A stretch of DNA of 64,000 bases, taken from Promethearchaeota archaeon (GTDB lineage Archaea; Asgardarchaeota; Thorarchaeia; Thorarchaeales; Thorarchaeaceae). The stretch spans positions 11,723 through 75,722 of the forward strand of contig JBHLPF010000010.1 in NCBI GenBank assembly GCA_048939765.1. Direction: 5' to 3'. This document shows positions 1 to 64,000 of the stretch, one piece after another. The notes beneath the pieces are model-generated. The model had not been told where the DNA came from, did no database searches, and saw nothing but the letters and a program-made list of their open reading frames with translations. The position numbers were made by a program, and so were the translations under genes. How positions within the stretch are numbered: the first letter of the stretch is position 1; each line of letters opens with the position of its first letter.

Positions 1-605
1 ATCATGTATGTGGTGCCATAATCGTAGACTGACGTGGTATTGGTGTAGTCGAACCACTGGGACGCATTGGTCTGGATTATCTCTAATCTGTCCATATTGA
101 GGCCGAATGCAGACTCATAGACTGCTACTACTTCCTCAGCTATGGCAATAGCTTCGCTTGCACTGAGGTCAGTGAGTGAAGCCAATTCCCTATCTGCAGG
201 AACTTCCCAGATTGGATTAATAGCCAGCTGGAGTATAGCCATCGGACTTCCCACCGCCCCGTTGGGGAAGGGTGATAATCCGTTAAATATGAACTCCATC
301 TGACTGACATATCCATCAGCAGTGTTCATTTGGTTAGTCACTATTGTCTCAAGCGCGGACGTGTAAGCGTAGTCATAATGCGACACATTTTGCATGGACG
401 CTATGATATTATACACTCCCCCCCAGGCATCCACGTAGGATCCCATACCTTCTATCGTGGCGACGTTTGGAGGACCATCCTCTGCAGCCACTGATGAAGA
501 TACAATGGAGGCTGGCGTGCCCCGCGTGCTACCTGCAACCGCTGGGAGGAACAGAGTCATCACAACGAATGCAGCTAGAAGCAGGTTGTTTTTTCTAGTA
601 CTCAT
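1..605 (-). CDS. secreted protein of unknown function (3' end cut by window edge)
   Basis: The ATG is at 605-603 with AAGGAG about 8 nt upstream on the minus strand. The translation MSTRKNNLLLAAFVVMTLFLPAVAGSTRG... has a basic n-region plus hydrophobic core, like a signal peptide. The frame stays open to the window edge, which explains its absence from the ORF track. Confidence 0.6.
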   Translation of the reverse strand, partial: MSTRKNNLLLAAFVVMTLFLPAVAGSTRGTPASIVSSSVAAEDGPPNVATIEGMGSYVDAWGGVYNIIASMQNVSHYDYAYTSALETIVTNQMNTADGYVSQMEFIFNGLSPFPNGAVGSPMAILQLAINPIWEVPADRELASLTDLSASEAIAIAEEVVAVYESAFGLNMDRLEIIQTNASQWFDYTNTTSVYDYGTTYM

Positions 606-774
606 GAATAATTCTCCTTAGGAGTATTTTCTCGGTAGTATAGGGTATTAAGTCCCCAACAAAAACACTACACGAACAGGAAGGTATGCGGAAAGTACGT
701 ATTTGAACCTTTGTTGGCTATTTCGGCATTCGGTGTAGTGATACTCGGCGAAATGCTATTCTCATATGGAGAGT

Positions 775-2016
775 CTACTCGTCTTCCAGTTCGTCGGATT
801 CATCATCATCCACGAACTCCTCTGGCTCCTCCGAAACTGGTTCGACTTCTGGTTCAGAAATAAATTCCTCCTCCACAGATTCATCTTCAGGCTCTTCAAT
901 TTCCTCATCTTCTATAAGAATTGGAGCGCCTTCGGGCATGGGAGTGGGTTCTGGAGGTGCTCTGCCCACACGCCTAATGAAGAGTAGTGACATCAGGAGC
1001 GCAACACCAGGAAAAAGGAAGAGCTTGATGATATCTGGAGCTTTCCCAAGAATTGGCCATATAGATGCCTCAAAGGCAGCATCGACCACGAGATATCCTG
1101 ATGCCAAGAAGAAGGTGAGCGTAGCAGCAAGCTCCTTTGAGATTTTCCAGCGAGTATCCAGTTCTGCTCTGGCGGAAAGGGTTAGACCTACGGAACTCAT
1201 AGCATATAGTATGAAGAAGATAGACATACCAATATCGACAAGAAGTGACAGAACATCCAACCCAACAACTTCAGGTTTCATGACATTGTAGAGAAAGTAA
1301 GCAACATAGAACGCGATGAATAGCCCTAAGAGGGCAAGATTATCGCCCATTGTCTTGTTTCGATACCGAAGGATGAGAATACCATTCAGAAAGTTGTAGC
1401 CCAGAGCAACAAGAAGGCCAAGAATGGCTCCAATGAGCACTGGCCACTGAGCACCGTCAGTAATCAATGCGGGATTGTAGAAGAGCAGAAGGATAAATGC
1501 TCCAATCATGATAAAATAGCTGACTAGGTAAAGGGACCCGAAGAAGATTGTTACGGCTTTGGAGCGATGTTTAATATCAACCATCTCTGCGTATCCCAAA
1601 GCAGTTCTAGATGACAGATACGCCTGAAGTACAATCCATCCGAAGAAGGATATCCAGAAGAAGAATAGACTGTATAGAAATGGTGCTAGGATGAAGAGCG
1701 CCGCATAAACGACAGCGCTAACTCCAAGCCAAGGAACGAATAGGGCTAGAGAACGGCTGTAGGTTTCCTCATCTGCCAGGAACCGCTGCAGCCCAAGAAT
1801 CGCCAAGAATGAGGCAATAAGGAAGAATGTAGGGAAGATTCCGCCTATGACTGCGATCAGACCAGTAGCGAAAATGGGATAGATCTGTCCCAAGCCTCTG
1901 ACAAGATACACAAGAATCGCTGATATCAAAAAGACAAATGCAAACCATCGCAGCCTTTTAGACTCGAGGAAGAGCTCTATTCCTTTGATGAATCTGGTTA
2001 GTATAGGTATTTCCAT
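775..2016 (-). CDS. polytopic membrane protein with a strongly acidic C-terminal tail, unknown function
   Basis: The 413-aa ORF has a GGAGG-type RBS upstream of its ATG. By eye it has about 10 hydrophobic helices. The last ~50 aa are almost all D/E (EDEEIEEPEDESVEEE...DDDESDELEDE). Confidence 0.7.
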   Translation of the reverse strand: MEIPILTRFIKGIELFLESKRLRWFAFVFLISAILVYLVRGLGQIYPIFATGLIAVIGGIFPTFFLIASFLAILGLQRFLADEETYSRSLALFVPWLGVSAVVYAALFILAPFLYSLFFFWISFFGWIVLQAYLSSRTALGYAEMVDIKHRSKAVTIFFGSLYLVSYFIMIGAFILLLFYNPALITDGAQWPVLIGAILGLLVALGYNFLNGILILRYRNKTMGDNLALLGLFIAFYVAYFLYNVMKPEVVGLDVLSLLVDIGMSIFFILYAMSSVGLTLSARAELDTRWKISKELAATLTFFLASGYLVVDAAFEASIWPILGKAPDIIKLFLFPGVALLMSLLFIRRVGRAPPEPTPMPEGAPILIEDEEIEEPEDESVEEEFISEPEVEPVSEEPEEFVDDDESDELEDE

Positions 2017-2067
2017 CTCCTATTCCTCCTTATGTTGCGCATTGACAGAGCGAGGCCACTTTTATTT

Positions 2068-2562
2068 CTACGCTAGAGCCTCTTTTAGAACATGAACAAG
2101 TTCAGCTTCTAGCGTAGGTTTCACACTTGGTTTTTCAACTATCACAGCAACTCTATTGCCATCGCTATCGAATATCTCAATCCAAGGAATCGCGGTTACA
2201 CCCCACTCCTCCATCTCTGGAGGTGATGGTGGGATCTTCCATTGATGATCAGGATCCAATGGAGCTGTCTTGATACCGCCAAAACATCTTACATCTAGCC
2301 CAATCTTTTCTTCCAGATGCATTAGAACCGGAAGTGCAGCCCGGCAATCTTTGCACCATCCTGCACTCATCACTACAAATACGAGGCCTTCAGCTAGAGT
2401 CTTGAGTTCCTGTGTCGACTGAGGATCCAGTTTGTATTCATCATAAACCTCAAGAAATTGACCTCCCGCCTTACCTTCTATACTCTCAACATAATCTCTG
2501 GCATTCTTTGTTCTCTTTCTGATATCGTCCAAGTCGACCATTGCGTTTCCGACACGGACCAT
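2068..2562 (-). CDS. thioredoxin-fold protein (WCxxC)
   Basis: The motif SAGWCKDCRAALPVL sits in a context resembling a thioredoxin-like fold, and the protein is 164 aa. Confidence 0.65.
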   Translation of the reverse strand: MVRVGNAMVDLDDIRKRTKNARDYVESIEGKAGGQFLEVYDEYKLDPQSTQELKTLAEGLVFVVMSAGWCKDCRAALPVLMHLEEKIGLDVRCFGGIKTAPLDPDHQWKIPPSPPEMEEWGVTAIPWIEIFDSDGNRVAVIVEKPSVKPTLEAELVHVLKEALA

Positions 2563-2647
2563 GCTGCCTCTAAAAGGCTTCTATATGTAAAGGACTAGTA
2601 GCCCTTGCAATCATGGAGTATGTCGCCCCAATGCTGAAATGTGATGA

Positions 2648-3226
2648 ATGCTGATTTCTCAAGCAAGCAAGGAGTGGTACGACCTGGCAGAAGTCTACAA
2701 GGCTATTGTTCTTGGCCCGCCAAATGTGGGGAAAAGCTCACTGATTAGACGCTATCAGGCAGGGGAATTTAGTGATGGGTACACTGCCACTGTCGGAATG
2801 GACATGAAAGCAGCTACGTTTGACTTCCCAGACGGTTCTGTTGTCCTCACAGTTGTTGACATCGGAGGACAGTCAACTTTCACGGGTCTAAGAAGCCGTT
2901 TTTTTGCTGGTTCTCATCATATGATTCTTGTCTTTGACAAGACTGACCGATCCACGTTTGACTCGATTCCAGAGTGGCATGGATCATTGACTAAGAATGT
3001 GAACATACCTGAGAAGCTCTTCCCAAGAGGGTCCCTTGTAGGGAATAAGGCCGATTTGAAGGACCAAGAGGCAGTCACTGCGGAGGAGGGGGAAAGGATG
3101 GCGGATATCTTGACTTTGACCTATTTTGAGGCAAGTGCCAAAACGGGGCTGAATGTCGCAGAACTCTTTCTGAATGCTGCGACTGAATCCAGGCAGCTGG
3201 TCAAGACACGAGCCAGAGAGGCATAA
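2648..3226 (+). CDS. Ras-superfamily (Rab/Arf-like) small GTPase
   Basis: G1 is GPPNVGKS, G3 is DIGGQ, G4 is GNKADL and G5 is EASAKTG. There is no C-terminal Cys or CAAX box. Confidence 0.9.
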   Translation: MLISQASKEWYDLAEVYKAIVLGPPNVGKSSLIRRYQAGEFSDGYTATVGMDMKAATFDFPDGSVVLTVVDIGGQSTFTGLRSRFFAGSHHMILVFDKTDRSTFDSIPEWHGSLTKNVNIPEKLFPRGSLVGNKADLKDQEAVTAEEGERMADILTLTYFEASAKTGLNVAELFLNAATESRQLVKTRAREA

Positions 3227-3305
3227 TTGATAACCTCAGGTACAAGTCCCAACAGTTAAAACCCCGGCCAAGCTCATCAAATCGCTTTGATTCGAGGGAT
3301 GTGTT

Positions 3306-4649
3306 TTGGACACCATAGAGGCAGTCACAAAGAGAAAATGGATGGCACTTTATGCCTTCTTGATAATGGACTTCGTGCAAATTCTGCTTGTGTCGGTCCT
3401 GTATCTTGATGAGCGGGACAATCCTCTTGTTGTTGGCATTGATTTTTCGAGATTTGAACCAGGTGCATCCCTGACTCTATTCATTGGAATCAGTTTGCTC
3501 CAACTCTTCCTTGTATACTACGTTGCAATAGCCATGCAGCGAGACCCAGATTTGGTGCTACTCTATCCCGATTATAAGGAAACGGATGAGTGTGCCTGTC
3601 GGTTCTCACGTGATGAAATCGTCAATTGGACTCTTGAAACTGCGAAGATGAGTGGAGTTTCAGTAAGCAGAATCTATCTGATGAAATCACCGCTTCCCAA
3701 TGCATTCACTTTTGGTCTCCCTTTGATGGGCTCCATCATTGTTGTGCATAGCAATATCTTGGATGTGCTTGAGCCTGAAGAAGTAAAAGCGATTATCGCT
3801 CATGAGGTCGGACATATCAAGAACCGTGATTCTATCATTCAGATTCTTGCCAGAATGCCCGCTTTCTTTATTGATACAATCTATATCTATGTCTACGTGC
3901 GAATAGCACTGGCTATATCGGACTCCCTCTTTATCGCAGGCGATGTCATTTTAGCTGGGATTCGTTTTCTAGTCTTATTGGCATTCTTCGGTCTATCTAG
4001 ATTCCTTGCAGCTCTATCGATGTTCCTGATGCAGATAGGATCTCGGGAAGCTGAGCTATTATCTGACTATCATGCTGCTGAAGTCATAGGAGCCGAACAT
4101 ACAATTAATGGCCTCATCCGTCTGGGTCAGCGGTCTGAGGCGATTTCTGTGCTAATCGATGAGATTCGTTGGTTGGAATCACTCAATCCTGAAAGGACCG
4201 GGGTCGTAACCCGGAAGGAACTTGTTCGAATGATTGAGCAATATCCGCTTGATGGTATTGATGAGGCTAATGCTCGGCATATGGCTCCATGGGTCTTTCT
4301 GGCAACAAGACTGAAACACATGAGGGAAGTCTATGGAGTAGACCTCAGCGATCAGCAGATCAAGTCAGCTATCGAGCCAGCCATGGCTTTCCTTGAGGAA
4401 AAGAGACCTGAGAGAGAGGAAGCAGCCGAGGAAGGAGACAAGACGCCTAAGACAATTGACTGGAGATCAGTGGATTACGATGGTGACCGCCGCCTCTCAG
4501 ATGATGAATTGAAAGACTTGCTTGAGCTACTTCGAACTAATCCAAAGAAGCTCATGTTTGATAGCGAGGTTGGGAAGAACTTGATGGCTTTGAGCCATCC
4601 TGACTTCAGACGACGAGTGCTAACAATTGCTGATGCATTTGGTCTCTAA
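3306..4649 (+). CDS. M48 (HtpX-like) membrane zinc metalloprotease with a C-terminal EF-hand-like loop
   Basis: The HEXXH motif is HEVGHIKNRD and is flanked by TM helices. The C-terminal soluble extension contains DYDGDRRLSDDE. The start is either TTG at 3306 or ATG at 3342. Confidence 0.85.
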   Translation: MDTIEAVTKRKWMALYAFLIMDFVQILLVSVLYLDERDNPLVVGIDFSRFEPGASLTLFIGISLLQLFLVYYVAIAMQRDPDLVLLYPDYKETDECACRFSRDEIVNWTLETAKMSGVSVSRIYLMKSPLPNAFTFGLPLMGSIIVVHSNILDVLEPEEVKAIIAHEVGHIKNRDSIIQILARMPAFFIDTIYIYVYVRIALAISDSLFIAGDVILAGIRFLVLLAFFGLSRFLAALSMFLMQIGSREAELLSDYHAAEVIGAEHTINGLIRLGQRSEAISVLIDEIRWLESLNPERTGVVTRKELVRMIEQYPLDGIDEANARHMAPWVFLATRLKHMREVYGVDLSDQQIKSAIEPAMAFLEEKRPEREEAAEEGDKTPKTIDWRSVDYDGDRRLSDDELKDLLELLRTNPKKLMFDSEVGKNLMALSHPDFRRRVLTIADAFGL

Positions 4650-6196
4650 ATTCTTGCAGCTTCTCGTGCAGCATCCTTTTCAACCTCAGCTGGACTGAGG
4701 CCTCGGAACAAGGAGATGATAATACCGAATACCGCCAGTATTGCTAGGGTCCAAACAGTGAACTGGAATGCCAGTGTATATGCATTGACATAAATGGGGC
4801 CAGAGGTGGCTCCAGTGGTATTGATAGCTGCGAAATTCAACGAGAAGACTGTTGTCACAAGAGCTGTAGCAATTGAGAAACCAGTTGTTCGAGCGATGTT
4901 TGTTAGAGCGCTTATTACGCCCATGTATTCTCGGGGTGTCGAAGTCATAATGAAGTTGCTATTTGCCACACTGAAGAATGATAGACCAAATCCAAGAATC
5001 ACAATTCCAAGCACTGGTAGAATTAGAGACATCCATGGAATTGCAGTAAGATTGGGCATTGGCTGAATACCGGCCAAAGCCATTCCAAAGAAAATTAGGC
5101 CAATGAATTGAGCAAAGAGACCTACAACAGTCTGAGTCTTTGCTGTGACTCTCTCTGAAACAAATCCTGAGAACGGTCCCACTACCGAGATAACTAATGG
5201 GTGTGCTACAAGTACGAAGCCCGTAGCAACCTGTGTGAAGCTTTTCGCGTCTTGGAGATAGAAGGGTAAGAGGAATGACACAGGTACAAGAGACATGTAA
5301 GCAAGAAGAGCTGAGAATATACTCGTGGATATCCGCCTATCAGCCAGGACATTCATCGGGATTATGGGCGTGATGAAAGTCCTCTCTCTAATAATGAATG
5401 CTATGAAAGAAACAAGGAAAATTGCGAGGAGTAGTATCAAGTCAGGGAATACTGGAATTGTCCCCATAATGGAAACGCCAAAGATCAGCGTGAATAGAAA
5501 GGTCAGGAAAAGCAGTGCCCCAGCTGTGTCGAATCTTACTTCATGTACGCACTCAGTTTCAGGGATAGTCGCCCAGACAACGAGGAATCCTACAACGCCA
5601 ATTGGCAGATTGATGAGGAATATACTCTGCCATCCAAAGAATTCACTAAGAAAACCGCCCAGGACTGGACCTAGAGCCAGGGCTGCAGCCAAGACAATGG
5701 AACTCAATCCTATAGCTCTCCCACGATTCTTTGGTGTAGTGAAGTAGGTGACTAGAGCCAGTCCATTAGCTGACATCATACTTGCGCCAAAGGCCTGGAA
5801 TATCCTTGATATAAGCAGGAATTGAAGGGTTGGACTGAGCGCACAGAATAGTGATCCAATCACAAAGAAGATCATTCCCCATTGGAAGACCTTTGTCTTG
5901 CAGAATCTATCCCCAAACTTGCCCATAAGGGGCATAAATGAGGTCATAATCAGGAGGTATGAGAGGACAACCCACTGAATCTCAGCCATCTCGACGCTTA
6001 GGCTGGTTGCCATTGTTACTAATGAAACGTTCACAATCGACGAGTCAAGAGCACTCAGGAACACACCAAAGCTTGTCGCTGCCACAATCTTGTACGGACC
6101 AGGCATTTCGATGCCCGTTACTATAGATTGCTGTCCTTGGTCTATCATTGCGTCATCGCTCGTCCTTGCAATTATCCGTTGAAGTCCAACCTGCAA
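4646..6196 (-). CDS. MFS transporter, DHA2/EmrB-like drug:H+ antiporter type
   Basis: The 516-aa protein has about 14 hydrophobic helices. The N-terminal LDSSIVNVSL motif and the GDRFCKTK loop are typical of 14-TM MFS exporters. Confidence 0.85.
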   Translation of the reverse strand: MQVGLQRIIARTSDDAMIDQGQQSIVTGIEMPGPYKIVAATSFGVFLSALDSSIVNVSLVTMATSLSVEMAEIQWVVLSYLLIMTSFMPLMGKFGDRFCKTKVFQWGMIFFVIGSLFCALSPTLQFLLISRIFQAFGASMMSANGLALVTYFTTPKNRGRAIGLSSIVLAAALALGPVLGGFLSEFFGWQSIFLINLPIGVVGFLVVWATIPETECVHEVRFDTAGALLFLTFLFTLIFGVSIMGTIPVFPDLILLLAIFLVSFIAFIIRERTFITPIIPMNVLADRRISTSIFSALLAYMSLVPVSFLLPFYLQDAKSFTQVATGFVLVAHPLVISVVGPFSGFVSERVTAKTQTVVGLFAQFIGLIFFGMALAGIQPMPNLTAIPWMSLILPVLGIVILGFGLSFFSVANSNFIMTSTPREYMGVISALTNIARTTGFSIATALVTTVFSLNFAAINTTGATSGPIYVNAYTLAFQFTVWTLAILAVFGIIISLFRGLSPAEVEKDAAREAARI

Positions 6197-6261
6197 TTAA
6201 GGGTATGGCTACACTCTTGTAAGGCGGAAGCATTTTCATCTGCCAGGGCTTCCTATGACCT

Positions 6262-7080
6262 ATGACTGATTTTGATCTTCTTCATAAGAAGGCACGCCAT
6301 GATATCAGGATGTGCCTCCAATCGTGGATTAAGGTGCTGAAGGATGAACTCGGAGAACGCATTGACTATGTCTATTCCAAGGGATCATCAATGAAGAACT
6401 GGGACTCCCCAATTGATTATGTGCCTGTACTCAGTGATGTTGATATCCACATCCTTCTCAAAGATGAGGAGGACCTTTTCTTTGGCTGCAAGGACAGATT
6501 CGAGGCTGCAATGCGCTTCTCCAAACGATATGAAGATCACTTCTTTGAACTGGAACCAGAGCCTCTTCATTTTCCACGCAGCCAGTTGGTTCATGTCAAC
6601 CCGTTCCGGAGAGAGAAATGGTTTGTAATGCCTAGGGTCGATGCAGTACAACCTCTTATAGGAGATCCTAAACCTGCGAAGATTCCCCCAGATGATACTA
6701 TCCGAGAAATCGACTTGGGGAATCTAATCGAGCTAAAGGAGTATCTCCATGAAGTCGTCATGAGTGCTGTGGACAGAGCTGGTTTCGACTTCTGGTCAAT
6801 GATTAGACGTATGCTGTGGAGAGTTTCACCATCACCTGTACGAGTGATAACCCAGACCCATGGAGATCCAGCTGAGGTTTGGAATTGGAATCGAACTCAG
6901 ATATGTGCTCAACTGCTGTACATGGACTTGTGTAAAATGGAGCGGCTCTACAGAGCATTCTACATGGCTGGATGGCGGCTGTTCATCTCTGGCTATACTA
7001 GCCGCGATGATTTCCGGGATATGGCATACAATGGATACTATCTTTTGAAGGAATGCCATCAGTACGCTTTGAACATGTGA
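6262..7080 (+). CDS. putative nucleotidyltransferase-fold protein
   Basis: The segment KGSS...SDVDIHILL resembles the minimal NTase G[GS]-x(n)-DxD pattern, although the spacer is longer than usual. The rest is unrecognised. Confidence 0.4.
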   Translation: MTDFDLLHKKARHDIRMCLQSWIKVLKDELGERIDYVYSKGSSMKNWDSPIDYVPVLSDVDIHILLKDEEDLFFGCKDRFEAAMRFSKRYEDHFFELEPEPLHFPRSQLVHVNPFRREKWFVMPRVDAVQPLIGDPKPAKIPPDDTIREIDLGNLIELKEYLHEVVMSAVDRAGFDFWSMIRRMLWRVSPSPVRVITQTHGDPAEVWNWNRTQICAQLLYMDLCKMERLYRAFYMAGWRLFISGYTSRDDFRDMAYNGYYLLKECHQYALNM

Positions 7081-7160
7081 AGCATGTAGTACCCTCTGGG
7101 TTTATCTGCTGCATGACTCGCTTTCTCAACAACGACCTCGATAACTCAGGCGGTTCTCGT

Positions 7161-7952
7161 ATGCGTGAATACAGGATGCTACCAACGGTTCTCTACAAGG
7201 GAGGAAAGCGGCTAGCAGAAGAGGATGCCATTGCAATAGAAACGGCACTGGAGCTAAGGCTAGATGAGGATTTCATTGCGGCTTTTGTATGCACTCCAGG
7301 CTTGGAGGATGAGCTGGCTGTAGGATTTCTCCTGTCTTCCGGAATTGTTGCTCAACCGGATCACATCGCCTCAGTGAAGACTGTAAACAATCGATGTACA
7401 GTCAAACTAGTGAATGGAGTTGAGGCAAGAAGGGATAACATACCTGCTATACGACGAGTAGTAACGACAGAGTGCTCAGCTCCAGACATGCTGAGGACCC
7501 TTCGTACTGGTGGAAAGGTACCGCGACTTGATTTCACGCTAGAGGTTGAGCCAGATCAGATATTCTCCATATCTTCTGAGATGAAAGAGGTGCAAGAGGT
7601 CCATAAGAAGACTGGCGCAACTCATGCAGCCCTCATTCAAGAGATAGGTAGAGGAGCCCGAATAATTGCAGAGGATTTAGGGCGACACAATGCCGTTGAC
7701 AAGTGCATCGGGCTGGCAGCAGCACAATCAAAAGACTTCAGGAAATGCCTCCTTATCAGCAGTGGCCGACTTACTGCAGATATCGTTTCCAAATGCGCAT
7801 GGGCATCCATACCTCTCCTTGTATCATCATCGGTTGCTACTGATGCAGGAGTCAAAGTTGCCGAAAAAGGCAACATAACACTGATTGGAGCCTTACGCGG
7901 AAGCCGAATGCGAGTCTACCACGAGGGTGCAGCTAAACTGTTTCACGAGTAG
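7161..7952 (+). CDS. fdhD: FdhD-family sulfurtransferase (formate dehydrogenase accessory protein)
   Basis: Motifs KKTGATHAA, EDLGRHNAVDKCIG and LLISSGRLTADIVSKCAWASIPLLVSSSVATD are present. I chose the ATG at 7161 (MREYRML) because the track start at 7053 overlaps the upstream gene. Confidence 0.85.
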   Translation: MREYRMLPTVLYKGGKRLAEEDAIAIETALELRLDEDFIAAFVCTPGLEDELAVGFLLSSGIVAQPDHIASVKTVNNRCTVKLVNGVEARRDNIPAIRRVVTTECSAPDMLRTLRTGGKVPRLDFTLEVEPDQIFSISSEMKEVQEVHKKTGATHAALIQEIGRGARIIAEDLGRHNAVDKCIGLAAAQSKDFRKCLLISSGRLTADIVSKCAWASIPLLVSSSVATDAGVKVAEKGNITLIGALRGSRMRVYHEGAAKLFHE

Positions 7953-8867
7953 GTGAGTTGTGTGTCAAAGCCCAAGAAGGCATCTTCTGTCAAGGTTCGT
8001 TCAATTCTTAGTAAATATGGCATTGTCCCGGACAGAGAGCACGGTCAGAATTTCATCACAGATCGAAACCTGATTGACAGGGAGGTTTCTCTTGCTGAGG
8101 TCCGGAAGAAGGACATAGTACTCGAGATTGGACCAGGCATAGGCATTTTGACCGAAGCACTTGCGCGAAAGGCAAAACGAGTAATAGCTGTTGAGATAGA
8201 CGCCCAATTTCGCGATATTCTTGCGGACCTGCAGAAGCGTTCTCCAAATCTAGAAGTTGTATTCGATGACGCATTGACTGTTGATTTCCCATTCTTCAAC
8301 AAAGTTGTGTCAAACTTGCCCTTCAGGGTCGCCCTTCCAATCCTATTCAAGCTCATGGATTATGACTTCGAACTTGCCATTCTCATTTGCCAGGAGCGAT
8401 TAGCTAGGCGAATCTCAGCAAAACCCCGCGATTCCGGATATAGCCGTATCAGTGTACAAGCCGCAAGAAGAACAGAAACGAGGCTTCTGCATACTATTTC
8501 AAAAGCCAAATTCTATCCATCGCCCAATGTAGACGCCGCCCTTCTCCAGCTCAAAAGAGTAGCACCAAAATTCGAAGTTCCATCAGAGCAGTTTTTCAAA
8601 GAAGTGCTGAAGTATTTCTTTGCTTTCAGAGAAAGATCAGTCACCAAGGCGCTGAATACACTAAAGGCATTCGCAATATCGAAGAGTGAGATGATGCGGG
8701 CTAGACGCTTGATTGGAGAACGCATAGCGAGAAAAGAAGTCTTTGCAGTGACTCCTCATGAGTTTGGCAGAATCACACGTATTATCTGGGACGAATTTGG
8801 CGACATAACTCGAAGGTTCTATACGTACTATGATAAGATGAACCTCTATCAGCGCGATGCCGAGTAG
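7953..8867 (+). CDS. rsmA: 16S/18S rRNA adenine dimethyltransferase (KsgA/Dim1 family)
   Basis: Motifs GQNFITD, the SAM motif VLEIGPGIGILTE, and VVSNLPF are present. The GTG start directly abuts the fdhD stop codon. Confidence 0.9.
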   Translation: MSCVSKPKKASSVKVRSILSKYGIVPDREHGQNFITDRNLIDREVSLAEVRKKDIVLEIGPGIGILTEALARKAKRVIAVEIDAQFRDILADLQKRSPNLEVVFDDALTVDFPFFNKVVSNLPFRVALPILFKLMDYDFELAILICQERLARRISAKPRDSGYSRISVQAARRTETRLLHTISKAKFYPSPNVDAALLQLKRVAPKFEVPSEQFFKEVLKYFFAFRERSVTKALNTLKAFAISKSEMMRARRLIGERIARKEVFAVTPHEFGRITRIIWDEFGDITRRFYTYYDKMNLYQRDAE

Positions 8868-8968
8868 CCAAGAAAGAGGCGAATCTTGCACCACTTTACC
8901 CCAACAAGATACAACGTTTATTCATAACAATAGGAGCACAAATTCTCTGGCAGAGGTGAGGATGTGCA

Positions 8969-11290
8969 ATGAAGCACATCAATCGAAGAATAATTCTAGG
9001 GGTGACAATTGCGCTTGCATTTCTGATGGGATCCCAAATCACTCCCGTCGCCGCACTGCAGACGCAGATTGTCATCGAGAAATACAATCAGGCGTTCCAG
9101 TATGGAGCGAATAATCATACCTATCTGTATCTTGAGCCAAACCCGCTAGACCGTGTATCTCGTGCCACTATTCATTTGAATGAGGATCTTGACTACTATA
9201 GATACTCATACGATAATACTGGCTGGGCGCGTACTCAGTCTTCGGGTTCTGAACCAGCCAATTCTCCATTTTATTGGATGAATTACCAAGGCTTCGCAAC
9301 AGGTACGTACGGAAATCCTACCCGGCTCCCGAACTTCTACGACTTCACAGCTTCTGACGGTAGCGGAGTAGTTGTTAATACTACGCTGGAAACAAGGACA
9401 TTCTCATTGGCCTTTGGTCAGCATACTCCAGTCATGATCGAACGGGATTCTGTTTACTTCGGAACACTTCCAGTCACTGGACAAGAGTTTGTGCATCTGA
9501 CAATAGACTGTAGACAAGATGACGTGTCATGGAGTGTCAGTGTTGTGGATCCAGAAGGTCGATTCATGGCCTCAACAAGCGGATCCAACGGTGATATAGT
9601 GTTGATTCCATTCAATCCCTCAGTTGATGGAACATATCTCGTAATTCTACAGGCAACTCCTGGATCGACCCTCAATACACTTTTCGACATTTTTCCAGCA
9701 GCAGTGTCGCCTCAGAGGATTGGGATAGACGAGGTTGTCACAGGGGTATTGCCCACTGGTGAAATAGTCCTAAATGATGAAACTGGCAGTCTCGTCCATA
9801 AAGAACTGGCTCCCACAGCTCACACCTACAAGTTTTGGTCGCCAGATAGTCTTGCATCCATCAGCTATTCTTACAACTATCCTGAGATGTTCGTGGGCAT
9901 AACTCAGCCGCCTGCCATATTCTTTACTAGTGATTCTTTCGAGTACGGATATGATGGCGGTTCGCGATATGTCGATGCTATTGGCTCCCCTACGTCTGGT
10001 GATTACAACTACATCGGTGACACGCATTACGTCACCGTCATGGGGGGTGACAACATAGAATACACATTGTATCATCGAGCAATTGATGAAAGCCCACTTC
10101 CTGTGAACCAGGAGTTCCAGATCGAGAACTACTTCAGCACGACAGATACCAGGGCTTATCGATTGACCCTTGAGGAGGACTCGATTCTAAGGGTGAACTC
10201 TACTGCTGGCGGCGGTGATTTCACCATTAGAACTGTGGCGGAGTATGAGGATGGATATCGTGTCGAACGGTCCATCACCGATGCAGCCACTCTTGCTGGT
10301 GCCACAGACTACTACATGCCTGCAGGCGACTATATGGTCGAAATTGGCGTTGCCAGTGGCGTGAATGAGTGGATTGAATTCAACTTGGGCCCCATAACGA
10401 CTGAAGCAGAAGCAGATATAGTCTGCATGGGTGGATTCTACGTCCCAACAAGTGTCTTCCAGTTGTATAATCTATCATTATATCTGGAGAACCATGACAA
10501 TGTCACCGTGTCACTTGACATAACAGTGAGAGACTTGTCTGACGTATCCCTGGCCGACTTCAACGTCGACCTGGCAAACTGGTGGGATGGGTCATCTCTG
10601 ATGACAAATCCTTCAGATCCGAACAATGTAACCTACATGCTGGGATCTAGAATCTGGCATGATGACTTAGCTTTTGTGGGAATCTGTGCGTACGATATGG
10701 CAAACAACACCGTAGGAGCGACAAACCATTACCAAGACTACCCTGTGAATCTCACAATTGAATGGGTGAATAGGCTAAGCGAGTTCTATAGTGACACCAC
10801 AGCTTTGGAGGTAGCTTCCTCGGTGGACTCACATAACTTCACATTGTCACTACCAGGGAATTCCGTGGAGTACTACGGTGTGGACCTAAACACCACTAGG
10901 GGAACATGGTACAATGTGTCAATCCGTACTGGAGATGTCAACACATTCCAAGCAGTTCTCTTCAGCGAAGTGGACGGACGGTCTCATGACACTGCCTGGA
11001 GTGACTTGAATGATGCTCTGACTGGGAGTCTACCAGACATATCATTCCAGTTCGGAGCAATATCCGAAGTATCACATCTGCAGATCTATACCGCGAGGAA
11101 TTTGGCTACGGACGGATTTCTATGGATACAAATCACTCCAATGGTGACACATATGCTGGAACTTCCTCAGATATCACCAGTTGGACCTGACATTCTAGCG
11201 ATTCTAGGCACTATCGCCCTGCCAGTTGGATTGGGTGTTGCTGTCATAGTCGTGGTCTACGTTATCTATGTCAAGAAGTTCAAAGACTGA
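8969..11290 (+). CDS. large cell-surface protein (signal peptide, sequon-rich ectodomain, C-terminal TM anchor)
   Basis: The N-terminus is MKHINRRIILGVTIALAFLMGSQITPVAA. There are many N-x-S/T sequons. Repeated beta-sandwich-like segments loosely resemble PPC domains. The C-terminus is GPDILAILGTIALPVGLGVAVIVVVYVIYVKKFKD. Confidence 0.7.
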   Translation: MKHINRRIILGVTIALAFLMGSQITPVAALQTQIVIEKYNQAFQYGANNHTYLYLEPNPLDRVSRATIHLNEDLDYYRYSYDNTGWARTQSSGSEPANSPFYWMNYQGFATGTYGNPTRLPNFYDFTASDGSGVVVNTTLETRTFSLAFGQHTPVMIERDSVYFGTLPVTGQEFVHLTIDCRQDDVSWSVSVVDPEGRFMASTSGSNGDIVLIPFNPSVDGTYLVILQATPGSTLNTLFDIFPAAVSPQRIGIDEVVTGVLPTGEIVLNDETGSLVHKELAPTAHTYKFWSPDSLASISYSYNYPEMFVGITQPPAIFFTSDSFEYGYDGGSRYVDAIGSPTSGDYNYIGDTHYVTVMGGDNIEYTLYHRAIDESPLPVNQEFQIENYFSTTDTRAYRLTLEEDSILRVNSTAGGGDFTIRTVAEYEDGYRVERSITDAATLAGATDYYMPAGDYMVEIGVASGVNEWIEFNLGPITTEAEADIVCMGGFYVPTSVFQLYNLSLYLENHDNVTVSLDITVRDLSDVSLADFNVDLANWWDGSSLMTNPSDPNNVTYMLGSRIWHDDLAFVGICAYDMANNTVGATNHYQDYPVNLTIEWVNRLSEFYSDTTALEVASSVDSHNFTLSLPGNSVEYYGVDLNTTRGTWYNVSIRTGDVNTFQAVLFSEVDGRSHDTAWSDLNDALTGSLPDISFQFGAISEVSHLQIYTARNLATDGFLWIQITPMVTHMLELPQISPVGPDILAILGTIALPVGLGVAVIVVVYVIYVKKFKD

Positions 11291-11328
11291 CATGATATAG
11301 GATGCTGCAAATCTGGCTAGGATGTGAC

Positions 11329-11370
11329 ATGGCAAGGAAATCAACCTCCTTGCCATCCTTCTCTTTTTTC
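11329..11370. terminator. hairpin plus T-tract between convergent genes
   Basis: ATGGCAAGGA (11329-11338) pairs with TCCTTGCCAT (11347-11356) across an 8-nt loop, followed by TCTTTTTTC (11362-11370). It lies between the stop codons at 11290 (+) and 11382 (-). Confidence 0.45.
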
Positions 11371-11381
11371 TGGGATTCTCT

Positions 11382-12269
11382 TCAGAATTGCGAGAGCGCC
11401 CCTTTTCTTCTGACATATCTCTCTGTGTATCTGAACATGAGGACGCCCAGTACAAGGAACACTACATCCAACACGACAAGTGCAATGATTGCATTCACCA
11501 CTAAAGAGCCGCCGAGGCTGCCCAAGAGGAATCCCCGAAAGCCCTCTACGCTCCATGTCAATGGAGATGCCACTGCTATATACTGGAGGACGGGTGGCAA
11601 AACCGCAATGGGGTAGGACATCGGAGCCACCAAGAACAATACACTTGACAGTAACTCGACTACCATCCATGCCTGTTTGGCTAATAGGATAATGCAGACA
11701 ACAGTGAAGACGAGTCCCTGCATCGCTATGATGGACAAAGCCACTACTCCCAGAGCTGGGAGCACTCCCCAGATATCGAGCTGCACTCCAAATATGAGGA
11801 CAGAGCCTACTAGCTGGAGAATCACTCCAAGACCTCCATGTTGTAGATTATGGAGTGAAGACCCCCAGACAAGAGTTCCTTTACCCATCGGCGTTGACAT
11901 CAGGGTTTCTAGAGTGCCCACATTCTGTTCTCGGCGGAGAGCGAATCCTGTACCCCACATCAAACTGATAGCTAGGCCGGCGTATGCATTGCCTATTGCG
12001 ACGTAGCTCAACCAGTCACCTGTGCCAACCATCCCCTCGAGGAATGTAGACTCGGATCCTCCACTTACGGCAACTCCCGTAAGAAGAAGAGGAATAAACC
12101 AAAGAAAGGGCATTACGATAAACCAAAGCACGCTGAGTGGATAGCTGAATTCAACCTTCCACTGCTTGATGGCTAACGCGTTGGCTGCCCTTAGCTCCGC
12201 TCTCAAGCCTTCCCTTTTCCACATCTTTTCGAAGATGGTTGATCTCTTGACCTCTGTCGTTTCAGTCAT
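11382..12269 (-). CDS. ABC-2 type transporter permease
   Basis: The 295-aa protein has about 6 TM helices. It is the last gene of a tightly coupled three-gene operon (TGAgATG junction at 12267-12273). Confidence 0.75.
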   Translation of the reverse strand: MTETTEVKRSTIFEKMWKREGLRAELRAANALAIKQWKVEFSYPLSVLWFIVMPFLWFIPLLLTGVAVSGGSESTFLEGMVGTGDWLSYVAIGNAYAGLAISLMWGTGFALRREQNVGTLETLMSTPMGKGTLVWGSSLHNLQHGGLGVILQLVGSVLIFGVQLDIWGVLPALGVVALSIIAMQGLVFTVVCIILLAKQAWMVVELLSSVLFLVAPMSYPIAVLPPVLQYIAVASPLTWSVEGFRGFLLGSLGGSLVVNAIIALVVLDVVFLVLGVLMFRYTERYVRRKGALSQF

Positions 12270-12270
12270 C

Positions 12271-13176
12271 TCAGAACCCTCCCATATGTCCTCGTTGCCT
12301 CGACCACCTCTCGGCGTACGTAAATGACCCTATTCCTAGAATCCAGAAGAAGAGTCCGATGAGTCCCAGCCCAGCTAATGTCGACAAGAACCCTGCCAGG
12401 TTCATGACTCCAGTTATCGCTAATTCCCGGATAGTCACTATCGCGAGGGTTGTCGGGACCAAATATGCCGCAAACCTCACTGGCCCTGGGAGAGAAGCTA
12501 GGGGATATTGAACGGGTGAAATCATCCAAGTGACTTCAGAAACCAACTCCGTCAAAACGCTTGGATCCTTGAATACAATGATCAACCCTGCAACCATGAA
12601 GGCGAATCCATACAATGCAATTATCATAACAAGCAGAATCACCACGATTGGCAATATTTGTGTCAATGCATAGAGAGGCCCGAACACTAGGCTGGAGAGC
12701 CCGACCAGGACAATCGTCTGGAAAACACCCTGGAGACTGTCTGAGAATGCCGCTCCCAATAATAGGCTGACCCTTGGCACCGGTGCCATGAACAATGGCT
12801 CAAGAGTTCCACTAAACTGCTCCCATCTGAAGTTGTTGCCAATGCCCCATATGCTGTTGTCTAGAAACATAATCACAAACCATCCGATGACACAGAATGT
12901 GATGTAGTCATCAAAGCCAGACAGCTCGGTGAAGTGTGCGCTCGCCTCTGGCCCTGCAATAGCGGTTGCCATGAGAATGAACGGCGCAAACCACAGGATT
13001 GGCAGAATTCCCCAAATCAGAAGGTTTGCGGGATATCTAAGGGCCAGTCTGAGGTTCTTCTTCGCAATGATGATTGCAGCTTTCCAGTCAAAGAAGAGTG
13101 GCTTGAACTCGACTAAATACTCAGAGCCATTGAGGAATGCGTGCTCATCTCTTGAGTCAAGTGGGGTCTCTGTCAA
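12271..13176 (-). CDS. ABC-2 type transporter permease
   Basis: The 301-aa protein has about 6 TM helices. Its TTG start overlaps the ATPase TGA stop (TTGA at 13173-13176). Confidence 0.75.
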   Translation of the reverse strand: MTETPLDSRDEHAFLNGSEYLVEFKPLFFDWKAAIIIAKKNLRLALRYPANLLIWGILPILWFAPFILMATAIAGPEASAHFTELSGFDDYITFCVIGWFVIMFLDNSIWGIGNNFRWEQFSGTLEPLFMAPVPRVSLLLGAAFSDSLQGVFQTIVLVGLSSLVFGPLYALTQILPIVVILLVMIIALYGFAFMVAGLIIVFKDPSVLTELVSEVTWMISPVQYPLASLPGPVRFAAYLVPTTLAIVTIRELAITGVMNLAGFLSTLAGLGLIGLFFWILGIGSFTYAERWSRQRGHMGGF

Positions 13177-14165
13177 TCCTCAATCCTCCTCCCAGTCAGT
13201 TGTAGGAACACATCATCAAGGGTTGGCTCCTTGACCTCGAAGTGTTCGACTTTGACACCAGCTGTGTCATGGACCAGATTCAGCAGCCTATGGGCTAGCT
13301 CGTATCCATCCCTAGCGGTGACAACAAGGTCTGAATGGCCATTCCTCTCTGTGATCGAAGCTGTCATCACCATATCCATGTTCTTGATAGTTTCCAGGTC
13401 TGGCGTGCCAACAAGCCTCATGTGAAGACTGTCATAGTCGCGTACCTCTTCCTTCAAGTCATGAGGTGTTCCAAAGCTCTTAATCTCTCCCTCGTTTATG
13501 AGAGCAATCTTGTCACAGAGTAGATCTGCTTCATGCATGTAGTGTGTCGTGAGCAGTATCGTCTTGTCACGCAGCTCATGCCTGATGTGGTTTCTGAGGT
13601 CCGATGCGAAAGTTGGATCCAACCCTTGGGTTGGCTCGTCGAACAAGAGAATCGGAGGATCATGGAGTAGAGAGCGTGCGAATACTATCTTCATGCGCAT
13701 GCCATGCGATAGATTCTCTGTTTTCTCATCAGCTTTCTCCATCAGGCCCATTCGCCCGAGTAGCTCATCTGCCCTCTCCTTAGCCTCATTGTGCGGCATT
13801 CGGTAGAGCTTGCTGAAGAAGATAAGGTTCTCTCTCGCGGTGAGCTTCCAATAGATGGATCGCTCATTGCCCTGACATACTCCCATGCAGGCTCTCACAT
13901 GAGTAGGGTCCTTGAGAATATCATAGCCCATAACCTTAGCTGTGCCCGAGGTAGGTATCACCAGAGTCGCTAGACATTTGATGAGCGTGGTCTTCCCGGC
14001 TCCATTCGGTCCCAAGAGGCCATAGACCTGCCCATGCGGAATATCCAGTGACACTGATTTTAGAGCCTCTACTCTTTTCCTCTCAACGGGAACCACGATT
14101 GCTCTTCTTCTAACACTGATGAAAGTCTTAGACAGGTCTTCTATTTCTATTGTAGTTTGTTTCAA
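13173..14165 (-). CDS. ABC transporter ATP-binding protein
   Basis: Walker A is GPNGAGKTT, the signature is LSHGMRMK, and Walker B is ILLFDEPTQGLD. GGAGGT lies 8 nt upstream of the TTG start. Confidence 0.9.
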   Translation of the reverse strand: MKQTTIEIEDLSKTFISVRRRAIVVPVERKRVEALKSVSLDIPHGQVYGLLGPNGAGKTTLIKCLATLVIPTSGTAKVMGYDILKDPTHVRACMGVCQGNERSIYWKLTARENLIFFSKLYRMPHNEAKERADELLGRMGLMEKADEKTENLSHGMRMKIVFARSLLHDPPILLFDEPTQGLDPTFASDLRNHIRHELRDKTILLTTHYMHEADLLCDKIALINEGEIKSFGTPHDLKEEVRDYDSLHMRLVGTPDLETIKNMDMVMTASITERNGHSDLVVTARDGYELAHRLLNLVHDTAGVKVEHFEVKEPTLDDVFLQLTGRRIED

Positions 14166-14484
14166 CGTTTAGTACCTCCCCAGAATCGTAGGGGATTGAT
14201 ATAATGTTCGAGTGTCACATGCATCCTGCCGCTCAACAACACGGCATAATGCGAAAGAAGTCGTGTGTTGTGCGGATTTCATCTTTTGAGATATTCCGTC
14301 TTCATCCGAACACCTATTCAGGGAGCCCTGTGTTTTGCATATGAATTTTTCCGCCGGCGTAGCGTAGCTGTCAATCAAGATTCGTCCTCAATCAATTGCG
14401 TGAGAAGCACTAGCGACTTAGGCCGCCTATTGAAACCGCTGCTCGGAAGATACGAGTGATGGTAAGTCACTCATCTAGGTTCTA

Positions 14485-16188
14485 TTACCGAAACAACGAT
14501 TCAAATGTAGTCAAAATTCGAGGTTTCCCCTTAGTGAGAACTTGCATCACTGCATTGCTAAGAGTAGAGTTGGTCATAAGATGTTTGCAGCTGGCGATCT
14601 TTCTCGCCGATTGAATTGACCCTTCTGCCACTAGAATTGATTGAGCCAATGCATCAATAACACGGGCTCGCTCCAATTCACGTACCTTTCTAAGAGCCCT
14701 CGTAGCAGTCCATCTCGCTCTATATGAATAGTAATAATGGGATTGATGGCTACGAGTAGTTTCTTGAGAATAAGCATCCCTGTAGATTCGGATTATGGCG
14801 TCAACTACTCTAATATCGCTCAGGACTTCTGGTAGCTCTCGCAATACTTCAGCAAGATCTTTCATATGGGAACGCTTAGTAATGACCTTCGCAATCGCTT
14901 CAATCTCTGCATTTCCCCATTGAAAGTTTGGCAGGGCTTGAGCAATCTCAATGGCTCTTACCGGAATGCCAGAGCTTCCAATGGCTCCAGAGATCAAGTC
15001 CTTGTTTGTCTTTAAGGCCTCGACACCTTCTTTTCCAATGCTCAGAAGAGAATACATGGCATGAACTCTCTTTCTCCCCCTCTTATTTCTGAGAATCTTG
15101 AGTAGAATTGGCACTGCATCAATGTGCCTGCTTTCGCCAAGTGCCTTTATACCTGGATTTTCCAAATCTCGCCCCGAGTCCATGGCACTCTTAATATGGC
15201 TCAGTATTGAAGGATCTCTGATTCCTCCCAAAGCAATAATTGCATGTTTTCTAGTATATCGTCCATCAAGCAGCTTCTTTACGAACTCCAATGAGATAGG
15301 GTCGCCAATCTTCCCAACTGCTTCAATAAGTGAAGGCATCACCCATCCGCGGTTTGACTCCAGTCTAGAGTGCAACAGAGGAAGCGCCCTTTCATCCCCT
15401 ATATTTCCGAGCTCTCGAACCGCAGTTGACCTCCTATCATAACCCGAAGCCGCCACCCTGAGAAGTCCCCAAAGCAATTTCCTCGTGTAATCAGAACAAT
15501 TACTGAAAGCATCCTTGGATTTCTTGATTAGCCTCGCTGGTATTTTGACCTGATCACCAAATTGCTGAGATAAGCATTCAACTCCTTCAATGGCTTCCTT
15601 GGAAGCGCCAGCAAAGCCATTGCCTACAGATCCAGTTGTGATGACGACAAATCCATAATAGGTTGAGAAGACTTCCCATAGGTTTGGCTTGGATGCAAGG
15701 TCAGAGATCTCTGCGCTCCTTGATTCAAGTAGGTCTGCCACAAGGACTGCATACGGCGAGGTCGCCATTATATCAGTGTCAAGAAAGAACGTGTTTCTTC
15801 GTTCTATCTGATTTCGAAGAATGTCATGTGATGGCCCCAAAATCTTTCTGCGCAGTTCTGCTAGATTACTGGCGCTGATATCACAGAATCCACCTATAAG
15901 GTCGGTGTCTATTCCACTAATGGACTCTAATCCTAACAGCCTAACCATGGCATCTCGGAATGTTCCACTTCGCATGGGAAAGAGCGAATTTCCGGGAACA
16001 GTCTTATAATTCCTGAGGCGGACAAGATGTTTCGCAGTTTTTGTCCAGCCGATCTCTTGAATCTTCGCATCAACAAGACTCTCAACTTTCCCATAATCCC
16101 GCATCATGATTGAACGAGCGAGTTCACCTCTAGAAACTCCCATATTCACCCTCAATACTAATCCGTTATCACTAGTTAAAAGGTGCAC
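14485..16188 (-). CDS. HEAT-repeat (PBS-lyase type) protein with unrecognised ~240-aa N-terminal domain
   Basis: Repeated units include AVRELGNIGDERALPLL, LIEAVGKIGDPISLEFV, AIIALGGIRDPSILSHI and IKALGESRHIDAVPILL. Confidence 0.75.
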   Translation of the reverse strand: MHLLTSDNGLVLRVNMGVSRGELARSIMMRDYGKVESLVDAKIQEIGWTKTAKHLVRLRNYKTVPGNSLFPMRSGTFRDAMVRLLGLESISGIDTDLIGGFCDISASNLAELRRKILGPSHDILRNQIERRNTFFLDTDIMATSPYAVLVADLLESRSAEISDLASKPNLWEVFSTYYGFVVITTGSVGNGFAGASKEAIEGVECLSQQFGDQVKIPARLIKKSKDAFSNCSDYTRKLLWGLLRVAASGYDRRSTAVRELGNIGDERALPLLHSRLESNRGWVMPSLIEAVGKIGDPISLEFVKKLLDGRYTRKHAIIALGGIRDPSILSHIKSAMDSGRDLENPGIKALGESRHIDAVPILLKILRNKRGRKRVHAMYSLLSIGKEGVEALKTNKDLISGAIGSSGIPVRAIEIAQALPNFQWGNAEIEAIAKVITKRSHMKDLAEVLRELPEVLSDIRVVDAIIRIYRDAYSQETTRSHQSHYYYSYRARWTATRALRKVRELERARVIDALAQSILVAEGSIQSARKIASCKHLMTNSTLSNAVMQVLTKGKPRILTTFESLFR

Positions 16189-16232
16189 ACATATAGGTGG
16201 AGTTATCTCTGGGGCAAATCATCTGATTGCCA

Positions 16233-16757
16233 ATGAAACGCGTCTTAGTGCTTGGACCATCCGGGTCCGGAAAGTCCACCTTCGCAGAGAATCTTGCCAG
16301 AGTGTTGGGTGTTCCTTGTATCCATTTGGATTCACATTATTGGAAGCCAAACTGGGTGGAAGCACCCGAGGAAGAATGGTTTGAAGTTGTGAGTGAGCTA
16401 ATCTTGCAGGATGAATGGGTCATGGATGGTAACTATTCATCTACACTTGAGATGAGAATCAAGCGAGCTGATACAGCAATATTCCTTGATGTCCCGAGGA
16501 GGGTATCATTTTGGCGTGTGTTCAAGAGGAGGCTGTTGCATAGAGGACAGGTACGTCCAGAGCTTGCTCCAGGTTGCTATGAGAAGATAGACCTTGACTT
16601 CATCAAGTGGATATGGAACTATCCGACGAGAAGTCGCCCGGTAATAGACAAGATTCTTTCTCAGAACTCTGGAAGCAAAACAATCATAGTTCTGAAAAAC
16701 TCAAGAGAAGCTACCGAATTCCTATCTAAGATGAGAATTGAATCCTCAGCCAACTGA
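16233..16757 (+). CDS. P-loop NTPase, adenylate-kinase-like (FlaR/topology-modulation-protein-like family)
   Basis: MKRVLVLGPSGSGKSTFAENLA is followed by HLDSHYW, a family-typical layout. I preferred the ATG at 16233 over the TTG at 16227. The 3' end overlaps the convergent giant ORF by 12 nt. Confidence 0.75.
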   Translation: MKRVLVLGPSGSGKSTFAENLARVLGVPCIHLDSHYWKPNWVEAPEEEWFEVVSELILQDEWVMDGNYSSTLEMRIKRADTAIFLDVPRRVSFWRVFKRRLLHRGQVRPELAPGCYEKIDLDFIKWIWNYPTRSRPVIDKILSQNSGSKTIIVLKNSREATEFLSKMRIESSAN

Positions 16758-19700
16758 TACCCATTCGAGGCCGGTTGTTATGCCAAACGCCGCAATAGAT
16801 GCTACAAGTGCAATTAGAACAATCAATCGCAGATAGACTAGTCTTGGGTTCATTGCTTCTCTCTCCTTGATGTAACGACTCACAAAGAGAAGAAACGCAG
16901 CTGTGGCTAGTAGTAGACTCTGATATACGGGTCCCAGAACGAATGTGTACGCAAATCCTGTCAGTGCAAAGAAGAGCGGCGATAGAAACAGTTGTCTTGC
17001 ACTTCTTGCTGTCACCGGATAGAAGATTATTGAAGCCACAAATACTCCTAGATAAATCCCCGCAACTTGGTCAAATGGCGGTATTATCAGAATGTACGAG
17101 CTGAGGTATGCAATGACCCCTGTCATGATGGCCAATAGACTCCACAGCAATTCTCTCTGAGTCTTCGGAACCCAATTCACTGTTGTTGAGAGTAAGTAAA
17201 GCATGAATGTCGGAGTGAATGATAATAGCATCGCAAGTAAGAGTGAATCCAGCGTGCTTGAACTTGGTAGCATGTAGTAGAACAGTGATGCGGAAATGCT
17301 TGGTGGGATTGGCAGCCAGAGCAAGGCTATGCGTCTTGGATCAAGCTGTAGCTCTCCTTTGAGCATTAAACCGGTCCCACATACTGCGATTATCGCTGAG
17401 AAAAAGGATAGAACTTGATACCCGTGATCAAAGAGAAACACAATTGCAGTGATTCCTCCACCAAATGCGGCATAGAGTCCGCTAAAAAGACCAAAGCGCG
17501 TTCTGACCCGCCGTCGTACGATTGCGATGAAAAGCATCATGAGCCCGATGATTGCGGTCGGTATCGAGAAGCCTGGAATTTCATAGAACAGCCCTGTTGG
17601 CGGCATATTCAGAAGCTCACTGAAGAGTGGTCTACTTAATACTCCAATTACAGCGACAAACAGCAAAGCAAAGAAAGCCCACGCGACATACCCGAAGCTT
17701 CTGAAGATTCTTAGCAAGAAGCTTCCAAGATTCCTGATGGCCTTGACAAGGATTGCCCCATAGCGACCAAGAATAGCCAAGAAGGCTCTTACCTGCGTCC
17801 AGAATACAGGTGCTTCTACTACAAGGAGAATAAGAGTCGCATATACTAGGGCATGTATCGGCTGCAAGCCGCCGATGGAAGTGAATCCTGTCAAAGCTGC
17901 CACGAATAGGGATATCCCCAGAATCCCGGCATTCCTTCTCATCCATACCTTCTGTGAAAACGAACTGACTTGCGCAAGAGTCGCAACCAAAGCAAGAGAT
18001 GTAGCTAATGACAAGCTGAATAATAGCTCAAGAAGATCGTAGGATTCTGCCGTCATGGACATGAGAAGTATGAGGTTGTTAACGCCAAATCCGATCAGGA
18101 TTGCAGAAGGCGACTGAAGCTCTTCTCCGATAGGCGGCTCCAACGCAGCTGCTTCAAACCAATAGAGTAAGCCTACCAGCACCAGACCAACGGTAATCGA
18201 GAAAGCTAGATTTCTGTAGGGCAGCCCAAGAATGGCTGAAGTATCCAAGGGATCATAGACCCACAAGGATACTAGACCCGCTATCAAGACGGGTAGAATT
18301 GTGGCGAACTTGGCTCTGTTGCTCCTGTAGATTTCTTCGGCCCAGGACAGGAATCGAGAAAATGCAGCAGCTAGTTGTTTGCCCTTAGTAGCTAGCCATC
18401 CGAGGAAGGTGATTGTCGCTGCAAGAGTCAATGGCAAGCTTAGTATATACCATACGAGGAGAAAGAGCGCAATCAACTCCGCAGTCCCAAGGATTGGCTC
18501 AGCCCAAATCCAGACTCCTCCAGCGACGGCTGAGGCTAAAATGATGATATCACCCATGAATAGCGTTCTTGGCCTCGCAGGTGTAATGAGATAGAGAATG
18601 AGCAGAGCCAGGGCAAGTCCGAGTCCTGCTACTGTAAGTATGAAACGTATTTCTCCGAGAAGATTTGCACCCATTTGTGCACCGAGCGCAGCCCATCCAG
18701 CAATGCTTGGACTCCAGCTATATCGGGCAGTAAGATGGTCTTCATTGATCTTCAATTTACCCTCAATTAGAAGATAGGCTGGCGTGGATAGTACGGAGAA
18801 CAATGATAGAATGATGCCTGCGGCAAGATATGGCTCTGCAGGAGGAGCTAGTCCATACAAGTCCCAACCGGATATGAAGGAGCCTAAAGATATTGATATT
18901 GAAACACTAACAACACTCCAAAGAATTCGAAAAACATCCCATGGTATCGCACCTCTCAAAGGCAGTAGAATCACGGGAGTCAGAAGTAAGCCTACTCCTG
19001 CGAGAATGACATTTGTGTCAAAGAGGAATACTAGCAAGGAATGCCAGACCCATATGACTTCGAGCATAGCGATTAATGTAGCAACCGCAATGTTAGTGAC
19101 TCCCGCATTGTCCTCATGTCCTTTGGGATCGGTTAGTCTAAGAGAACTCAATAGAAAAACAGCCGTTGTAACACAAAGCCACAGCGATTCCATTGAACGG
19201 TAATATGTGTACCAGCTGAATGAAACCATCGCGGTTGTAACGAGGCAAGATACCATCCAGCTGGCGCGTTTGAATGTTTCTCCTTTGGAAAGAACTGCTG
19301 TGAATGCAAGAAGCGGGATTCCTGCTATATATGCAGAATATAACCCGTCTACTAGCATGATTTCCCAAAGGTATGAGAATATCAGGAAGCAGAGATTGAA
19401 GACTGCAACGGACTGAAGCCCCACGAGTATTTCCGCAGAAATGAAGTTCCTCATTGAAAGAGCGAGAATTATTGTTGCAGATAGACTCGATAGACCCAAC
19501 TCCATCAGAGGCTCTCTAAGCGGGCTCGGTGTGGGAATCCATGAAATAACCAGTAGATACACTGAAGCACCAACCAAAGCGGCGCGAGTTATACCCAAGA
19601 ATATTCCAGTCTTTTCGCCGATACTCAGATGTGGGGTGAAGCGAAGGATTTCAAGGGCCACCAACGCCGCAAGCACGAGATTGATGGTCATGAATGGGCT

Positions 19701-22700
19701 CAAGACTAATGCTATACTCATACCAGTTGAAACTGCAAACACAGTCCACGTCGCCTTGGTCCTGAGCTGCTCAGGTATTGAGACCAACATTGATTCAACT
19801 GCAATATAACCAGCAATGACAAGTGCCGCATCCAGGCTGTACAAATAGAAATGCCAAAACAGAAAGGCAAGCAAAGCACCTGTGACAATTGGATAGGCAA
19901 GAAGCACCCTATTGGCTCTGCTGATAACTGGTGTCGCAATGAGCCCAACACCAAATATGGCTAGAAATACCTTGGAAGTAGGATCAAATGGTGCCAAATA
20001 GAGACCTAGCAGCAATGCAACGCTAATTGCGAATGCCGCTGATGGAACTTGCTGCTTGAAGAAAATCATCACTGGCATCAATAATGTGAATAAAACTGAG
20101 AAGAGAGCAACTGAGCCTAGTATGCTAAGAATGGGGTCAGTTAGCTGGAGCAGAATGACCAAGTCCAGGCTGACTGCTGCACAGAGAGTAACAAGAGCCA
20201 CCGAATGGAGCCGCAGATTCTCTGACCTGCGAAGATGAAGGGCGGGTAACCAAGTGCACATACAAGTAAGGATGAAGGTAAGAGAAATTGGTATGAGTGG
20301 CACTGAATGAAATGAGAAGAGTGGTATCAAGTAGTAGACCAACAATGAAGCAATGAGGATCGAAAGGAAGGCAATAGCCGCTACAAGATGAATCGCGATG
20401 TACGCTAGGAAAACTCGAAGTGCCATCAACGCAGCAGTTCCAATAGAGAGAATTGCATTCCAATACTTCCTATAGGCGGCAGGAATTGGGATCAAGAACA
20501 AAACGCCCAGACTAAGGATGTAGTTGGCATAGAATAGATGCACCAAGAATGTAGCAGCGGGAACGGTGAGTGCGAGGTAGAAACCGTTGATGATTCGGGG
20601 TGGTGCGCCCATCAATCTCAGTGGCAGCAATCCGAATCCAAATAGTGCAAGTGCAGAGAGGGCTGACTGAAGCTCCCCATAACTCAAGATTGCTTCGAGA
20701 TATATCCATGTGCATACCAGAGTGAGCATCATGAGCCAGGTTGTCGGGATGAAGTAGACTCTGATAGGCTCAGGGAATTTGTTGTTGGTCAATGTCATCG
20801 CAAGGCAGATAGCTGATACAGATGCAAGAAAGCGAATTGCTGTATGCAGCATTTCGGTGTAGAAGAAAACAAGAACTCCTAGCCCCAACGCCGCTCCCAA
20901 TATGCAAATCTGAAAGAGATAGGAAGGGGGTTCTTCAGCCCGCCCAATTGCAGGAGCATATGCTAGGAAGAAAGCCAAAGCGATCCAACCAATAATCGGT
21001 ATTGGATTGTAACTATAGAATGGCGCAAGCCACTGCAAAGCCACGAACGCTAGTCCGACGAGCACAAATACCGCCCAAGATATGAGGATGAATTTTAGCA
21101 GGAATCGACCGATGGATATGAGCGCATGATGAATGGCTGCTCCAAGTCTGCGGACTCCTTGCACAATAGCTCTTCCGGCTCTTATGGCCGCATCTGATAT
21201 CCATCTCCCGGCTTTGCGGTATTCGATATGGAGAACAGGCCCAGGTAGGACAGCAAGTAGCAGCAGTGTCACTACGGGTAGCCGGTTCGACTGGAGGGGA
21301 TCTTCAAACATCAAGGCCAAAGAAACTGCTGCAAGTAGCCCAGGCAAATATGCTGTTCCAGTGTAGATTCGATTTACTCCAAGCTTCAATAGCGCAATCG
21401 AACCTAGGAACCAGAGCAGGGAATAGGACAATGAACCGATAACATCGATTGATATGATGTAGTAGAATTGCCAGAAGGTAACCAAGGCCAATGACCCAAG
21501 AAACATGATCAATGCTATAGATAGGAAGCGATGGCGATTTGGTAGGCTTCGAAAGATTGAGAGGCCGACAATACCCATTCCAGCAAACACAGCGGCTTGT
21601 ACACCAAGAATCGAAATCGGGTATCCTGGCAGGGGCTGTAGCATTGGATTGATGTAGCTGAATAGAAAGATGCAGAGAGTAAGATCAGCAACAATCCCGG
21701 TAATGAGCATATTGCTCAGAATCCATGCCTTGAGGTCTCTAAGATGACCTACTAAGGAAATCCAAATCCGTTTCCAAATTCTTCGTATCCATCTGAAGAG
21801 ACCTGTCATTCCTGCGACAAATAAGACAAACGATGTTGTGAATGAAACGAGCAGCGGCCAGAGATAATATTGGGTCCAGAGATAGCCACTAGCAGATGCA
21901 AAGAGTACTATAGCCACTCCGATAGCTCTTACAATTATGTATTCCGAATCCCTTGTCAGCCGCTGGCCCAACCTGAAAAGAACTGGAGATGGAGCAAGAA
22001 TGAGTAATCCGATGATGAGCGCAATTGGGCCTATTAGTTGAATTTCCGTTCCCCATATGGTCGACTCGGCTAGCCAGAGGAAGATAGATGGAATACCTGA
22101 AGCCGCAAGAATGAGTGAAATCCCTGACAGGGTGTTGGCATCTTCTGGAACAATTATCCATTCTTCAGGAATTGGTACACTCTCTTCATCCTCCTCAAGC
22201 GCGGCGCTCAGTCCTACTTCTACAAGAATAGAGTCGCGGCCCTTCTTCTTCTGTGATTTGCGCACCCATCTTGTGCCCGCCCATGATTGCAGGCGCTTGG
22301 CGCATTGGGAGGCAAAGAATAGCGCCGCGCCGAGGACCACCAGAAATCCAGACACCAATAGCACGGGTGATAGAATAGAGGAGTTGATCATGTAGTCAAC
22401 TATCAATACAGATGGAGCTAGTGAAATGATGATAACATTAGGTACACCCAATCGAGCATATTTCTGTAGATATTGAAGGGCAATTATATAGACGGAAAGA
22501 GCCCCAATGAAGCCTGCTAGGATGAAGAATATAGCAGAAGTGGTTTCCGATAGCCAAAGTGCAATTGCAAGTGGGCCCGTCAACAAGATAGGTGGACCCA
22601 AGGCCCACCCGACTCTATGAAAGGTTTCATCCGAGATTCCTTCCCTGTTTCGCAGGCTATTCAAAATCCCAATCGATGCCAATAGAAATCCATGAAGGCT

Positions 22701-23006
22701 CAGAATAGATGTTTGCAATGATGCCAATAATAGAGCTAGCGTGAGAGCAATGATTCCTGCACTCAGAAAAAGGAGTATTGTACCGGGAAATAGCCTTCTT
22801 CTCCATACTAGGATTAGACCTGCGAGTGCAAGGCTAACAGATGTTGCGACCAGCATCTGAACCAGGCTGTCCCTGACAAATGGCTGAATGAGAAAATAGG
22901 AAGCTAGCCAAACTGCTGCTGATACGATAAGGAGTACTACAATGAAGGCAAAGAGCTGAATCCTATCTGCCCAAAGACTCGCTCTTTCGAATCCTTTTTC
23001 CTGCAT
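16746..23006 (-). CDS. giant (2,086 aa) polytopic integral membrane protein, unknown family
   Basis: This is a single uninterrupted 6.26-kb ORF. Hydrophobic helix-length segments run essentially end to end. The only long hydrophilic loop is at about aa 233-290. Confidence 0.85.
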   Translation of the reverse strand: MQEKGFERASLWADRIQLFAFIVVLLIVSAAVWLASYFLIQPFVRDSLVQMLVATSVSLALAGLILVWRRRLFPGTILLFLSAGIIALTLALLLASLQTSILSLHGFLLASIGILNSLRNREGISDETFHRVGWALGPPILLTGPLAIALWLSETTSAIFFILAGFIGALSVYIIALQYLQKYARLGVPNVIIISLAPSVLIVDYMINSSILSPVLLVSGFLVVLGAALFFASQCAKRLQSWAGTRWVRKSQKKKGRDSILVEVGLSAALEEDEESVPIPEEWIIVPEDANTLSGISLILAASGIPSIFLWLAESTIWGTEIQLIGPIALIIGLLILAPSPVLFRLGQRLTRDSEYIIVRAIGVAIVLFASASGYLWTQYYLWPLLVSFTTSFVLFVAGMTGLFRWIRRIWKRIWISLVGHLRDLKAWILSNMLITGIVADLTLCIFLFSYINPMLQPLPGYPISILGVQAAVFAGMGIVGLSIFRSLPNRHRFLSIALIMFLGSLALVTFWQFYYIISIDVIGSLSYSLLWFLGSIALLKLGVNRIYTGTAYLPGLLAAVSLALMFEDPLQSNRLPVVTLLLLAVLPGPVLHIEYRKAGRWISDAAIRAGRAIVQGVRRLGAAIHHALISIGRFLLKFILISWAVFVLVGLAFVALQWLAPFYSYNPIPIIGWIALAFFLAYAPAIGRAEEPPSYLFQICILGAALGLGVLVFFYTEMLHTAIRFLASVSAICLAMTLTNNKFPEPIRVYFIPTTWLMMLTLVCTWIYLEAILSYGELQSALSALALFGFGLLPLRLMGAPPRIINGFYLALTVPAATFLVHLFYANYILSLGVLFLIPIPAAYRKYWNAILSIGTAALMALRVFLAYIAIHLVAAIAFLSILIASLLVYYLIPLFSFHSVPLIPISLTFILTCMCTWLPALHLRRSENLRLHSVALVTLCAAVSLDLVILLQLTDPILSILGSVALFSVLFTLLMPVMIFFKQQVPSAAFAISVALLLGLYLAPFDPTSKVFLAIFGVGLIATPVISRANRVLLAYPIVTGALLAFLFWHFYLYSLDAALVIAGYIAVESMLVSIPEQLRTKATWTVFAVSTGMSIALVLSPFMTINLVLAALVALEILRFTPHLSIGEKTGIFLGITRAALVGASVYLLVISWIPTPSPLREPLMELGLSSLSATIILALSMRNFISAEILVGLQSVAVFNLCFLIFSYLWEIMLVDGLYSAYIAGIPLLAFTAVLSKGETFKRASWMVSCLVTTAMVSFSWYTYYRSMESLWLCVTTAVFLLSSLRLTDPKGHEDNAGVTNIAVATLIAMLEVIWVWHSLLVFLFDTNVILAGVGLLLTPVILLPLRGAIPWDVFRILWSVVSVSISISLGSFISGWDLYGLAPPAEPYLAAGIILSLFSVLSTPAYLLIEGKLKINEDHLTARYSWSPSIAGWAALGAQMGANLLGEIRFILTVAGLGLALALLILYLITPARPRTLFMGDIIILASAVAGGVWIWAEPILGTAELIALFLLVWYILSLPLTLAATITFLGWLATKGKQLAAAFSRFLSWAEEIYRSNRAKFATILPVLIAGLVSLWVYDPLDTSAILGLPYRNLAFSITVGLVLVGLLYWFEAAALEPPIGEELQSPSAILIGFGVNNLILLMSMTAESYDLLELLFSLSLATSLALVATLAQVSSFSQKVWMRRNAGILGISLFVAALTGFTSIGGLQPIHALVYATLILLVVEAPVFWTQVRAFLAILGRYGAILVKAIRNLGSFLLRIFRSFGYVAWAFFALLFVAVIGVLSRPLFSELLNMPPTGLFYEIPGFSIPTAIIGLMMLFIAIVRRRVRTRFGLFSGLYAAFGGGITAIVFLFDHGYQVLSFFSAIIAVCGTGLMLKGELQLDPRRIALLWLPIPPSISASLFYYMLPSSSTLDSLLLAMLLSFTPTFMLYLLSTTVNWVPKTQRELLWSLLAIMTGVIAYLSSYILIIPPFDQVAGIYLGVFVASIIFYPVTARSARQLFLSPLFFALTGFAYTFVLGPVYQSLLLATAAFLLFVSRYIKEREAMNPRLVYLRLIVLIALVASIAAFGITTGLEWVSVG

Positions 23007-23212
23007 CTACATCCCCGAATACCATCGCGAATCCACAGAAAATTGGCGTCTTCTAAGGCAGAAGTAATCCTGTGGTGGCATGTAATATTGGGGTATTTCC
23101 ATTAATAAATTCGCTTTGTTTGATTGAAACGCTTCAAGCAATCCTTTTATCGACAATTTCGATGGATAGAGCATTTGGCTTGTTCATGATAATGCCATCT
23201 GAGGGGTGAAGC

Positions 23213-23749
23213 ATGCCAGAGAAAGTAGAATGCCGCTATTGCGGCGCTATAAATGACTTAGGCGAGCCAGAGTGTGCTAATTGCGGAGCGAACCTTTCCG
23301 ATGCAATCACACATGTTGCATGCGACAGATGTGGAATCCTCCTTAGAGAAGGGACGGATCCGGTAGGACATTGTATCGTGTGCCAGACACCCGTTTTTCT
23401 TTGTGATAGACACAAGAAGAGAGTGGAGGATGATGAAGTCTATTGCAGAGAACATGAAACTGAGTGCTTCATCGCTACAGCTGTCTTTGGGACTCCACTC
23501 CATCCAGAAATTGACCTCCTAAGGAGATTCAGAGACGAATGGCTTTCAAGCAGGCTAATAGGCCGCATCGCAATTCGGACCTACTATGATGTATCTCCCC
23601 CCATTGCTCGATGCGCCAGGCGAAATGAACGAAGGAGGAGGATTCTTCAGCGATTGATAGTGGAACCAGGCCTCAAGCTTGCGCGGACGGTTTTGGGAAG
23701 AGAGTCACATCCTCTGCCCTTGGAAAAGGGCAACTCAAAACGGAGATAG
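23213..23749 (+). CDS. multi-zinc-ribbon protein with a C-terminal CFIATA...LRxFRD module
   Basis: CxxC pairs are present: CRYCG..CANCG, CDRCG..CIVCQ and CDRH..CREH. These are followed by [28 protein letters not shown]...[16 protein letters not shown] lies upstream of the ATG. Confidence 0.7.
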
Positions 23750-23818
23750 GCGCACGAAATCGATTAATAGCCAAATATCTCCCTAGAATTGGATGCGGTG
23801 AGTGACGACCTGCCAATA

Positions 23819-26566
23819 ATGAAGGAATTCCCTCCAGAAACCAAATTCCGTTATACTTGGAGGCCATATCAAGCACGTGTCCTAGGTGAGCTTGAAGAGT
23901 ACCTAGATGACAACCGACTTCACGTCGTTGCGGCTCCCGGGTCTGGAAAAACGCTCCTTGGGCTAGAAGTCATGAGAAGGCTAAACCAGCCGTCGATTAT
24001 CCTCGCTCCTACATTAGCAATACGTGACCAATGGATTTCGAGGCTTGTGGATTTCTTCCTTCCTGAGGGAAATGAAACCCCACATTGGATTTCAACAAAT
24101 ATCTACAATCCAAGATTTCTGACGGTGTCAACATACCAAGGTCTCTACAGCGCTTGCTCCGGAGCCTTAGACGAAGATTATCTCTACGATGAGGAAATCG
24201 AATCTGAGGATGAAGATTCATACAATAATGATGACCTGGACAATGGAAAACAAGAACTCCATGAGGACAACATGATCAGGCAATTACAGGAGCTATCTGC
24301 CAAGACCATTGTCTTGGACGAAGCTCACCATCTCCGATCAAATTGGTGGCGTTGCCTGACGAGAGTTGTTCACGGACTGAAGGAAAGCACCGTTCTGGCC
24401 CTGACAGCAACCCCGCCCTATGACGTTTCGATGTTTGAGTGGGAGCGATACATGGAACTATGCGGCCCGGTAGATGCGGAGGTATCTGTCCCTGAGCTTG
24501 TGCAGGAAGGGAATCTTTGCCCTCACCAAGATCTCGTTCTCTTCACGTATCCTAGTCTCATTGAAGGAAACAAACTCAAAGAGTTCAAGCAAGCGGTAGA
24601 TGAGTTTGTCAAGGACCTCGAGTCCGATGATGATTTCCTAGAAGAGGTCAAAAACCACGCTTGGCTCAAGGATCCCGAAACCTATGTTATTGAGATCCTA
24701 GATGACCCATCATTCTTTTCAAGCATGCTTGTCTACCTGAGACATCGCAAGGTGGTCCTCCCAAAGCAAGCCATCGAACTCATCGCTGGTGAACAGTTTG
24801 GAATTCCCTGGTTCAACAAGGAATGGTTGGAAACTCTGCTTGAAGGGATGCTGTTTCCCCCTGATATAGATCCTAAGGACTTGTCTCCAGTCCTGAAGCG
24901 AATAAGGGATAGACTCTATCGAATTGATGCTCTTGAGCGCAGAGATGTGAATCTGCTCAGCACTAAGAAACTGGACGCCGTTCTCAAAAGAAGCATTACA
25001 AAGCTATACGCAATTCAAGCAATTGTATCCATGGAACTCAAGGCTCTTGGTGAAGACCTTCGGATGGTCATCCTAACCGATTACATTAGGAAGGCCTATC
25101 TCCCCAAAAGTGAGCATGACCTTCCGGAATTGGACAGAATCGGTGTAGTGCCGATCTTTGAGGAGATTAGACGATCGAATCTTGAAGGCATAAGACTTGG
25201 AGTTCTTAGTGGGTCATTGATAATTGCTCCTACTGAGTCAACTGAACTCCTGCTTGAATGTGCTGATGAATGTGAAATCCTTCGTGACTCAGTTTCAGTC
25301 AAACCCATTGCTGATCCTGATTATTCAATAGTGACTGTCAAGGGCATTGACCGACAAAAGGCAGTGCAGCTCATAACAGAGCTATTCTCTAAGGGCGGAG
25401 TAAATGTCTTGGTAGGTACGAAGTCACTCCTTGGAGAAGGATGGGATGCCCCATCCATAAACTCACTTGTTCTGGCCAGTTTTGTGGGATCATATATGTT
25501 GTCCAACCAAATGCGAGGACGCGCTATCAGAACTGATCCCAAAAAGCCGGATAAGACGTCCAATATCTGGCACCTGGTCTGTGTGAATCTCGACTCTGAG
25601 AGCGCAGGAAATGACTACCACATTATGGAAAGACGGTTCAAAGCGTTTCTAGGGATATCATTTGTTGAATCTGTGATAGAGAATGGGTTCGGTCGCCTTA
25701 GTGTTGGAAATCCTCCTTTTGATAAAGACGAGATACGGGCGATCAACACATCAATGACAGCAAGGGCTCAGGATAGAACAGCTCTACGGTCAGCATGGGA
25801 AACCTCGCTGAAACGAGGTGAAGAGGGAGTTAGGCTCGTTGAGGAAGTGAAGGCCAAGAAGGCAAGGCTTCCAGTTCCCAGAGGCTTTGTATTCAGAAAT
25901 ACCATCTCAGCACTCACCTGGGAGACTATGCTTATACTCGGATTCTTTGTTGCTCGGCAGCTATTTTCATGGGTCGTTCCGATTGGCAACCTTGGTTTGT
26001 CATTTCTATCATTTCTGCCAATGCTTGGATTTCTCTTCTTCATCCTCAGGTTTGCCCCAAAAGCCCTGAAGGCAGTCTGGCTCTTTATCATGCACGGTCC
26101 AATCAAGTCTAGTCTTGCCCAGGTCGGGAAAGCTGTACTAGCGACTCTCTGCGACGTGGGAGTAATCAGAACTCCCTTAAGCAATATGAGCGTTGTAGTG
26201 GAAGAAGGGAAGAAGGGTGAGGTATTCTGCCATGTGGTAGGTGGCACAAGAAGAGAAAGAGCAACGTATCTAAGTTCGCTCAGGGAAGTGTTGGAACCAA
26301 TTGAATCACCCAGATACCTACTTCTGAGAAAATCGATGCTAGGGAAATCGTTTGTGAGACAGGATTATCATGCGGTCCCAACGGTGCTAGGAATCAAGAA
26401 GGAATACGCTGAGCGATTTGCGGCACAATGGAAAGAATACGTTGGCGAAATGGATTTGATATACACGCGCAACAGAGAAGGGCGCATTGCGCTCCTCCAA
26501 GCTAGAAACCATTCACTATCTGCCGGTTTTCGTTCCCATTCCGAAAGAATAAGCCGCTGGAAATAG
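23819..26566 (+). CDS. SF2 DEAH-box helicase (type III restriction Res-like core) with C-terminal hydrophobic hairpin region
   Basis: The core motifs are RPYQ, motif I AAPGSGKT, motif II VLDEAHHL, motif III LTATP, GEGWDAP, and motif VI QMRGRAIR. A hydrophobic block spans about nt 25900-26095. I preferred the ATG at 23819 over the TTG at 23789. Confidence 0.85.
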   Translation: MKEFPPETKFRYTWRPYQARVLGELEEYLDDNRLHVVAAPGSGKTLLGLEVMRRLNQPSIILAPTLAIRDQWISRLVDFFLPEGNETPHWISTNIYNPRFLTVSTYQGLYSACSGALDEDYLYDEEIESEDEDSYNNDDLDNGKQELHEDNMIRQLQELSAKTIVLDEAHHLRSNWWRCLTRVVHGLKESTVLALTATPPYDVSMFEWERYMELCGPVDAEVSVPELVQEGNLCPHQDLVLFTYPSLIEGNKLKEFKQAVDEFVKDLESDDDFLEEVKNHAWLKDPETYVIEILDDPSFFSSMLVYLRHRKVVLPKQAIELIAGEQFGIPWFNKEWLETLLEGMLFPPDIDPKDLSPVLKRIRDRLYRIDALERRDVNLLSTKKLDAVLKRSITKLYAIQAIVSMELKALGEDLRMVILTDYIRKAYLPKSEHDLPELDRIGVVPIFEEIRRSNLEGIRLGVLSGSLIIAPTESTELLLECADECEILRDSVSVKPIADPDYSIVTVKGIDRQKAVQLITELFSKGGVNVLVGTKSLLGEGWDAPSINSLVLASFVGSYMLSNQMRGRAIRTDPKKPDKTSNIWHLVCVNLDSESAGNDYHIMERRFKAFLGISFVESVIENGFGRLSVGNPPFDKDEIRAINTSMTARAQDRTALRSAWETSLKRGEEGVRLVEEVKAKKARLPVPRGFVFRNTISALTWETMLILGFFVARQLFSWVVPIGNLGLSFLSFLPMLGFLFFILRFAPKALKAVWLFIMHGPIKSSLAQVGKAVLATLCDVGVIRTPLSNMSVVVEEGKKGEVFCHVVGGTRRERATYLSSLREVLEPIESPRYLLLRKSMLGKSFVRQDYHAVPTVLGIKKEYAERFAAQWKEYVGEMDLIYTRNREGRIALLQARNHSLSAGFRSHSERISRWK

Positions 26567-26688
26567 AATAGACGCCATCTCTATCAGCAGTGAGCCCATT
26601 TTGACTAAATGAAACCTCCAGAACTGCAACTCATAATCTGAGCAACGCTACCGATAGCATCATAGGAGCCTTTGATGCCCCCACAGCC

Positions 26689-27591
26689 ATGCAACTCACA
26701 CCCGATGTCATTCTTGGAACCGTTATTGGCTTCCTTGCGGCATTCATGTGGGCTGTTTCTGTTGTTGTGTATCGGTCACAGAGTGATGAGATTAGGCCTT
26801 TGGCTATTGGGTCTGTCAAAATGTGGGTGGCACTCGGATTCATGATCTTGCTTGTCACAATTCCATGGCGTCCAAATGTATTCACAGTTCCATTCGAGTC
26901 AATTATCTATTTGGCTCTCTCAACATCATTAGGGGCAGTGATAGGTGATACAATCCTGTTCATGAGCCAGGAAAGAATCGGAGTTTCTTACTCATTTCCT
27001 ATTGCGATGTCGTTCCCGGTTCTTACCTACATTCTAGCAATTCTGATCCTTGGGGATGAAGTTTCAGCCTTCCGATTCTTTGGCACCATAATCGCAGTTC
27101 TGGGAATCATTCTAATATCTCGTGAACAAAACAGGGGGCAGGAAGACGAGGGGGACTCGCAATTTGACCTCTTAGGAATTGGAATGGCCCTCTTCACAAT
27201 GGTCTGCTATGCAGTTGGAACCGTTTTTCTTGAAATGGGAGTAACTGGGGTTGATCCCATTGATGCCAATTTCGTTAGAGTTGTCATTGGGTCTATTGAA
27301 TTCGTTCCCATCTATATCATAGCAAGCCAAATGGGGATGCCAAGGCCAACAAGACGTGCCACAGAAATTGTTGCAGTCGCTGGTTTCTTCGGTATGGCAT
27401 TAGGCTCTGTGCTCTATGTCATGATGGTGAAACACATCGGTGCAGCTATGGGATCGGTCATAGGTTCAACCTCTCCGCTATTCGCTGTTCCAATATCGAT
27501 GGTCTTTCTGAAAGAGCACCCGACTAGATTGGCAATTGTTGGCATTCTAATTGCGATTTTGGGTGTCGTCCTAGTAGTTGGAAGCATCTAG
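26689..27591 (+). CDS. DMT-superfamily (EamA) transporter
   Basis: The 300-aa protein has about 10 TM helices arranged as two EamA-like halves. Confidence 0.8.
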   Translation: MQLTPDVILGTVIGFLAAFMWAVSVVVYRSQSDEIRPLAIGSVKMWVALGFMILLVTIPWRPNVFTVPFESIIYLALSTSLGAVIGDTILFMSQERIGVSYSFPIAMSFPVLTYILAILILGDEVSAFRFFGTIIAVLGIILISREQNRGQEDEGDSQFDLLGIGMALFTMVCYAVGTVFLEMGVTGVDPIDANFVRVVIGSIEFVPIYIIASQMGMPRPTRRATEIVAVAGFFGMALGSVLYVMMVKHIGAAMGSVIGSTSPLFAVPISMVFLKEHPTRLAIVGILIAILGVVLVVGSI

Positions 27592-27599
27592 GAACTCTA

Positions 27600-28535
27600 C
27601 TACGGTGCGGTCCCTAGGGTGACGTAGACTTCAAAGATGTCATTTCGTCTTTGAAACCTAATACGCACCTTATCGCCTGTGCGCTTCACAAGAACCTTCT
27701 TCCGAAGATCCTCCATCCCCGTGATGTTTTCGTCATCGATAGCCTGAATGATATCGCCCGCTTTCAACCCGGCATGTGAAGACGGCCCGCGGGGCACTTG
27801 AACTAGTAAAGCCCCCTTGTCTGTAGGCAATCTATAATGCGACGCTACACCCGGAGTAAGAGTGACACCCATTACTCCCAGCCATGGACTTCTGATAGTT
27901 CCAGTCTCTACAAGCTCATCAAATGCACGTTTCACCCAGTCAACACCTATGGCAAAGCCAATCCCCTGACTCCACGGAATCATCGCAGTAGGTACTCCAA
28001 TGAGTTTCCCTTCGGTATTCACCAAAGCCCCGCCAGAGTTGCCAGGATTAATCTGAGCAGATGTTTGGATGAGTCCCTCAAGGAAGGTACCGCCTCCTTG
28101 GATCGTTCTCTCAACAGCACTAACCATCCCGAAAGTGACTGAGCTTCCTAGTCCAAGAGGATTTCCGATTGCCACTGCAATCTGTCCTACCTGCAGGCTA
28201 CTTGACTCTCCCAACTCGATTGCTGTCAGACCCTCAACTTCGATTTTCAAGACTGCGAGGTCTCTTACTTTTGATTCACCAACTAATACGGCCTTGAAAG
28301 CGCGTCCGTCATTCAATGTCACTTCAACATCTCGGACACTTTCCACAACATGTGCATTGGTGACAATGAATCCATCGTCTGTCAAAATCACGCCAGACCC
28401 CTGTCCCTGAACAGGAACTGCCCTGGAGAGTTGGTCTCTCGCCATTCTTGTCGTTGTGACGCTCACAACGCTGGGTATGACTTTCTCCACAACTGCGATT
28501 AGTTTCTTCTCTAACTCCGCAGACATTATCTCCAC
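27600..28535 (-). CDS. HtrA/DegP-type S1C serine protease with PDZ domain
   Basis: The catalytic triad contexts are TNAHVV, DLAVLKI and GNSGGALV. A PDZ-like C-terminus (GLKAGDIIQAIDDENI) follows. Confidence 0.9.
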   Translation of the reverse strand: MEIMSAELEKKLIAVVEKVIPSVVSVTTTRMARDQLSRAVPVQGQGSGVILTDDGFIVTNAHVVESVRDVEVTLNDGRAFKAVLVGESKVRDLAVLKIEVEGLTAIELGESSSLQVGQIAVAIGNPLGLGSSVTFGMVSAVERTIQGGGTFLEGLIQTSAQINPGNSGGALVNTEGKLIGVPTAMIPWSQGIGFAIGVDWVKRAFDELVETGTIRSPWLGVMGVTLTPGVASHYRLPTDKGALLVQVPRGPSSHAGLKAGDIIQAIDDENITGMEDLRKKVLVKRTGDKVRIRFQRRNDIFEVYVTLGTAP

Positions 28536-28751
28536 TGAAAGTTCGCTATTGTTTTCTGCTTATTAGATTGAGCATTCGGTACTTCAAAAATAGCTAGGCC
28601 GCATCACCATTCCTAGGAGCAGGTCATGGGAACCAAAGTCTAGATTCTGCCCTTGCTCGATATCACCTGCGTATTATCGCTCATATGTTTGGATAGCCAA
28701 GATATCCTTTTCAAAAGATAGCGGACTGATTAATCTCTCGAGTTGTGTTGG

Positions 28752-31028
28752 ATGAATAGACACCAGAAACGAGCACTGACAAAAATAGCTATTTTTGTAC
28801 CATTGGCATTGCTGGCCATAGGAGTAGCTATTGGAGTCTTGGATATCGTTTCCATCACAGAAACCGCTCGAGTAGCAGCTCACTCGCTTCTATCATATTG
28901 GGTATCAATCCCAGCAGCCATCCTTGTTCTGGCGTTTGTTAGGCGTCCCTCGAGATCATTGGCAGCATTCGCGGCCGCGCTCCTCTTTCCTATCATGGTG
29001 AACATTGGAAGTGCAATCAGCTACAGGACTTACCTCTTAGCTCCCTCCGGGGTAAAGAATCTCTCCAATCTTGTGACAGACATATACGAGTGTGCAGTTT
29101 TTGGCGTCCTCATCTTGGTAGCTCTGACTCTGCGCCAAGATCCAAGCAAAGAGAAGGGAATGACAGCTCGCAAGGGCATTGTGATTGGATTCGCCTCTGT
29201 ATTAATCCTTGGAGCTCTTTACGGTGTCATATGGTTCTTCCTGATTCCGCTCATGACTCCTGAGGTTCTAATCTATTTCGGGAGTTCCACGGCGCTCTCC
29301 GGTATCGTGATGACACTTGGCGCCGTCTATTTATTGCTCAAAAATGGATACGAGGAGCCTTCCGTAGACATCGGCTATTTTGCAAGTGCTTGCATACTCT
29401 CTGCGATTGCTATTTGTATATTAGTAGCAGAACTCTTCCTTTCATCCGCCCTCTGGATATACGCGGAAACAATACAGATGGCTTCCTACTTTTTGATTAC
29501 GATTTCCCTCTGTGTTCCCTTTCTTAGAAATGCTGGATACAAGCGGATGACAGCATATCTCATTGTTGTTGCTCTGGCTTTACTCTCCTATCTGCCTTTC
29601 ACCATCACTATAGAGATTGAAGCAGCAGAACTCTACGGTTCTCTGTACTTGAACACCCTAGCATTTTCAATCATTCATATCGGAGTTGGATCTCTTTCGA
29701 TTATGATGGGCTTTCTCCTCTTCGCATATTCGAGGCGACACCCATCGAGAAACCTCTATGCCCTTATCATGTTGTTCGTGCTCTGGGCTGAAGTGTCTGC
29801 AGTTTCGGTGCTAACAGTATTGCCACTCGGATTCACGCTTCTCGGAGAGCCGATTGTTTCGTATCTGGTTGGCAGCATTCTATCAATCCCTCTCTTGTAT
29901 TTAGCCATACGTTGGACTCCGAAGAATCATCTGCAAGAGGCGAGCCCTCCTTCAACATGGCTCCTTCTTGCAGGATCATTCATCATGTTAGGAGCCATAT
30001 TAGCTGGAGAGGTTGGGAATCAACTTGTTCTACAACGGTACATATGGCTTTCTGGAAGCCCTCTCAGCAACTCACTACTTCTGTTTGCAAACTTACTGCT
30101 TATCTTCTTAATTGCATACTTGCTATTCACACAGGCTGAGATTTCTGGTGGTCAGACTTCAATAGAAGTCTATGTCGTCCTATTCTTGTCGATGTGGATA
30201 GTCCCGAATGTGCTAAAGAGCTATTACGATATATGGACTGCCGGCTGGTGGGTTTCAGAGATTCTGATATTGCTTGCTCTAATGATTGGTCCTGCATTTC
30301 TAGGACTTCTATATATGCGTGCGTTGCAGGATTTAGAAGACTCTCATTCAAAAGCGACGCTTTATGCAGACCTTCTCATGCATGACATCAGCAATTACCA
30401 TCAAATGCTTCTCACGGCCGTAGAGCTCCTAGGAGAGGAAGAAACATCGATTGAGCAGCGAGAACGTCTATCGGGTGATGCATATCATGTAATCTCTCTT
30501 GCGGAGCAGCTCATCACCAATGTACGCCTTATAACTGAGAGTGAGGGTCTCCAGAGAGAATCCCTCATTCCATTGAATCTAATGGAAACACTTGTTGAGT
30601 CTTTGGATCGGGTTATGAGAATAGCTGGGGGCAGGGGAGTAAAATTGCAATTGATGCCATTCAGCGCACAAGCCTTTGTCCTCGGCAGCGATGTGTTGAA
30701 ACATGTCTTCATTAATATCATCCATGGCGTTTTACTGCAGCCACTGGATGCCCAAAGAATTAGTATCGAAATCCAGCCACGCGTAGAGATGGGCTCTGAA
30801 TATTGGATGGTTAGAATTTTCGTTCCGAACTGGTGGCTGGATATACAGAGCGATGTGTCCGCTCCCGGAGCGCAAGAGGACTTCAGTGGCACCGCATTAG
30901 GCCTTCTAGTGTCAAGGCTTGTTACAGAATCTCTTGGTGGGACCCTAACCGTTCTAAAGAGAATGGAAGAACCAGATATGGGTACATCATTCTATGTTCT
31001 TCTTCCAGCATGTGAAAGAGATTCTTGA
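28752..31028 (+). CDS. membrane-embedded sensor histidine kinase (large multi-TM sensor and possibly degenerate ATP lid)
   Basis: About 500 aa of TM helices precede the H-box LLMHDISNYHQML and a HATPase-like end GTALGLLVSRLVTESLGGTL. I see no clear DxGxG G1 box. The ATG at 28752 is used as the start. Confidence 0.7.
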   Translation: MNRHQKRALTKIAIFVPLALLAIGVAIGVLDIVSITETARVAAHSLLSYWVSIPAAILVLAFVRRPSRSLAAFAAALLFPIMVNIGSAISYRTYLLAPSGVKNLSNLVTDIYECAVFGVLILVALTLRQDPSKEKGMTARKGIVIGFASVLILGALYGVIWFFLIPLMTPEVLIYFGSSTALSGIVMTLGAVYLLLKNGYEEPSVDIGYFASACILSAIAICILVAELFLSSALWIYAETIQMASYFLITISLCVPFLRNAGYKRMTAYLIVVALALLSYLPFTITIEIEAAELYGSLYLNTLAFSIIHIGVGSLSIMMGFLLFAYSRRHPSRNLYALIMLFVLWAEVSAVSVLTVLPLGFTLLGEPIVSYLVGSILSIPLLYLAIRWTPKNHLQEASPPSTWLLLAGSFIMLGAILAGEVGNQLVLQRYIWLSGSPLSNSLLLFANLLLIFLIAYLLFTQAEISGGQTSIEVYVVLFLSMWIVPNVLKSYYDIWTAGWWVSEILILLALMIGPAFLGLLYMRALQDLEDSHSKATLYADLLMHDISNYHQMLLTAVELLGEEETSIEQRERLSGDAYHVISLAEQLITNVRLITESEGLQRESLIPLNLMETLVESLDRVMRIAGGRGVKLQLMPFSAQAFVLGSDVLKHVFINIIHGVLLQPLDAQRISIEIQPRVEMGSEYWMVRIFVPNWWLDIQSDVSAPGAQEDFSGTALGLLVSRLVTESLGGTLTVLKRMEEPDMGTSFYVLLPACERDS

Positions 31029-31057
31029 ATCTAAAAGACAGATTCTCACGTAACGGT

Positions 31058-32971
31058 TTACGCAGCCAGTGGCAATCTGATAATGAAACTTGCGCCCTTG
31101 GTGTAGTCACCTTTCACGCGGTCCTGAACATCAATTTCTCCCCCATATCGCTTCACAATTCTTTGGACCAATGTTAGACCGATTCCAGCCGCCACCTCGC
31201 CCTCCTCAGTTAGCCTTGAGAATAGTGTGGCTTTCTTGCTGTCCTTGATTCCTGGGCCAAAGTCTTCAAACATTATATCAATGTAATTTGAATCTTCACC
31301 AATCCTGGCGTTCACTTCCACATTCACTTCATTTCTTGAATCATGTTTTGCTGCATTGTGAAGCAGATTGAAGAACGCATCAACTAAGAAATCATCAGCA
31401 AAAACCTTGAAGTCGCCTTTTTTGAAATTCGAGTTTACATTGATTCTCTTCTCGGGAAAGGCACTACTCACCATGACCTCGGCTGTTAGGAGTAATGGAC
31501 TAATATCTAGCTCTGACAATTTCAGGGGTTCCTCAACAACTCTTGAGTATTTCCTGACACTCGCGATAATCTCGCTGCCGCGCTTGACCTGCCCTAGTGC
31601 GACTTCCACCTGAGTCACCGATTTTGGCGAAAGGCTTCCACTCATCAAAAGCAACTCAAGACTGGACATAATCCCTTGATGGATGTTATTCAAATCGTGC
31701 GCCATAAGATCGTTGAATAGCTCTGCACGTGCACCTGCCTCCATCGCCGCATCATACGCCTCCATTTGTTCGGTGACATCAGTGGTTATCACAAATTGAA
31801 CAGGCGTACCGTCTTCTCTGCTAGTTGAGGCAAACCGATTGTTGACGTAGCGCCGGGTGCCGTCCTTTCTAACAGTCCAGAAATCAAGCTGATCAGGATA
31901 CTCACCTGTCGCCATAGATTTCGCCACAATTGCACTTACTCTCTCTCTTTCTTCAGGAGCCACTAGATCAAGTGTGGTCAACTTCATGAATTCATCACGA
32001 TGGTAGCCGAATATCTCGCATGTTCTATCATTGACATAGACGACTGGACCGCCCTCCATTATTGTGACTCCATCCTGAATGGTTTCAGCCATGCTTCGAA
32101 ATCGTTCCTCGCTTTCTCGAATCGCATCCTGTGCCTTTAGGATATCTGTCACATCAGTGGTTATCATAACCACAAGGTTGTCAGCTGGTCTTGTGTAATC
32201 TACAATCAAGCGTCGTGCCTCTACATGAGCAGGAATTGAGGATATCATGAAAACAATCTCAGCCCGTGATTTTCCACCCTCATTCATTGTTGTCCTAATC
32301 ATCGATGACATCTCGGAATTGTCAGGAAAGAGGTCTTCTGGTGGCCTTCCGAGATATTCTTCAACTAGACCTCTTGAGAACTGCATCATGGCTTGATTCA
32401 CCATTTGCAGTGCTATTGTGCCATCCTCCCTTCTCTCCCAAACATAAGCAGGATCTGGAATTGCATCAAAGGTCTGTCTGAATCGCTCCTCGTTCTCCCT
32501 AAGCGCATTCTCAGCTCGGGCTCTTGTGGTCACATCGGTTATGATTGCTTGGTAGATGGTCTCATCTTCAATCGAGATTATTGTTGGAATGACCTCTATA
32601 TGCCGTGTTTCTCCATTCGGGTGGCGGAAGCTTAACTGAAGCAATCCTTCGGTAGTTTTCCCCTTGGCTATGTCTTGATAGAGTTTCTTGACTGTTTCAG
32701 GATCTTCGCCCGCCAAAACCCCCAGGATGTCATCCATGCCCCACGAGTATATCTCTTCAAGAGGAACACCAGAAATATCTGAAAGGGCCAGATTCGCGTA
32801 CTGCACCTTATCATTCTTGACGACAACTACACCCTGAGGCAGCCTACTAAATATGACCCGATACATCTCGAAATCAGGTATTGGAATGGTGTTGTCTTTT
32901 CCTGGTTGCACGTTAGTCCACTTCGTGGGATTCACGCAGAGCCTTGATTCCCCCAGGGAGAATTCCGGCAA
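31058..32971 (-). CDS. multi-PAS sensor histidine kinase (cytoplasmic)
   Basis: There are several PAS-like repeats. The H-box is LMAHDLNNIHQGI, the N box is LLHNAAKHD, G1 is EDFGPGI and G2 is GIGLTLVQRIV. Confidence 0.85.
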   Translation of the reverse strand: MPEFSLGESRLCVNPTKWTNVQPGKDNTIPIPDFEMYRVIFSRLPQGVVVVKNDKVQYANLALSDISGVPLEEIYSWGMDDILGVLAGEDPETVKKLYQDIAKGKTTEGLLQLSFRHPNGETRHIEVIPTIISIEDETIYQAIITDVTTRARAENALRENEERFRQTFDAIPDPAYVWERREDGTIALQMVNQAMMQFSRGLVEEYLGRPPEDLFPDNSEMSSMIRTTMNEGGKSRAEIVFMISSIPAHVEARRLIVDYTRPADNLVVMITTDVTDILKAQDAIRESEERFRSMAETIQDGVTIMEGGPVVYVNDRTCEIFGYHRDEFMKLTTLDLVAPEERERVSAIVAKSMATGEYPDQLDFWTVRKDGTRRYVNNRFASTSREDGTPVQFVITTDVTEQMEAYDAAMEAGARAELFNDLMAHDLNNIHQGIMSSLELLLMSGSLSPKSVTQVEVALGQVKRGSEIIASVRKYSRVVEEPLKLSELDISPLLLTAEVMVSSAFPEKRINVNSNFKKGDFKVFADDFLVDAFFNLLHNAAKHDSRNEVNVEVNARIGEDSNYIDIMFEDFGPGIKDSKKATLFSRLTEEGEVAAGIGLTLVQRIVKRYGGEIDVQDRVKGDYTKGASFIIRLPLAA

Positions 32972-33121
32972 TCGCCCTAATCAATCTTAGAGTCCTAGTG
33001 CATGCATGCACCTGGACATAAAACAATTGGGTGGAGGTAATCCAGTGACCTTGGGGATGCAGGCGTGCTCGACTGAGTTATGGAGAGGTCAGCCCAGCTC
33101 GTTGACTGGGCTAATGCCTAC

Positions 33122-35431
33122 CTATTGGCCTGCCTGTCTTGGTCTTACTACAGCAAAGTATACGAAGACAACAGCCGCGAGTGCGATTGCCAGTCCTAAT
33201 GTTAAGGGCAGGATGTCTATGGGGGGTGGGATGTCTATAGGGGTTGTAGGCGTTGAAGTTGATTCTGGAATATCATAACTGAATGTATCACTTACATCAT
33301 TTTTGCTGTAGACATCAAACGCCTGAACATAGTAATCAACATGTACTCCCTCAGATTCACCAGGGATGATTCCCCGGTAACCAAGACCAGATACGTAGAC
33401 CATAAGTAGGCTCGACCAAGCCCCATTGTCAACTCGATAACGGAGTGTAACATTGGATAATCCAGCATCAACTACACCTGCAAAAACCATGACCTCCTCG
33501 TTTGGCTCAGGTGACAATGGGATTTGCATTATGTCAGTGATCTCCGGAGCCAAATCAGAATAGAAGTATAGGTTGTCCATGAGGAATGTGAGTCCAGTAC
33601 CAGAGCCAGCATCTCCTTCCAAGCGAAATGAGGATATGCCAACTTCATCTGTCCAGCCAAATGCTTCTACATAGTCATGATATAGATCTCTGTGAGCCCA
33701 TTCCCAACTTCCTATTGAGTTGGCTGATTCTACTATGAAGGCAGCTTCGCTTGAGGTGTTCGCATTCACGGCAGTTTCATTATACATGAAGAAGTAGACG
33801 ATTTCCTTCTCGTCCCAAAATGTGACAGCTAAGGTTGCTCTCGAATATCCTCCACTATCAAACGAGTCACATCTCCACATCACATCGAGATATCTCTCAA
33901 GATCACTTGCGATGTAGCTATCTTCAAGCTCTTGAGACCTCTCAAAATAGTCGCTGGAACTGAGAGTCATATTGGCGGCCTTGCTTCCCTCATAGGCATC
34001 ATCTGTGACAGTGAAGAGAGAAGAAGTTTCAAAATATACATCTGAGCCCCACGCAACTATTTTTGCTCCGACTGAAGGCTGGTCCTCATACCCCATATCA
34101 TTGAGTGCCGCTGAAACAAGACCGAAATCATCAAAGAGTATAGAGATTCGAGCCCCAGGACTAGTGGTTTTGAACTCTATGCTAAAATCGAATATCGTCA
34201 AATCGAATAATACAGAAGCGCTAGCGTTGAAATAGCCTGAAGCTATCTCCCAGAGACTTGTATCCAGGTACATCCAGCTAGTGGTCGTGTTGAATCCCTC
34301 AACATGCAACACAAGAGTATCTGTGGCATTCTGCATCCATAGTGGCAAATCTCCGGCAGCAAACACCAAGTAGATGGCCATATCGTGAGTATCGTTTCTG
34401 CAATCCCAATAGAAATAGGCATATTCCTCGCCATTTAGTGAATCGACCGCATCAATTCTATAGGAAAGTCTGAAAGCATCCCGATTGATGTTTGTAAGTC
34501 GTGTAGAGATTTGCTTATTCATTGAACAGTCGCTCTGATTTCCATTCGATGAACTGGTGATATTCAGACTCCAATCACCAGAATGCGATTCGGTGCTTTG
34601 TGAGATTTCTGAGGCATCTCGATTGCCACCAACTGGCGTCCAATCAGCAGCGGATGTTTTGGTTTCAAAATTGCCATTCTTGGTTGACGCTGAAATGTAT
34701 TCGATATCGCCGTTTTCTAAGCGAACATCATCTATGAAAGCACGTGCGAACTGGTTTGTAGAACCCTTGTGTCCAACATAGAACTGAAGATTGTACAAGG
34801 TCCTTTCCAGCTCCATGCTTCCGAAGTTATCAACGTAGTCCCGAGTCACATTTCGATAGAATGAGTTCCATATATGCTCGGTGCCTCCAATGATGTAGTA
34901 GAGGCGGGACGATGTATTGCTCGCTGCTGGACTCCCGCTGAAGTAATACCAGATTATTTTCTCATTGGAGAATACTTCAGTGAACCGGAATCTTACTGCA
35001 AAGTAGTCCTCGTCCATAAGAGGATTAGGCATCGAGTCGGCAAACCAGTCGAACTCGACTGTGAGATTGTCAACATCTATTCCCCAAGTGCTTTGTTGCC
35101 AGACAGCCTCTGCGGGGTGCTGGTCGTCAAGTGCACGAGCCTGCATCCCTCCGGAATAGATTCCCTCATTATGAGGCCAAGGATCAGTCGCGTTCCAGCA
35201 GTAGTGTTCTGTCGACCGACTCGTATAGAAACCATCTGGATCGCTTGGGAATTCCCATCTCTCGAAATTCCCATTTGGTATGTTATTCTCTGTCCAATCA
35301 GCTCTTGTCAAGTCAGTGTCTGAAGTTACATGGGACTTGAAAGTCATAGCTGGTACCTTCTCAGAATAAGTGAATGTGCTGAAAGCTAGAACCAACACAA
35401 TAGCAAAAGCAGACAATGATACGTGGCGCAT
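33122..35431 (-). CDS. large cell-surface protein (signal/anchor N-terminus, sequon-rich ectodomain, Thr/Pro linker, C-terminal TM anchor)
   Basis: The ATG at 35431 gives MRHVSLSAFAIVLVLAFSTFTYS. Modules beginning with NGNFE suggest jelly-roll or CBM-like folds. The C-terminus is STSTPTTPIDIPPPIDILPLTLGLAIALAAVVFVYFAVVRPRQAGQ. Confidence 0.7.
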   Translation of the reverse strand: MRHVSLSAFAIVLVLAFSTFTYSEKVPAMTFKSHVTSDTDLTRADWTENNIPNGNFERWEFPSDPDGFYTSRSTEHYCWNATDPWPHNEGIYSGGMQARALDDQHPAEAVWQQSTWGIDVDNLTVEFDWFADSMPNPLMDEDYFAVRFRFTEVFSNEKIIWYYFSGSPAASNTSSRLYYIIGGTEHIWNSFYRNVTRDYVDNFGSMELERTLYNLQFYVGHKGSTNQFARAFIDDVRLENGDIEYISASTKNGNFETKTSAADWTPVGGNRDASEISQSTESHSGDWSLNITSSSNGNQSDCSMNKQISTRLTNINRDAFRLSYRIDAVDSLNGEEYAYFYWDCRNDTHDMAIYLVFAAGDLPLWMQNATDTLVLHVEGFNTTTSWMYLDTSLWEIASGYFNASASVLFDLTIFDFSIEFKTTSPGARISILFDDFGLVSAALNDMGYEDQPSVGAKIVAWGSDVYFETSSLFTVTDDAYEGSKAANMTLSSSDYFERSQELEDSYIASDLERYLDVMWRCDSFDSGGYSRATLAVTFWDEKEIVYFFMYNETAVNANTSSEAAFIVESANSIGSWEWAHRDLYHDYVEAFGWTDEVGISSFRLEGDAGSGTGLTFLMDNLYFYSDLAPEITDIMQIPLSPEPNEEVMVFAGVVDAGLSNVTLRYRVDNGAWSSLLMVYVSGLGYRGIIPGESEGVHVDYYVQAFDVYSKNDVSDTFSYDIPESTSTPTTPIDIPPPIDILPLTLGLAIALAAVVFVYFAVVRPRQAGQ

Positions 35432-35618
35432 AGTATTCCCTCTCGACCTAGATTTGCACCAAGAATCACACAATAAACCTTTGTAGTGGCTCCCATTTTT
35501 GGTGGTGGTCGGATTGTACACGCGTTATTTCTGCTTTCTTTCAATGTGAATATATCAGCGTCAGGCAAATAAGGGCAGAATGCATTACGCCAGATTGCGA
35601 GGTAGAGGAACTGTGGCA

Positions 35619-36527
35619 ATGTCTGCAAGGGAAGAGGTGGCTCCCGTCATCAGAATGAGAATTAGCATAAACAAACCACTTGATAGGGTCTGGGAGAAAT
35701 TCATTGATCCCGTAATAATGCTTCAGTGGCTTGGAAACGAGATATCTGCCGACATAAGGGCTGGTGGTTCAATCACGTTTCTAGGCAACAATGCGCCAAC
35801 GACATCCGAGCTTGGTAACAAATGGGATATTGAAGAGATTACCGAGAAAAAGGGAATCCTCCTTAGCTGGGATATCATGGGCACGAAGACGCTGTTCGTC
35901 CTAAGATTTCGAGAGAGTCCTCGCCGCACTTATCTTGAGCTGAAACATGGTGCGATTCCGGACTCTGCATTGGATTTCCACCTTCCTGAACACTGGAATA
36001 TTCTACTAGGCAATTTCAAAGCTGTATTGGAGTTGGGCAGCCCAGCACTGCGTTTCGACTACTCGGACTATCGGCCCCTTAGGATTACACGCTATGATCC
36101 TAAAGAGGTTCGAATAGCCGTTCATGTCAAAGCACCCCCGTCACTTCCATTTGATGTGTTCACCAATCCAGAGAAGCTGAAACGATTTATCCGGGCTGAT
36201 GACCCCAAAATAGACCCCCAATATGCCGGATTATATACCTGGTGGGCAGAGGGCATGGGTCCAGTGGTCTTTACTAAAATGTACCAGGATGAAGAGATTG
36301 AATTCTCTTGGGTTTATGGGAATGAGCCAGAAACGAAAGTAAACATCCGTTTCGAGGAGATCAATGGTGACACACTTGTTACACTCCATCATCATGGATT
36401 CCAACAGCCGGAATCAGTTGTGGGATATGATATCGGCTGGACCAGCATTCTCTGCGAGCTCAAACTATTCTGTGAGCTTGGCGACTCAGGAATTGAACGG
36501 CTGAGTCGCTGGGAAGAATCGATCTAG
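35619..36527 (+). CDS. tandem SRPBCC (AHSA1/START-like) domain protein
   Basis: There are two halves, each with a polyketide-cyclase/AHSA1-like opening (RISINKPLDRVWEKFIDP... and AVHVKAPPSLPFDVFTNPEKLKRF...). The start is uncertain, either 35580 or 35619. Confidence 0.6.
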   Translation: MSAREEVAPVIRMRISINKPLDRVWEKFIDPVIMLQWLGNEISADIRAGGSITFLGNNAPTTSELGNKWDIEEITEKKGILLSWDIMGTKTLFVLRFRESPRRTYLELKHGAIPDSALDFHLPEHWNILLGNFKAVLELGSPALRFDYSDYRPLRITRYDPKEVRIAVHVKAPPSLPFDVFTNPEKLKRFIRADDPKIDPQYAGLYTWWAEGMGPVVFTKMYQDEEIEFSWVYGNEPETKVNIRFEEINGDTLVTLHHHGFQQPESVVGYDIGWTSILCELKLFCELGDSGIERLSRWEESI

Positions 36528-37270
36528 AACATCAAGAACCAAAATGCAGTAGTTGGAAAGACAACCTGCCACATCATTATTGCTGTTAGGATTGGGATTA
36601 GGAAATTGTCTGCCCAGGCGACGCTCAAAAGCTCGACGACGGTTATCACCGACGCCACAAGCATGATTTGAGGTAGAATCGATAATGGAGAAAGACCTGA
36701 TGAAAAGGTCAACATAGCCATGATGACGGATAAGCATGAGAAAATGAATACGCCTATAGTCCCCTCAAACGATTTACCTCTAATCTGCTTTTTGATGATG
36801 CGACCGCCATATGGCCTCCCGATGACCTCACCGGCTGCATCGCCCCACGACACGGCAAGAATTGATGCCACGATTATTTCAGGTTGCTGAAAGAAGATGA
36901 TGAATACTGAAGCAAAGGACACCATTCCCATGAAACCAGCTGCGAACGTGCCAAGATATTGGTCTTCCTCTCGGCTACCGGCAAGCAGAAGCTCGGTGAT
37001 GAGGGTGCTCTTATGCGCCCATGCGTATAGGAGTATGGTCAGGAATATTCCTGCTGCAAGAAACGGGCCACTGAGATTAGAGTAATGCATTACAGTCAAA
37101 GCGATAATTGTGCCCATACTTATGTGGACGATTTTCCGCGGCTTCCATTTTGCAACCCCCTTTTCCGACCATGCATAAGCAATGGCTAGGACTACTCCAC
37201 CCAAGATGCCAGTCATCGCTGCCATGATGACATCAAATAAGGTTGGATCACCAAAGACTAAGTCCACCAT
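36524..37270 (-). CDS. CTP-dependent polyprenol (dolichol/phytol) kinase family membrane protein
   Basis: The 248-aa multi-TM protein carries SWGDAAGEVIGRPYGG...IRGKSFEGTIGVFIF. This matches the GDxxAxxxGxxxG...KSxEG signature of the CTP_transf_1 kinase branch. Confidence 0.6.
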   Translation of the reverse strand: MVDLVFGDPTLFDVIMAAMTGILGGVVLAIAYAWSEKGVAKWKPRKIVHISMGTIIALTVMHYSNLSGPFLAAGIFLTILLYAWAHKSTLITELLLAGSREEDQYLGTFAAGFMGMVSFASVFIIFFQQPEIIVASILAVSWGDAAGEVIGRPYGGRIIKKQIRGKSFEGTIGVFIFSCLSVIMAMLTFSSGLSPLSILPQIMLVASVITVVELLSVAWADNFLIPILTAIMMWQVVFPTTAFWFLMF

Positions 37271-37742
37271 TGCGAGCCCTGTAAGTTGAGCGGCCCCATT
37301 TCTTTCTTACTCGTCTGCCAGATTCTACTTCATTTCTAGAACTGACTCTCCCAAGCTTTGTATTGTTGCGATCGTCTAGCGCGCATGATAACGAAAGTAA
37401 CAACACCAATGATGATTCCACCGCTGACCAATGAGATATTGTCAACAATGAAGTTGAAAATCTAATAGCTAGGACCTATTGAATTCCCCCACGCTGTCGT
37501 AGTAGGGTTTCGATTCCTCATAACTCGTACCCCTTATTACCAGGTATAAAACCCATTTGCTCTAATTCTAGAAGGAAAATAGAGTTAGCGGGATTCTATG
37601 CATCTCCTCGATAAACTTAAGAGAAAGCCCAAGGCAAATGAATCGAAAGCGGTTCCGCTCCCAAATTGGGCAACAACTCCAACAAAGGATTTAGCGAGTT
37701 GTCCACTCGGTCTAGACGCTTTGAGGCGGCAAGAAATTGAAG

Positions 37743-38270
37743 ATGCGTGAGATACTACGAATCGACGACCGTGGCAGGCTTGTAATTCCAAAATCTGCAC
37801 GAGAGTATCTTGGCATTGAGAATCATATAGAACGACTTGAGAAGGGCACCGATACAATCACAATCATCGCAATCATCACTCCAACAGATCGCGCGCTTAG
37901 ACTGACATCCGTATTCAGTGAAGATCACTCAACTACGCCCATCGTTGAACGTGCTTTGAGAGACGGTGATGATGTGGTTCCCCTCGAAGTCAACAAAGCA
38001 GGAAGAATACACACAAGTAGAATAATCCGCAATATGCTAGAAATCACCCGCGATTCTTACTTGATAGCCATCCCTTTTGGTAGACAAGATGGGATAAAGG
38101 AACTTCGGATTATTCCGCTCCTGGATGCCAGCGAGGCACTGATTGTACGCATAATAAAGAAAGATGCTGTGGAATGGAGAATACTCACCCCCATTCCTGA
38201 TGATCCTGAGGCACTGAAGAAGCGAATTCTCAAGATGAAAGGCGTTACGAAAGTAGACTTCTATCTTTGA
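37743..38270 (+). CDS. AbrB/SpoVT-type DNA-binding protein (two swapped-hairpin-like segments)
   Basis: LRIDDRGRLVIPKSAREYLGI is a classical SpoVT-AbrB motif. A second, weaker copy is VNKAGRIHTSRIIRNMLEI. Confidence 0.6.
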   Translation: MREILRIDDRGRLVIPKSAREYLGIENHIERLEKGTDTITIIAIITPTDRALRLTSVFSEDHSTTPIVERALRDGDDVVPLEVNKAGRIHTSRIIRNMLEITRDSYLIAIPFGRQDGIKELRIIPLLDASEALIVRIIKKDAVEWRILTPIPDDPEALKKRILKMKGVTKVDFYL

Positions 38271-38488
38271 CAATCCTAATGCTCAGCCAAAAATCTTAAA
38301 TAGATGTATTTCCCAGATTGGGATGTCCCAAATTGGGATACAAACACGAACGAACTTTGGAATGCAACCTTTCCTTACCTCCTCAGAAGCAAAGCAAATG
38401 GTTGGATTTGCAAGGGACCTGGTGGCAATGGGCCCTGGCCGGGGCTCATTGCCCCTTTACACTGCTTTTATCAGTCCGCCAATACCCA

Positions 38489-39466
38489 CTATGGAGTCAG
38501 CCATGTTCCTATGCCCTGCTCTACTGCCCGATGGTATATCAGCGGTGCCACAGCCATGTCATCCAATGCTAGCCCAAGATTCGCAGTCATGTTCTTCTCT
38601 TCACGGGTTTGCCGTCCTGACTTCACCCCGGTCACGAGCTCACCAAGATCTGCATGGACTGGCGGGATGTTCTGGAAGTAGCCAATCTCCTGGTAGTGTC
38701 TAAGCTGGGCAGTGTCGTCAGTGCAGAATTTACTGCTCTCGCGAAGCGCATCTGGATGCCAATAGGAGTCAAAGTCCACAAGCGAAGCGAATGCACCCTC
38801 CTCCATCCATCCTGCCTTGATGGTCGCATGGGGCTTTTTCAGAATTGGCCCTGCTGTTACAACCATGTCGCATCCAGTGACAGCCTGCTTGGGACTGTCG
38901 ACCACTTCAACGTCAAGGCCAAACCTATCACCAATCTCCATTGCATAGAGTCTAGCTGAGTCCTTGCTTATGTCGTAGGCCATCACCTTCTCCAGAGGAA
39001 ACTCCACCGCGAGAGCCTCGACATTGCTTCGCCCTTGAACACCACATCCCAATACTCCAACTGACGACGAGTCATTTCTAGCAAGGTATTTTGCAGAAAC
39101 TGCTGTTGCAGCTCCTGTTCTCATCGCTGTTATCCAAATGCAGTCCATAACAGATATCGGCAAACCAGTGTCTGGATCATTGAGAATCAATAGTCCTGTG
39201 ATATATGGAAGTCCTCTCTTCTCATTCTCAGGGAAGCCACTCACCCATTTCATTCCCGCGGATCCTAGGGCAGGTATGTATGCAGGCATTGCGTGGATGA
39301 AATTGTCCCCGTTTCCGGGATGTATTCCAGGCTTCGGCGGCATTTCCACGAGCCCTTTCCCCTTCTCTCGAAATGCAACTTCCAACTCATCCACAATTTC
39401 ACTCATTGTGAGTCCAGTAGTGATTACATCCGCCTGCGAAAGATAGAGCAAACGATTCTCTGACAA
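38489..39466 (-). CDS. ornithine cyclodeaminase / mu-crystallin family NAD(P) enzyme
   Basis: The Rossmann motif is VGVLGCGVQGRSNVEAL. The length (325 aa) and the N-terminus LSQADV...EVAF are typical of the family. Confidence 0.85.
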   Translation of the reverse strand: MSENRLLYLSQADVITTGLTMSEIVDELEVAFREKGKGLVEMPPKPGIHPGNGDNFIHAMPAYIPALGSAGMKWVSGFPENEKRGLPYITGLLILNDPDTGLPISVMDCIWITAMRTGAATAVSAKYLARNDSSSVGVLGCGVQGRSNVEALAVEFPLEKVMAYDISKDSARLYAMEIGDRFGLDVEVVDSPKQAVTGCDMVVTAGPILKKPHATIKAGWMEEGAFASLVDFDSYWHPDALRESSKFCTDDTAQLRHYQEIGYFQNIPPVHADLGELVTGVKSGRQTREEKNMTANLGLALDDMAVAPLIYHRAVEQGIGTWLTP

Positions 39467-39482
39467 ATTTCTTCACATCCCA

Positions 39483-40289
39483 TCAAATCTGTGGATCTCT
39501 CTCATCATTTGGATTGAAACCATGGCGTTGGAGAATGGTGAAAAGAGCATCATCGGACCATCTGCCTTGGCACATCTTTCTTGAAATGTGCTCGCACCAA
39601 GAATACCGATCAAAGCCTATGTCATCTTTCCCCTCCTTTAGTCTGACCTTCGTTTTTTCCTTGACATAATACCTCTGGGCCAACATCCCTTCATCCATCA
39701 CTTTCATGCACTCGTCAATGTCGTTGTCGGAGTGATCCAAATATGAGTCCTCAAATGCACTATATTGAATCGGGAATCGAGGGCGAATCTCCGTCTTCTC
39801 TGCAGGATCCGGATAACCCAAATTCATGCCCACAACAGGAAACACACGGTTCGGAATATTGAAAGTTTCACATATGATATCGGCACGGAGAGGCGCGTTC
39901 CCAAGAAGAACAGACCCAAGTCCTAATGCTTCGGCGGCAAGCGTAAGGTTCTCTATCGCCAAAGCGACATCCTGGATACCAATCCATAGTGTCATCAGGT
40001 CATCATATTCATAGATGTGACCGCGCTTAGCCATGATCTTCTCGAGGCGCCTTACATCGATCAAGAAGACCAGGAGCAACGGAGCTGTGGGATATGACCC
40101 CATCCCCACCTTCTTCATCTTAGCCTTGTTTCGAGTATAGACTACTGAACAGAGCTGAGATGCAAATGGAGCTCTCATTCCTGCCTCTAGCACTTTGGTA
40201 AGAACATCATCCGTTACTGGCGTCTCAAGAAACCATCGCATTGATCTTCTGTTGTTGATGATTTCATAGATTTTCCCTGCTGCACTCAT
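39483..40289 (-). CDS. nitroreductase family protein
   Basis: The N-terminus IINNRRSMRWFLETPVTDDVLTKVLEAGMRAPFASQ is a family hallmark. Confidence 0.8.
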   Translation of the reverse strand: MSAAGKIYEIINNRRSMRWFLETPVTDDVLTKVLEAGMRAPFASQLCSVVYTRNKAKMKKVGMGSYPTAPLLLVFLIDVRRLEKIMAKRGHIYEYDDLMTLWIGIQDVALAIENLTLAAEALGLGSVLLGNAPLRADIICETFNIPNRVFPVVGMNLGYPDPAEKTEIRPRFPIQYSAFEDSYLDHSDNDIDECMKVMDEGMLAQRYYVKEKTKVRLKEGKDDIGFDRYSWCEHISRKMCQGRWSDDALFTILQRHGFNPNDERDPQI

Positions 40290-40362
40290 AATGCTGATTT
40301 GGCGTCTCTCTGACCTATGAGCCTTTAGGTGCCTTGATTATCGAAAAGCTTTCACTTATTGA

Positions 40363-40932
40363 CTAGTTGATGAATTCCAAGGCATCCCATTCCCGAATGC
40401 TCTCAAACATCGAGATGGAGAGGGCCCTAATCTTCTCATATAGTGCCTTTGCAGTGGCAGTTTGCAGCAAGGAACTCATTTGCTTCTGAAGTTCCTCAGC
40501 CTCACGAAATGCAACCCTGAAATCTATGTTCTTCTTTCGTGTCCGATAGACGACCTCTCTGACCAATCCGTATGGTCCAAGTGTCTGGAGCTTGTCTGCA
40601 TCAAAGACAACTTTTGCCTCCATGGTTCGTGCAGTATGAATCATTGTCGGCTCAATACACCTTACACAGTGAACTATTCTATCAATCATAGCAGAAGAAA
40701 CATCGATGCTGATGAGGAACTCGTTGACTTGGCCAGCTCCCTCAGGATGAAACTGGTGTAGAAGTGCACCCAATCTGGCAATGAGTTCATCTGCCCCCTC
40801 TTCCCTAGCCAAATGGATAGCAAGGCTTGCAGTCTTCTCACAGTGGCCGGATCCATGAGTGTCATCGAGTGAGCGATACTTCTCTAGAGCAAACTCCTCT
40901 ATCAGTGCTATCTGTCGGTCTGTCAACTGCAC
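40363..40932 (-). CDS. HD-domain phosphohydrolase
   Basis: H...HG..H (DDTHGSGHCEKTA) and a downstream FDADKL are spaced as in HD domains. Confidence 0.7.
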   Translation of the reverse strand: MQLTDRQIALIEEFALEKYRSLDDTHGSGHCEKTASLAIHLAREEGADELIARLGALLHQFHPEGAGQVNEFLISIDVSSAMIDRIVHCVRCIEPTMIHTARTMEAKVVFDADKLQTLGPYGLVREVVYRTRKKNIDFRVAFREAEELQKQMSSLLQTATAKALYEKIRALSISMFESIREWDALEFIN

Positions 40933-41018
40933 CGTTCAGCGCCCCTATCATCTGGCGAATGATAACACAGGACTATCTCAAGCTTGCTCTGATATAACCT
41001 CGTAATACAGGAGGGCTG

Positions 41019-41627
41019 TTACGCTACTGGCTGACGAATCACTGTCTTGAGCTTCTCAGGAGCAGTCCTCCGAGGATCACTGAGGTAGATTTCGTGATGC
41101 TTCCCCCTCAGTCTGAATCCTTGCTCTTCAGCATAGGAATGAAGGTTTTCTATGGTAGGCTGTTCTTCTGACCAGGGGCCAATATGCATGATTTGAACCG
41201 AATAGCCCTCCCTGAATGACTCGAATCTAATCCTTTGAAGGGCCGGCGGGTCCTTCTTCTCTTTTACTTCTGCCATAGCTTCTATGACATCATTCCTTGT
41301 GACGGGTTGGGGTTGCATTATCATTGAGGTCCAGCGCCAGTTTACCTTCACATCGAAATCAAATCCTTCCGACCCCTCAATCCACCACAGGCCTTCCAGA
41401 GGCATTACAGTGAAGTCAGCAACCTTTGCCTTCTTCAATTTGAACTTCAGCGTGAAAGAAGTGGCATATAGAGGTTCAAGAGCATCTTGGTACTCCTGTG
41501 CTGTATTCGGGTCTCCCTTCCCGTCAATCATTAAGAAGTTCATCTCAGGCACATCAACCTCTGATGGCTTCCTCGATGAAGGCTTGTAGAACTCTTTCAG
41601 AACCTTCTTGTGGTCTACTTTCTTCAA
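41019..41627 (-). CDS. GyrI-like small-molecule-binding domain protein
   Basis: The opening YKPSSRKPSEVDVPEMNFLMIDGKGDPNT and the ending HHEIYLSDPRRTAPEKLKTVIRQPV are typical of the GyrI-like (SbmC/AraC effector) fold family. Confidence 0.7.
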   Translation of the reverse strand: MKKVDHKKVLKEFYKPSSRKPSEVDVPEMNFLMIDGKGDPNTAQEYQDALEPLYATSFTLKFKLKKAKVADFTVMPLEGLWWIEGSEGFDFDVKVNWRWTSMIMQPQPVTRNDVIEAMAEVKEKKDPPALQRIRFESFREGYSVQIMHIGPWSEEQPTIENLHSYAEEQGFRLRGKHHEIYLSDPRRTAPEKLKTVIRQPVA

Positions 41628-41679
41628 TCTACTGAACCCCTGGTCATTTACTCTCGTGGGTTCCTTATGAATTCAAGCA

Positions 41680-42519
41680 CTATGTCTGGCACTTAGGACA
41701 GACATACACGTGGCCTCCACCATGGGCAAGCTTCTCGATTGGAGATCCGCACTTGGGACATGACTGCCCTTTCATGTTTGGCCCCATTAATGGAGTGTAT
41801 TTCCCCCTCTTTCCATAGAGGTCGGTGAATTGGTCTTTGCCGCCAAGACGCGCTCGCTCTTTCATCGTTCTAACAATCGCATCATAGAGTGCCTTGACTT
41901 GACTACTGCTCAAGTCAGACGCCTTCTTCTTGGGATGTATACCGGCTTGATAGATAACATCCTGAAATGTGCTATTCTGAATTCCAACGAGTATGGCCTC
42001 CTTTCCCACCAATGCCATTTTGACGTTCTTTGAAAATAGATTCAGCTGCGACTCAAGCCATTTGGAAGAGAACCTCTTCTCGTCAGGGGACACCACATCA
42101 GAGAAATCCCTTCGATATACATAGTTGTCTTCAAGCTCTTTATTCGAAGCAGCGTCAATATTGCCCCATCCCTTGAGCCTCAAAGTGAGTATTGTCCTGT
42201 CGGAAAAGATTAGTGTCAGATGGGTCTTCTCGGGCAATCCAGTTTCATCCTCATGAAATCCAAATGCACCGCCGTATTCCGGTGCCAGAAACATGTTCAT
42301 CTCACCGTCGAGCAGAATCCTTATGCCGTTGCCTCGCGAAACCACTGACTGAACTATTCGCCCCTTCAGTTTGTCGAAGTTCTTCAAACTCCTACTAACC
42401 ATTTTGGACTTCTGTAGCTTCTCTAGCTCATCCAATTTCCAGGAATCAATCTTCTTTCCGACAAGTTCTTTGTTCATCTGCTTCGCGAGGATAGAGGCCT
42501 CAGGCAGCTCAATACTCAA
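41680..42519 (-). CDS. Fpg/Nei-family DNA glycosylase-like protein with C-terminal zinc finger
   Basis: The N-terminus is MSIELPEA, compared with canonical MPELPEV. The zinc finger is CPKCGSPIEKLAHGGGHVYVCPKCQ. GGAGGG lies 8 nt upstream of the TTG start. Confidence 0.7.
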   Translation of the reverse strand: MSIELPEASILAKQMNKELVGKKIDSWKLDELEKLQKSKMVSRSLKNFDKLKGRIVQSVVSRGNGIRILLDGEMNMFLAPEYGGAFGFHEDETGLPEKTHLTLIFSDRTILTLRLKGWGNIDAASNKELEDNYVYRRDFSDVVSPDEKRFSSKWLESQLNLFSKNVKMALVGKEAILVGIQNSTFQDVIYQAGIHPKKKASDLSSSQVKALYDAIVRTMKERARLGGKDQFTDLYGKRGKYTPLMGPNMKGQSCPKCGSPIEKLAHGGGHVYVCPKCQT

Positions 42520-42535
42520 TTGGAAATCCCTCCAG

Positions 42536-43579
42536 TCAAACGCTCAAGAAGCGCATGTCCCCTTTGGAGAAGCGAGAGTATGCTTTTTTCTCATATTCGC
42601 GAGCCAACTCATTCACATAGGCCTTGAAGGCTTTGATGGTGGACTTTCCGCCCATTCTGTCTGTGAATGAAACCACCAATTCCCAGGCAGGTTTATGAGT
42701 CTTGGGAACATGCGTCCTTAGGAATCCCATATCGGTTGTCCACTTATCATGCAACTGAATTAGCTCAGCTTCTATTCCAAGATCATCTAGCATCTTGAAA
42801 TATATATTCGCCCGAAACTGAGTAGTAAGTGGGTCCCTTCCTTTCTTGTGCTCTGCATAGGTGACTCCGTCTATCGCGAGATTCGTGCCACCATTTCGCA
42901 GCTCGCCGTTCAGGATAATTGTCCAAATCAATCTGTATAGGACATCGCGACGAGCTTTGACTATTCCGGCGCCAGCAATCGTATCTGGATGCTTCAATCC
43001 GAATCTCGTGGTTGCCAACGTTGATAGGAAGATATGGACTGCTTCTAGGTCAGAAGACTTTATTCCTTGAATCTTTGCGGTCTCAGGATAGTCGACAACT
43101 TTCTTGATGGGTATCTCTACTGTTTTCGCTTCAACGATATCAGCATCGCTAAGACCGGCCCTAATAACATCAAGATGGGATTTCCCTTGAAATGGCTCAA
43201 TGAATTGCTCATAAGCCTTATCGGGGACCGGCTCACCCAGGCGCTCTGAAGTGCTTTCTCTTGTGATCTCGCCTATATGAGCCTCAATCCAATCGCAAGG
43301 GTATCTTGAGCAATAAGCACAGTTCTGGATTCCATTGTGAGTCGCGCACTCTCTCGCTAAGCAACCACGCACGAAGTTGTGTACACCCACATCTTTAGCA
43401 AGCTTCTCATCTGGAGTTTGACATGATTGGCATGGCTTGGCTGTTGGTGTGAAACCTACATACTTCTTCGCATCAATGCGGTAGGATTCCCAGCCCTCCT
43501 CAGAGATTCTTGAACGCACATAACAGCCCCACGGACAAGTGCCACAATAGTTTCCGCACTTACTGACTACTTGCTCCAT
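42536..43579 (-). CDS. DUF3795-like Cys-rich domain fused to ~230-aa unknown C-terminal domain
   Basis: From the ATG at 43579 the sequence reads MEQVVSKCGNYCGTCPW...CQSCQ...RGCLARECA...CAYCSRYPC. The track's 5' extension to 43756 overlaps the divergent gene. Confidence 0.6.
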   Translation of the reverse strand: MEQVVSKCGNYCGTCPWGCYVRSRISEEGWESYRIDAKKYVGFTPTAKPCQSCQTPDEKLAKDVGVHNFVRGCLARECATHNGIQNCAYCSRYPCDWIEAHIGEITRESTSERLGEPVPDKAYEQFIEPFQGKSHLDVIRAGLSDADIVEAKTVEIPIKKVVDYPETAKIQGIKSSDLEAVHIFLSTLATTRFGLKHPDTIAGAGIVKARRDVLYRLIWTIILNGELRNGGTNLAIDGVTYAEHKKGRDPLTTQFRANIYFKMLDDLGIEAELIQLHDKWTTDMGFLRTHVPKTHKPAWELVVSFTDRMGGKSTIKAFKAYVNELAREYEKKAYSRFSKGDMRFLSV

Positions 43580-43720
43580 TATCTTTCCCTCTCCATTTTG
43601 TAGAACTGCAGTGATATAAACTTCCAGCCTGAGATAGCGATGCAATCCCTCTATTCCGTCCAAAGGGCGAAAAACCGATATCATAGTCTTGTCCCCAAAA
43701 AAGCAAAGGAAGCCATTAGA

Positions 43721-44575
43721 ATGAGCGAATCTGATGACGGAACCGCAACCATTCAATCTACAATGGTAGGACCATTATGGGCACGTGCAAAATACTCCCA
43801 GCTATATCCTGATTTGCTAAGGGATGATCAAGCCATCGATCTCATTGAGCAGGTGAAGAGTGATTTCAGCGATTCACTAGAGGATTTTGACATTTTGGAG
43901 GAGTTCATTGATGAGATGCTAGGACTTGCGTTTGTCATCAGAGCCAGAACCTTCGACGACACAATTACTGCATTTCTTCAAAGCAAACCACATGCCACAA
44001 TTGTGAATCTTGGCTGTGGCTTGGACACAACTTTTTCTAGAGTTGACAATGGAACCTTGCATTGGTTCGATCTTGATCTCCCAGATGCAATAGATTATCG
44101 CCGTCAACTAATCCCTGAAACTTCAAGAAGTAGATGCATAGCAAAGTCAATCTTTGATTTCAGCTGGATGGAAGACATAGGCTTCGACAATACTGATGGT
44201 CTGCTTATGATCGCTGGAGGACTCTTTGCCTATTTTGATGATGATGATGTTTCACGATTCTTCAGAGCAATAGCGCAAAGATTTCCTGGAGGAGAGATAA
44301 TCTTTGATAGTAGTTCATCTCGGGGGAATTGGATCATTAATAGGCGCTTCAAAAAGTATGGCATTTCGGGGATAGAGCACAAATTCGATGCAAAAAGTCC
44401 AGGCCAAATAGAGAGCTGGTCTGAGCAACTTGAAGTAATTGATTGGTTCCCCTATTTCTCCCGCGTTAGAACAAATCCGAAATGGAAACGTCGAACTCGC
44501 CTCATCACGACTCTGAATTCGAAGCTCAAACTGGCGAAATTCATCCATGTGAGAATCAAGGAAGCTCAACCATAA
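43721..44575 (+). CDS. class I SAM-dependent methyltransferase (LCMT/TcmP-like)
   Basis: Motif I is VNLGCGLDT, followed by WFDLDLPDAIDYRRQLIPE. I chose the ATG at 43721 (MSESDDG). Confidence 0.75.
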   Translation: MSESDDGTATIQSTMVGPLWARAKYSQLYPDLLRDDQAIDLIEQVKSDFSDSLEDFDILEEFIDEMLGLAFVIRARTFDDTITAFLQSKPHATIVNLGCGLDTTFSRVDNGTLHWFDLDLPDAIDYRRQLIPETSRSRCIAKSIFDFSWMEDIGFDNTDGLLMIAGGLFAYFDDDDVSRFFRAIAQRFPGGEIIFDSSSSRGNWIINRRFKKYGISGIEHKFDAKSPGQIESWSEQLEVIDWFPYFSRVRTNPKWKRRTRLITTLNSKLKLAKFIHVRIKEAQP

Positions 44576-44615
44576 GATAGAATTGTAGGCTACAATGCTG
44601 ATATGGCTGAGCATC

Positions 44616-45383
44616 TTGAAAATAATCTCCTGGAACGTTAATGGAATTCGGGCCGGTTTCGAGAAAGGCCTTCTTGAATTCATTCAAGACGAAAATGCTG
44701 ATGTCTACTGTTTTCAAGAAACTAAGTCGTCATCTGGAATGGACGACATCGCGCCTTTGGCACTTAGCGAATATGAACAGCATTGGCATCACGCAGCGAA
44801 AAAGGGATACAGTGGCACTATGATCCTTACAAAGGAACCACCAATCTCTGTTTTCAGAGGCATAGACAAGAAAGGATTTGACACTGAGGGTCGTGCCCTT
44901 ACGCTGGAATATGACAAGTTCTATCTTGTGAACGTGTATTTCCCAAATGCAGGTCGCATGCTTGAAAGACTGGACTTCAAATTGGATTTCAATGCCAGAT
45001 TGCTTAGATATACCCAAGGACTCCGGAAAGATAAAGGCGTCATCATAACTGGCGACTTCAATGTTTCACATAGGGAGATAGACATTGCAAGACCCAAGAG
45101 CAATCGTGGTCATGCAGGATTCACTGATGAAGAAAGAGCCTGGTTTGATCGGATGCTTTCCAAAGGATATGTTGACACATTCAGGGAGTATACTCAGGAA
45201 GGAGGCCACTATACATGGTGGTCATACCTTCACAATGCCAGAGCCAACAACGTTGGATGGCGATTGGATTATTTCGTGATAAACGAGGAATTCAAAACGC
45301 AATTAGTGGGAAGCGACATCCTAGGCGAGGTCTTCGGTTCTGACCACTGCCCCATAAGACTTGAGCTCAGTTCTAAAGGATAA
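44616..45383 (+). CDS. xth: exodeoxyribonuclease III (ExoIII/APE1 family AP endonuclease)
   Basis: Motifs KIISWNVNGIRA, CFQETK, GDFNV and the final SDHCP are present. The start is TTG at 44616 or ATG at 44595. Confidence 0.9.
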   Translation: MKIISWNVNGIRAGFEKGLLEFIQDENADVYCFQETKSSSGMDDIAPLALSEYEQHWHHAAKKGYSGTMILTKEPPISVFRGIDKKGFDTEGRALTLEYDKFYLVNVYFPNAGRMLERLDFKLDFNARLLRYTQGLRKDKGVIITGDFNVSHREIDIARPKSNRGHAGFTDEERAWFDRMLSKGYVDTFREYTQEGGHYTWWSYLHNARANNVGWRLDYFVINEEFKTQLVGSDILGEVFGSDHCPIRLELSSKG

Positions 45384-45404
45384 CACCTTTGCAGATGCTA
45401 GGAG

Positions 45405-45860
45405 TCATGTCAATTTCAGTTTCCATAGTCGAATCGTTTCCCACCATGCAAAGAGCGCTCCAACTGAGCCGATAGCGAGGGCGATGTATTTGTCATAGAG
45501 TCCCGGTCTAGGATTCAGGAAACTTATCGCAAGATAAGCTAGGGTCGCCACTGTGAAGAAGATGGCCACAAACATGTAACGTGGAAGAAACCTTCCCCGA
45601 AAACCAATGAAATTTCTGAGGACTCCCACTTTGACGATTCGGCTAACCTCGTAGGAATTGTCCGGGAGCTTCTCAACTAGCTCCAAAGAAACCAGCTTTG
45701 AAAGATGATGACTCGCTACAGAAGGACTAGACATGCCCAGCGCCCTCTGTACCTCTCTGACACCCACTGCCTCGTTTTGAGAAAGCATCAACCAGTAGAC
45801 TCTAAGTGTGTTTCCTCTAAGTTCTGGGTCGAGAGAGGTTTCCTCACTTGTATCTGACAA
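45405..45860 (-). CDS. winged-HTH (ArsR/MarR-like) regulator with two C-terminal TM helices
   Basis: VREVQRALGMSSPSVASHHLSKLVSLELVEK is followed by two hydrophobic helices (YMFVAIFFTVATLAYLAISFL and ALAIGSVGALFAWW). Confidence 0.65.
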   Translation of the reverse strand: MSDTSEETSLDPELRGNTLRVYWLMLSQNEAVGVREVQRALGMSSPSVASHHLSKLVSLELVEKLPDNSYEVSRIVKVGVLRNFIGFRGRFLPRYMFVAIFFTVATLAYLAISFLNPRPGLYDKYIALAIGSVGALFAWWETIRLWKLKLT

Positions 45861-46003
45861 TTGTCACCACGCACATTGAGTCTTCACCTTCTTCAGATTA
45901 ATCTCTTCTTCCTTGTCAGTGCCGCAGGTATAACTCTGTTCTAAAATATGGACGGGGTGTTCTATTCCATGGTACTAAGTACATCTGAGCCTATGAAAGT
46001 AGC

Positions 46004-48262
46004 ATGCTTCAAGTCATTGCAAGAGCTCTTGATCGAGATATTAGGAGGAAGATGCTAGCCGCAGGACTAGTGTCAGCGCTTATGGCTGTTAGTCTTGTGG
46101 GCACAATTGGCTATCTAGGTGGTGCTTTTGGTCCATTTGGATTGCTTTCTCATCCCAATGAACCAGTCTACACAATCAACAACATTGTGACTAGCAACTT
46201 TGCAGACTTCCAACCACGTGAAGAGCCGTTCATACCAAATGCGCCATTATACACCGTTGATCCCGGTCTTTCCAATGTTGCTGGCTATGGATTGATTGAA
46301 AACCTTCCTGCAGATTTGCTTCTCCAGATAGAATACAATGGTTTTGCTGCGGCCACTCAAACGGAATACAAGCAAATCCATGAGATATTGGAATTGAACG
46401 AAAAGCAATCAATTCCAAGCTTTGTGTCCTCAGACGCTGTGTTGCACGCGTTCCACGTTCTCTATGACCTGTCTCTTAGGGAAGTTGAAGTCTATTCTTT
46501 CTGGGATCTTCTCGGTAATCTGACATCCTCAATGCTGGACTCATCCTTTAACCAATACTTAGCAGCTCCTGAAGGCAGATGGAAGGATGCTGCTTTAAGA
46601 AACATGATGCTCTTCACAGTCGCTCTCAAGCTCATCGACAGCAACTACATGATTCCTCCAGCATTCCCATTTCAGGTTGACATTGAGGTTGCAAAGGTGC
46701 TCTCCCTGATTGAAGCGCACGATGCTATATCGGATGAATGGTTCCAAGAATACCGAGAAGACTTCACTCAATTCGTGCCACGGGGACATTACACTCGCAG
46801 TGAAACTCTTGAGCGTTACTTCAAAGCAATGATGTGGTATGGGAGAGTATCTCTGCGATTGCAGCCCAATCTTCCTGAATTCCCAAACGAAAAAGGCAAG
46901 GATAATACTGCCCAGGCGATTCTCATCTCATTGGCCCTCATGGATGAGATATCCACCATGCCAGCCGGGATCACAGGTTATGACTTATGGGATGCAATCT
47001 ATGAACCCACAGTCTTCTTTGTAGGTGCTGCTGATGACCTTTTACCAAGTGAGTACTTGGAGCTGGTCCAAACCATCTACGGCTCTGAGATTACTATTCC
47101 TGACCTTGATGATGATGTTCTTTTAGAGAATTTCATTGATGCTGCTCTGGAGTTGCGAGAACCAGCAATCTTAGGTCATCCTGTACCGGATACACTGACC
47201 TTAGCCCAGACTATGGGACTTCGGTTCATGGGGCAGAGGTACATTCCAGATAGCTACATCCTGGGGCAACTAGTCTACAAGAATGTAGGAACCATGGCGA
47301 ATCCAAGACTCATGCCTATGGGCCTCGATGTGATGGCTGCTCTGGGCTCTGATAGAGCTTGGGAACTCCTTGAGCCCGAGAAGATCTACGCGAACTATGA
47401 ATCGCAGATGAACATGCTCTGGGACATGGTGGCCAATATCACCGAGGCTGAATGGACAAGCAACCTATACTATCTATGGTTGTACTCTCTTCTACCCCTT
47501 CTATCTGATCCGGGGGAAGGCTATCCTTTCTTTATGCAGACTGAAGCGTGGGTTGACAAGCAGCTGTCCACAGCACTGGGTTCATGGGCTGAACTTAGGC
47601 ATGATACGATTCTCTATGCCAAGCAGTCTTATACTTGGGAATTGACCGGAATGCCACCTCCTGTTAAGGGATATGTAGAGCCAGTTCCCCAAGTATATGC
47701 ACGTTTGGCCTCTTTGTGCGAGATGATGATTGATGGGCTTGATTCCAGGAGCCTGCTGTCCACTTCGATTGGCAGCAAGCTCAACGCCCTATACAGTCTT
47801 CTATTGAATCTTCAGACAATTTCTATAAAAGAGTTGGAGGGAACTCCTCTGACGGAGTCAGAATACTACCTCATCGAAGGCTGTGGAAAGACACTGGGAT
47901 CAATTGTTGCAATGCCACAGGATGACTACCTTACATCAGATGCTGACGATGACATGGCTGTCATCGCTGATGTTCACACCGACCCTAATACCTTTAGTGT
48001 GCTTGAAGAGGCTGTAGGAAGACCGATGGTCATCTATGTAGCTGTCGAAGTTGATGGACAAGTCATTCTCACCCGAGGAGGAATCTTCTCATACTACGAG
48101 TTCACTTGGCCAATGGATGACCGCCTCACAGACGAGGCATGGCAAGATATGCTCACCCAAGGTGAGGCGCCACCCCTTCCAACTTGGACTGCAAGCTTTG
48201 TGATCACCGCCGAAGTCACTTTGCCTGCATTAAATACACTCACCTCAAAGGAATCAGTTTAA
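46004..48262 (+). CDS. N-terminally anchored extracytoplasmic protein, DUF3160-like
   Basis: An N-terminal TM helix (MLAAGLVSALMAVSLVGTIGYL) is present. The FVPRGHYTRSE motif and the ~750-aa size match my recollection of DUF3160. Confidence 0.6.
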   Translation: MLQVIARALDRDIRRKMLAAGLVSALMAVSLVGTIGYLGGAFGPFGLLSHPNEPVYTINNIVTSNFADFQPREEPFIPNAPLYTVDPGLSNVAGYGLIENLPADLLLQIEYNGFAAATQTEYKQIHEILELNEKQSIPSFVSSDAVLHAFHVLYDLSLREVEVYSFWDLLGNLTSSMLDSSFNQYLAAPEGRWKDAALRNMMLFTVALKLIDSNYMIPPAFPFQVDIEVAKVLSLIEAHDAISDEWFQEYREDFTQFVPRGHYTRSETLERYFKAMMWYGRVSLRLQPNLPEFPNEKGKDNTAQAILISLALMDEISTMPAGITGYDLWDAIYEPTVFFVGAADDLLPSEYLELVQTIYGSEITIPDLDDDVLLENFIDAALELREPAILGHPVPDTLTLAQTMGLRFMGQRYIPDSYILGQLVYKNVGTMANPRLMPMGLDVMAALGSDRAWELLEPEKIYANYESQMNMLWDMVANITEAEWTSNLYYLWLYSLLPLLSDPGEGYPFFMQTEAWVDKQLSTALGSWAELRHDTILYAKQSYTWELTGMPPPVKGYVEPVPQVYARLASLCEMMIDGLDSRSLLSTSIGSKLNALYSLLLNLQTISIKELEGTPLTESEYYLIEGCGKTLGSIVAMPQDDYLTSDADDDMAVIADVHTDPNTFSVLEEAVGRPMVIYVAVEVDGQVILTRGGIFSYYEFTWPMDDRLTDEAWQDMLTQGEAPPLPTWTASFVITAEVTLPALNTLTSKESV

Positions 48263-48424
48263 TCACCGAGGAAGATGGCGAGAGGACGCGGGAAATCGGG
48301 GGCGTTCTCTCGCCATATAAAATGCGACTTCATACAACACACAGCGGTCTTCGATACACCCCTCCGCTGGCACGTGGATTGATGATGCCAGCTAGGATCA
48401 ATGATGCAATATGACTCCCATATG

Positions 48425-49168
48425 TCATTGATTTCGTACAATCGAAAGCATCTGTAAGGAAACGATTGCAATCCAAAGCAGAGGGGCAATTATCCCGACT
48501 CTTTGAATCAGTCCTTCTATTGCAGACAACCTGGTCGTCGCAAAGGTGATCCAGAGAGTAATCCCAGCGCCATTACCCAGGAGTGCCATCAATAGAGTAA
48601 AGCCGCCAAGTCGTTCCCACACAGGATCCCGTCTTATCCGGAAATACAGGACGAACAGTGACATGGCAATCAGCATACCCGCAAGTGCGGATGATATCAT
48701 GTGCATGATGCCTGTGGGATTTCTTGTCAAGAAATTCGTACAGTCCTGATCACAATGGAATATACCGCCGCCAATTAGACCGATGCCGCCTAGAACAAGC
48801 ATCGAAGGTCCAACCTTGGAACCATCTCCGTCATTCAAGAATGGATGAAGTCCCAAACCGAAAATCGCCACCAGCAATCCAATGATTATCACACCTAGAT
48901 TGAATAGCCATCCCCGAAGTCCTTCAACACCACCCAGAATGCTCATCATGTCAGTCATCTGGTTGTATCCTGGTTCTAGAAATCCAAGACCGAATACGAG
49001 TATCAGATAAAGAAAGGGGGCAATAACACCTGCAATAGCTGCAGACAATTTCCTAACGTCTTGACTCAAACCACCAACTCCTTTCCAGGCTACTGGAGAT
49101 GAACATTTGCTCCTAGCCATAACGACGATGACAAATACGGCTGAAACACTGCCAAGTGCAACTACCAT
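48425..49168 (-). CDS. DUF998-like membrane protein
   Basis: It has about 6-7 TM helices. The pattern LEPGYNQMTDMMSILGG after TM1 resembles the DUF998 PGY...S.LG signature. Confidence 0.5.
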   Translation of the reverse strand: MVVALGSVSAVFVIVVMARSKCSSPVAWKGVGGLSQDVRKLSAAIAGVIAPFLYLILVFGLGFLEPGYNQMTDMMSILGGVEGLRGWLFNLGVIIIGLLVAIFGLGLHPFLNDGDGSKVGPSMLVLGGIGLIGGGIFHCDQDCTNFLTRNPTGIMHMISSALAGMLIAMSLFVLYFRIRRDPVWERLGGFTLLMALLGNGAGITLWITFATTRLSAIEGLIQRVGIIAPLLWIAIVSLQMLSIVRNQ

Positions 49169-49425
49169 TATGAAACTTATGTCTAATCTAGTCCTCAGTT
49201 AACCGTTAATGATGCTTTGAAGATACTTCTTGGAACGGCAAAGTCCTCGGATTTTATTGAAGAGATTGAGGACCCTCAGATGGAGTATTAGAAGGCCAAG
49301 GGATTCCCATATCCTGCCTGAAAATAAGTCATTGATTAAGAAATAAAAGGGAAAAAAGGCAATGAACTATTGAAGGCGAGGTTGGGGCCTCGACAAGCAC
49401 AGTGGAAGTCCCGAGTTCAGGTCGT

Positions 49426-49650
49426 CTAGACCTCTTCGCCTTCACCAGGAGTCTGAAGCTCAGCTATCTTTTCATCGATGTTCTTGATGCTATCCTCAAG
49501 ATGTGACTTGAATGCCTCAAGGCGTTTGATAGCTGTTTCCTTACTCTCGAAGTCTGAGCAGCAATCAGAGAACCCAAAGATGCCTGGCATCATACCAAAG
49601 CCAAAGGCATGTCTAGGTCTTCCCCTCATACCGTGATGTGAATCACACAT
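49426..49650 (-). CDS. small Cys/His/Gly/Met-rich protein with coiled-coil C-terminus (DUF5320-like), translationally coupled to padR
   Basis: The ATG at 49650-49648 overlaps the padR TAA stop (TAATG). GGAGGTGA lies 10 nt upstream, inside the padR 3' end. The sequence is MCDSHHGMRGRPRHAFGFGMMPGIFGFSDCCSDFE followed by a helical tail. Confidence 0.55.
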   Translation of the reverse strand: MCDSHHGMRGRPRHAFGFGMMPGIFGFSDCCSDFESKETAIKRLEAFKSHLEDSIKNIDEKIAELQTPGEGEEV

Positions 49651-50231
49651 TATTCGTTTTTCACCTCCCACTCCTCTTCTTCACTGCTGAGCTCGACCAA
49701 CTGCTGGTTGACCCATTTGAGTTCGGTTTCAAGGTAACGTCGATATTCCTTTAGATACTCTAATCGCTCCTGAACACAGTTAGGAGATTTACAGCAGGCG
49801 TGCTTCATCGCTGCAAATCCTGTCGGGCTTCTATGACGTGCCATGTTCTCAAAAAGAATAGACGCAGTTTCCCCCCGAACTGCACTTCCCAGAAATCCCC
49901 AGAATCGATCGTGCATCTGCATTTCCCCTCCCATGTGACTAAGCACTCGAGACAGTACCTCTTCACCACTTGGTGTGAGGGAGTATTCTATTGCATCCGG
50001 ACGAATTTCTTGCTGGACTCTCTTGCCTTTGATAAGGCCTCTCTTGGAGAGTCTGCGAAGAGCAGGGTATAGTGTCCCGCTCTTCAACAGTATTCCCAGT
50101 TGTTCTTTCAGGCCCGAGAGTATTGCATATCCATGGGCAGGCCCCTGTCTCAGCTGCGCCAAGATGAGGAGCTCCACTCGACTTATGGTCTTTCTCGGCG
50201 GGCCCATTCTTCTAGGTCCGGGGAATTCCAA
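49650..50231 (-). CDS. PadR-family transcriptional regulator with Cys-containing C-terminal extension
   Basis: The PadR wHTH signature LLILAQLRQGPAHGYAILSGL...GTLYPALRRLSKRGLI is present. The extension contains KHACCKSPNC. The TTG start has GGTGA 11 nt upstream. Confidence 0.85.
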   Translation of the reverse strand: MEFPGPRRMGPPRKTISRVELLILAQLRQGPAHGYAILSGLKEQLGILLKSGTLYPALRRLSKRGLIKGKRVQQEIRPDAIEYSLTPSGEEVLSRVLSHMGGEMQMHDRFWGFLGSAVRGETASILFENMARHRSPTGFAAMKHACCKSPNCVQERLEYLKEYRRYLETELKWVNQQLVELSSEEEEWEVKNE

Positions 50232-50249
50232 TTATGTAGTCACCAACTT

Positions 50250-50287
50250 ATGTAGAGTTCTACATATACATATGTAGACGCCTACAT
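50250..50287. promoter_or_regulatory. two PadR-type ATGT-N8-ACAT operators overlapping the padR promoter
   Basis: ATGTAGAGTTCTACAT is at 50250-50265 and ATGTAGACGCCTACAT is at 50272-50287, 22 bp centre to centre. On the minus strand, TTTATATG (complement of 50285-50292) is a TATA-box candidate. Confidence 0.65.
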
Positions 50288-50375
50288 ATAAACATTGGCG
50301 TCCTAGTCATTTGGCGAAGCCTCTACAGATTACTTCCGCCTACGCAATATTCAGTCTTCAGTTACAACCTCAGCT

Positions 50376-50936
50376 TCAGCTTTCCTTCGCTGTTGCATAG
50401 AAGAAGAATAGGGTAGCTATTGCTCCAGCAATTGTGCGGAAGTACAACATTATGTCCGTGAGAGCCGTTGGCCATGCAAAGCCAAACACCTTGTCGAGCA
50501 GTAGCATGATGCACCAAATGAGGAACACAAGTCCCGTTAGAAGAGCCATCCCGCCATACTCGTCACGCATCAACAGGACCGATACTGCGAAGAGCAGCCA
50601 TGCCACGGCCACAATCGCGCCGCCCACCTCCGTGCGCCAGATTGAGCTAGTATCCACCCAGGGATATGCGATTGGGTCAATGACCCAGAGCATGTGTAGG
50701 AAGTGATAGGTCACAGTATGAAACAGCAGGACCAATGCTGTGAGAATGTGTATTGGATTGCCACTCTTCCGGTAGAATACCAACACACCCAACATCACTA
50801 GCACCATGGCGATGAACACAAGCCCGAGGTATTGGTCACCGGTCATAGTAGTATAGATATTGATCCATCGGGCCAAGGTGTAAAGAATAGCTCCGATAGC
50901 CCCAAGAACTAGGAGAGCTCTATTCGCATTACTCAT
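50376..50936 (-). CDS. membrane protein, unknown function
   Basis: The 186-aa protein has about 6 hydrophobic helices. I recognise no motif. Confidence 0.6.
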   Translation of the reverse strand: MSNANRALLVLGAIGAILYTLARWINIYTTMTGDQYLGLVFIAMVLVMLGVLVFYRKSGNPIHILTALVLLFHTVTYHFLHMLWVIDPIAYPWVDTSSIWRTEVGGAIVAVAWLLFAVSVLLMRDEYGGMALLTGLVFLIWCIMLLLDKVFGFAWPTALTDIMLYFRTIAGAIATLFFFYATAKES

Positions 50937-51204
50937 ATCAATCTCTCCTCCATTGAAGGGATATTCTAGGTGTTTACCCCTTCCACAGGACTATTGTCAT
51001 AGCTATTAGAAAACACTTCCGGCCAGGCTGCGTTCATCAACTACACTCACAGAGATTCAGTGCAAAGTGAGGGTTCAAACTGGGATTCGCCTTGGTGCTG
51101 GAATGAGGCATAGGAGGATTATCTAATAGGAAGCTAGCCATCTATTAGGTAACTCATTGACTCTGAGAGAAATGCCCTTAAGACCAGAATCTTGATGCAT
51201 TGCT

Positions 51205-52431
51205 ATGCTTGAGGTCACGCTTGACCAGGCCAGGAGATTCATCCTCGACACTCAGGGTCTCAGGACTGGTCGCCAGAGTCGTTCAGTATTGGATGTTGCG
51301 AGAAGAATTCACTCCATCCAGATTGACACCATATCAGTTGTGACTCGAAGTCACAACCTCATCACATGGAACAGGTTCCCGAAATACAAAGAAGGCGATA
51401 TCTGGAGGGCGCAAAAGGAAGGGAAGCTGTTTGAATGGTGGTCTCATGCGATGTGCCTTATGCCCATGGAAACGTATCCCTTCACAGCATGGCGCAAGCA
51501 ATTCTATCCAGAGGAACTATGGCACTCGTTCAAAAAGTGGGTTGTCGAGAATAAGGACACCATTGAGCAGGTGTACCAGAAGGTCAAGAAGGATGGTGCT
51601 GTCAACAGCGCATCTCTTGGTGAAAGGACGACGAAGTCAGATGGTTGGTGGGATTGGAAAGTTGAGAAGAGGGCTCTTGAGTATCTCTTCTATATAGGGC
51701 GGCTAATGGTGCCCTATCGGAATGGATTCCAGAAGCACTATGATCTTACAGAGAGAGTCCTCCCAGCTGGAATTGACACTGAGCCACTCTTGGATGATGA
51801 GGCGGCAGAGTTTGTGGTGATGACGACATTGGGTTCCTTGGGCCTGGGTAGCCAAGAAGATGTCAGAAGCTACATGGGTCGAATGCCATCTCGAGTGTTT
51901 TGGAAAAACAAAGCCGCAGCTGTTGAAGAGTACCTAGAGGAGTTCGTTCGGGATGGAGTAATTGAAGAAGTTTCGATTCCAATGCTGAAAGATCGCTATT
52001 TCGTACTAAAGAAGAACCTTCGTCGACTCAGAAAGGCATCCAATCAAGATAGCGCCCAGGCGCCAGTCAAATTCCTGAGTCCATTTGATAATATCATTCG
52101 GGAACGCCACTATCCGAAGAAGATTTGGGACTTTGAATATGCCCTTGAGTGCTATACGCCAGCTGACAAGCGCAAGTACGGTTACTTCACTCTTCCGCTC
52201 CTTGATGGAGCCAATCTTGTTGGTCGCGTCGACGCAAAGGCTCACCGAAAGGAAAGCGTGCTAGAACTAAAGTCACTTTATCTGGAAGCAGACTTCTGGA
52301 AAACAGATGATGGAATCGCAAGACTAGTCGAAGGTTTGAAGATTCTTGCTGATTTTCACAAAACTGAGCGACTAAAAATCGAAAAAGTGCGTCCAAAAGA
52401 GGCAAAATCGCTGATTTTGAATCAAATTTGA
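51205..52431 (+). CDS. YcaQ/AlkZ-like winged-helix DNA glycosylase family protein
   Basis: IHSIQIDTISVV carries the Q-hydrophobic-D motif of the YcaQ branch. RKYGYFTLPLLDGANLVGRVDAKAHRKESVLEL is a family hallmark. Confidence 0.8.
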   Translation: MLEVTLDQARRFILDTQGLRTGRQSRSVLDVARRIHSIQIDTISVVTRSHNLITWNRFPKYKEGDIWRAQKEGKLFEWWSHAMCLMPMETYPFTAWRKQFYPEELWHSFKKWVVENKDTIEQVYQKVKKDGAVNSASLGERTTKSDGWWDWKVEKRALEYLFYIGRLMVPYRNGFQKHYDLTERVLPAGIDTEPLLDDEAAEFVVMTTLGSLGLGSQEDVRSYMGRMPSRVFWKNKAAAVEEYLEEFVRDGVIEEVSIPMLKDRYFVLKKNLRRLRKASNQDSAQAPVKFLSPFDNIIRERHYPKKIWDFEYALECYTPADKRKYGYFTLPLLDGANLVGRVDAKAHRKESVLELKSLYLEADFWKTDDGIARLVEGLKILADFHKTERLKIEKVRPKEAKSLILNQI

Positions 52432-52554
52432 ATGATTGTGGTTCTTACGAAAAGAATTATGTGCATTGATGTGAACCAACTTGTAGATACGTAGTGTGTG
52501 GAACTAGAGACTTGGGTCATTGTTACAGTATCTATTTCCTAGGAGAGTTTGAAA

Positions 52555-53166
52555 ATGAGCGATTCCCGATGGACACGTTGGTATAAGGCGGTCCTCATAG
52601 GCGATGGAGCCGTCGGGAAGACAAGTCTCAAGAGAAATTACCTTGGCGAGGACTTCATGGAAGGGCATCTTCCTACAATTGGCGTCGACTTTGCGCAAAA
52701 GACAATCGAATATGAAACTGGCACTGTAAAGTTCATCATTTGGGACCTTGCGGGTCAACCATCCTTTGAAAGGGTGAGGCGTCATTACTATCAAGGAGCG
52801 AACGGAATTTTCCTCGTATATTCCGTTAATGACAGGAAGTCATTCGACAATGCCACCAAGTGGCTGGTTGAGGCTTACAGGTATATGGGTAGTCTGCCTC
52901 CAACAATTGTGATAGCAAACAAGGTAGATCTCCGTCCCACTGACCATGGCGAATCCATGATCTCCACTGAAGAGGGTATCAGATTCGCGAGTTTCTACCG
53001 AGAACGAATGGAAGTTCCAACATCATTCAGAGAGACCTCAGCTCTCACTGGTGAAGGAGTTCAGGATGCTTTCAGCGAACTCATCAGCCTGATGAGTGAA
53101 ACCGGGGAGGTCAACATTCCCGAGCAGGCAGAAGTACGAAAGACAAGTTCTGAAACAAAAATCTAA
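52555..53166 (+). CDS. Rab-like small GTPase (paralog 1 of a tandem pair)
   Basis: G1 is GDGAVGKTS, switch I is LPTIGVDF, G3 is WDLAGQ, G4 is ANKVDL and G5 is ETSALTG. The ATG at 52555 has AGGAGAG 7 nt upstream. Confidence 0.9.
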   Translation: MSDSRWTRWYKAVLIGDGAVGKTSLKRNYLGEDFMEGHLPTIGVDFAQKTIEYETGTVKFIIWDLAGQPSFERVRRHYYQGANGIFLVYSVNDRKSFDNATKWLVEAYRYMGSLPPTIVIANKVDLRPTDHGESMISTEEGIRFASFYRERMEVPTSFRETSALTGEGVQDAFSELISLMSETGEVNIPEQAEVRKTSSETKI

Positions 53167-53304
53167 ATTGAAAAGTCATTTGGCACAATAGCACTAACCT
53201 TATCTTGTGTGCTGTAACTGAAATTCGTCAGCATGTCCTAGGGAGCACCCGAGTGCGCTTAATAAGGGCAAATGAATGCATTGACGAGCATGGAGATGTG
53301 GTAA

Positions 53305-53892
53305 TTGCGAGACCAGGATGATGGAAGCTTAATCTACAAAGCGGTTCTAATCGGCGACGGAGCAGTTGGAAAGACATCCATACGTCGCAATTATCTGGGG
53401 GAGGACTTCATTGAGGGCCACCTTGCAACAATAGGAGTTGACCTCGCGACCAAAAAAGTGGTCTTTGGCGAGAACGTCGTGAAATTCATCATCTGGGACT
53501 TAGCAGGCCAGCCAACCTTTGAGAAGGTACGGGGTCACTATTATCACGGATGCAACGGGATTGTGCTTGTCTATTCTGTTGTCGATCGAGACTCCTTTGA
53601 CAATGCCTCCAAGTGGTTGGTTGAAGCTTTCAAGAATATGGGACCCCTGCCTCCTACAGTAATTGTAGGGAACAAGATTGATCTTCGACCTTTGCGGTCA
53701 GCAGACAAGATAGTGACCACTGATGAAGGTCTGAAATTCATGGAGTACTTCATAGATAAACTTGGAGTTCCTGCCATCTTTAGAGAGACCAGTGCAAAGA
53801 CAGGCGAGAACATCCTTGATACATTTGAGGAACTTCTTCGCATGATGTCTGAGGCTGAAACTGGAAAAGAGTCTGACAAATTCGTTGGCTGA
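53305..53892 (+). CDS. Rab-like small GTPase (paralog 2 of a tandem pair)
   Basis: G1 is GDGAVGKTS, G3 is WDLAGQ, G4 is GNKIDL and G5 is ETSAKTG. It has a TTG start. It shares long identical runs with the upstream paralog. Confidence 0.9.
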   Translation: MRDQDDGSLIYKAVLIGDGAVGKTSIRRNYLGEDFIEGHLATIGVDLATKKVVFGENVVKFIIWDLAGQPTFEKVRGHYYHGCNGIVLVYSVVDRDSFDNASKWLVEAFKNMGPLPPTVIVGNKIDLRPLRSADKIVTTDEGLKFMEYFIDKLGVPAIFRETSAKTGENILDTFEELLRMMSEAETGKESDKFVG

Positions 53893-54039
53893 AGTATCCA
53901 AGAACCCTGCAAATTCAATTCATTTACCTGAAGTCTAGCCCTAGGAAGGCGTGTACTGTTTAGAAGACGCGTCATTCCGAATACGCCCCATGTTTGCTGG
54001 TCGCTTGCCGAATCGATTTATGCGAAATATTTCAATTTG

Positions 54040-54116
54040 GATATATCGTGTTCGATACATATATAAAGCATGGTGGTGATTATAATACAGTCCCGATATA
54101 TCCTTCCGGATATAAA
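54040..54116 (+). promoter_or_regulatory. two phased GATATATC dyads upstream of the small YHS gene
   Basis: The first pair is GATATATC at 54040-54047 with GATACATA at 54054-54061. The second pair is GATATATC at 54095-54102 with GATATAAA at 54109-54116. Each pair is offset by exactly 14 bp. TATA-like boxes overlap the second half-sites. Confidence 0.45.
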
Positions 54117-54216
54117 CAGTCTTGGGAAATCTGAGCAAGGGCTCATGCCGCAATAAAACGATTGTCAGCGTTCACAGATCCTGATGGCTGCATTAAAGGG
54201 ATTGCAGGTGAATAAA

Positions 54217-54369
54217 ATGCCGAAATGTCCAGTTTGTGGTATGATGGGAAAACCCCACATTAAATCAACCTACAAGGGGAAGACATACTATTTCATGAGT
54301 TTCCAGCATAAGGAGATGTTTGACGCAAATCCAGAGAAATTCAACCTTGAAGTGGGAGTTGACGAATGA
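54217..54369 (+). CDS. small YHS/TRASH-clan metal-binding protein (variant)
   Basis: The sequence is MPKCPVCGMMGKPHIKSTYKGKTYYFMSFQHKEMFDANPEKF. GGTGA lies 5 nt upstream of the ATG at 54217. The track start at 54184 is also possible. Confidence 0.7.
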   Translation: MPKCPVCGMMGKPHIKSTYKGKTYYFMSFQHKEMFDANPEKFNLEVGVDE

Positions 54370-54423
54370 TCACGGCACTACTCTGATCCAACAACGTAAG
54401 ATCATCCTTGTGCTTTTAATCAG

Positions 54424-54450
54424 CCCCCCACTTCCCCTCCTTTTTTCCCC
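54424..54450 (+). terminator. polypyrimidine / oligo-T tract downstream of the YHS gene
   Basis: The tract CCCCCCACTTCCCCTCCTTTTTTCCCC contains a T6 run at 54441-54446. Archaeal termination commonly uses oligo-T tracts. Confidence 0.35.
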
Positions 54451-54472
54451 ACACGACTCTAATATCTCCACT

Positions 54473-54494
54473 GATATATCCCATTCGATATATT
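54473..54494 (+). promoter_or_regulatory. phased GATATATC dyad upstream of the PadR-TRASH gene
   Basis: GATATATC is at 54473-54480 and GATATATT at 54487-54494, a 14-bp offset. The second half-site merges into the TATA-like sequence ATATATTTATATT. Confidence 0.45.
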
Positions 54495-54680
54495 TATATT
54501 TCTCCACTCAAAGTTCTTGCTAAATTGGCGTACAGATAGTGAGATCGAGGAATGGCCCCAGCAAATACGCAACTTTTATGGGGCTGATGCCTTAATAGAG
54601 CCGCAGTTGTTGCAGAGAATCCCTGGAAGCAAGACGCTGCGGACCACAGGTAATTCGGGCTCCAAAAGGGTGTTAGTACA

Positions 54681-55151
54681 TTGGCAGAAGAGAAGGCAAT
54701 CCAGAAAATGAAGGAAGCGGATCTTGACATACAAGAAATGCTGGCTGATTTTTCTCAATTCTATATAATATTGATGTTGAACGAGAAACCCTCGCATGGC
54801 TATGGTCTCATGAAGGGATTTGAGCGCCGAACGGGGAAGAAACTGAGTCCCGGAACACTCTATCCGTTTCTACAACAACTTGAAGAAAAGAAACTAGTTA
54901 CCCAGAAGCAACAGGATGTTGGAAAGAAACGGAAAATCATCTACTCGTTGACAAAGAAAGGCAAGACATTGAGTGACCGGCTGTTCAAGCGTTTTGCAGC
55001 AATTACTGCTTCTGCACTTGGATCCAGTCTTGAGGTGTGCGCAAGCTGTGGTGCCCGGATCTATGAGGGTAGCCATCACGAAATAGTGGATGGAACTAAT
55101 CTTGCCTTTTGTTGTATTCATTGCGCAAAGGCCTTCAAACAGAGCTTATAA
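54681..55151 (+). CDS. PadR-type wHTH fused to a C-terminal TRASH metal-binding domain (candidate copper-responsive regulator)
   Basis: The PadR core is ILMLNEKPSHGYGLMKGF...GTLYPFLQQLEEKKLV. The C-terminus CASCG-x20-CCIHC (nt 55038-55148) fits C-x2-C-x19-22-C-x3-C. The start is TTG at 54681 or ATG at 54708. Confidence 0.8.
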   Translation: MAEEKAIQKMKEADLDIQEMLADFSQFYIILMLNEKPSHGYGLMKGFERRTGKKLSPGTLYPFLQQLEEKKLVTQKQQDVGKKRKIIYSLTKKGKTLSDRLFKRFAAITASALGSSLEVCASCGARIYEGSHHEIVDGTNLAFCCIHCAKAFKQSL

Positions 55152-55196
55152 CCTGTGACTACGGGCCCGCATCAGGAGTAGCCAGAACTAAATACT

Positions 55197-55218
55197 TATA
55201 TATCGTACACGATATATC
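55197..55218 (+). promoter_or_regulatory. phased dyad / perfect palindrome in the copA promoter
   Basis: TATATATC is at 55197-55204 and GATATATC at 55211-55218, a 14-bp offset. ATATATCGT-AC-ACGATATAT forms a 9-bp-arm inverted repeat. The first half-site doubles as a TATA box about 60 nt upstream of the copA ATG. Confidence 0.5.
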
Positions 55219-55262
55219 GGATAGGACATTAACTAGTAGGCTTCCTACCAGGGTGAAGAGAG

Positions 55263-58118
55263 ATGGCTCAGAAAGTTGAAACTGAAGCAAAGGCGTCAAG
55301 AATATCAATGCGCATTGAAGGAATGCATTGTGCCTCGTGTGTAGCCAAAATCGAGGACGCTTTGACAAATCAGGACGGAGTAATAAAAGCCAGCGTTAGC
55401 TTGCTTGATGAAAAAGCTGTTGTTGAATACGAATCTAATTTGGTGGATAGAAGCGTTTTAGAAAAAGCTGTAGAGTCAACTGGTTATCGTGCACGACGGC
55501 CAACAATGTCCATCACCCTTAACGGAGCCTCATCTTCTCTAGATTGGAATCTGATCATGAAAACCATGGAGCAACTAGAGGGAGTCATTACTGCTCGCGA
55601 ATTCAGGGACACCAGACGCATTTTGATTGAATATGATGATGAGCAACTGACCTACAAGATAGTTAGAAAAACACTGAAGGGCATTGGAGTTGAAATCGAG
55701 GAGGCTGCAGGAATTGAAGCAGATCGAGAATCCCTCGCTAGAGAGAAAGAAATCCACTATTATTCCCGTCTACTTGCATTCTCAGTTTTGTTGACAATTC
55801 CCGTCGTGCTTATCCACTTTGGCACTCTAACTTCGCTGTTTCCATCTGAAGAGCTGAGGAGGCTTCTCATGTTCCTTCTTGCCACGCCGGTTCAATTTAT
55901 TGCAGGTTACCCCTTCTACAAGTCAGCTCTCAAGGCGGCACGCCATTTTACTACAAATATGGATACGCTCATAATGCTGGGCACAAGCGCGGCTTACTTT
56001 TACTCGGTGGCAACTACCTTCTTGCCACAATGGAATGTTTACACGCCATTCTATGATTCAGCAGTTCTTCTTCTTAGCTTCATCCTACTTGGTCGAACTC
56101 TCGAAGCAATTGCAAAAGGACGCACGTCAAAAGCGATGCGAAGTTTGATGGATTTGCAGGCCAAGGTCGCCACAATTTTACGGGATGGCGAGGAAATGAT
56201 ACTCCCTATTGAAGATGTTGAAGTCGGAGATATAGTCCTGATAAAGCCTGGGGACAAAGTCCCAGTAGATGGCGAAGTCATTGATGGTCAGTCGAGTGTT
56301 GACGAGTCGATGATAACAGGAGAGCCAGAACCAGTCAAGAAGAAAGTAGGCGATCCAGTAGTTGGTGCAACCATCAATAAGAATGGCGTTCTTCGAGTCA
56401 AAGCAACTAAAGTTGGAATGGACACCGTCTTGTCTCAGATTGTCAAGCTTGTCGAAGAGGCTCAAACAAATAAGCCGCCTATTCAGCGAAAAGCCGACGC
56501 TATAGCGAGTAAATTCACGCCTGTTGTCATTATATTGGCGATTTCAACTTTCATTTTCTGGTTGTATATTTCCCCCATTCTGAATATAACTGACCCAATC
56601 TCGCGCGAATTTGTTGAATGGACACAAGCCCTGACCTTCAGTATTGCCGTACTTGTAGCAGCCTGCCCCTGTGCTTTGGGACTGGCTACTCCAACGGCAA
56701 TCATGGTCGGCATAGGAAAAGGAGCGCAGCATGGTATTCTGATAAAAGCTGGAGAAGGCCTTGAAGTCATTCCAACTGTTGACGCAATAGTATTCGACAA
56801 GACGGGTACTCTCACGATCGGAAGGCCCACGGTAACAGATTTGCACACATACGGAGATTACAGTGATGCAGAAGCTCTGCGACTCATCTCATCGGTGGAA
56901 AAGAACAGCGAGCATCCTCTAGCCGAAGCAGTAGTAAGATACACCGAAGAGCTTGGAATCAACATCCCGAATGCGTCTGATTTCGCCTCAACGACTGGAA
57001 GAGGTGTCCAGGCATTGGTAGAAGGACAGTTGGTTCTTGTGGGCAATGATAAGTTCATGAGAGAGAATTCCGTGGAAATTGCAGATGCTGAAGCCCAAGG
57101 ACTGATGCTACAGGAGAAAGGAAAGACGACCATCTTTGCCGCAATTGAAGGCGAGATGCTTGCACTCATAGGCATTGCTGACAAGCTCAAAGATACCTCC
57201 ATCCAAGCAGTTGAGAGCTTGAAGAGAATGGGCATAGAAGTGTGGATGATTACGGGCGATAAAGAGGCAACTGCACTAGCAATAGCAGAAACCGTTGGAA
57301 TTGACAAAGTGCTTGCAGAGGTTTTGCCAGCTGATAAAGCTGAGAAAGTCAAGGAACTGCAGCGCAGTGGATTGACTGTGGCAATGGCAGGTGATGGCGT
57401 CAACGATGCAGTTGCGCTTGCGCAAGCTGATGTCGGCATTGCGTTGGGGTCCGGAACTGACGTATCAGTTGAGACCGGTGATATCGTTCTTGTTAAGGAC
57501 AATTTGCTCGACGTGGTCACTGGAATCCAGCTGGGCGGGAAGACAATGTCTAAGATAAGGCAGGGATTCTTCTGGGCATTAATCTACAACATAGCGCTGC
57601 TTCCGCTTGCTGCAGGACTGTTGTTTCCGTCAGCTAACATTGTGTTGCGTCCAGAGGTTGCAGGTCTCGCAATGGCATTATCAAGTGTCAGTGTGGTGAC
57701 CAATGCATTGACACTCAATCGGTTCAAGCCTGAGCGTGCAACGCATCTGATTGGAAGTGTACCTCCCGCCGCCTATCAGGAAGGCGATGTCGCTGTCGAC
57801 CCGATCTGCAAGATGAAAGTGGAGATAGCGACGGCAGACCTATTCAGCGACTACAAAGGCAAGAGGTACTACTTCTGCAACCAATACTGTAAGGACACAT
57901 TTGATGGGAACCCTGCAGAGCATGAGGAGGTGACGGATACGGAAGAAGAGATTCCAAAGGTCGCAGTTGACCCTATCTGCAAAATGGACGTGGATGTGGC
58001 CACAGCTGAGCTGTTCAGTGACTTCGAGGGAAAGAGGTACTACTTCTGCTCGCTCAATTGCAAGCAGACCTTTGATGCAGACCCAGAGAAGTATCGCGAC
58101 CAAGATGCCAGAGTCTAG
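55263..58118 (+). CDS. copA: copper-translocating P1B-type ATPase with N-terminal HMA, degenerate second HMA and two C-terminal YHS domains
   Basis: Motifs GMHCASC (HMA), TGEP, CPC ([12 protein letters not shown]), DKTGTLT, SEHPLA and GDGVNDA are present. The tail carries DPICKM...KRYYFC twice. GGTGA lies upstream of the ATG. Confidence 0.95.
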
Positions 58119-58138
58119 CGACCAGAAATGACTGAAGA

Positions 58139-58522
58139 TTAGTCAGCATCGAGCTTGAATTCCTTGCCGCAATTCTGGCATACCACCCTTCGTCCTTCCA
58201 GAATCTTCGATTGATAGTAGTAATAGCTGGCACCACAGAAGTAGCAAGTGCCCCAATTCTCTGGATGCTTGGCAATGTCAATCTCATGTTCTACTGTTTC
58301 AACATCCCACCTCGGACCAAAGTATGTGAAGGTACACTCTTCATCTGATGGGCCTCTCTCAATTGTTATGACAACAGGTATGAATTTTTGATATCCTTGC
58401 GTGTACCCAACATAGTATTCAATCTTGAATCCATCATTGTCCCAAACCCTAGAATATACGGTTTGATAGCGCGCAGCCAACCTCCCCATAAGCGCCTCTG
58501 CGCTCTCTCCGGTGAGTTTCAT
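58139..58522 (-). CDS. small protein with C-terminal zinc-ribbon, unknown function
   Basis: The 127-aa protein contains CYFCG-x19-CQNCG near its C-terminus. I recognise no other motif. Confidence 0.5.
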   Translation of the reverse strand: MKLTGESAEALMGRLAARYQTVYSRVWDNDGFKIEYYVGYTQGYQKFIPVVITIERGPSDEECTFTYFGPRWDVETVEHEIDIAKHPENWGTCYFCGASYYYYQSKILEGRRVVCQNCGKEFKLDAD

Positions 58523-58661
58523 CGAGAGCTCTTCATTGTCATTAATCCTAATTGCCAGATTGTTCCCTCATTACCGTTTGAATAAATAGGGAGCTTGAAG
58601 AGATTTAAGGTGCCGCTCCTACAAGATTCGTGCTTCATGAATTGAAGGAGGAGAATTGTGA

Positions 58662-60020
58662 ATGCTTCCTTTCTATAAGAAAGTCTCATACGGAATGGGA
58701 CGCTTTGGGTCGTCGTTTCTATTGACTCTAACTGGCCTCACTGCGTTCTGGATATATGGGACTGTTTTTGAGCTAAACTGGCTTCTTGATGGAATAGCAC
58801 TTGCTGCATCCTATGTTGTCATCGGTCTAACACATTGGGGCATAGGCTTCTTGAGTGATAGGACTGAAACCAGATGGGGGCGAAGAAAGCCCTACGTTAT
58901 CATTGGAGCACCAGGACTGGCAATTACCGGATTCCTACTCTTTGTGCCCAACTGGTTTCTTGACACCTCGAACCTATCTTTAGAGTATGTCATTTTCGGG
59001 TATTACTTGTTCTTCATCTGTGCTTTCAAGTTCTTTTACGCATTCCTTCTCACAGCGTTTCAGGCTTGGTTGCCCGAGATAACTGATGAGGATGAACGTC
59101 CATTGGTGTCAAGCATGCAGAACACGGCAAATTGGATTGCTAATGGACTTGGAGTGGTTATTGGATTCGTTACTCCATTGTTCTTTGTGGCTGCACCTCC
59201 AGGCTTGAGTTCAATCGGATTCATGATAGTCCTGGCTTTCGCAATCATCACTGTTTTGTTCTACCTGCCATCGATAGCTTTCGTCAGGGAAAAACCTGGC
59301 CTAGTGCCTACGAGGAGGAGCATGAGGGAGGAAACGAAGACAGTATTGGAGAACCCTGTATACGTGAGGTGGGTATTCATTTCAGGATTTCTGTCGTTCA
59401 GCTTTTCAGCCATAACAACTCAAATTGTGGGCTATGCTCAGAGTGTGCTACTTCTGACCTCGATGGATCTTTTGCTACCTCCCGCAATTGGCCTTCTTGT
59501 GTCAATCATCATCTTTCTTTACTTGTGGGTCAAAATGATTCATAAGGTTGGCAAAGGCCGCCTGTTGTTCTACTCCATGATCATCCTTGCCTTTCTGATG
59601 GCGATGACGCCAGTTGTTGGTTGGCTTGCAGGTGTAATCTCGAATGTCATTGTGGCCTTCTTTTACTTCATTCCTTTGGCCGCTTGTATGGCTGTGTGGT
59701 ATCTAATGAGCTACATTGTTCCAGCTGACATCGCACATGTTGACGAACTAAGGACCGGAAAGGGTCGTGCGGGAATGTATGAGGGCTTTAAGGGAGTACC
59801 ACTGAATATATTCCAAGCCATGACTGCCCTGTCTCTTGGTGGTCTCATGAGCTTCTCTGTGGCTAGTACAGGCAGTGAGCTGTTCGGCTACCTGTGGTGG
59901 GGACCAATCTTCGCTCCATTCCTGCTGATTTCAGCCTGGATTCTGCGATCCACGAACGTTGATCCTGATTTCGAGGCATTGAAGGCTCAGGCACAGGTAG
60001 GAGAAATACACGAACAATAA
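58662..60020 (+). CDS. MFS transporter of the GPH (glycoside-pentoside-hexuronide:cation symporter) type
   Basis: It has about 12 TM helices. The loop LSDRTETRWGRRKPYVIIGAP matches the GPH D-x-T-x(3)-G-R-R-x-P signature. Confidence 0.8.
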   Translation: MLPFYKKVSYGMGRFGSSFLLTLTGLTAFWIYGTVFELNWLLDGIALAASYVVIGLTHWGIGFLSDRTETRWGRRKPYVIIGAPGLAITGFLLFVPNWFLDTSNLSLEYVIFGYYLFFICAFKFFYAFLLTAFQAWLPEITDEDERPLVSSMQNTANWIANGLGVVIGFVTPLFFVAAPPGLSSIGFMIVLAFAIITVLFYLPSIAFVREKPGLVPTRRSMREETKTVLENPVYVRWVFISGFLSFSFSAITTQIVGYAQSVLLLTSMDLLLPPAIGLLVSIIIFLYLWVKMIHKVGKGRLLFYSMIILAFLMAMTPVVGWLAGVISNVIVAFFYFIPLAACMAVWYLMSYIVPADIAHVDELRTGKGRAGMYEGFKGVPLNIFQAMTALSLGGLMSFSVASTGSELFGYLWWGPIFAPFLLISAWILRSTNVDPDFEALKAQAQVGEIHEQ

Positions 60021-60088
60021 TCGGATGGATATGTTGGAAGTGCCCAGTCAGGCGCTTCCTCTCCATCCCTTTCATCTATTTGGGAAAT

Positions 60089-61024
60089 TTACAATAGGAA
60101 GAAGTTTCCCTCCGCAACAAGCTTGACTTTTCCCGAAACCTCCATCTCTTCGAAAGTTGCGCCCCCGACAACCTGCGAGATTAAATTGCTTGGTCGCCGT
60201 ATTTCAAATCCCTGTTCAATGACCACCGGCTCTGCAAAATCGCGCCCACTCTGAACATCATATTTTCGGACATAGGCACCTAGCGGCCCCGCAGCACTTC
60301 CTGTTGCAGGATCCTCCAGCACACCCACTCCAGGTGCAAACATCCGTGCATGGACAGAAGAGTCCTCATGGACTGTCTCGGTTGAGAAGATGACAATCTC
60401 CTGACTCAATTCGCCAGCTAATGTATTCATGATCTCATTTGGACTTGGTTCTGCTGATTGTACTGCTTTGAGACTTCTCAATTGTACAATCAAAAAAGGG
60501 AATCCAGTTGAGACCCATTGAATTGGGCTAGTATTCAAGATGTCATCAGGATTAATCTGAATTGCCTTGGCAATTGCCTTAATGTCATTGAATTCAGCAA
60601 GAAACTCTGGTTTGCTCTGTTTCATCAGGACTGTATCACCCGAGAGAAACTCTACAGGAGTAGGCCCAATACCAAGCTCCAATTTGGCTACCTTAATCTC
60701 CTCTGATATGAGGCCCTTATGCTTCATAACAAACGCGGTGCCAAGAGTCGGATGTCCAGCAAATGGTATCTCGGCGCCAGGAGTGAAGATGCGCACTTTT
60801 GCAGCACAATTAGACTTCTCAGAAGAGAGTATGAATGTTGTTTCAGAGAAGTTGAACTCCAGAGCCATGCCCTGCATTTCTTCTGTTGTCAGGTCGAGAT
60901 TCCGCTCAGAGTTCCAAAACGTAGCTAGTTGATTTCCACCGAAACCATATCTATCATCAGTGAACACACTAGTCTGTACAAAAGGGAATGAACGCAATGC
61001 CATCTCACCTAGATATACATACAT
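60089..61024 (-). CDS. PhzF-family isomerase/epimerase-like protein
   Basis: Motifs FPFVQTSVFTD, GGNQLATF, FSETTFI and FAGHPTLGTA are present. The start is ATG at 61024 or at 61003. Confidence 0.85.
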   Translation of the reverse strand: MYVYLGEMALRSFPFVQTSVFTDDRYGFGGNQLATFWNSERNLDLTTEEMQGMALEFNFSETTFILSSEKSNCAAKVRIFTPGAEIPFAGHPTLGTAFVMKHKGLISEEIKVAKLELGIGPTPVEFLSGDTVLMKQSKPEFLAEFNDIKAIAKAIQINPDDILNTSPIQWVSTGFPFLIVQLRSLKAVQSAEPSPNEIMNTLAGELSQEIVIFSTETVHEDSSVHARMFAPGVGVLEDPATGSAAGPLGAYVRKYDVQSGRDFAEPVVIEQGFEIRRPSNLISQVVGGATFEEMEVSGKVKLVAEGNFFLL

Positions 61025-61070
61025 CGCATTCCTGCTTTAAGCAGCTCCTCTGAAGCAACTTGCTCCTAAC

Positions 61071-61583
61071 TCAGCACCCGACCTTATCGAGCTCGCCCTG
61101 ACAAATCTCGCGGTCTTGTTTATCCTCAAGTTTGTCGATGAGCTCCTGGGACATCTTGGTATATTTCCTACATTCATCATTGTTGCCTGCTGCAGCATGC
61201 GCCTTAGCGATTGCCTCGTATACGAATGGCATGTCAAAACTGGCCCAGTTGTCAACATCTTCCTTCTCCGCCTTCTTTGCCAGATCATGCATCATGTTTG
61301 CATATCTAACAGCCTGTTCCCCATTCCTCATATGAGAGAAGACACGTGAAATCATGTAGACTGCTCGAACATCATTTGTTAGTGTGCCTACTTGCTTCCA
61401 GTGATAGCGAGATGTGTAAGCCATTTCAAGAGCATCTTCAAGTTCTGCATCTGTTGGATTAGCATTGTCTAGGACGCCCCAGACACCTCCATTGGTCTTC
61501 GCGCCTAGTTTCTTATGAAACTCATTGAGAGTTAGTTTTTCGTCAGCCAAAATTGAACCCTCGAAGCATATCGAGGATAACAA
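61071..61583 (-). CDS. hypothetical soluble helical protein
   Basis: The 170-aa ORF has coding-like composition and sits between well-supported genes. I recognise no motif. Confidence 0.5.
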   Translation of the reverse strand: MLSSICFEGSILADEKLTLNEFHKKLGAKTNGGVWGVLDNANPTDAELEDALEMAYTSRYHWKQVGTLTNDVRAVYMISRVFSHMRNGEQAVRYANMMHDLAKKAEKEDVDNWASFDMPFVYEAIAKAHAAAGNNDECRKYTKMSQELIDKLEDKQDREICQGELDKVGC

Positions 61584-61678
61584 TTGTTAATAAATGTCTC
61601 TATCTCTCATTAGTAAATGGAACAGATGGCATACCTTCATGTCAATTAACTCCATCACCAAGAATCTGAACCAGTTCC

Positions 61679-61717
61679 AATGCAAAAATGGCAATATATA
61701 TAGGAATTATTTGCATT
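61679..61717. promoter_or_regulatory. inverted repeat bracketing a TATA-like box upstream of the MarR/GbsR-like gene
   Basis: AATGCAAA (61679-61686) and TTTGCATT (61710-61717) flank ATATATATA (about 61694-61702). The site is 28 nt upstream of the ATG at 61745. Confidence 0.35.
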
Positions 61718-61744
61718 AAATAAATCCTAGGAGCGTTTCATCAT

Positions 61745-62221
61745 ATGCTTGACTTAAATTCCCCCTCCAATCGTGATCTTGTTCACTTCTTCGAAAAGCA
61801 TTCAGAATGGCTTGGTTTGGGGCGATATGATGGATTAGTCTTGGCCGCCATAGCAATCAACGAGTTCGAGAATAATGACATGCTTAGCGCTGATGAAATA
61901 GCCGAATATACAGGATACTCGCGTAGCAACATAGGCCTAATTCTATCTCAGCTTGAGAATCTCGGTGTGATAGCATGGCATTCTGATCCTTCTCATAGAG
62001 GGAGAGGGCGAAAAAAGCATCTCTATCGTCTTTCCAAAGGTGCCAATTCGATAATGAGGATCGGGCTAAAGAAAGTCGTTGATAGATTGAAGGATTCAAT
62101 CGAAGAGATGCGAATATTGATGGAAACCTATGGAAATGAAATGCCTCATATCAAGGATATGTTGGATGAGATGACGCAGGACGCAGAAGAAGCACTATCC
62201 TGTGTCGCAAAATTGTCTTAG
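61745..62221 (+). CDS. MarR/GbsR-like winged-HTH transcriptional regulator
   Basis: The segment LSADEIAEYTGYSRSNIGLILSQLENLGVIAWHSDPSHRGRGRKKHLYRL shows HTH, wing and basic hairpin as in GbsR/MarR-type regulators. Confidence 0.7.
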   Translation: MLDLNSPSNRDLVHFFEKHSEWLGLGRYDGLVLAAIAINEFENNDMLSADEIAEYTGYSRSNIGLILSQLENLGVIAWHSDPSHRGRGRKKHLYRLSKGANSIMRIGLKKVVDRLKDSIEEMRILMETYGNEMPHIKDMLDEMTQDAEEALSCVAKLS

Positions 62222-62985
62222 AACGCGAGCCAACCTCCATCCACTGCGAGTGTGTGACCAGTGATATATTTCGCATCATCACTTGCTAGGAAGCATGCTG
62301 CGCCTCTAATCCACTCATTCTCAGCAAACATAGGCAAGGCTGTCCGCGGCTTAATCATCGTGTTTGCTATCTTCTTATCCCGCATAGCTTCGATTGACAT
62401 GGCGGTGGGGAAGAAACCTGGCGCTATAGCATTCACCCGAATATTGTGTTCTCCAAGCTCGACAGCTAGAGCCTTGGTCATGGCTACCATTCCTCCCTTT
62501 GATGCGTAGTAGCTCACCTCTGTAAACTTGGTTCCTCCAAAGCCAAAGGTAGAAGACATGTTGATGATCGACCCAAACTTCTTCGGAATCATCACCTTGG
62601 CCACTTCACGTGTCGCCAAGAATGCAGATGTCAGATTCACATCCATTACCTTATTCCAATCTTTCAGGGTCTGTTCAACAAGTGGCTTTACAATATACAT
62701 TCCAGCATTGTTGACTAGCACATCAACTGTGCCAAGCTTATCCACTGTAGTGCCCACCAGATTGATGATATCTTCTTCCTTTCGAACGTCACACTGAATG
62801 GGGATTGCTCTCACGTTGTATTTCTCGGTCACATCATTTGCGATCTTATCCAAGAGATCTTTTCGTCTAGCTGCAAGAACAACATGTGCTCCCGATTCTG
62901 CAAATCCGTGGGCGAATTGCTCTCCCAAACCAGCGGAAGCTCCCGTAATTATCACCACTCTATCAGTAAGGTCGTAGTTCACCAC
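62218..62985 (-). CDS. short-chain dehydrogenase/reductase (FabG-like SDR)
   Basis: Motifs TGASAGLG (TGxxxGxG), NNAG, the catalytic YYASKGG (YxxxK) and the PG motif IAPGFF are present. Confidence 0.9.
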   Translation of the reverse strand: MVNYDLTDRVVIITGASAGLGEQFAHGFAESGAHVVLAARRKDLLDKIANDVTEKYNVRAIPIQCDVRKEEDIINLVGTTVDKLGTVDVLVNNAGMYIVKPLVEQTLKDWNKVMDVNLTSAFLATREVAKVMIPKKFGSIINMSSTFGFGGTKFTEVSYYASKGGMVAMTKALAVELGEHNIRVNAIAPGFFPTAMSIEAMRDKKIANTMIKPRTALPMFAENEWIRGAACFLASDDAKYITGHTLAVDGGWLAF

Positions 62986-63098
62986 TCTGTTCTCTCTCCA
63001 ATAGTTATGTTAATGGGGACAAACCAAGGACCCCCATATAAACAGGCAAGATTCCTAGCCTGCGTCAAGGAAAAGCGAATATCTATGGCGGAGTATTG

Positions 63099-64000
63099 TT
63101 ACGTTACAGTTTCTTCAGAGCCCTTACGAATCTGACGATATCTCATCAGACCAATTGGAACCACAATAATGAGCCAAATAATAATGTCCCCCATAGTGGA
63201 CATCAAAGAGTATTGATTCCCCGGATCGAGCCATAGAGACCCCAGCCTCATCATTTTGATGAGTGGAAATACAAGGACCAGACCAAAGGCTCTCTTTAGC
63301 TGAACCGCATTCACTCGAGCAGCCAACGGAGGGCCAATCTGTCCTCCAACCACCATTCCTGCGCCAAGTGCCAAGGCATAAGTCGGATCAATGAATCCAG
63401 TGATATAATTCAGGACTGTTCCCGCTGAAGCGGTAAAGATCATTGTGAACATCGAAGTGGAAACAGCCGCCAGCATCGGTAGACCCATGAGAAGGCTCAG
63501 CACAGGAACTATTATTGCACCCCCACCTATGCCAAGGAGTCCAGCTGCTACGCCGCCGATAAAGGCACCAACAAGTGAGAATGCCAATCGCTGGCTTGAT
63601 AGCGCCGAAAAATCGTAATTCTCAATCTCTGACTTATTGTCATCATTCTTTCTTCTCTTTGCAAAGAGCATCTTGATTGCTACCGGGAAGAGAGAGACAC
63701 CGAATATTAGGCGAAGTGCATAGTCCTCTGCAATCAGGGTTCGGAGAAAAACGCCGAACAATGAGCCCGGGATTGTGGTGATAGCTAGGAACAACCCTGC
63801 TCGGGGAATGACTGGTCGAGGATTCTGCCTCCAGTATTTTGGTGCACTAGCTGCGGCAACAAACAATGCAGCAACCAGGGCTGTAGCTGAAGCATGCTGT
63901 GCATCGAAGAAGAAGACAAGAATCAATAACGGAGTGTTGAAGATGCCACCACCAATTCCTAGCATAGAAGCAATTGTTCCTACGGCTACGGCATAAAAGG
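63099..64000 (-). CDS. TauE/SafE (DUF81) family anion exporter, 5' end beyond window
   Basis: There are two GIGGG(I/A) repeats (LGIGGGIFNTPLL and LGIGGGAIIVPVL). The frame remains open upstream of the track's Met (…FYAVAVGTIAS-M) to position 64000. Confidence 0.8.
   Translation of the reverse strand, partial: FYAVAVGTIASMLGIGGGIFNTPLLILVFFFDAQHASATALVAALFVAAASAPKYWRQNPRPVIPRAGLFLAITTIPGSLFGVFLRTLIAEDYALRLIFGVSLFPVAIKMLFAKRRKNDDNKSEIENYDFSALSSQRLAFSLVGAFIGGVAAGLLGIGGGAIIVPVLSLLMGLPMLAAVSTSMFTMIFTASAGTVLNYITGFIDPTYALALGAGMVVGGQIGPPLAARVNAVQLKRAFGLVLVFPLIKMMRLGSLWLDPGNQYSLMSTMGDIIIWLIIVVPIGLMRYRQIRKGSEETVT

Follow-up and report, generated by a model that had tools for sequence, protein, structure and literature searches.

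The reading frame at this locus raises two questions: whether a gene that appears to encode almost nothing but transmembrane (TM) helices over 2,086 codons is genuine, and, if so, what such a protein might do. We address both within the window, i.e., the whole 64,000-nucleotide stretch of Promethearchaeota DNA that was analyzed.

A genuine gene of Thorarchaeota

The gene, here termed the giant gene, is as follows.

16746-23006, minus strand: giant gene, 2,086 codons with an ATG start, about 67 predicted TM helices and a predicted cytoplasmic N terminus

The frame runs without an internal stop, as the original prediction had described it, and a stop-free run of 2,086 codons has a chance of ~1e-42 at the local base composition; the remaining five frames contain 51 to 144 stops each. 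The product has a GRAVY of +1.04 and 18% Leu, with T at 44% of second codon positions. The source is a metagenome-assembled genome (MAG), which leaves an assembly chimera, a gene call fused across a frameshift, or a noncoding ORF that is hydrophobic through composition to be considered. However, full-length orthologs of 2,085 to 2,088 aa that are collinear over the entire frame and share identical ends are present in many independent Thorarchaeota assemblies (NCBI, ENA, and JGI), and the giant is therefore not an assembly chimera; distant family members (1,753 to 2,447 aa) are still collinear with it. The dN/dS ratio is 0.15 to 0.16 overall and 0.07 to 0.20 in each 300-codon window, showing purifying selection throughout the length, the N terminus is conserved with a Shine-Dalgarno-like box just ahead, and the positive-inside charge pattern (see below) is kept across the family. 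An artefact is effectively refuted by the independent assemblies, the dN/dS values, and the family-wide charge pattern, and we consider its probability negligible; the chimera and frameshift test preset in the original prediction has thus come out in favor of the gene. The giant is a genuine protein-coding gene of Thorarchaeota (Asgard archaea).

When the C-terminal half (aa 1080-2086) was run as a profile against 1.84 billion proteins, 37 matches were obtained, all of them members of the same family or fragments thereof; this exhaustive search covered aa 1080-2086, and the N-terminal half, including the modules at aa 489-986, was searched with a word-indexed tool. The homologs come from Thorarchaeota MAGs, and three Ras-family GTPases are encoded in the window, in agreement with the Asgard context proposed earlier. 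Neither Pfam nor NCBIfam matched the giant at E≤10 or any of 16 family members at E≤1, and the PDB gave no match to the giant by sequence or profile, although MFS, ABC-2, EamA, and P-type proteins encoded at other places in the window were easily recognized in that Pfam scan. Among the transporter superfamilies MFS, ABC, RND, P-type, APC, DMT, and MOP there was no profile match (Pfam, NCBIfam, and PDB), and a Walker A motif is absent. These results bear out the earlier statements that the protein lacks a P-loop and any MFS, ABC, RND, or P-type signature, and they show that it is not a concatenation of known transporter families, so that this preset test also came out in its favor. AlphaFold2 models of the giant are moderate (pLDDT, 69.6 and 63.1; pTM, 0.43 and 0.52) and confidence is poorest, with pLDDT below 50, within the conserved C-terminal core; fold searches therefore have limited power, and Foldseek found no significant fold match for either half (models of pLDDT 63 to 70). 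By sequence comparison, the giant belongs to a new family of giant integral membrane proteins, so far seen in Thorarchaeota-type Asgard MAGs only, which appears to resemble nothing known by sequence or by searches with fold models of this moderate quality. We propose to define the family by a length of 1,750 to 2,450 aa, more than 60 hydrophobic helices, one or more tandem 8-TM modules, a C-terminal core with an FSEL loop, and a divergent zinc-ribbon/CFI-box neighbor, all of which are found in the giant.

Predicted topology and conserved features

Hydropathy of the giant itself (Kyte-Doolittle, 19-aa window, threshold >1.6) yields 58 nonoverlapping hydrophobic segments, and hydropathy averaged over 28 homologs yields 64 hydrophobic stretches that resolve into 67 segments. 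These correspond one to one with 67 distinct AlphaFold2 helices, and 61 pass a stricter hydrophobicity cut. In the 67-helix model, Lys and Arg account for 102/645 positions in the inside loops versus 7/275 in the outside loops (Fisher P = 3e-10), a split that recurs in all nine homologs tested. The chain is thus predicted, from hydropathy, AlphaFold2 helices, and charge parity, to span the membrane about 67 times (61 to 67), where the original prediction had estimated more than 50. The N terminus is predicted to lie inside, together with all of the larger loops, and the outside to be nearly bare, its predicted loops having a median length of 7.5 aa and none exceeding 22 aa. TM segments make up 56% of the residues and the remainder is mostly short connectors, such that the protein is indeed mostly membrane embedded. 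The principal elements other than the repeats and the C-terminal core are these.

21543-23006, minus strand: N-terminal region, aa 1-488 (TM1-14 by family-averaged segmentation), containing a probable half-module at aa 404-477
22128-22310, minus strand: hydrophilic loop, aa 233-293, predicted to be cytoplasmic, first basic and then acidic
21699-21806, minus strand: amphipathic Arg/Trp helix 1, cytoplasmic, aa 401-436, hydrophobic moment 0.72
21114-21236, minus strand: amphipathic helix 2, cytoplasmic, aa 591-631, middle of module A, hydrophobic moment 0.75
20424-20483, minus strand: amphipathic helix 3, cytoplasmic, aa 842-861, middle of module B, from hydrophobic-moment analysis
18303-18425, minus strand: amphipathic helix 4, cytoplasmic, aa 1528-1568, hydrophobic moment 0.56
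17682-17810, minus strand: amphipathic helix 5, cytoplasmic, aa 1733-1775, hydrophobic moment 0.79
19032-19091, minus strand: TM43 motif L-E1316-x-x-W-x-W-H, in the membrane, from conservation

The loop at aa 233-293 is the longest in the protein and the sole long hydrophilic one, much as first described (residues ~233-290), with the other loops of at least 36 aa being amphipathic helices. It retains a family-wide motif (W283-x-I ... A-x-x-L-S-G), and its residues 249-279 have AlphaFold2 pLDDT values below 50. There are at least five amphipathic Arg/Trp-rich helices, all within K/R-rich loops, with hydrophobic moments of 0.56 to 0.79 versus a protein mean of 0.185 ± 0.13; they are predicted to be of the kind that lies flat on the inner membrane surface. 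Eight residues of helix 1 are invariant (F404, R405, R408, W411, W415, R423, K426, and W428).

Signs of catalysis or transport are few among the conserved positions: 124 columns are conserved in at least 26 of the 28 sequences, and 91 of these are G, P, W, L, F, or Y. Across the 28 sequences, TM segments and their edges have only about five conserved ionizable residues, and E1316 in TM43 is one of the very few within the membrane; H105 is likewise conserved in this alignment. Neither a conserved in-membrane Lys nor a Cys/His/Arg triad common to all 28 members was found.

Tandem modules and the C-terminal core

Part of the chain is built from a tandem module of ~245 aa and eight helices, present in two copies in the giant.

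20775-21542, minus strand: repeat module A, aa 489-744, four TM helices, a cytoplasmic amphipathic helix, and four TM helices
20049-20768, minus strand: repeat module B, aa 747-986, with the same 8-TM layout as module A

The two align with each other at a probability of 98.2% (hhalign, E = 4.9e-14, 267 columns), and module A is matched by the module HMM with an i-E of 5e-85, that HMM having been built from the same units. Homologs have three to ~4 copies, with one to two additional copies at the module B site: a 236-aa insertion in nine homologs is a third copy that matches module B (probability, 99.8%; E = 6e-28), and one homolog (P0031) has ~4. Fainter signs of further copies outscore a reversed-sequence control, as with aa 404-477 against 845-918 (hhalign score, 37.5; reversed-control maximum, 31.1), and aa 404-477 is probably a half-module. 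Sequence comparison thus indicates that part of the chain arose through tandem duplication of an 8-helix module whose copy number (2, 3, or ~4) depends on the species.

Transporters account for the majority of proteins with more than 10 TM helices, and duplicated modules with even numbers of TM helices recall transporter evolution. The giant could accordingly be a novel transporter or a lipid flippase or scramblase, made of fused and highly diverged transporter-like domains beyond the reach of sequence profiles, and there are weak Foldseek matches to NuoL-type subunits, Wzx/MurJ flippases, and POT transporters (E, 0.25 to 4.5; TM-score, ≤0.2). The antiporter-like subunits of complex I and Mrp (NuoL and MrpA) also resemble the giant in having rows of TM helices with a long lateral amphipathic helix, and they are the commonest membrane-protein Foldseek matches of the C-terminal half (E, 0.25 to 1.8; probability, ≤0.41). 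However, their TM-scores are only 0.09 to 0.20 and these matches are therefore not significant, nor is any other Foldseek match; Proton_antipo_M/N (Pfam) matches neither the giant nor the 16 family members, and the conserved Lys/Glu chain of these subunits is not among the giant's conserved residues. An energizing domain and a carrier-type conserved polar network in the membrane are likewise lacking, sequence searches with the 16 members against Pfam, NCBIfam, and PDB stay empty even at E≤1, and no stand-alone 8-TM relatives were recovered by the exhaustive profile search of aa 1080-2086 or, for the modules at 489-986, by the word-indexed tool. We consider a transporter or flippase of this type unlikely.

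The most conserved part of the giant is at its C terminus.

16749-17699, minus strand: C-terminal core, aa 1770-2086 (TM57-67)
17568-17633, minus strand: signature outside loop, aa 1792-1813, s-R-P-l-F-S-E-L-l-n-M-p..G.l-Y-e-v-P..S-i-P

Over aa 1801-2086, identity to distant homologs is 0.39 to 0.53, compared with 0.35 over aa 1701-1800, and dN/dS is 0.07 from codon 1801 to the end. The signature loop, whose pattern served as the query for the locus search, is both the most conserved motif and the longest outside loop (22 aa); it includes S1796 and E1797 and could be re-entrant.

This constraint on the core and on one outside loop suggests a specific site, and it counts against a pure structural scaffold, a raft without a catalytic or transport site that would organize lipids and proteins, stiffen the membrane or shape protrusions, and anchor the zinc/CFI-box protein described below. 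In addition, a large polytopic protein that lacks soluble domains is usually a transporter, a channel, or a membrane enzyme, and the membrane shapers known so far are small. A scaffold would nonetheless explain why the conserved positions are mainly G, P, W, L, F, and Y with very few in-membrane charges, why module copy number differs between species, why the in-plane amphipathic helices are confined to one side, and why no transporter or enzyme family is matched. It is a possible reading, and nearly as likely as that of an array with an active core, to which we turn below; the scaffolding role first suggested for this protein is compatible with the anatomy, which a conserved functional C-terminal core fits equally.

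The divergent partner and possible functions

A single neighbor is conserved across the giant family, with the remaining neighbors varying between clades.

23213-23749, plus strand: partner gene, 178 aa, two Cys4 zinc ribbons, a C64/H67/C78/H81 site, and a CFI-box-CTERM domain
23007-23212, no strand assigned: divergent intergenic region between the giant and partner starts
23143-23151, plus strand: TATA-like CCTTTTATC for the partner gene, in the intergenic region
23011-23016, minus strand: GGGGAT Shine-Dalgarno-like box ahead of the giant's ATG, in the intergenic region

The partner is divergent from the giant at each locus for which upstream DNA is available (adjacent in the window and at L001/L003, L002, L007, L008, L010, and L013-L016), and a ~95-nt leader of the intergenic region is almost invariant in close relatives. 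The zinc ribbons (C7/C10/C21/C24 and C37/C40/C54/C57) and third site have ligands that are invariant across the homologs compared, and the CFI-box-CTERM domain (aa 85-149) matches NCBIfam NF041770 at 78.3 bits against a cutoff of 40, over 65 of 69 positions; the orthologs carry the CFI-box-CTERM name at NCBI. Among matches with a source name, full-length partner homologs (≥50% identity) carry Thorarchaeota labels only. Compared with CFI-box-CTERM proteins at large (NF041770), the partner has its domain placed after three zinc sites in a small protein. We found no paper describing a function for the domain. The adjacency need not mean physical docking; the pair could consist of a regulator and its target, or could share a promoter region.

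The conserved pairing, which we take to recall sortase-substrate pairs, could also mean that the giant is dedicated to processing or sorting the CFI-box partner, or that it is another membrane-embedded enzyme (a GT-C-type glycosyltransferase, a polymerase/ligase, or a lipid-modifying enzyme); S1796 and E1797 on the conserved outside loop and the conserved H105 and E1316 can be cited in favor of such a role. However, outside loops of at most 22 aa leave too little room for an active site of the GT-C or Wzy type, and the giant differs from both classes in this respect (median, 7.5 aa) and in having no Pfam match to them. The 28 members share no Cys/His/Arg triad, the partner has no TM helix evident on inspection of its sequence, and CFI-box proteins are widespread without a giant, NF041770 being generic and P0098 being a Halobacteriales protein. 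An enzyme or sorting factor is thus very improbable.

We tentatively favor an expandable array that would sense or impose membrane shape or tension, joined to an active, plausibly channel- or transport-like C-terminal core. The array of 8-helix modules, with in-plane helices on one side, would create a very large membrane footprint, and it is this footprint that would sense or impose shape or tension. The core, in which conserved polar residues are few and the signature loop lies outside or is re-entrant, would provide the activity, a site resembling that of a channel or transporter being the most plausible form, and the zinc/CFI-box protein may dock on, or regulate, the cytoplasmic face. We note, however, that the variable module number and few conserved polar residues of this anatomy fit a passive scaffold equally, and that curvature, oligomeric state, and any pore are purely conjectural.

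Piezo proteins are eukaryotic mechanosensitive channels with 38 TM helices per protomer, including nine repeats of four, and an extracellular cap. According to one paper, no known membrane protein has more TM passes than Piezo (PMC9256749). The ~67 helices predicted here would be nearly double its per-chain count and far above any characterized chain. The giant is like Piezo in its very many TM helices in a single chain, its extended series of TM-bundle repeats, accompanied by cytoplasmic amphipathic helices on the inner leaflet, and a C-terminal part that is the most conserved; it is unlike Piezo in that its repeat is of eight TM helices in variable number, and in lacking an extracellular cap domain between pore helices, the largest predicted outside loop being 22 aa. 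Piezo Pfam models (TM/THU, anchor, and pore) give no match at E≤10 for the giant or at E≤1 for 16 members, and Piezo chains are absent from the Foldseek PDB top 50 for either half (best E, 0.099; models of only pLDDT 63 to 70). The resemblance is one of architecture only.

By this analogy, the giant might be a channel that senses tension or curvature in the manner of Piezo but evolved independently in Asgard archaea, in which the array, with its in-plane Arg/Trp helices on one side, would bend or read the membrane, the FSEL-loop core would form a pore, probably on oligomerization, and the partner would couple it to the cytoplasm, a more specific reading that we regard as distinctly unlikely. 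If it were true, the giant would have more TM helices per polypeptide than any other protein on record and, in the lineage nearest to eukaryotes, would serve as a prokaryotic model of the way in which a very large membrane footprint can transduce force or mold cell protrusions.

The giant gene and its relatives

The gene for the giant membrane protein is one uninterrupted, ATG-started ORF, as the original prediction had it. It is considered here together with a divergent neighboring gene, the partner, and with one conserved loop:

16746-23006, minus strand: the giant, 2,086 codons
23213-23749, plus strand: the partner, a zinc-ribbon/CFI-box gene of 178 aa, divergent from the giant
17568-17633, minus strand: the signature loop of the giant (aa 1792-1813), the most conserved motif of the family

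A stop-free run this long has a chance of ~1e-42 at the base composition of the region, and the other five frames carry 51 to 144 stops. The encoded protein is highly hydrophobic (GRAVY +1.04; Leu 18.2%; T at 44% of second codon positions). Among 5.8 billion proteins searched, 18 relatives were recovered, and all of those with names are from Thorarchaeota or 'Promethearchaeota' MAGs. ACFFBM_03445, on a 113,864-bp contig, is 100% identical to the giant, seven orthologues of 2,085 to 2,088 aa are 70 to 89% identical, and nine full-length homologues of 2,046 to 2,276 aa are 30 to 37% identical. The relatives come from independent assemblies (NCBI, ENA, JGI, and Logan) and align end to end. The dN/dS ratio is 0.15 to 0.16 against the two orthologues for which DNA was retrieved and 0.07 to 0.20 in each 300-codon window, and a Shine-Dalgarno-like GGGGAT box lies 4 to 10 nt upstream of the ATG. 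Because the independent orthologues are collinear, the dN/dS is low, and the GGGGAT box is present, this sequence evidence excludes, for practical purposes, a chimera, a hidden frameshift, or a noncoding ORF. An artefact, the possibility against which the original prediction had asked for a check, is contradicted by the end-to-end orthologues and purifying selection, and we regard it as essentially excluded.

The family has no detectable relatives among known proteins. Searches of the giant against Pfam and NCBIfam gave nothing at E<=10 beyond sub-threshold noise, and 16 members gave nothing against Pfam at E<=1; matches of the family to Coa3_cc, DCR, PGF-CTERM, and DUF7369 were dismissed as noise of this kind. 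Neither single-sequence nor profile searches found a match in the PDB, and the possibility that the giant is a fusion of well-known transporter families is contradicted by these sequence searches. Foldseek comparison of both AlphaFold2 halves with the PDB gave nothing beyond an E of 0.099 and a TM-score of 0.2. The matches are mostly alpha-solenoids or generic helical proteins, with scattered weak ones to NuoL-type proteins, flippases, and POT transporters, and were not taken as evidence (E ~0.1 or worse, TM-score <=0.2); no Piezo chain is among the matches listed. Because the two half models are only moderately good (pLDDT 69.6 and 63.1; pTM 0.43 and 0.52), the fold negative carries less weight than those from sequence.

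A profile of the C-terminal 1,007 residues, run exhaustively with HMMER against 1.84 billion cluster representatives, matched 37 proteins, all of them full-length members (2,033 to 2,447 aa), fragments, or P0046, a shorter divergent member of 1,753 aa that is collinear with the family HMM. For the N-terminal half the coverage is that of word-indexed search only, and a second such search, made with the family profile, brought up no further relatives. A one-genome-per-species GTDB scan found 12 giant loci, labeled as Thorarchaeota (10), Hermodarchaeota (2, from a single MAG), and 'uncultured archaeon' (1). We note that the MAG labeled Candidatus Hermodarchaeota (DZ1M.409; loci L003 and L004) carries a fully syntenic orthologue, 79 to 85% identical and split over two contigs, which suggests that its label or binning is inconsistent with the Thorarchaeota MAGs. 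No account of the family was found in the literature on the CFI-box, the CFIATAA motif, giant Asgard membrane proteins, Thorarchaeota transmembrane segment counts, and proteins with >40 to 60 transmembrane (TM) helices.

Membrane topology and repeated modules

The giant probably has 61 to 67 TM helices, with 67 most likely from hydropathy, AlphaFold2 helices, and charge pattern taken together. A 19-residue Kyte-Doolittle scan gives 58 non-overlapping segments above 1.6, and the mean hydropathy profile of 28 full-length family members shows 64 hydrophobic stretches. The count of 67 is reached by splitting two long stretches at AlphaFold2 helix pairs and by adding a weakly hydrophobic helix (aa 1431-1450), because the charge pattern is otherwise out of phase. 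All 67 segments correspond to separate helices in the half models, which contain helices only and no strands, and 61 helices pass a stricter hydrophobicity cut. With 67 spans, Lys and Arg make up 102 of 645 residues in alternate loops versus 7 of 275 in the others (odds ratio 7.2, p = 3e-10), and the same asymmetry (95 to 109 versus 2 to 7) is present in all nine homologues examined; the N-terminus and every long loop are therefore predicted to be cytoplasmic. Predicted outside loops are short (median 7.5 aa, maximum 22 aa). The only long hydrophilic stretch is the 61 residues of aa 233-293 (nt 22128-22310) and no Walker A motif was found in the sequence, both in keeping with the original prediction, which had reported a single such stretch and no P-loop.

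Two tandem modules, A (aa 489-744) and B (aa 747-986), are homologous (profile-profile probability 98.2%, E 4.9e-14, 267 columns) and share a layout of four TM helices, a cytoplasmic amphipathic helix, and four more TM helices, with a common junction motif, P-x-x-H/Y-x-E/K-Y-R. The repeat emerged solely by profile-profile comparison and was not detected by self-BLAST of the giant. Length differences within the family localize to this region: nine homologues have a third copy as a 223- to 236-aa insertion (probability 99.8%, E 6e-28 against module B), and P0031, a member of 2,447 aa, has approximately four. Weaker internal similarities (404-477 with 845-918, 516-627 with 1659-1766, and 707-814 with 1902-2016), scoring 33.5 to 37.5 against a reversed-sequence control maximum of 31.1, suggest older copies of the module, as judged from sequence.

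The five highest hydrophobic-moment peaks (0.56 to 0.79; protein mean 0.185, sd 0.13) are at aa 343-360, 398-415, 603-620, 1544-1561, and 1755-1772, all in predicted cytoplasmic loops. Arg and Trp abound in the amphipathic helices, and R405, R408, W411, W415, R423, K426, and W428 are among the invariant residues.

The partner gene and its surroundings

Among close relatives the entire neighborhood of the giant is syntenic, whereas in the distant clade every neighbor differs except the partner. Every locus with upstream DNA has the partner in divergent orientation (the window, L001/L003, L002, L007, L008, L010, and L013 to L016). The partner is 52 to 61% identical versus 28 to 37% for the giant, and is thus the better conserved of the two. 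Its protein carries a pair of invariant Cys4 zinc ribbons together with a C64/H67/C78/H81 site that is likewise invariant, and inspection shows no TM helix; it also has a CFI-box-CTERM domain that qualifies under its model (NF041770, 78.3 bits, cut-off 40). Full-length homologues of the partner are mostly unnamed, and those with a source name are all labeled Thorarchaeota; no literature on the CFI-box was found. The giant could be a membrane enzyme or a processor of CFI-box proteins, a reading that we consider improbable; a sortase-like processor of the partner ranks low because there is no conserved catalytic triad.

Other neighbors (an ABC-2 operon, a HEAT-repeat protein, a P-loop kinase, a helicase, an EamA transporter, and an HtrA protease) were dismissed as functional partners because their synteny is limited to the close clade and they are missing at distant loci. 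A P-loop 'DNA topology modulation protein' gene (16227-16757, plus strand; NF005994, 217 bits, cut-off 215) converges on the giant, overlapping its 3' end by 12 nt, and is likewise syntenic in the close clade only. The flanks of L013 to L016 carry a ~299-aa weak P-loop protein beside the partner, OB_Ssb-like proteins, and a ~530-aa (531-aa) protein of unknown family preceded by a response regulator, none of which lies beside the giant in the window clade; the ~299-aa protein and the response-regulator/531-aa pair recur in the distant clade only.

The 206-bp divergent intergenic region (23007-23212) is 89% identical among four close relatives, in a comparison in which synonymous sites of the adjacent gene differ at 43 to 61%, and the ~95 nt upstream of the giant ATG are nearly invariant. 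This leader has nested inverted repeats (CCACAG...CTGTGG and CTTCT...AGAAG), but its RNA fold falls short of significant stability (z = -1.55) and distant loci do not share the element; Rfam has no match anywhere in the window. Only two intergenic elements are kept family-wide, namely TTTTATC, a TATA-like sequence for the partner, and the giant's Shine-Dalgarno-like box.

Elsewhere, the window codes for three Ras/Roc/Arf-like small GTPases (2648-3226, 52549-53166, and 53305-53892, all plus strand; Pfam Ras E 1e-37 to 8e-42), which are 'eukaryotic signature' proteins typical of Asgard archaea, and a related GTPase lies 2 to 3 kb from the giant in L014 and L016. Three large ORFs have no Pfam family above gathering score: 8969-11290 (plus, 773 aa), 28743-31028 (plus, 761 aa; a weak HATPase_c tail only, E 0.001), and 33122-35521 (minus, 799 aa; a sub-threshold DUF3047 match only, E 0.021). 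A 752-aa DUF3160 protein (46004-48262, plus; Pfam E 1e-189) is unrelated to the giant.

The conserved core and its interpretation

Identity to distant homologues peaks over residues 1801-2086 (0.39 to 0.53, with 0.35 for 1701-1800), and the lowest dN/dS, 0.07, is from codon 1801 to the end. The strongest family motif, s-R-P-l-F-S-E-L..M...G.l-Y.v-P..S.P, is the signature loop, a predicted 22-aa outside loop between TM57 and TM58 that is followed by an invariant inside R-R-x-V. Its peptide pattern is specific enough to pull the family out of 596 Gb of genomes. The AlphaFold2 confidence minimum (pLDDT <50) coincides with the conserved C-terminal core and this loop, which could be re-entrant. Across the protein, 124 columns are conserved in at least 26 of 28 sequences, and 91 of these are G, P, W, L, F, or Y. 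Conserved ionizable residues in or at the edge of TM segments number about five (H105, R725, E1119, E1316, in the motif L-E-x-x-W-x-W-H, and R2060). A novel transporter or flippase is an unlikely reading of the giant.

A pure scaffold would fit with how few polar residues are conserved and with the tolerated changes in copy number, but the core and one loop are tightly constrained; this reading is doubtful, if almost as likely as the one we tentatively prefer, an expandable membrane-embedded array joined to a conserved C-terminal functional core, possibly channel- or transport-like. In such an array the 8-helix modules would give a very large membrane footprint, with in-plane helices on the inner leaflet that could sense or impose curvature or tension; the core may form a channel- or transport-like site around the signature loop, and the partner would work from the cytoplasmic side.

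The closest analogy is Piezo, whose 38 TM passes per protomer are, according to a review, the most found to date (PMC9256749). The giant resembles Piezo in its many TM helices, in the repetition of bundles that bear amphipathic helices on the cytoplasmic side, and in having its C-terminal module conserved. It does not match Piezo in sequence, lacks a cap domain, and has a different repeat size, and the fold comparison gave no Piezo match, a weaker negative given the quality of the AlphaFold2 models. The giant likewise falls outside the antiporter-like complex I subunits and the standard transporter superfamilies on the features testable here. With ~67 predicted spans and homologues in a single Asgard lineage only, the family fits no known kind of membrane protein.

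The giant thus belongs to a genuine family of giant polytopic membrane proteins that is under selection, restricted to one lineage, and without detectable relatives. The family has a variable-copy 8-helix repeat, amphipathic helices on one side only, a C-terminal core under constraint, and a zinc/CFI-box gene as its conserved neighbor. This confirms the observation behind the original prediction and supports its interpretation, its scaffolding idea excepted. If the topology holds, the giant would be the most membrane-spanning single polypeptide described, with ~67 helices versus 38 in Piezo, and bears on how a 67-span chain is inserted and folded in the cell. The gene pair, with its defined modules and conserved motifs, is a concrete target for structural biology, and even if the giant is a passive scaffold, a membrane repeat of eight helices in variable copy number amounts to a new design principle. 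Because it is confined to one Asgard lineage, the giant is a lineage-specific invention in a group of archaea on which reconstructions of how eukaryotic membranes arose are based, and it offers a route to testing whether Asgard archaea have membrane-shaping or mechanosensing machinery of their own.

Follow-up and report, generated by a model that had tools for sequence, protein, structure and literature searches.

In the genome of this Promethearchaeota archaeon, a palindromic word is placed only before three copper-handling genes, which encode a small YHS-domain protein, a PadR-TRASH regulator and the ATPase CopA. The motif itself, its genome-wide specificity, its conservation in relatives and its co-occurrence with the regulator gene are direct observations. 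We propose that the element is probably the operator of the adjacent PadR-TRASH protein, which, judging from the sequence, would block TBP/TFB until it binds Cu(I) and would control the YHS gene, the regulator gene (padR) and copA.

Four paired sites at the cop locus

The cop locus lies in the window, by which we mean the whole stretch of 64,000 nucleotides that was analysed. The preliminary description had reported four pairs of a palindromic octamer, the second half-site of each pair starting 14 bp after the first, and base-by-base reading of all eight half-sites confirmed every pair together with its offset. Since the octamer, GATATATC, is its own reverse complement, octamers paired in this way and an inverted repeat with a 6-bp spacer are one and the same thing, and the motif is better given as an inverted repeat of 18-22 bp, (G/T)ATATATC-N6-GATATAT(C/A). 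The octamer was seen five times in the window against 1.0 expected, four of the five being at the cop locus. The pattern ATATATC-N6-GATA, searched on both strands of the window, gave 7 matches against 0.04 expected, all of them within 54041-55217.

The putative operator sites, to which no strand is assigned, were scored with a symmetrised weight matrix for which orthologous sites served as the basis. Sites 1 and 2 belong to the promoter region of the YHS gene. Site 1, the distal one, spans positions 54040-54061 (GATATATC-GTGTTC-GATACATA, half-sites 54040-54047 and 54054-54061; 25.1 bits), and its right arm continues into TATATAAA (54060-67). Site 2, the proximal one, spans positions 54095-54116 (GATATATC-CTTCCG-GATATAAA, half-sites 54095-54102 and 54109-54116; 25.0 bits), its right arm forming a TATA-like ATATAAA. 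Site 3 is located upstream of padR at 54473-54494 (GATATATC-CCATTC-GATATATT, half-sites 54473-54480 and 54487-54494; 27.7 bits) and is directly abutted and overlapped by the sequence TTTATAT (54493-54499). Site 4, upstream of copA at 55197-55218 (TATATATC-GTACAC-GATATATC, half-sites 55197-55204 and 55211-55218; 29.0 bits), is the genome's best match and ends 45 nt from the copA ATG. The copA copy had been singled out as a perfect inverted repeat; it forms a perfect 20-bp palindrome, ATATATCGT-AC-ACGATATAT, at 55198-55217. The reported placement of two pairs before the YHS gene and one each before the PadR-TRASH gene and copA was upheld, and the overlap of a half-site with a TATA-like box holds at all four sites.

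Weaker sites overlap the strong ones in the same 14-bp register. One lies on site 1 at 54026-54047 (AATATTTC-AATTTG-GATATATC; 18.0 bits, the genome's fifth best match), another on site 3 at 54459-54480 (CTAATATC-TCCACT-GATATATC; 13.8 bits), and a third on the downstream side of site 4 at 55211-55232 (GATATATC-GGATAG-GACATTAA; 13.6 bits), where it would cover the predicted start-site region of copA. Most promoters hold a strong site and a weaker one with the central GATATATC common to both, an arrangement that explains why the octamer is so conspicuous.

Genes of the locus and the PadR-TRASH protein

All three genes are read from the + strand. The YHS gene (54219-54369) encodes a small stand-alone YHS-domain protein of 50 amino acids (MPKCPVCGMM...), putatively copper-binding, which matches the Pfam YHS model with 35.1 bits (cut-off 30.3). 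An alternative ATG is present at 54184, and YHS orthologues sit downstream of the same sites in relatives. The padR gene (54681-55151) encodes the presumed binder of the sites, a protein of 156 amino acids composed of a PadR winged helix and a C-terminal TRASH-like Cys/His module; its TTG start is supported by homologues. The copA gene (55263-58118) encodes a CopA-type P1B ATPase of 951 amino acids with Pfam matches to E1-E2_ATPase, Hydrolase, HMA and two C-terminal YHS domains. Cu(I)/Ag(I) ATPases of the P1B-1 type are marked by CPC in TM4, YN in TM5, MxxSS in TM6 and an N-terminal HMA domain with CxxC; the CopA translation contains the transmembrane signatures CPC, YN and MALSS and an N-terminal HMA domain with GMHCASC. 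Genes for Ras/Rab-like GTPases lie upstream of the cop locus.

The PadR-TRASH protein matches the Pfam PadR family (PF03551) with 60.6 bits against a cut-off of 27, and a profile of 51 homologues matches the PadR structures 5dym, 3elk and 5x11 in the PDB (E 8e-10 to 5e-8). Homologues of the protein carry the names Thorarchaeota or Hermodarchaeota, which places the organism among the Asgard archaea. An AlphaFold2 model of the monomer (pLDDT 85.6) has the PadR subfamily-2 layout, with helices at residues 2-35, 40-51 and 57-69, wing strands at 73-90 and a helix at 92-114, in agreement with the single-domain PadR fold and its C-terminal helix for dimerisation; its best Foldseek matches were Rv3488, TA0346 and LmrR, with TM-scores of at most 0.85 on the target. 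H39-G40-Y41 and Y61-P62 are invariant among the 51 homologues and the wing, G81-K-K-R-K, is basic. For DNA binding, PadR proteins conserve a Tyr where alpha2 begins, another where alpha3 begins and a basic residue in the wing; in PadR of B. subtilis the DNA-binding residues are Tyr20, Tyr42 and Lys67 (PMC5728393). Y41, Y61 and the GKKRK wing of the PadR-TRASH protein correspond to these residues.

The C-terminal module reads C120-x2-C123-x20-C144-C145-x-H147-C148, all six residues being invariant in the 51 homologues. TRASH modules are defined by the cysteine signature C-x2-C-x19-22-C-x3-C. The same signature is found here as C120-x2-C123-x20-C144-x3-C148, with C145 and H147 as added invariant residues. 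The TRASH-type Pfam models PF11494 and PF24273 scored 24.8 and 21.8 bits, below the cut-off of 27; many homologues carry precomputed matches to these models. A match to HTH_AsnC/Lrp was not found in the protein by Pfam search.

The genome contains about eight PadR-like genes. The motif had been described as distinct from the ATGT-N8-ACAT operator of the other PadR in the window, and separate sites of that form are indeed seen at the other gene. Since these sites, too, span 16 bp, a PadR dimer footprint of such a size is plausible. The recognition helices of PadR paralogues, when compared, did not tell the operator types apart.

Specificity of the motif in the genome

The genome assembly (G000) comprises 3.37 Mb on 108 contigs. 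Its top four matches to the weight matrix are sites 1-4 (25-29 bits) and the fifth is the weak site lying on site 1; outside the locus, scores reach 17.3 bits at most. ATATATC-N6-GATA occurs eight times genome-wide, seven times in the 1.2-kb cop stretch, and TATATC-N6-GATATA is confined to three sites, all three at the cop locus. When the spacing in ATATC-Nk-GATAT was varied from k=0 to k=20, copies from the locus appeared at k=6 only (4 of the 12 matches at that spacing), over a flat background of about 6.5 matches per spacing. Neither TATATC nor GATATA was enriched in 1488 generic upstream regions, where 97 and 95 copies were seen and about 89 expected. A genome scan had been set beforehand as the check on specificity, and its outcome is clear: no other promoter carries the paired motif. 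Matches at C96:3415, C106:43614 and C27:2215 were rejected as members of the regulon, being located inside long ORFs, as was the match at C23:11771, which is intergenic yet scores 15.5 bits only.

Conservation of the sites in relatives

A six-frame search for the regulator in 40 relatives yielded clear orthologues in 10. Among the relatives searched, the palindrome was found at every orthologous locus whose regulator is at least 59% identical, and it was absent, in the same survey, from the loci of other PadR paralogues. Sites precede YHS genes, padR and copA regardless of the order of the genes, which may be co-directional (G000, G005, G010, G011), divergent (G015, G020) or joined in a padR-copA operon (G002, G004, G006). 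The sole transcription factor gene consistently present at the orthologous cop loci is that of PadR-TRASH. Conservation at such loci was the other check that had been proposed, and the arms proved to be kept, with free spacers, before the YHS gene, padR and copA. A set of 65 non-redundant sites from 17 loci gave the consensus (G/T)ATATATC-b-N4-v-GATATAT(C/A), in which the arms are rich in information and the spacer is almost devoid of it; the A at position 0 is conserved at 85%, though it lies outside the pattern used for selection.

Individual sites were followed through the alignments. Site 1 is kept in seven genomes, and the AATATTTC of its weak neighbour is conserved in the alignment of YHS promoter regions. 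At site 2, ACAGTCCCGATATATCC-N4-GGATATAAA is invariant in six of seven genomes (G000, G005, G007, G009, G011 and G015); the seventh, L045, differs in the flank only, and GGATATAAA, the right arm of the site, is invariant in all seven. The distance between sites 1 and 2 is conserved at 51-56 bp, about five helical turns, and amounts to 55 bp here. GATATATCnCnTnnGATAnATTTATA at site 3 is conserved in six genomes. The weak site at 54459-54480 is present in G005; in G011, G015 and G020 its left arm is TTATC, and in G010 it is not recognisable. Site 4 is identical in G005 and present also in G015, G010, G020, G011 and L045. Its palindromic spacer is kept in part of the relatives, being identical in G005 and G015, and different and non-palindromic in G010 and G020. 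At the position of the weak site downstream of it (55211-55232), a stronger second site is found in G015 and at copA2 of G011.

The exact 18-mer TATATC-N6-GATATA was searched in 41 genomes. The 11 genomes of the family that have an orthologue hold 46 exact copies, 40 of them no farther than 10 kb from the regulator gene (9/9 in G011, 8/8 in G015 and 4/4 in G005). The 14 family genomes in which no orthologue was detected hold nine; six of these nine (five in G007, one in G009) are on short or cut contigs, and at least four of the six adjoin cop-type or related genes. A control pattern, read backwards, gave no match in the genus. In relatives, sites are found also before genes for a Lon-like protease, a NIF3/DUF34 protein, an FTR1-type permease, a MacB-type ABC transporter and a CcmF-like protein. 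The presence of the same sites before these further genes suggests a metal-stress regulon of wider extent.

In the GTDB species genomes that were scanned, relatives of the regulator are encoded at no fewer than 462 loci, and the best 80 of these loci were examined for sites. Among these 80, the number of N6 sites drops with the identity of the regulator: two to six are present at each of the 15 loci where this identity is 64% or more, loci at 52-63% identity mostly carry one or two, and none was found in the clade at or below 51%, which consists mainly of Bathyarchaeia. In most loci of the latter clade the stretch 20-90 nt before the regulator gene contains one GATATATC or, instead, a pair with N7 spacing, where chance predicts about 0.1 per locus. 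N6 sites were also lacking near the distant homologues P0113 (Bathyarchaeota) and P0078, and near the orthologue of G019, which is 58% identical and set in a G+C-rich context. A CopA-like ATPase is encoded within 2.5 kb of the regulator at 48 of the best 80 loci, namely at 26 of the 32 Asgard-type and 22 of the 48 Bathyarchaeia-type loci.

Position of the sites relative to predicted promoters

The promoters of the YHS gene, padR and copA are predicted here by sequence resemblance. The tRNA genes of the genome are preceded by an A-rich box and then by TTTAAAT, TTTATATC or ATTATATC, these lying some 31-38 nt upstream of the mature 5' end; some of these promoters finish in TATATC. The copA promoter displays a BRE-like AAATAC followed by a TATA-like TTATATATC (55196-55204), which contains the left arm of site 4, and the combination AAATAC-TTATATATC matches the BRE/TATA layout of the tRNA promoters. 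The left operator arm thus coincides with the best TATA candidate. With the copA start predicted near 55226, the operator would extend from about -27 to -10. Further starts are predicted some 25-30 nt past 54110-54116 and 54493-54499.

Site 3 lies about 186 nt from the padR start in the clade at 73-96% identity, and in the clades at 59-66% identity the site array is located about 15-55 nt from the padR start codon. Within the diverged leader of about 186 nt, the only conserved island is a block at 54568-54583 on the + strand, which reads CGCAACTTTTATGGGG here and GGCAACTnTTATAGG in relatives and may be either a leader element or an additional promoter without an operator. An Rfam search of the interval 53800-55400 at E<=1 gave no match, and so the long padR leader shows no known RNA element. 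A small ORF in the leader (54517-54711) was rejected as coding, as it has no Pfam match and is poorly conserved, with indels. A scan for sigma-70 promoters and terminators stayed at chance level, with a model that is not relevant to an archaeon.

A model for regulation and its alternatives

We infer that the PadR-TRASH protein binds the sites, that it represses transcription from them and that copper is the effector. A dimer would recognise (G/T)ATATATC-N6-GATATAT(C/A), with the inner TATC/GATA cores about one helical turn apart and an overall span of 16 bp, as in the ATGT-N8-ACAT sites of the other PadR. Three promoters would have these sites on or right beside their TATA/BRE elements (a pair at the YHS gene, single ones at padR and copA), and in the absence of copper the bound regulator would exclude TBP/TFB or RNA polymerase from the promoter. 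Binding of Cu(I) (or Ag(I)) to the C-terminal Cys4/His TRASH module would then release the regulator from the DNA, and release would switch on the genes for CopA and the small YHS protein and, by autoregulation, that of the regulator. Through the weaker sites that overlap most of the strong ones at a distance of 14 bp, the protein would extend its cover from the TATA box as far as the start site. As a counterpoint, adjacent recognition helices of two dimers centred 14 bp from each other would be separated by only about 3 bp, so that overlapping sites may be filled either jointly or in turn.

The padR site lies upstream of TTTATAT and about 186 nt from the start codon, a geometry that would also fit activation. 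The same regulator on the same operator might act as a copper-dependent activator, or as a dual regulator, staying on the DNA and aiding the recruitment of TBP/TFB, as has been proposed for CopR of Saccharolobus solfataricus and Pyrococcus furiosus; we consider this possible but rather unlikely. The padR palindrome, as at several promoters in relatives, is just upstream of the TTTATA box and not on it, the CopR motif takes the same position at activated promoters of P. furiosus (PMC7830388), and AphA provides an example of an activator in the PadR family. Yet no better TATA candidate than the arm itself is seen at copA or at the proximal YHS site, a second site is often placed over the predicted start site, and most of the PadR proteins that have been characterised repress until a ligand releases them (PMC5728393).

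Another alternative is that the sites, though regulatory, are bound by some other factor, such as a different PadR paralogue or an unlinked metal/redox regulator, and that PadR-TRASH recognises something else. Similar TATATC-N6-GATATA palindromes do occur, in relatives, upstream of two PadR-family genes that lack TRASH (G003 L036, G001 L037), and this genome has its eight or so PadR-like genes to choose from. However, the motif tracks the PadR-TRASH orthologue, adjoins it in many gene orders and also precedes the regulator gene itself, and no other regulator gene is conserved at the locus. This co-occurrence makes binding by another factor quite improbable. Still less credible, to the point that we give it hardly any weight, is that the motif merely reflects a generic A+T-rich TATA/BRE context, or chance or duplicated sequence with no specific binder. 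The arms are TATA-like, and tRNA promoters ending in TATATC lend this some colour, but the generic context was rejected on the combined results of the spacing scan, the weight-matrix ranking and the hexamer counts in the 1488 upstream regions, the paired motif is unique to the locus, and it is the arms, not the spacers, that are conserved across genomes. Duplication of a promoter module was rejected as well: the four copies, having unrelated flanks and spacers, are not duplicates of one another.

Comparison with known systems

Archaeal repressors that occlude the TATA/BRE elements or the start site include MDR1, LrpA, Phr and TrmB, and their sites are often in tandem. As in these cases, the putative PadR-TRASH operator lies on the TATA box or between it and the start, at promoter positions that are predicted here; unlike PadR-TRASH, MDR1, LrpA, Phr and TrmB belong to other protein families and respond to other effectors.

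The archaeal copper regulators CopR/CopT (P. furiosus PF0739, T. onnurineus CopR, S. solfataricus CopR/CopT) resemble PadR-TRASH in combining a DNA-binding domain with a C-terminal TRASH module, and in that the regulator gene adjoins copA and a gene for a small metal-binding protein (here in the order YHS-padR-copA). They also have several semi-palindromic sites at cop promoters, their own included (PMC7830388), such sites being known in the present case from sequence. P. furiosus CopR is composed of an Lrp-type HTH and TRASH, and its motif, TTNNCAWWWTGNNAA, is located directly upstream of the BRE and mediates activation (PMC7830388). Whereas CopR/CopT proteins have an Lrp/AsnC-type HTH, form octamers wrapping about 150 bp and use the motif TTNNCAWWWTGNNAA, PadR-TRASH has a PadR subfamily-2-like domain, the motif ATATATC-N6-GATATAT, and an extra invariant Cys and His (C-C-x-H-C). 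The Lrp-type HTH and the different motif of CopR thus set PadR-TRASH apart from it.

With B. subtilis PadR, L. lactis LmrR, M. tuberculosis Rv3488 and T. acidophilum TA0346, the protein shares the fold and the Tyr/Tyr/basic-wing residues. A dimer-sized palindromic operator spanning 16 bp is typical of the PadR family (PMC5728393) and putative here; autoregulation combined with control of an adjacent detoxification or export gene, another family trait (PMC5728393), is predicted. Known PadR members differ in sensing organic ligands through an inter-domain or inter-subunit pocket, and their operator, ATGT-N8-ACAT, differs from the word described here. The literature searched contained no description of a PadR protein with a TRASH module or acting as a copper sensor.

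Implications

The PadR-TRASH protein may represent a class of copper sensors in archaea that is distinct, widespread and so far undescribed, present at no fewer than 462 loci in Thor- and Hermod-type Asgard archaea, Bathyarchaeia, Brockarchaeota and others. Operators in this class would be built around GATATATC across phyla, and in Asgard archaea would form overlapping arrays in 14-bp register, with several dimers coating the DNA from the TATA box to the start site. We give this broader proposal an even chance. Confirmation of the regulator studied here would show that the TRASH copper-sensing module has been joined to at least two unrelated archaeal DNA-binding scaffolds, one Lrp-type and one PadR-type.

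To our knowledge, there is almost no experimental knowledge of gene-specific transcription control in Asgard archaea. The system described here would, if confirmed, be among the first sequence-defined units of transcription factor, operator and regulon in these organisms, and its compact and specific cis-element, small soluble regulator and clear effector hypothesis (Cu(I)/Ag(I)) make it an easy first test case. The wider metal-stress regulon suggested by the sites in relatives could guide the annotation of these uncultured lineages.

Architecture of the YHS and padR promoters

The two palindromes preceding the YHS gene lie 51-56 bp apart from centre to centre (about five helical turns), a distance kept in all the relatives examined. 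The comparison included the pair in the window (54040-54116) and its equivalents in the extracted loci L021, L033, L035, L039, L040 and L045. The octamer ACAGTCCC, immediately ahead of site 2 (54095-54116), is conserved as well. This arrangement suggests cooperative binding to the two sites or formation of a loop.

The segment that separates site 3 from the start of padR (approximately 186 nt; window 54495-54680) is of similar length in six genomes. Its sequence has diverged except for a single conserved block, GGCAACTnTTATAGG, at positions 54568-54583, and the leader has no match in Rfam. The block could represent a leader element or an additional promoter, one that has no operator.

Additional targets and gene order in relatives

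In the genome from which the window derives, sites are found at YHS, padR and copA only. In relatives, the palindrome also precedes a YHS gene followed by a gene for a LonB/LonC-like AAA+ protease (806-817 aa), an operon with an FTR1-family permease as its last gene, and genes for a NIF3/DUF34 protein, a MacB/FtsX-type ABC transporter, a DUF6114 membrane protein and a CcmF-like protein. The loci concerned are L022 (G015:C5, 6888-11915), L023, L040 and L031 (G011:C16), L024 (G020:C7) and L032-L034 (G007). Since the palindrome lies ahead of these further genes, the predicted regulon is larger in those relatives than in the window's genome.

Contig C16 of genome G011 carries two copA/PadR-TRASH pairs within 25 kb (L031, 3325-6571; L023, 6155-6598), with regulators showing 54% and 78% identity to the PadR-TRASH protein of the window. 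The palindrome is found around both pairs, amounting to nine exact copies on this contig and none in the rest of the G011 genome. Gene order in close relatives changes exactly at the operator-bearing promoters (window 53893-55262 versus L022 and L039 of G015:C5). In G015, the approximately 6.5 kb separating the GTPase-side YHS gene from padR comprise a second YHS gene and the Lon-like protease, NIF3 and FTR1 genes. This difference gives a hint that sequence between similar promoters has been rearranged or deleted.

Distribution of the operator word among PadR genes

The preliminary description ascribed distinct operator-like sites to the second PadR gene in the window, which encodes a Cys-rich tail. 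Two ATGTAG-N4-CTACAT palindromes, 22 bp apart, occupy its upstream region (50250-50287); they provided an internal contrast for this analysis.

Most Bathyarchaeia-type loci (L077-L126) have exactly one GATATATC octamer, 20-90 nt upstream from the PadR-TRASH gene, either as ATATATC-N7-GATATATC or between TGTGTAT...ACAT-like words. The putative core word GATATATC is kept across phyla; spacing and partner arms differ.

Tandem palindromes of the TATATC-N6-GATATA type (TATATCGATTGCGATATA and TATATCACATATGATATA) directly precede two other PadR-family genes lacking the TRASH module (L036, 3228-3261, G003:C11; L037, 3173-3225, G001:C18), one of which is followed by ABC transporter genes. A further occurrence of this type, listed with these loci, is at G020:C20:57353. 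As judged from its presence upstream of PadR genes without TRASH, the predicted operator word seems to be common to a broader clade of PadR proteins among these archaea.

Follow-up and report, generated by a model that had tools for sequence, protein, structure and literature searches.

The gene at positions 54,681 to 55,151 (forward strand) of the 64-kb stretch of DNA analysed here, hereafter the window, is predicted to encode a copper-responsive regulator of 156 amino acids in which a PadR-type DNA-binding half is joined to a C-terminal TRASH-type domain. We consider it likely that this protein acts as a one-component, autoregulated repressor responding to Cu(I), and probably also to Ag(I), built from a subfamily-2 PadR dimer carrying a TRASH domain of the CopR type. 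The proposed sensor role is drawn from gene context, candidate operators and a predicted regulon, and the sign of regulation is most probably repression relieved by metal. To our knowledge, archaeal copper sensing has so far been described solely for the Lrp-type regulator CopR, with studies covering a few thermophiles and halophiles.

The padR-TRASH gene and its two domains

The start codon of the gene in the window is TTG, and the aligned start is ATG in five of nine close orthologues. In two related loci, L005 and L009, an in-frame stop follows the aligned TTG, so translation there must begin at the Met equivalent to M10. The start in the window is uncertain for this reason, and could lie at either 54,681 or 54,708, a choice that leaves both domains unaffected. 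A small number of matches show read-through stops, which fall in the N-terminal part where they were inspected (L005 and L009). An artefact of gene fusion was ruled out, as a single frame is intact in most matches. The best homologues carry Thorarchaeota or Hermodarchaeota labels, which points to an Asgard archaeon as the source of the window, and relatives are annotated in databases as ‘PadR family transcriptional regulator’ or, in one case, ‘TA0938 family protein’.

The original prediction had placed this gene between a small YHS protein and copA, and this is the arrangement we see. The upstream neighbour (54,184 to 54,369, forward strand) encodes a 61-residue protein that exceeds the cut-off of the Pfam YHS model (35.1 bits against 30.3) and possibly begins at an internal Met at 54,217. 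By analogy, it is a putative Cu(I) chaperone and counterpart of CopM. The downstream neighbour is copA (55,263 to 58,118, forward strand), encoding a P1B-type Cu(I) ATPase of 951 amino acids that scores 610.8 bits against TIGR01511 (cut-off 397). It comprises an N-terminal HMA domain (GMHCASC), the motifs CPC-x6-P, YN-x4-P and M-x2-SS, and two YHS domains at its C-terminus. Two genes for Ras-like GTPases are also found in the window, upstream of the cop cluster. To assess related loci, we surveyed the 80 best from the 462 species genomes that encode a relative; a CopA-type ATPase lies within 6 kb in 49 of these and is directly adjacent in 43. Its placement is usually downstream and on the same strand in Asgard genomes, and usually divergent in Bathyarchaeia. 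In about 20 loci of Bathyarchaeia for which the flanks are complete, neither CopA nor another copper gene lies within 6 kb.

The N-terminal half had been described as a clear PadR winged helix-turn-helix (wHTH) on the strength of characteristic strings, and both strings are present: KPSHGYGL spans residues 36-43 and GTLYPFLQQLEEKKLV spans residues 58-73. The assignment holds under HMM and fold comparison as well. The Pfam PadR model (PF03551) matches residues 30-96 (54,768 to 54,968, forward strand) with 60.6 bits against a cut-off of 27, and it also matches all 30 of the relatives tested. In the window protein the recognition helix reads S-P-G-T-L-Y-P-F-L-Q, in which S56, Y61, P62, F63 and L64 are invariant in the family and Q65 is nearly so. 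The Lrp-type models HTH_24, HTH_AsnC and AsnC_trans_reg gave no match in the window protein at E values up to 1. A full-length AlphaFold2 model (pLDDT 84.7) was compared to solved structures using Foldseek, and the top matches were the PadR proteins Rv3488 (5zi8), LmrR (3f8b) and TA0346 (3elk), with target TM scores of 0.7-0.85 over about 100 superposed residues. According to the predicted secondary structure and the alignment with LmrR and Rv3488, a long helix at residues 92-114 (54,954 to 55,022, forward strand) joins the wHTH to the C-terminal domain. This helix would be the counterpart of the C-terminal dimerisation helix in LmrR-type PadR proteins, and presumably has the same role here. 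The model thus supports placing the N-terminal half in PadR subfamily 2, which has a core of approximately 110 residues consisting of a wHTH and a single long C-terminal helix.

The C-terminal half, residues 119-156 (55,035 to 55,148, forward strand), is a putative TRASH-type metal-binding domain, recognised from HMM matches, invariance, fold and profile comparison. There are Cys residues at positions 120, 123, 144, 145 and 148, with the C120 codon at nt 55,038 to 55,040, and these form the module C120-x2-C123-x20-C144-C145-x-H147-C148, which has an extra Cys and a His inside its last motif (C-C-I-H-C). The spacing C-x2-C-x20-C-x3-C fits the TRASH signature C-x2-C-x19-22-C-x3-C, as originally claimed, but in the notation CASCG-x20-CCIHC given with that claim the gap is one too long, being x19 once the Gly is written out. 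In Pfam, the TRASH domain (Ettema 2003) belongs to a clan that includes YHS, Arc_trans_TRASH, TRASH_HVO_1752_C, Ta0938, zf-FCS and L24e. The window protein alone remains just below threshold for models of the TRASH clan, with 24.8 bits for Ta0938 and 21.8 bits for TRASH_HVO_1752_C over residues 119-154 (cut-off 27), and L24e gives a weak sub-threshold match to the same residues. At the family level, however, TRASH_HVO_1752_C matches 29 of 30 members (best E 4.5e-8) and Ta0938 matches 28 of 30, and there are sporadic matches to zf-FCS, ATPase-cat_bd and L24e.

Across a set of 30 diverse full-length relatives with 46-82% identity, residues C120, C123, C144, C145, H147 and C148 show no variation, and this Cys5-His set is also invariant across 68 C-terminal segments. 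More distant relatives, at 30-40% identity, retain C-x2-C...F-C-C-x2-C, with the His replaced in some. In one locus on a complete Thorarchaeota chromosome, L019, we see a Tyr instead of the second Cys. A profile search of the PDB with the C-terminal domain found Ta0938 (2FQH; CALCGA...FCCDICAAEF) with an E value of 0.0027, and also eL24. When modelled alone from a 68-row alignment (pLDDT 91), the domain folds as a knuckle, a β-hairpin and a helix. Foldseek matches this model to the N-terminal zinc ribbons of eL24 and Rlp24 (query TM 0.7-0.79, rmsd about 1.9 Å over 41-45 columns), and also to 2das, the ‘TRASH domain of ZMYM5’. The domain is therefore predicted to have the zinc-ribbon/treble-clef (TRASH) fold seen in eL24. 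Using hhalign, the best alignment was to the TRASH domain of Lrp-type CopR proteins from other Asgard genomes (85%, E 6e-6, gap-free), with the FCC doublet common to both; the YHS domains of the window locus and related loci align less well (71%, E 3.8e-5). As family-level HMM matches, invariance, fold and profile evidence all agree, we accept the original view that the C-terminus is a TRASH domain, specifically one of CopR type. Binding of Cu(I) by this domain would follow the CopR precedent: a role for TRASH in the copper response has been reported for CopR of P. furiosus and T. onnurineus (PMC7830388).

Candidate operators and predicted regulon

The cop promoters share a palindrome, ATATATC-N6-GATATAT, which consists of two GATATATC octamers placed 14 bp apart. 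With up to two mismatches allowed, the window contains six copies where 0.22 would be expected by chance, and a count of six was not attained in any of 100 shuffled sequences. All of these sites lie between 54,027 and 55,217, at the promoters of the YHS gene, padR-TRASH and copA. Sites proposed earlier at 55,197-55,218, 54,473-54,494 and 54,040-54,116 all exist and are part of this set. Throughout the 3.37-Mb assembly there are six palindromes with at most one mismatch, five of them in the cop locus. The sixth is on another contig, about 60 nt upstream of a gene for a 273-residue membrane protein.

Upstream of the YHS gene, the candidate operator cluster O1 (54,027 to 54,060) comprises three GATATATC-like octamers in a 14-bp register, which make two overlapping ATATATC-N6-GATATAT sites with one mismatch each. 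By reading the sequence we find a TATA-like ATATATAAA after O1, at about 54,058-54,068, and the candidate operator O2 (ATATATCCTTCCGGATATAA, one mismatch; 54,096 to 54,115) lies between this putative TATA box and the YHS start codon. Upstream of padR-TRASH, cluster O3 (54,460 to 54,493) combines a perfect ATATATCCCATTCGATATAT (54,474-54,493) with an overlapping site that has two mismatches, and it abuts a TATA-like TTTATAT at about 54,494-54,501. The O3 half-sites and the TATA box are invariant in ten orthologous loci, while the spacer varies. In the clade of the window, the candidate operator proximal to padR-TRASH is found approximately 190 nt before the start codon, with a conserved leader in between. 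This leader contains a conserved box at 54,566-54,583, which is a second candidate for the padR promoter beside the distal operator/TATA (54,474-54,501). A riboswitch or other structured leader in this interval was ruled out, as Rfam gave no RNA element in 53,800-55,400 and RNAalifold predicted no pairs in nine orthologous padR leaders. Finally, candidate operator O4, a perfect ATATATCGTACACGATATAT (55,198 to 55,217), ends 46 nt before the ATG of copA. Its left arm overlaps the TATA-like box of copA, CTTATATA (55,195-55,202), and the site reaches towards the expected start site. A counterpart of O4 is kept between padR and copA in loci L001-L015.

We see the same pattern of fixed half-sites and variable spacers upstream of padR and in the padR-copA interval of Thor, Hermod and Loki loci. 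In Bathyarchaeia, the same half-sites occur upstream of padR with an N7 spacer, even where there is no copA nearby. A site with no more than one mismatch is present within 330 nt upstream of padR in 47 of 78 loci, against a background of seven such sites in 250 kb of distal flank. The sites collected in all number roughly 150. Six Asgard copA loci that have an Lrp-type CopR contain neither the palindrome nor any GATATATC octamer. The family-wide recognition helix pattern, S-[PA]-[GS]-[TL]-[LV]-Y-P-F-L-Q, is nearly invariant, matching the invariant half-site. The motif therefore appears to follow the PadR-TRASH protein rather than copA, and of the evidence at hand this co-inheritance speaks most strongly for binding of the motif by the protein, a relationship that we infer here from sequence comparison. 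Since its AT-rich half-site is TATA-like, the motif could owe some of its conservation to the promoter.

In relatives, the motif mostly precedes copper genes, together with a few genes of unknown function. The copper genes are padR-TRASH, CopA, two His-rich CopB-like ATPases, two kinds of YHS mini-protein and HMA mini-proteins; YHS orthologues have a candidate operator in front in L001, L003 and L011. The others encode a small wHTH protein, a membrane protein of approximately 160 residues and a 369-residue membrane protein that looks FtsX-like by eye.

Proposed mechanism and alternative readings

In the mechanism that we propose, the dimer would sit on the palindrome (G)ATATATC-N6-GATATAT(C) when copper is absent. 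These palindromes overlap or flank the TATA boxes of the YHS-chaperone gene, padR-TRASH and copA, and their occupation would block TBP/TFB or RNA polymerase. Binding of Cu(I) by the TRASH domain, through its four canonical ligands and possibly the invariant extra Cys and His, would shift the arrangement of the wHTH domains so that the dimer is released or remodelled on the DNA and repression is lifted. Chaperone, regulator and exporter would then be induced together. With its invariant extra Cys and His, the domain may exchange Zn for Cu or hold a polynuclear Cu-thiolate cluster, as CopY does. Several observations weigh against this reading, namely the sub-threshold TRASH scores of the window protein, the Tyr in L019, the Bathyarchaeia loci that lack a nearby CopA, and the distance between the padR-proximal site and the start codon.

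An alternative, which we regard as unlikely but deserving of some weight, is that PadR-TRASH is a copper-dependent activator or dual regulator that stays bound and remodels the promoter, in the manner of the Lrp-type CopR of Sulfolobus and Pyrococcus. Known TRASH regulators are indeed activators or dual regulators and not simple repressors, and CopR of P. furiosus stays bound while switching from repression to activation (PMC7830388). The arrays of three phased octamers at several promoters suggest higher-order complexes, and some sites at the padR and YHS promoters are upstream of the TATA box. Set against this is the geometry of the other sites, namely the overlap of the copA site with its TATA-like box and its extension towards the expected start, and the position of one YHS-promoter site downstream of the TATA box, both of which are typical of archaeal repression. 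The chassis also argues for repression, since the characterised PadR-family proteins that we know of (LmrR, B. subtilis PadR and Rv3488) are ligand-released repressors.

In a second alternative, the C-terminal domain could hold structural Zn, as its nearest solved sequence relative, Ta0938, is described in Pfam as zinc-binding. It would then be a zinc ribbon serving dimer stability or DNA contact, and the protein would respond to thiol or redox stress or to another soft metal (Cd, Zn or Hg), or would not be responsive to metal at all. The predicted fold equals the eL24 zinc ribbon, some Bathyarchaeia members are not beside copper genes, and the PadR protein Rv3488, which was solved with a bound ligand, reportedly responds to cadmium. 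We nevertheless think this improbable, as the best alignment of the domain is with the TRASH sensor of CopR, FCC doublet included, most motif-preceded genes are copper-specific (P1B ATPases with CPC, YN-x4-P and M-x2-SS, and YHS and HMA chaperones), and the phyletic pattern is complementary to that of CopR. We regard as very improbable a further reading, in which a different factor binds the palindromes, or these are just the shared TATA/BRE architecture of cop genes, and PadR-TRASH has other targets. The half-site ATATAT is TATA-like, and an extra small wHTH protein is encoded near motif clusters in L002, L005 and L009. However, the motif accompanies padR-TRASH in Bathyarchaeia even without CopA, is missing from the six copA loci with an Lrp-type CopR, is almost confined to the cop locus in the genome, and is a strict palindrome of fixed spacing, neither of which is needed in a TATA box. 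We retain the metal-responsive PadR-TRASH repressor as the preferred reading.

Distribution and comparison with known regulators

The survey of this domain architecture across archaea that the original prediction had suggested returns relatives in 462 species genomes, among them Asgard and Bathyarchaeia. In a sample of the phylum to which the window belongs, a full-length relative is encoded in 68 of 201 genomes and in 28 of 59 genera. Lrp-type CopR with Arc_trans_TRASH is found in about 17 genomes of the same sample, in other families, and a single genome has both. Arc_trans_TRASH has no match in the genome of the window itself, which is 88.5% complete. The other TRASH-like match in that genome, C94, was rejected as a small, degenerate L24e-like protein that is not a regulator. 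In a library of 1.8 billion proteins clustered at 50%, 104 clusters match at E values up to 1e-10, of which roughly 70 align over both domains. Because the spread of PadR-TRASH and Lrp-type CopR across families is nearly complementary, this looks like non-orthologous displacement in which the DNA-binding chassis was swapped and the sensor retained. Our literature search found no paper that pairs PadR with a TRASH domain, or PadR metal sensing with copper, and nothing relevant on Ta0938. A proteomics paper on Halobacterium does describe an ordinary PadR protein that rises with Cu or Ni, the deletion of which gave no phenotype.

On balance, we favour the view that PadR-TRASH proteins represent a family of Cu(I) metalloregulators in archaea that had not been described before, and are the first PadR regulators to carry a dedicated metal-sensor domain. 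In many lineages of Asgard and Bathyarchaeia they would have taken the place of Lrp-type CopR, and they would control a compact copper regulon via GATATATC-N6/7-GATATATC, maybe through Zn-to-Cu(I) exchange or a Cu-thiolate cluster. We see this as a domain swap inside a known logic and not as a new principle. The same TRASH sensor is placed on a simpler and structurally different scaffold, the presumed-dimer PadR, giving a clean system for asking how metal binding by TRASH alters DNA binding, which octameric CopR made hard. There are also practical consequences, namely an annotation rule for hundreds of genes from metagenome-assembled genomes that are labelled only ‘PadR family transcriptional regulator’, and a cis-element from which copper-responsive genes can be predicted in the genomes of uncultured Asgard and Bathyarchaeia.

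The nearest functional comparison is with CopR/CopT of Saccharolobus solfataricus, Pyrococcus furiosus (PF0739) and Thermococcus onnurineus, which comprise an Lrp/AsnC-type HTH, a RAM-like domain and a C-terminal TRASH domain. PadR-TRASH shares the C-terminal TRASH with the signature C-x2-C...F-C-C-x2-C, the position beside copA and a small TRASH/YHS chaperone gene, and presumed autoregulation. It differs in its chassis, a presumably dimeric PadR of subfamily 2 without the Lrp/AsnC HTH or the RAM-like domain. The original prediction had stated that the regulator of the known cop cluster is not of PadR type. This is correct, and the Asgard CopR genes next to copA bear it out, as they encode HTH_24 and HTH_AsnC (with or without AsnC_trans_reg) followed by Arc_trans_TRASH. 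Its suggestion that a PadR-TRASH fusion would be a different solution to copper sensing also stands, in that the same sensor is carried by another DNA-binding family that lacks the Lrp/AsnC domain. CopR assembles into an octamer, wraps about 150 bp of DNA and recognises sequences that are weakly conserved (PMC7830388), whereas the PadR-TRASH family has a sharply defined 20-bp candidate palindrome.

Compared to LmrR, Rv3488 and TA0346, the protein has the same wHTH and single C-terminal helix by HMM and by fold. As in other subfamily-2 PadR proteins, the palindromic (here candidate) operators overlap the promoter, and ligand-released repression is probable. The solved PadR proteins that matched lack an appended metal-binding domain and sense their ligands at the dimer interface. 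PadR operators have the form ATGT-N8-ACAT, which differs from the candidate GATATATC-N6-GATATATC found here. Among solved structures, the C-terminal domain is closest in sequence to Ta0938 (PDB 2FQH), which shares CxxC...FCCxxC and has no assigned function, and closest in fold to eL24; these are stand-alone or ribosomal proteins, whereas the domain described here is fused to a DNA-binding domain. Among bacterial regulators, CopY of Enterococcus hirae offers a parallel, being a winged-helix repressor of the BlaI/MecI type with a C-terminal Cys cluster (CxCx4CxC) that controls a copper ATPase operon, as we predict for PadR-TRASH. In CopY, displacement of Zn(II) by Cu(I) frees the repressor from DNA, and by analogy a similar exchange is plausible in PadR-TRASH, even though the DNA-binding family, the Cys motif and the fold are all unrelated.

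Promoter architecture and motif sites

In the close Thor/Hermod clade, some 190 nt separate the operator and TATA element of the padR-TRASH gene (54681-55151, + strand) from its start codon; in more distant relatives, the operator, a palindrome that is the predicted target of the encoded regulator, lies merely 14-84 nt from the padR start. The leader in this clade (54500-54680 in the window) carries a near-invariant box, GGCAACTATTATAGG, which in the window reads ACGCAACTTTTATGGGG (approximately 54566-54583). We found no Rfam matches on searching 53800-55400, and RNAalifold gave no conserved RNA structure for nine orthologous leaders. The conserved box may be a second, proximal padR promoter.

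Outside the cop locus, the organism's own genome holds a single site within one mismatch of the operator motif, ATATATCAGTGATGATATTT, at positions 11772-11791 of contig C23 (L081:4001-4020). Approximately 60 nt downstream is a gene for a 273-aa multi-pass membrane protein of unassigned function. This site could mark an additional regulon member, or it could be a match by chance.

Variant loci in relatives

On the Thorarchaeota bin8 chromosome (CP070658.1, L019:6001-6453), the second TRASH Cys is replaced by Tyr (CASYGARV) in a gene that is otherwise intact and that copA still follows; the substitution reflects either natural loss of a ligand or a mistake in the assembly. In one Thorarchaeota genome (L005:6480-6910), padR-TRASH is not followed by copA but just by a remnant of the copA C-terminal YHS region, and a second padR-TRASH/copA locus (L028) lies on the same contig.

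Among the Bathyarchaeia loci (L031-L080), the half-sites are identical but the spacer is N7, and the TRASH domain has an extra Cys and often also a His (CAHCGC...FCCxHC). About 20 of these loci have no copper gene inside 6 kb, as in L070, where padR-TRASH is flanked by genes for a FAD-oxidoreductase-like protein and a 960-aa secreted protein. Bathyarchaeia-type padR-TRASH was also seen in MAGs titled 'Firmicutes bacterium UBA3567' (L055) and 'uncultured Nitrospiraceae bacterium' (L067), contigs that are probably mis-binned or mislabelled and not true bacterial occurrences.

Neighbouring genes and metal-ligand motifs

Immediately upstream of the cop cluster are two tandem Ras/Rab-like small GTPase genes (52549-53892), a typical Asgard genome trait; the second gene scores 134.6 bits with the Pfam Ras model. 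Convergent with the copA 3' end, a gene at 58139-58522 (- strand) encodes a 127-aa protein of unassigned function with a C-terminal zinc-ribbon-like CxxC...CxxC motif, for which zinc-ribbon HMM matches were weak.

The stand-alone YHS protein of the window (54184-54369) has an altered ligand set, with C-P-V-C-G-M-M at its N-terminus and F-M-S-F-Q-H in place of the F-C-x2-C found in the YHS modules of CopA. The same variant is conserved in the L001, L003 and L011 orthologues, whereas mini-proteins with the canonical D-P-[IV]-C-G-M...F-C-x2-C, some ending in RRGCCG, occur in other relatives. The F-C-C-x2-C doublet of the predicted PadR-TRASH sensor is shared with the TRASH domain of canonical Lrp-type CopR from other Asgard families (L083-L088), and it may therefore distinguish regulator-type TRASH from chaperone-type YHS (F-C-x3-C).
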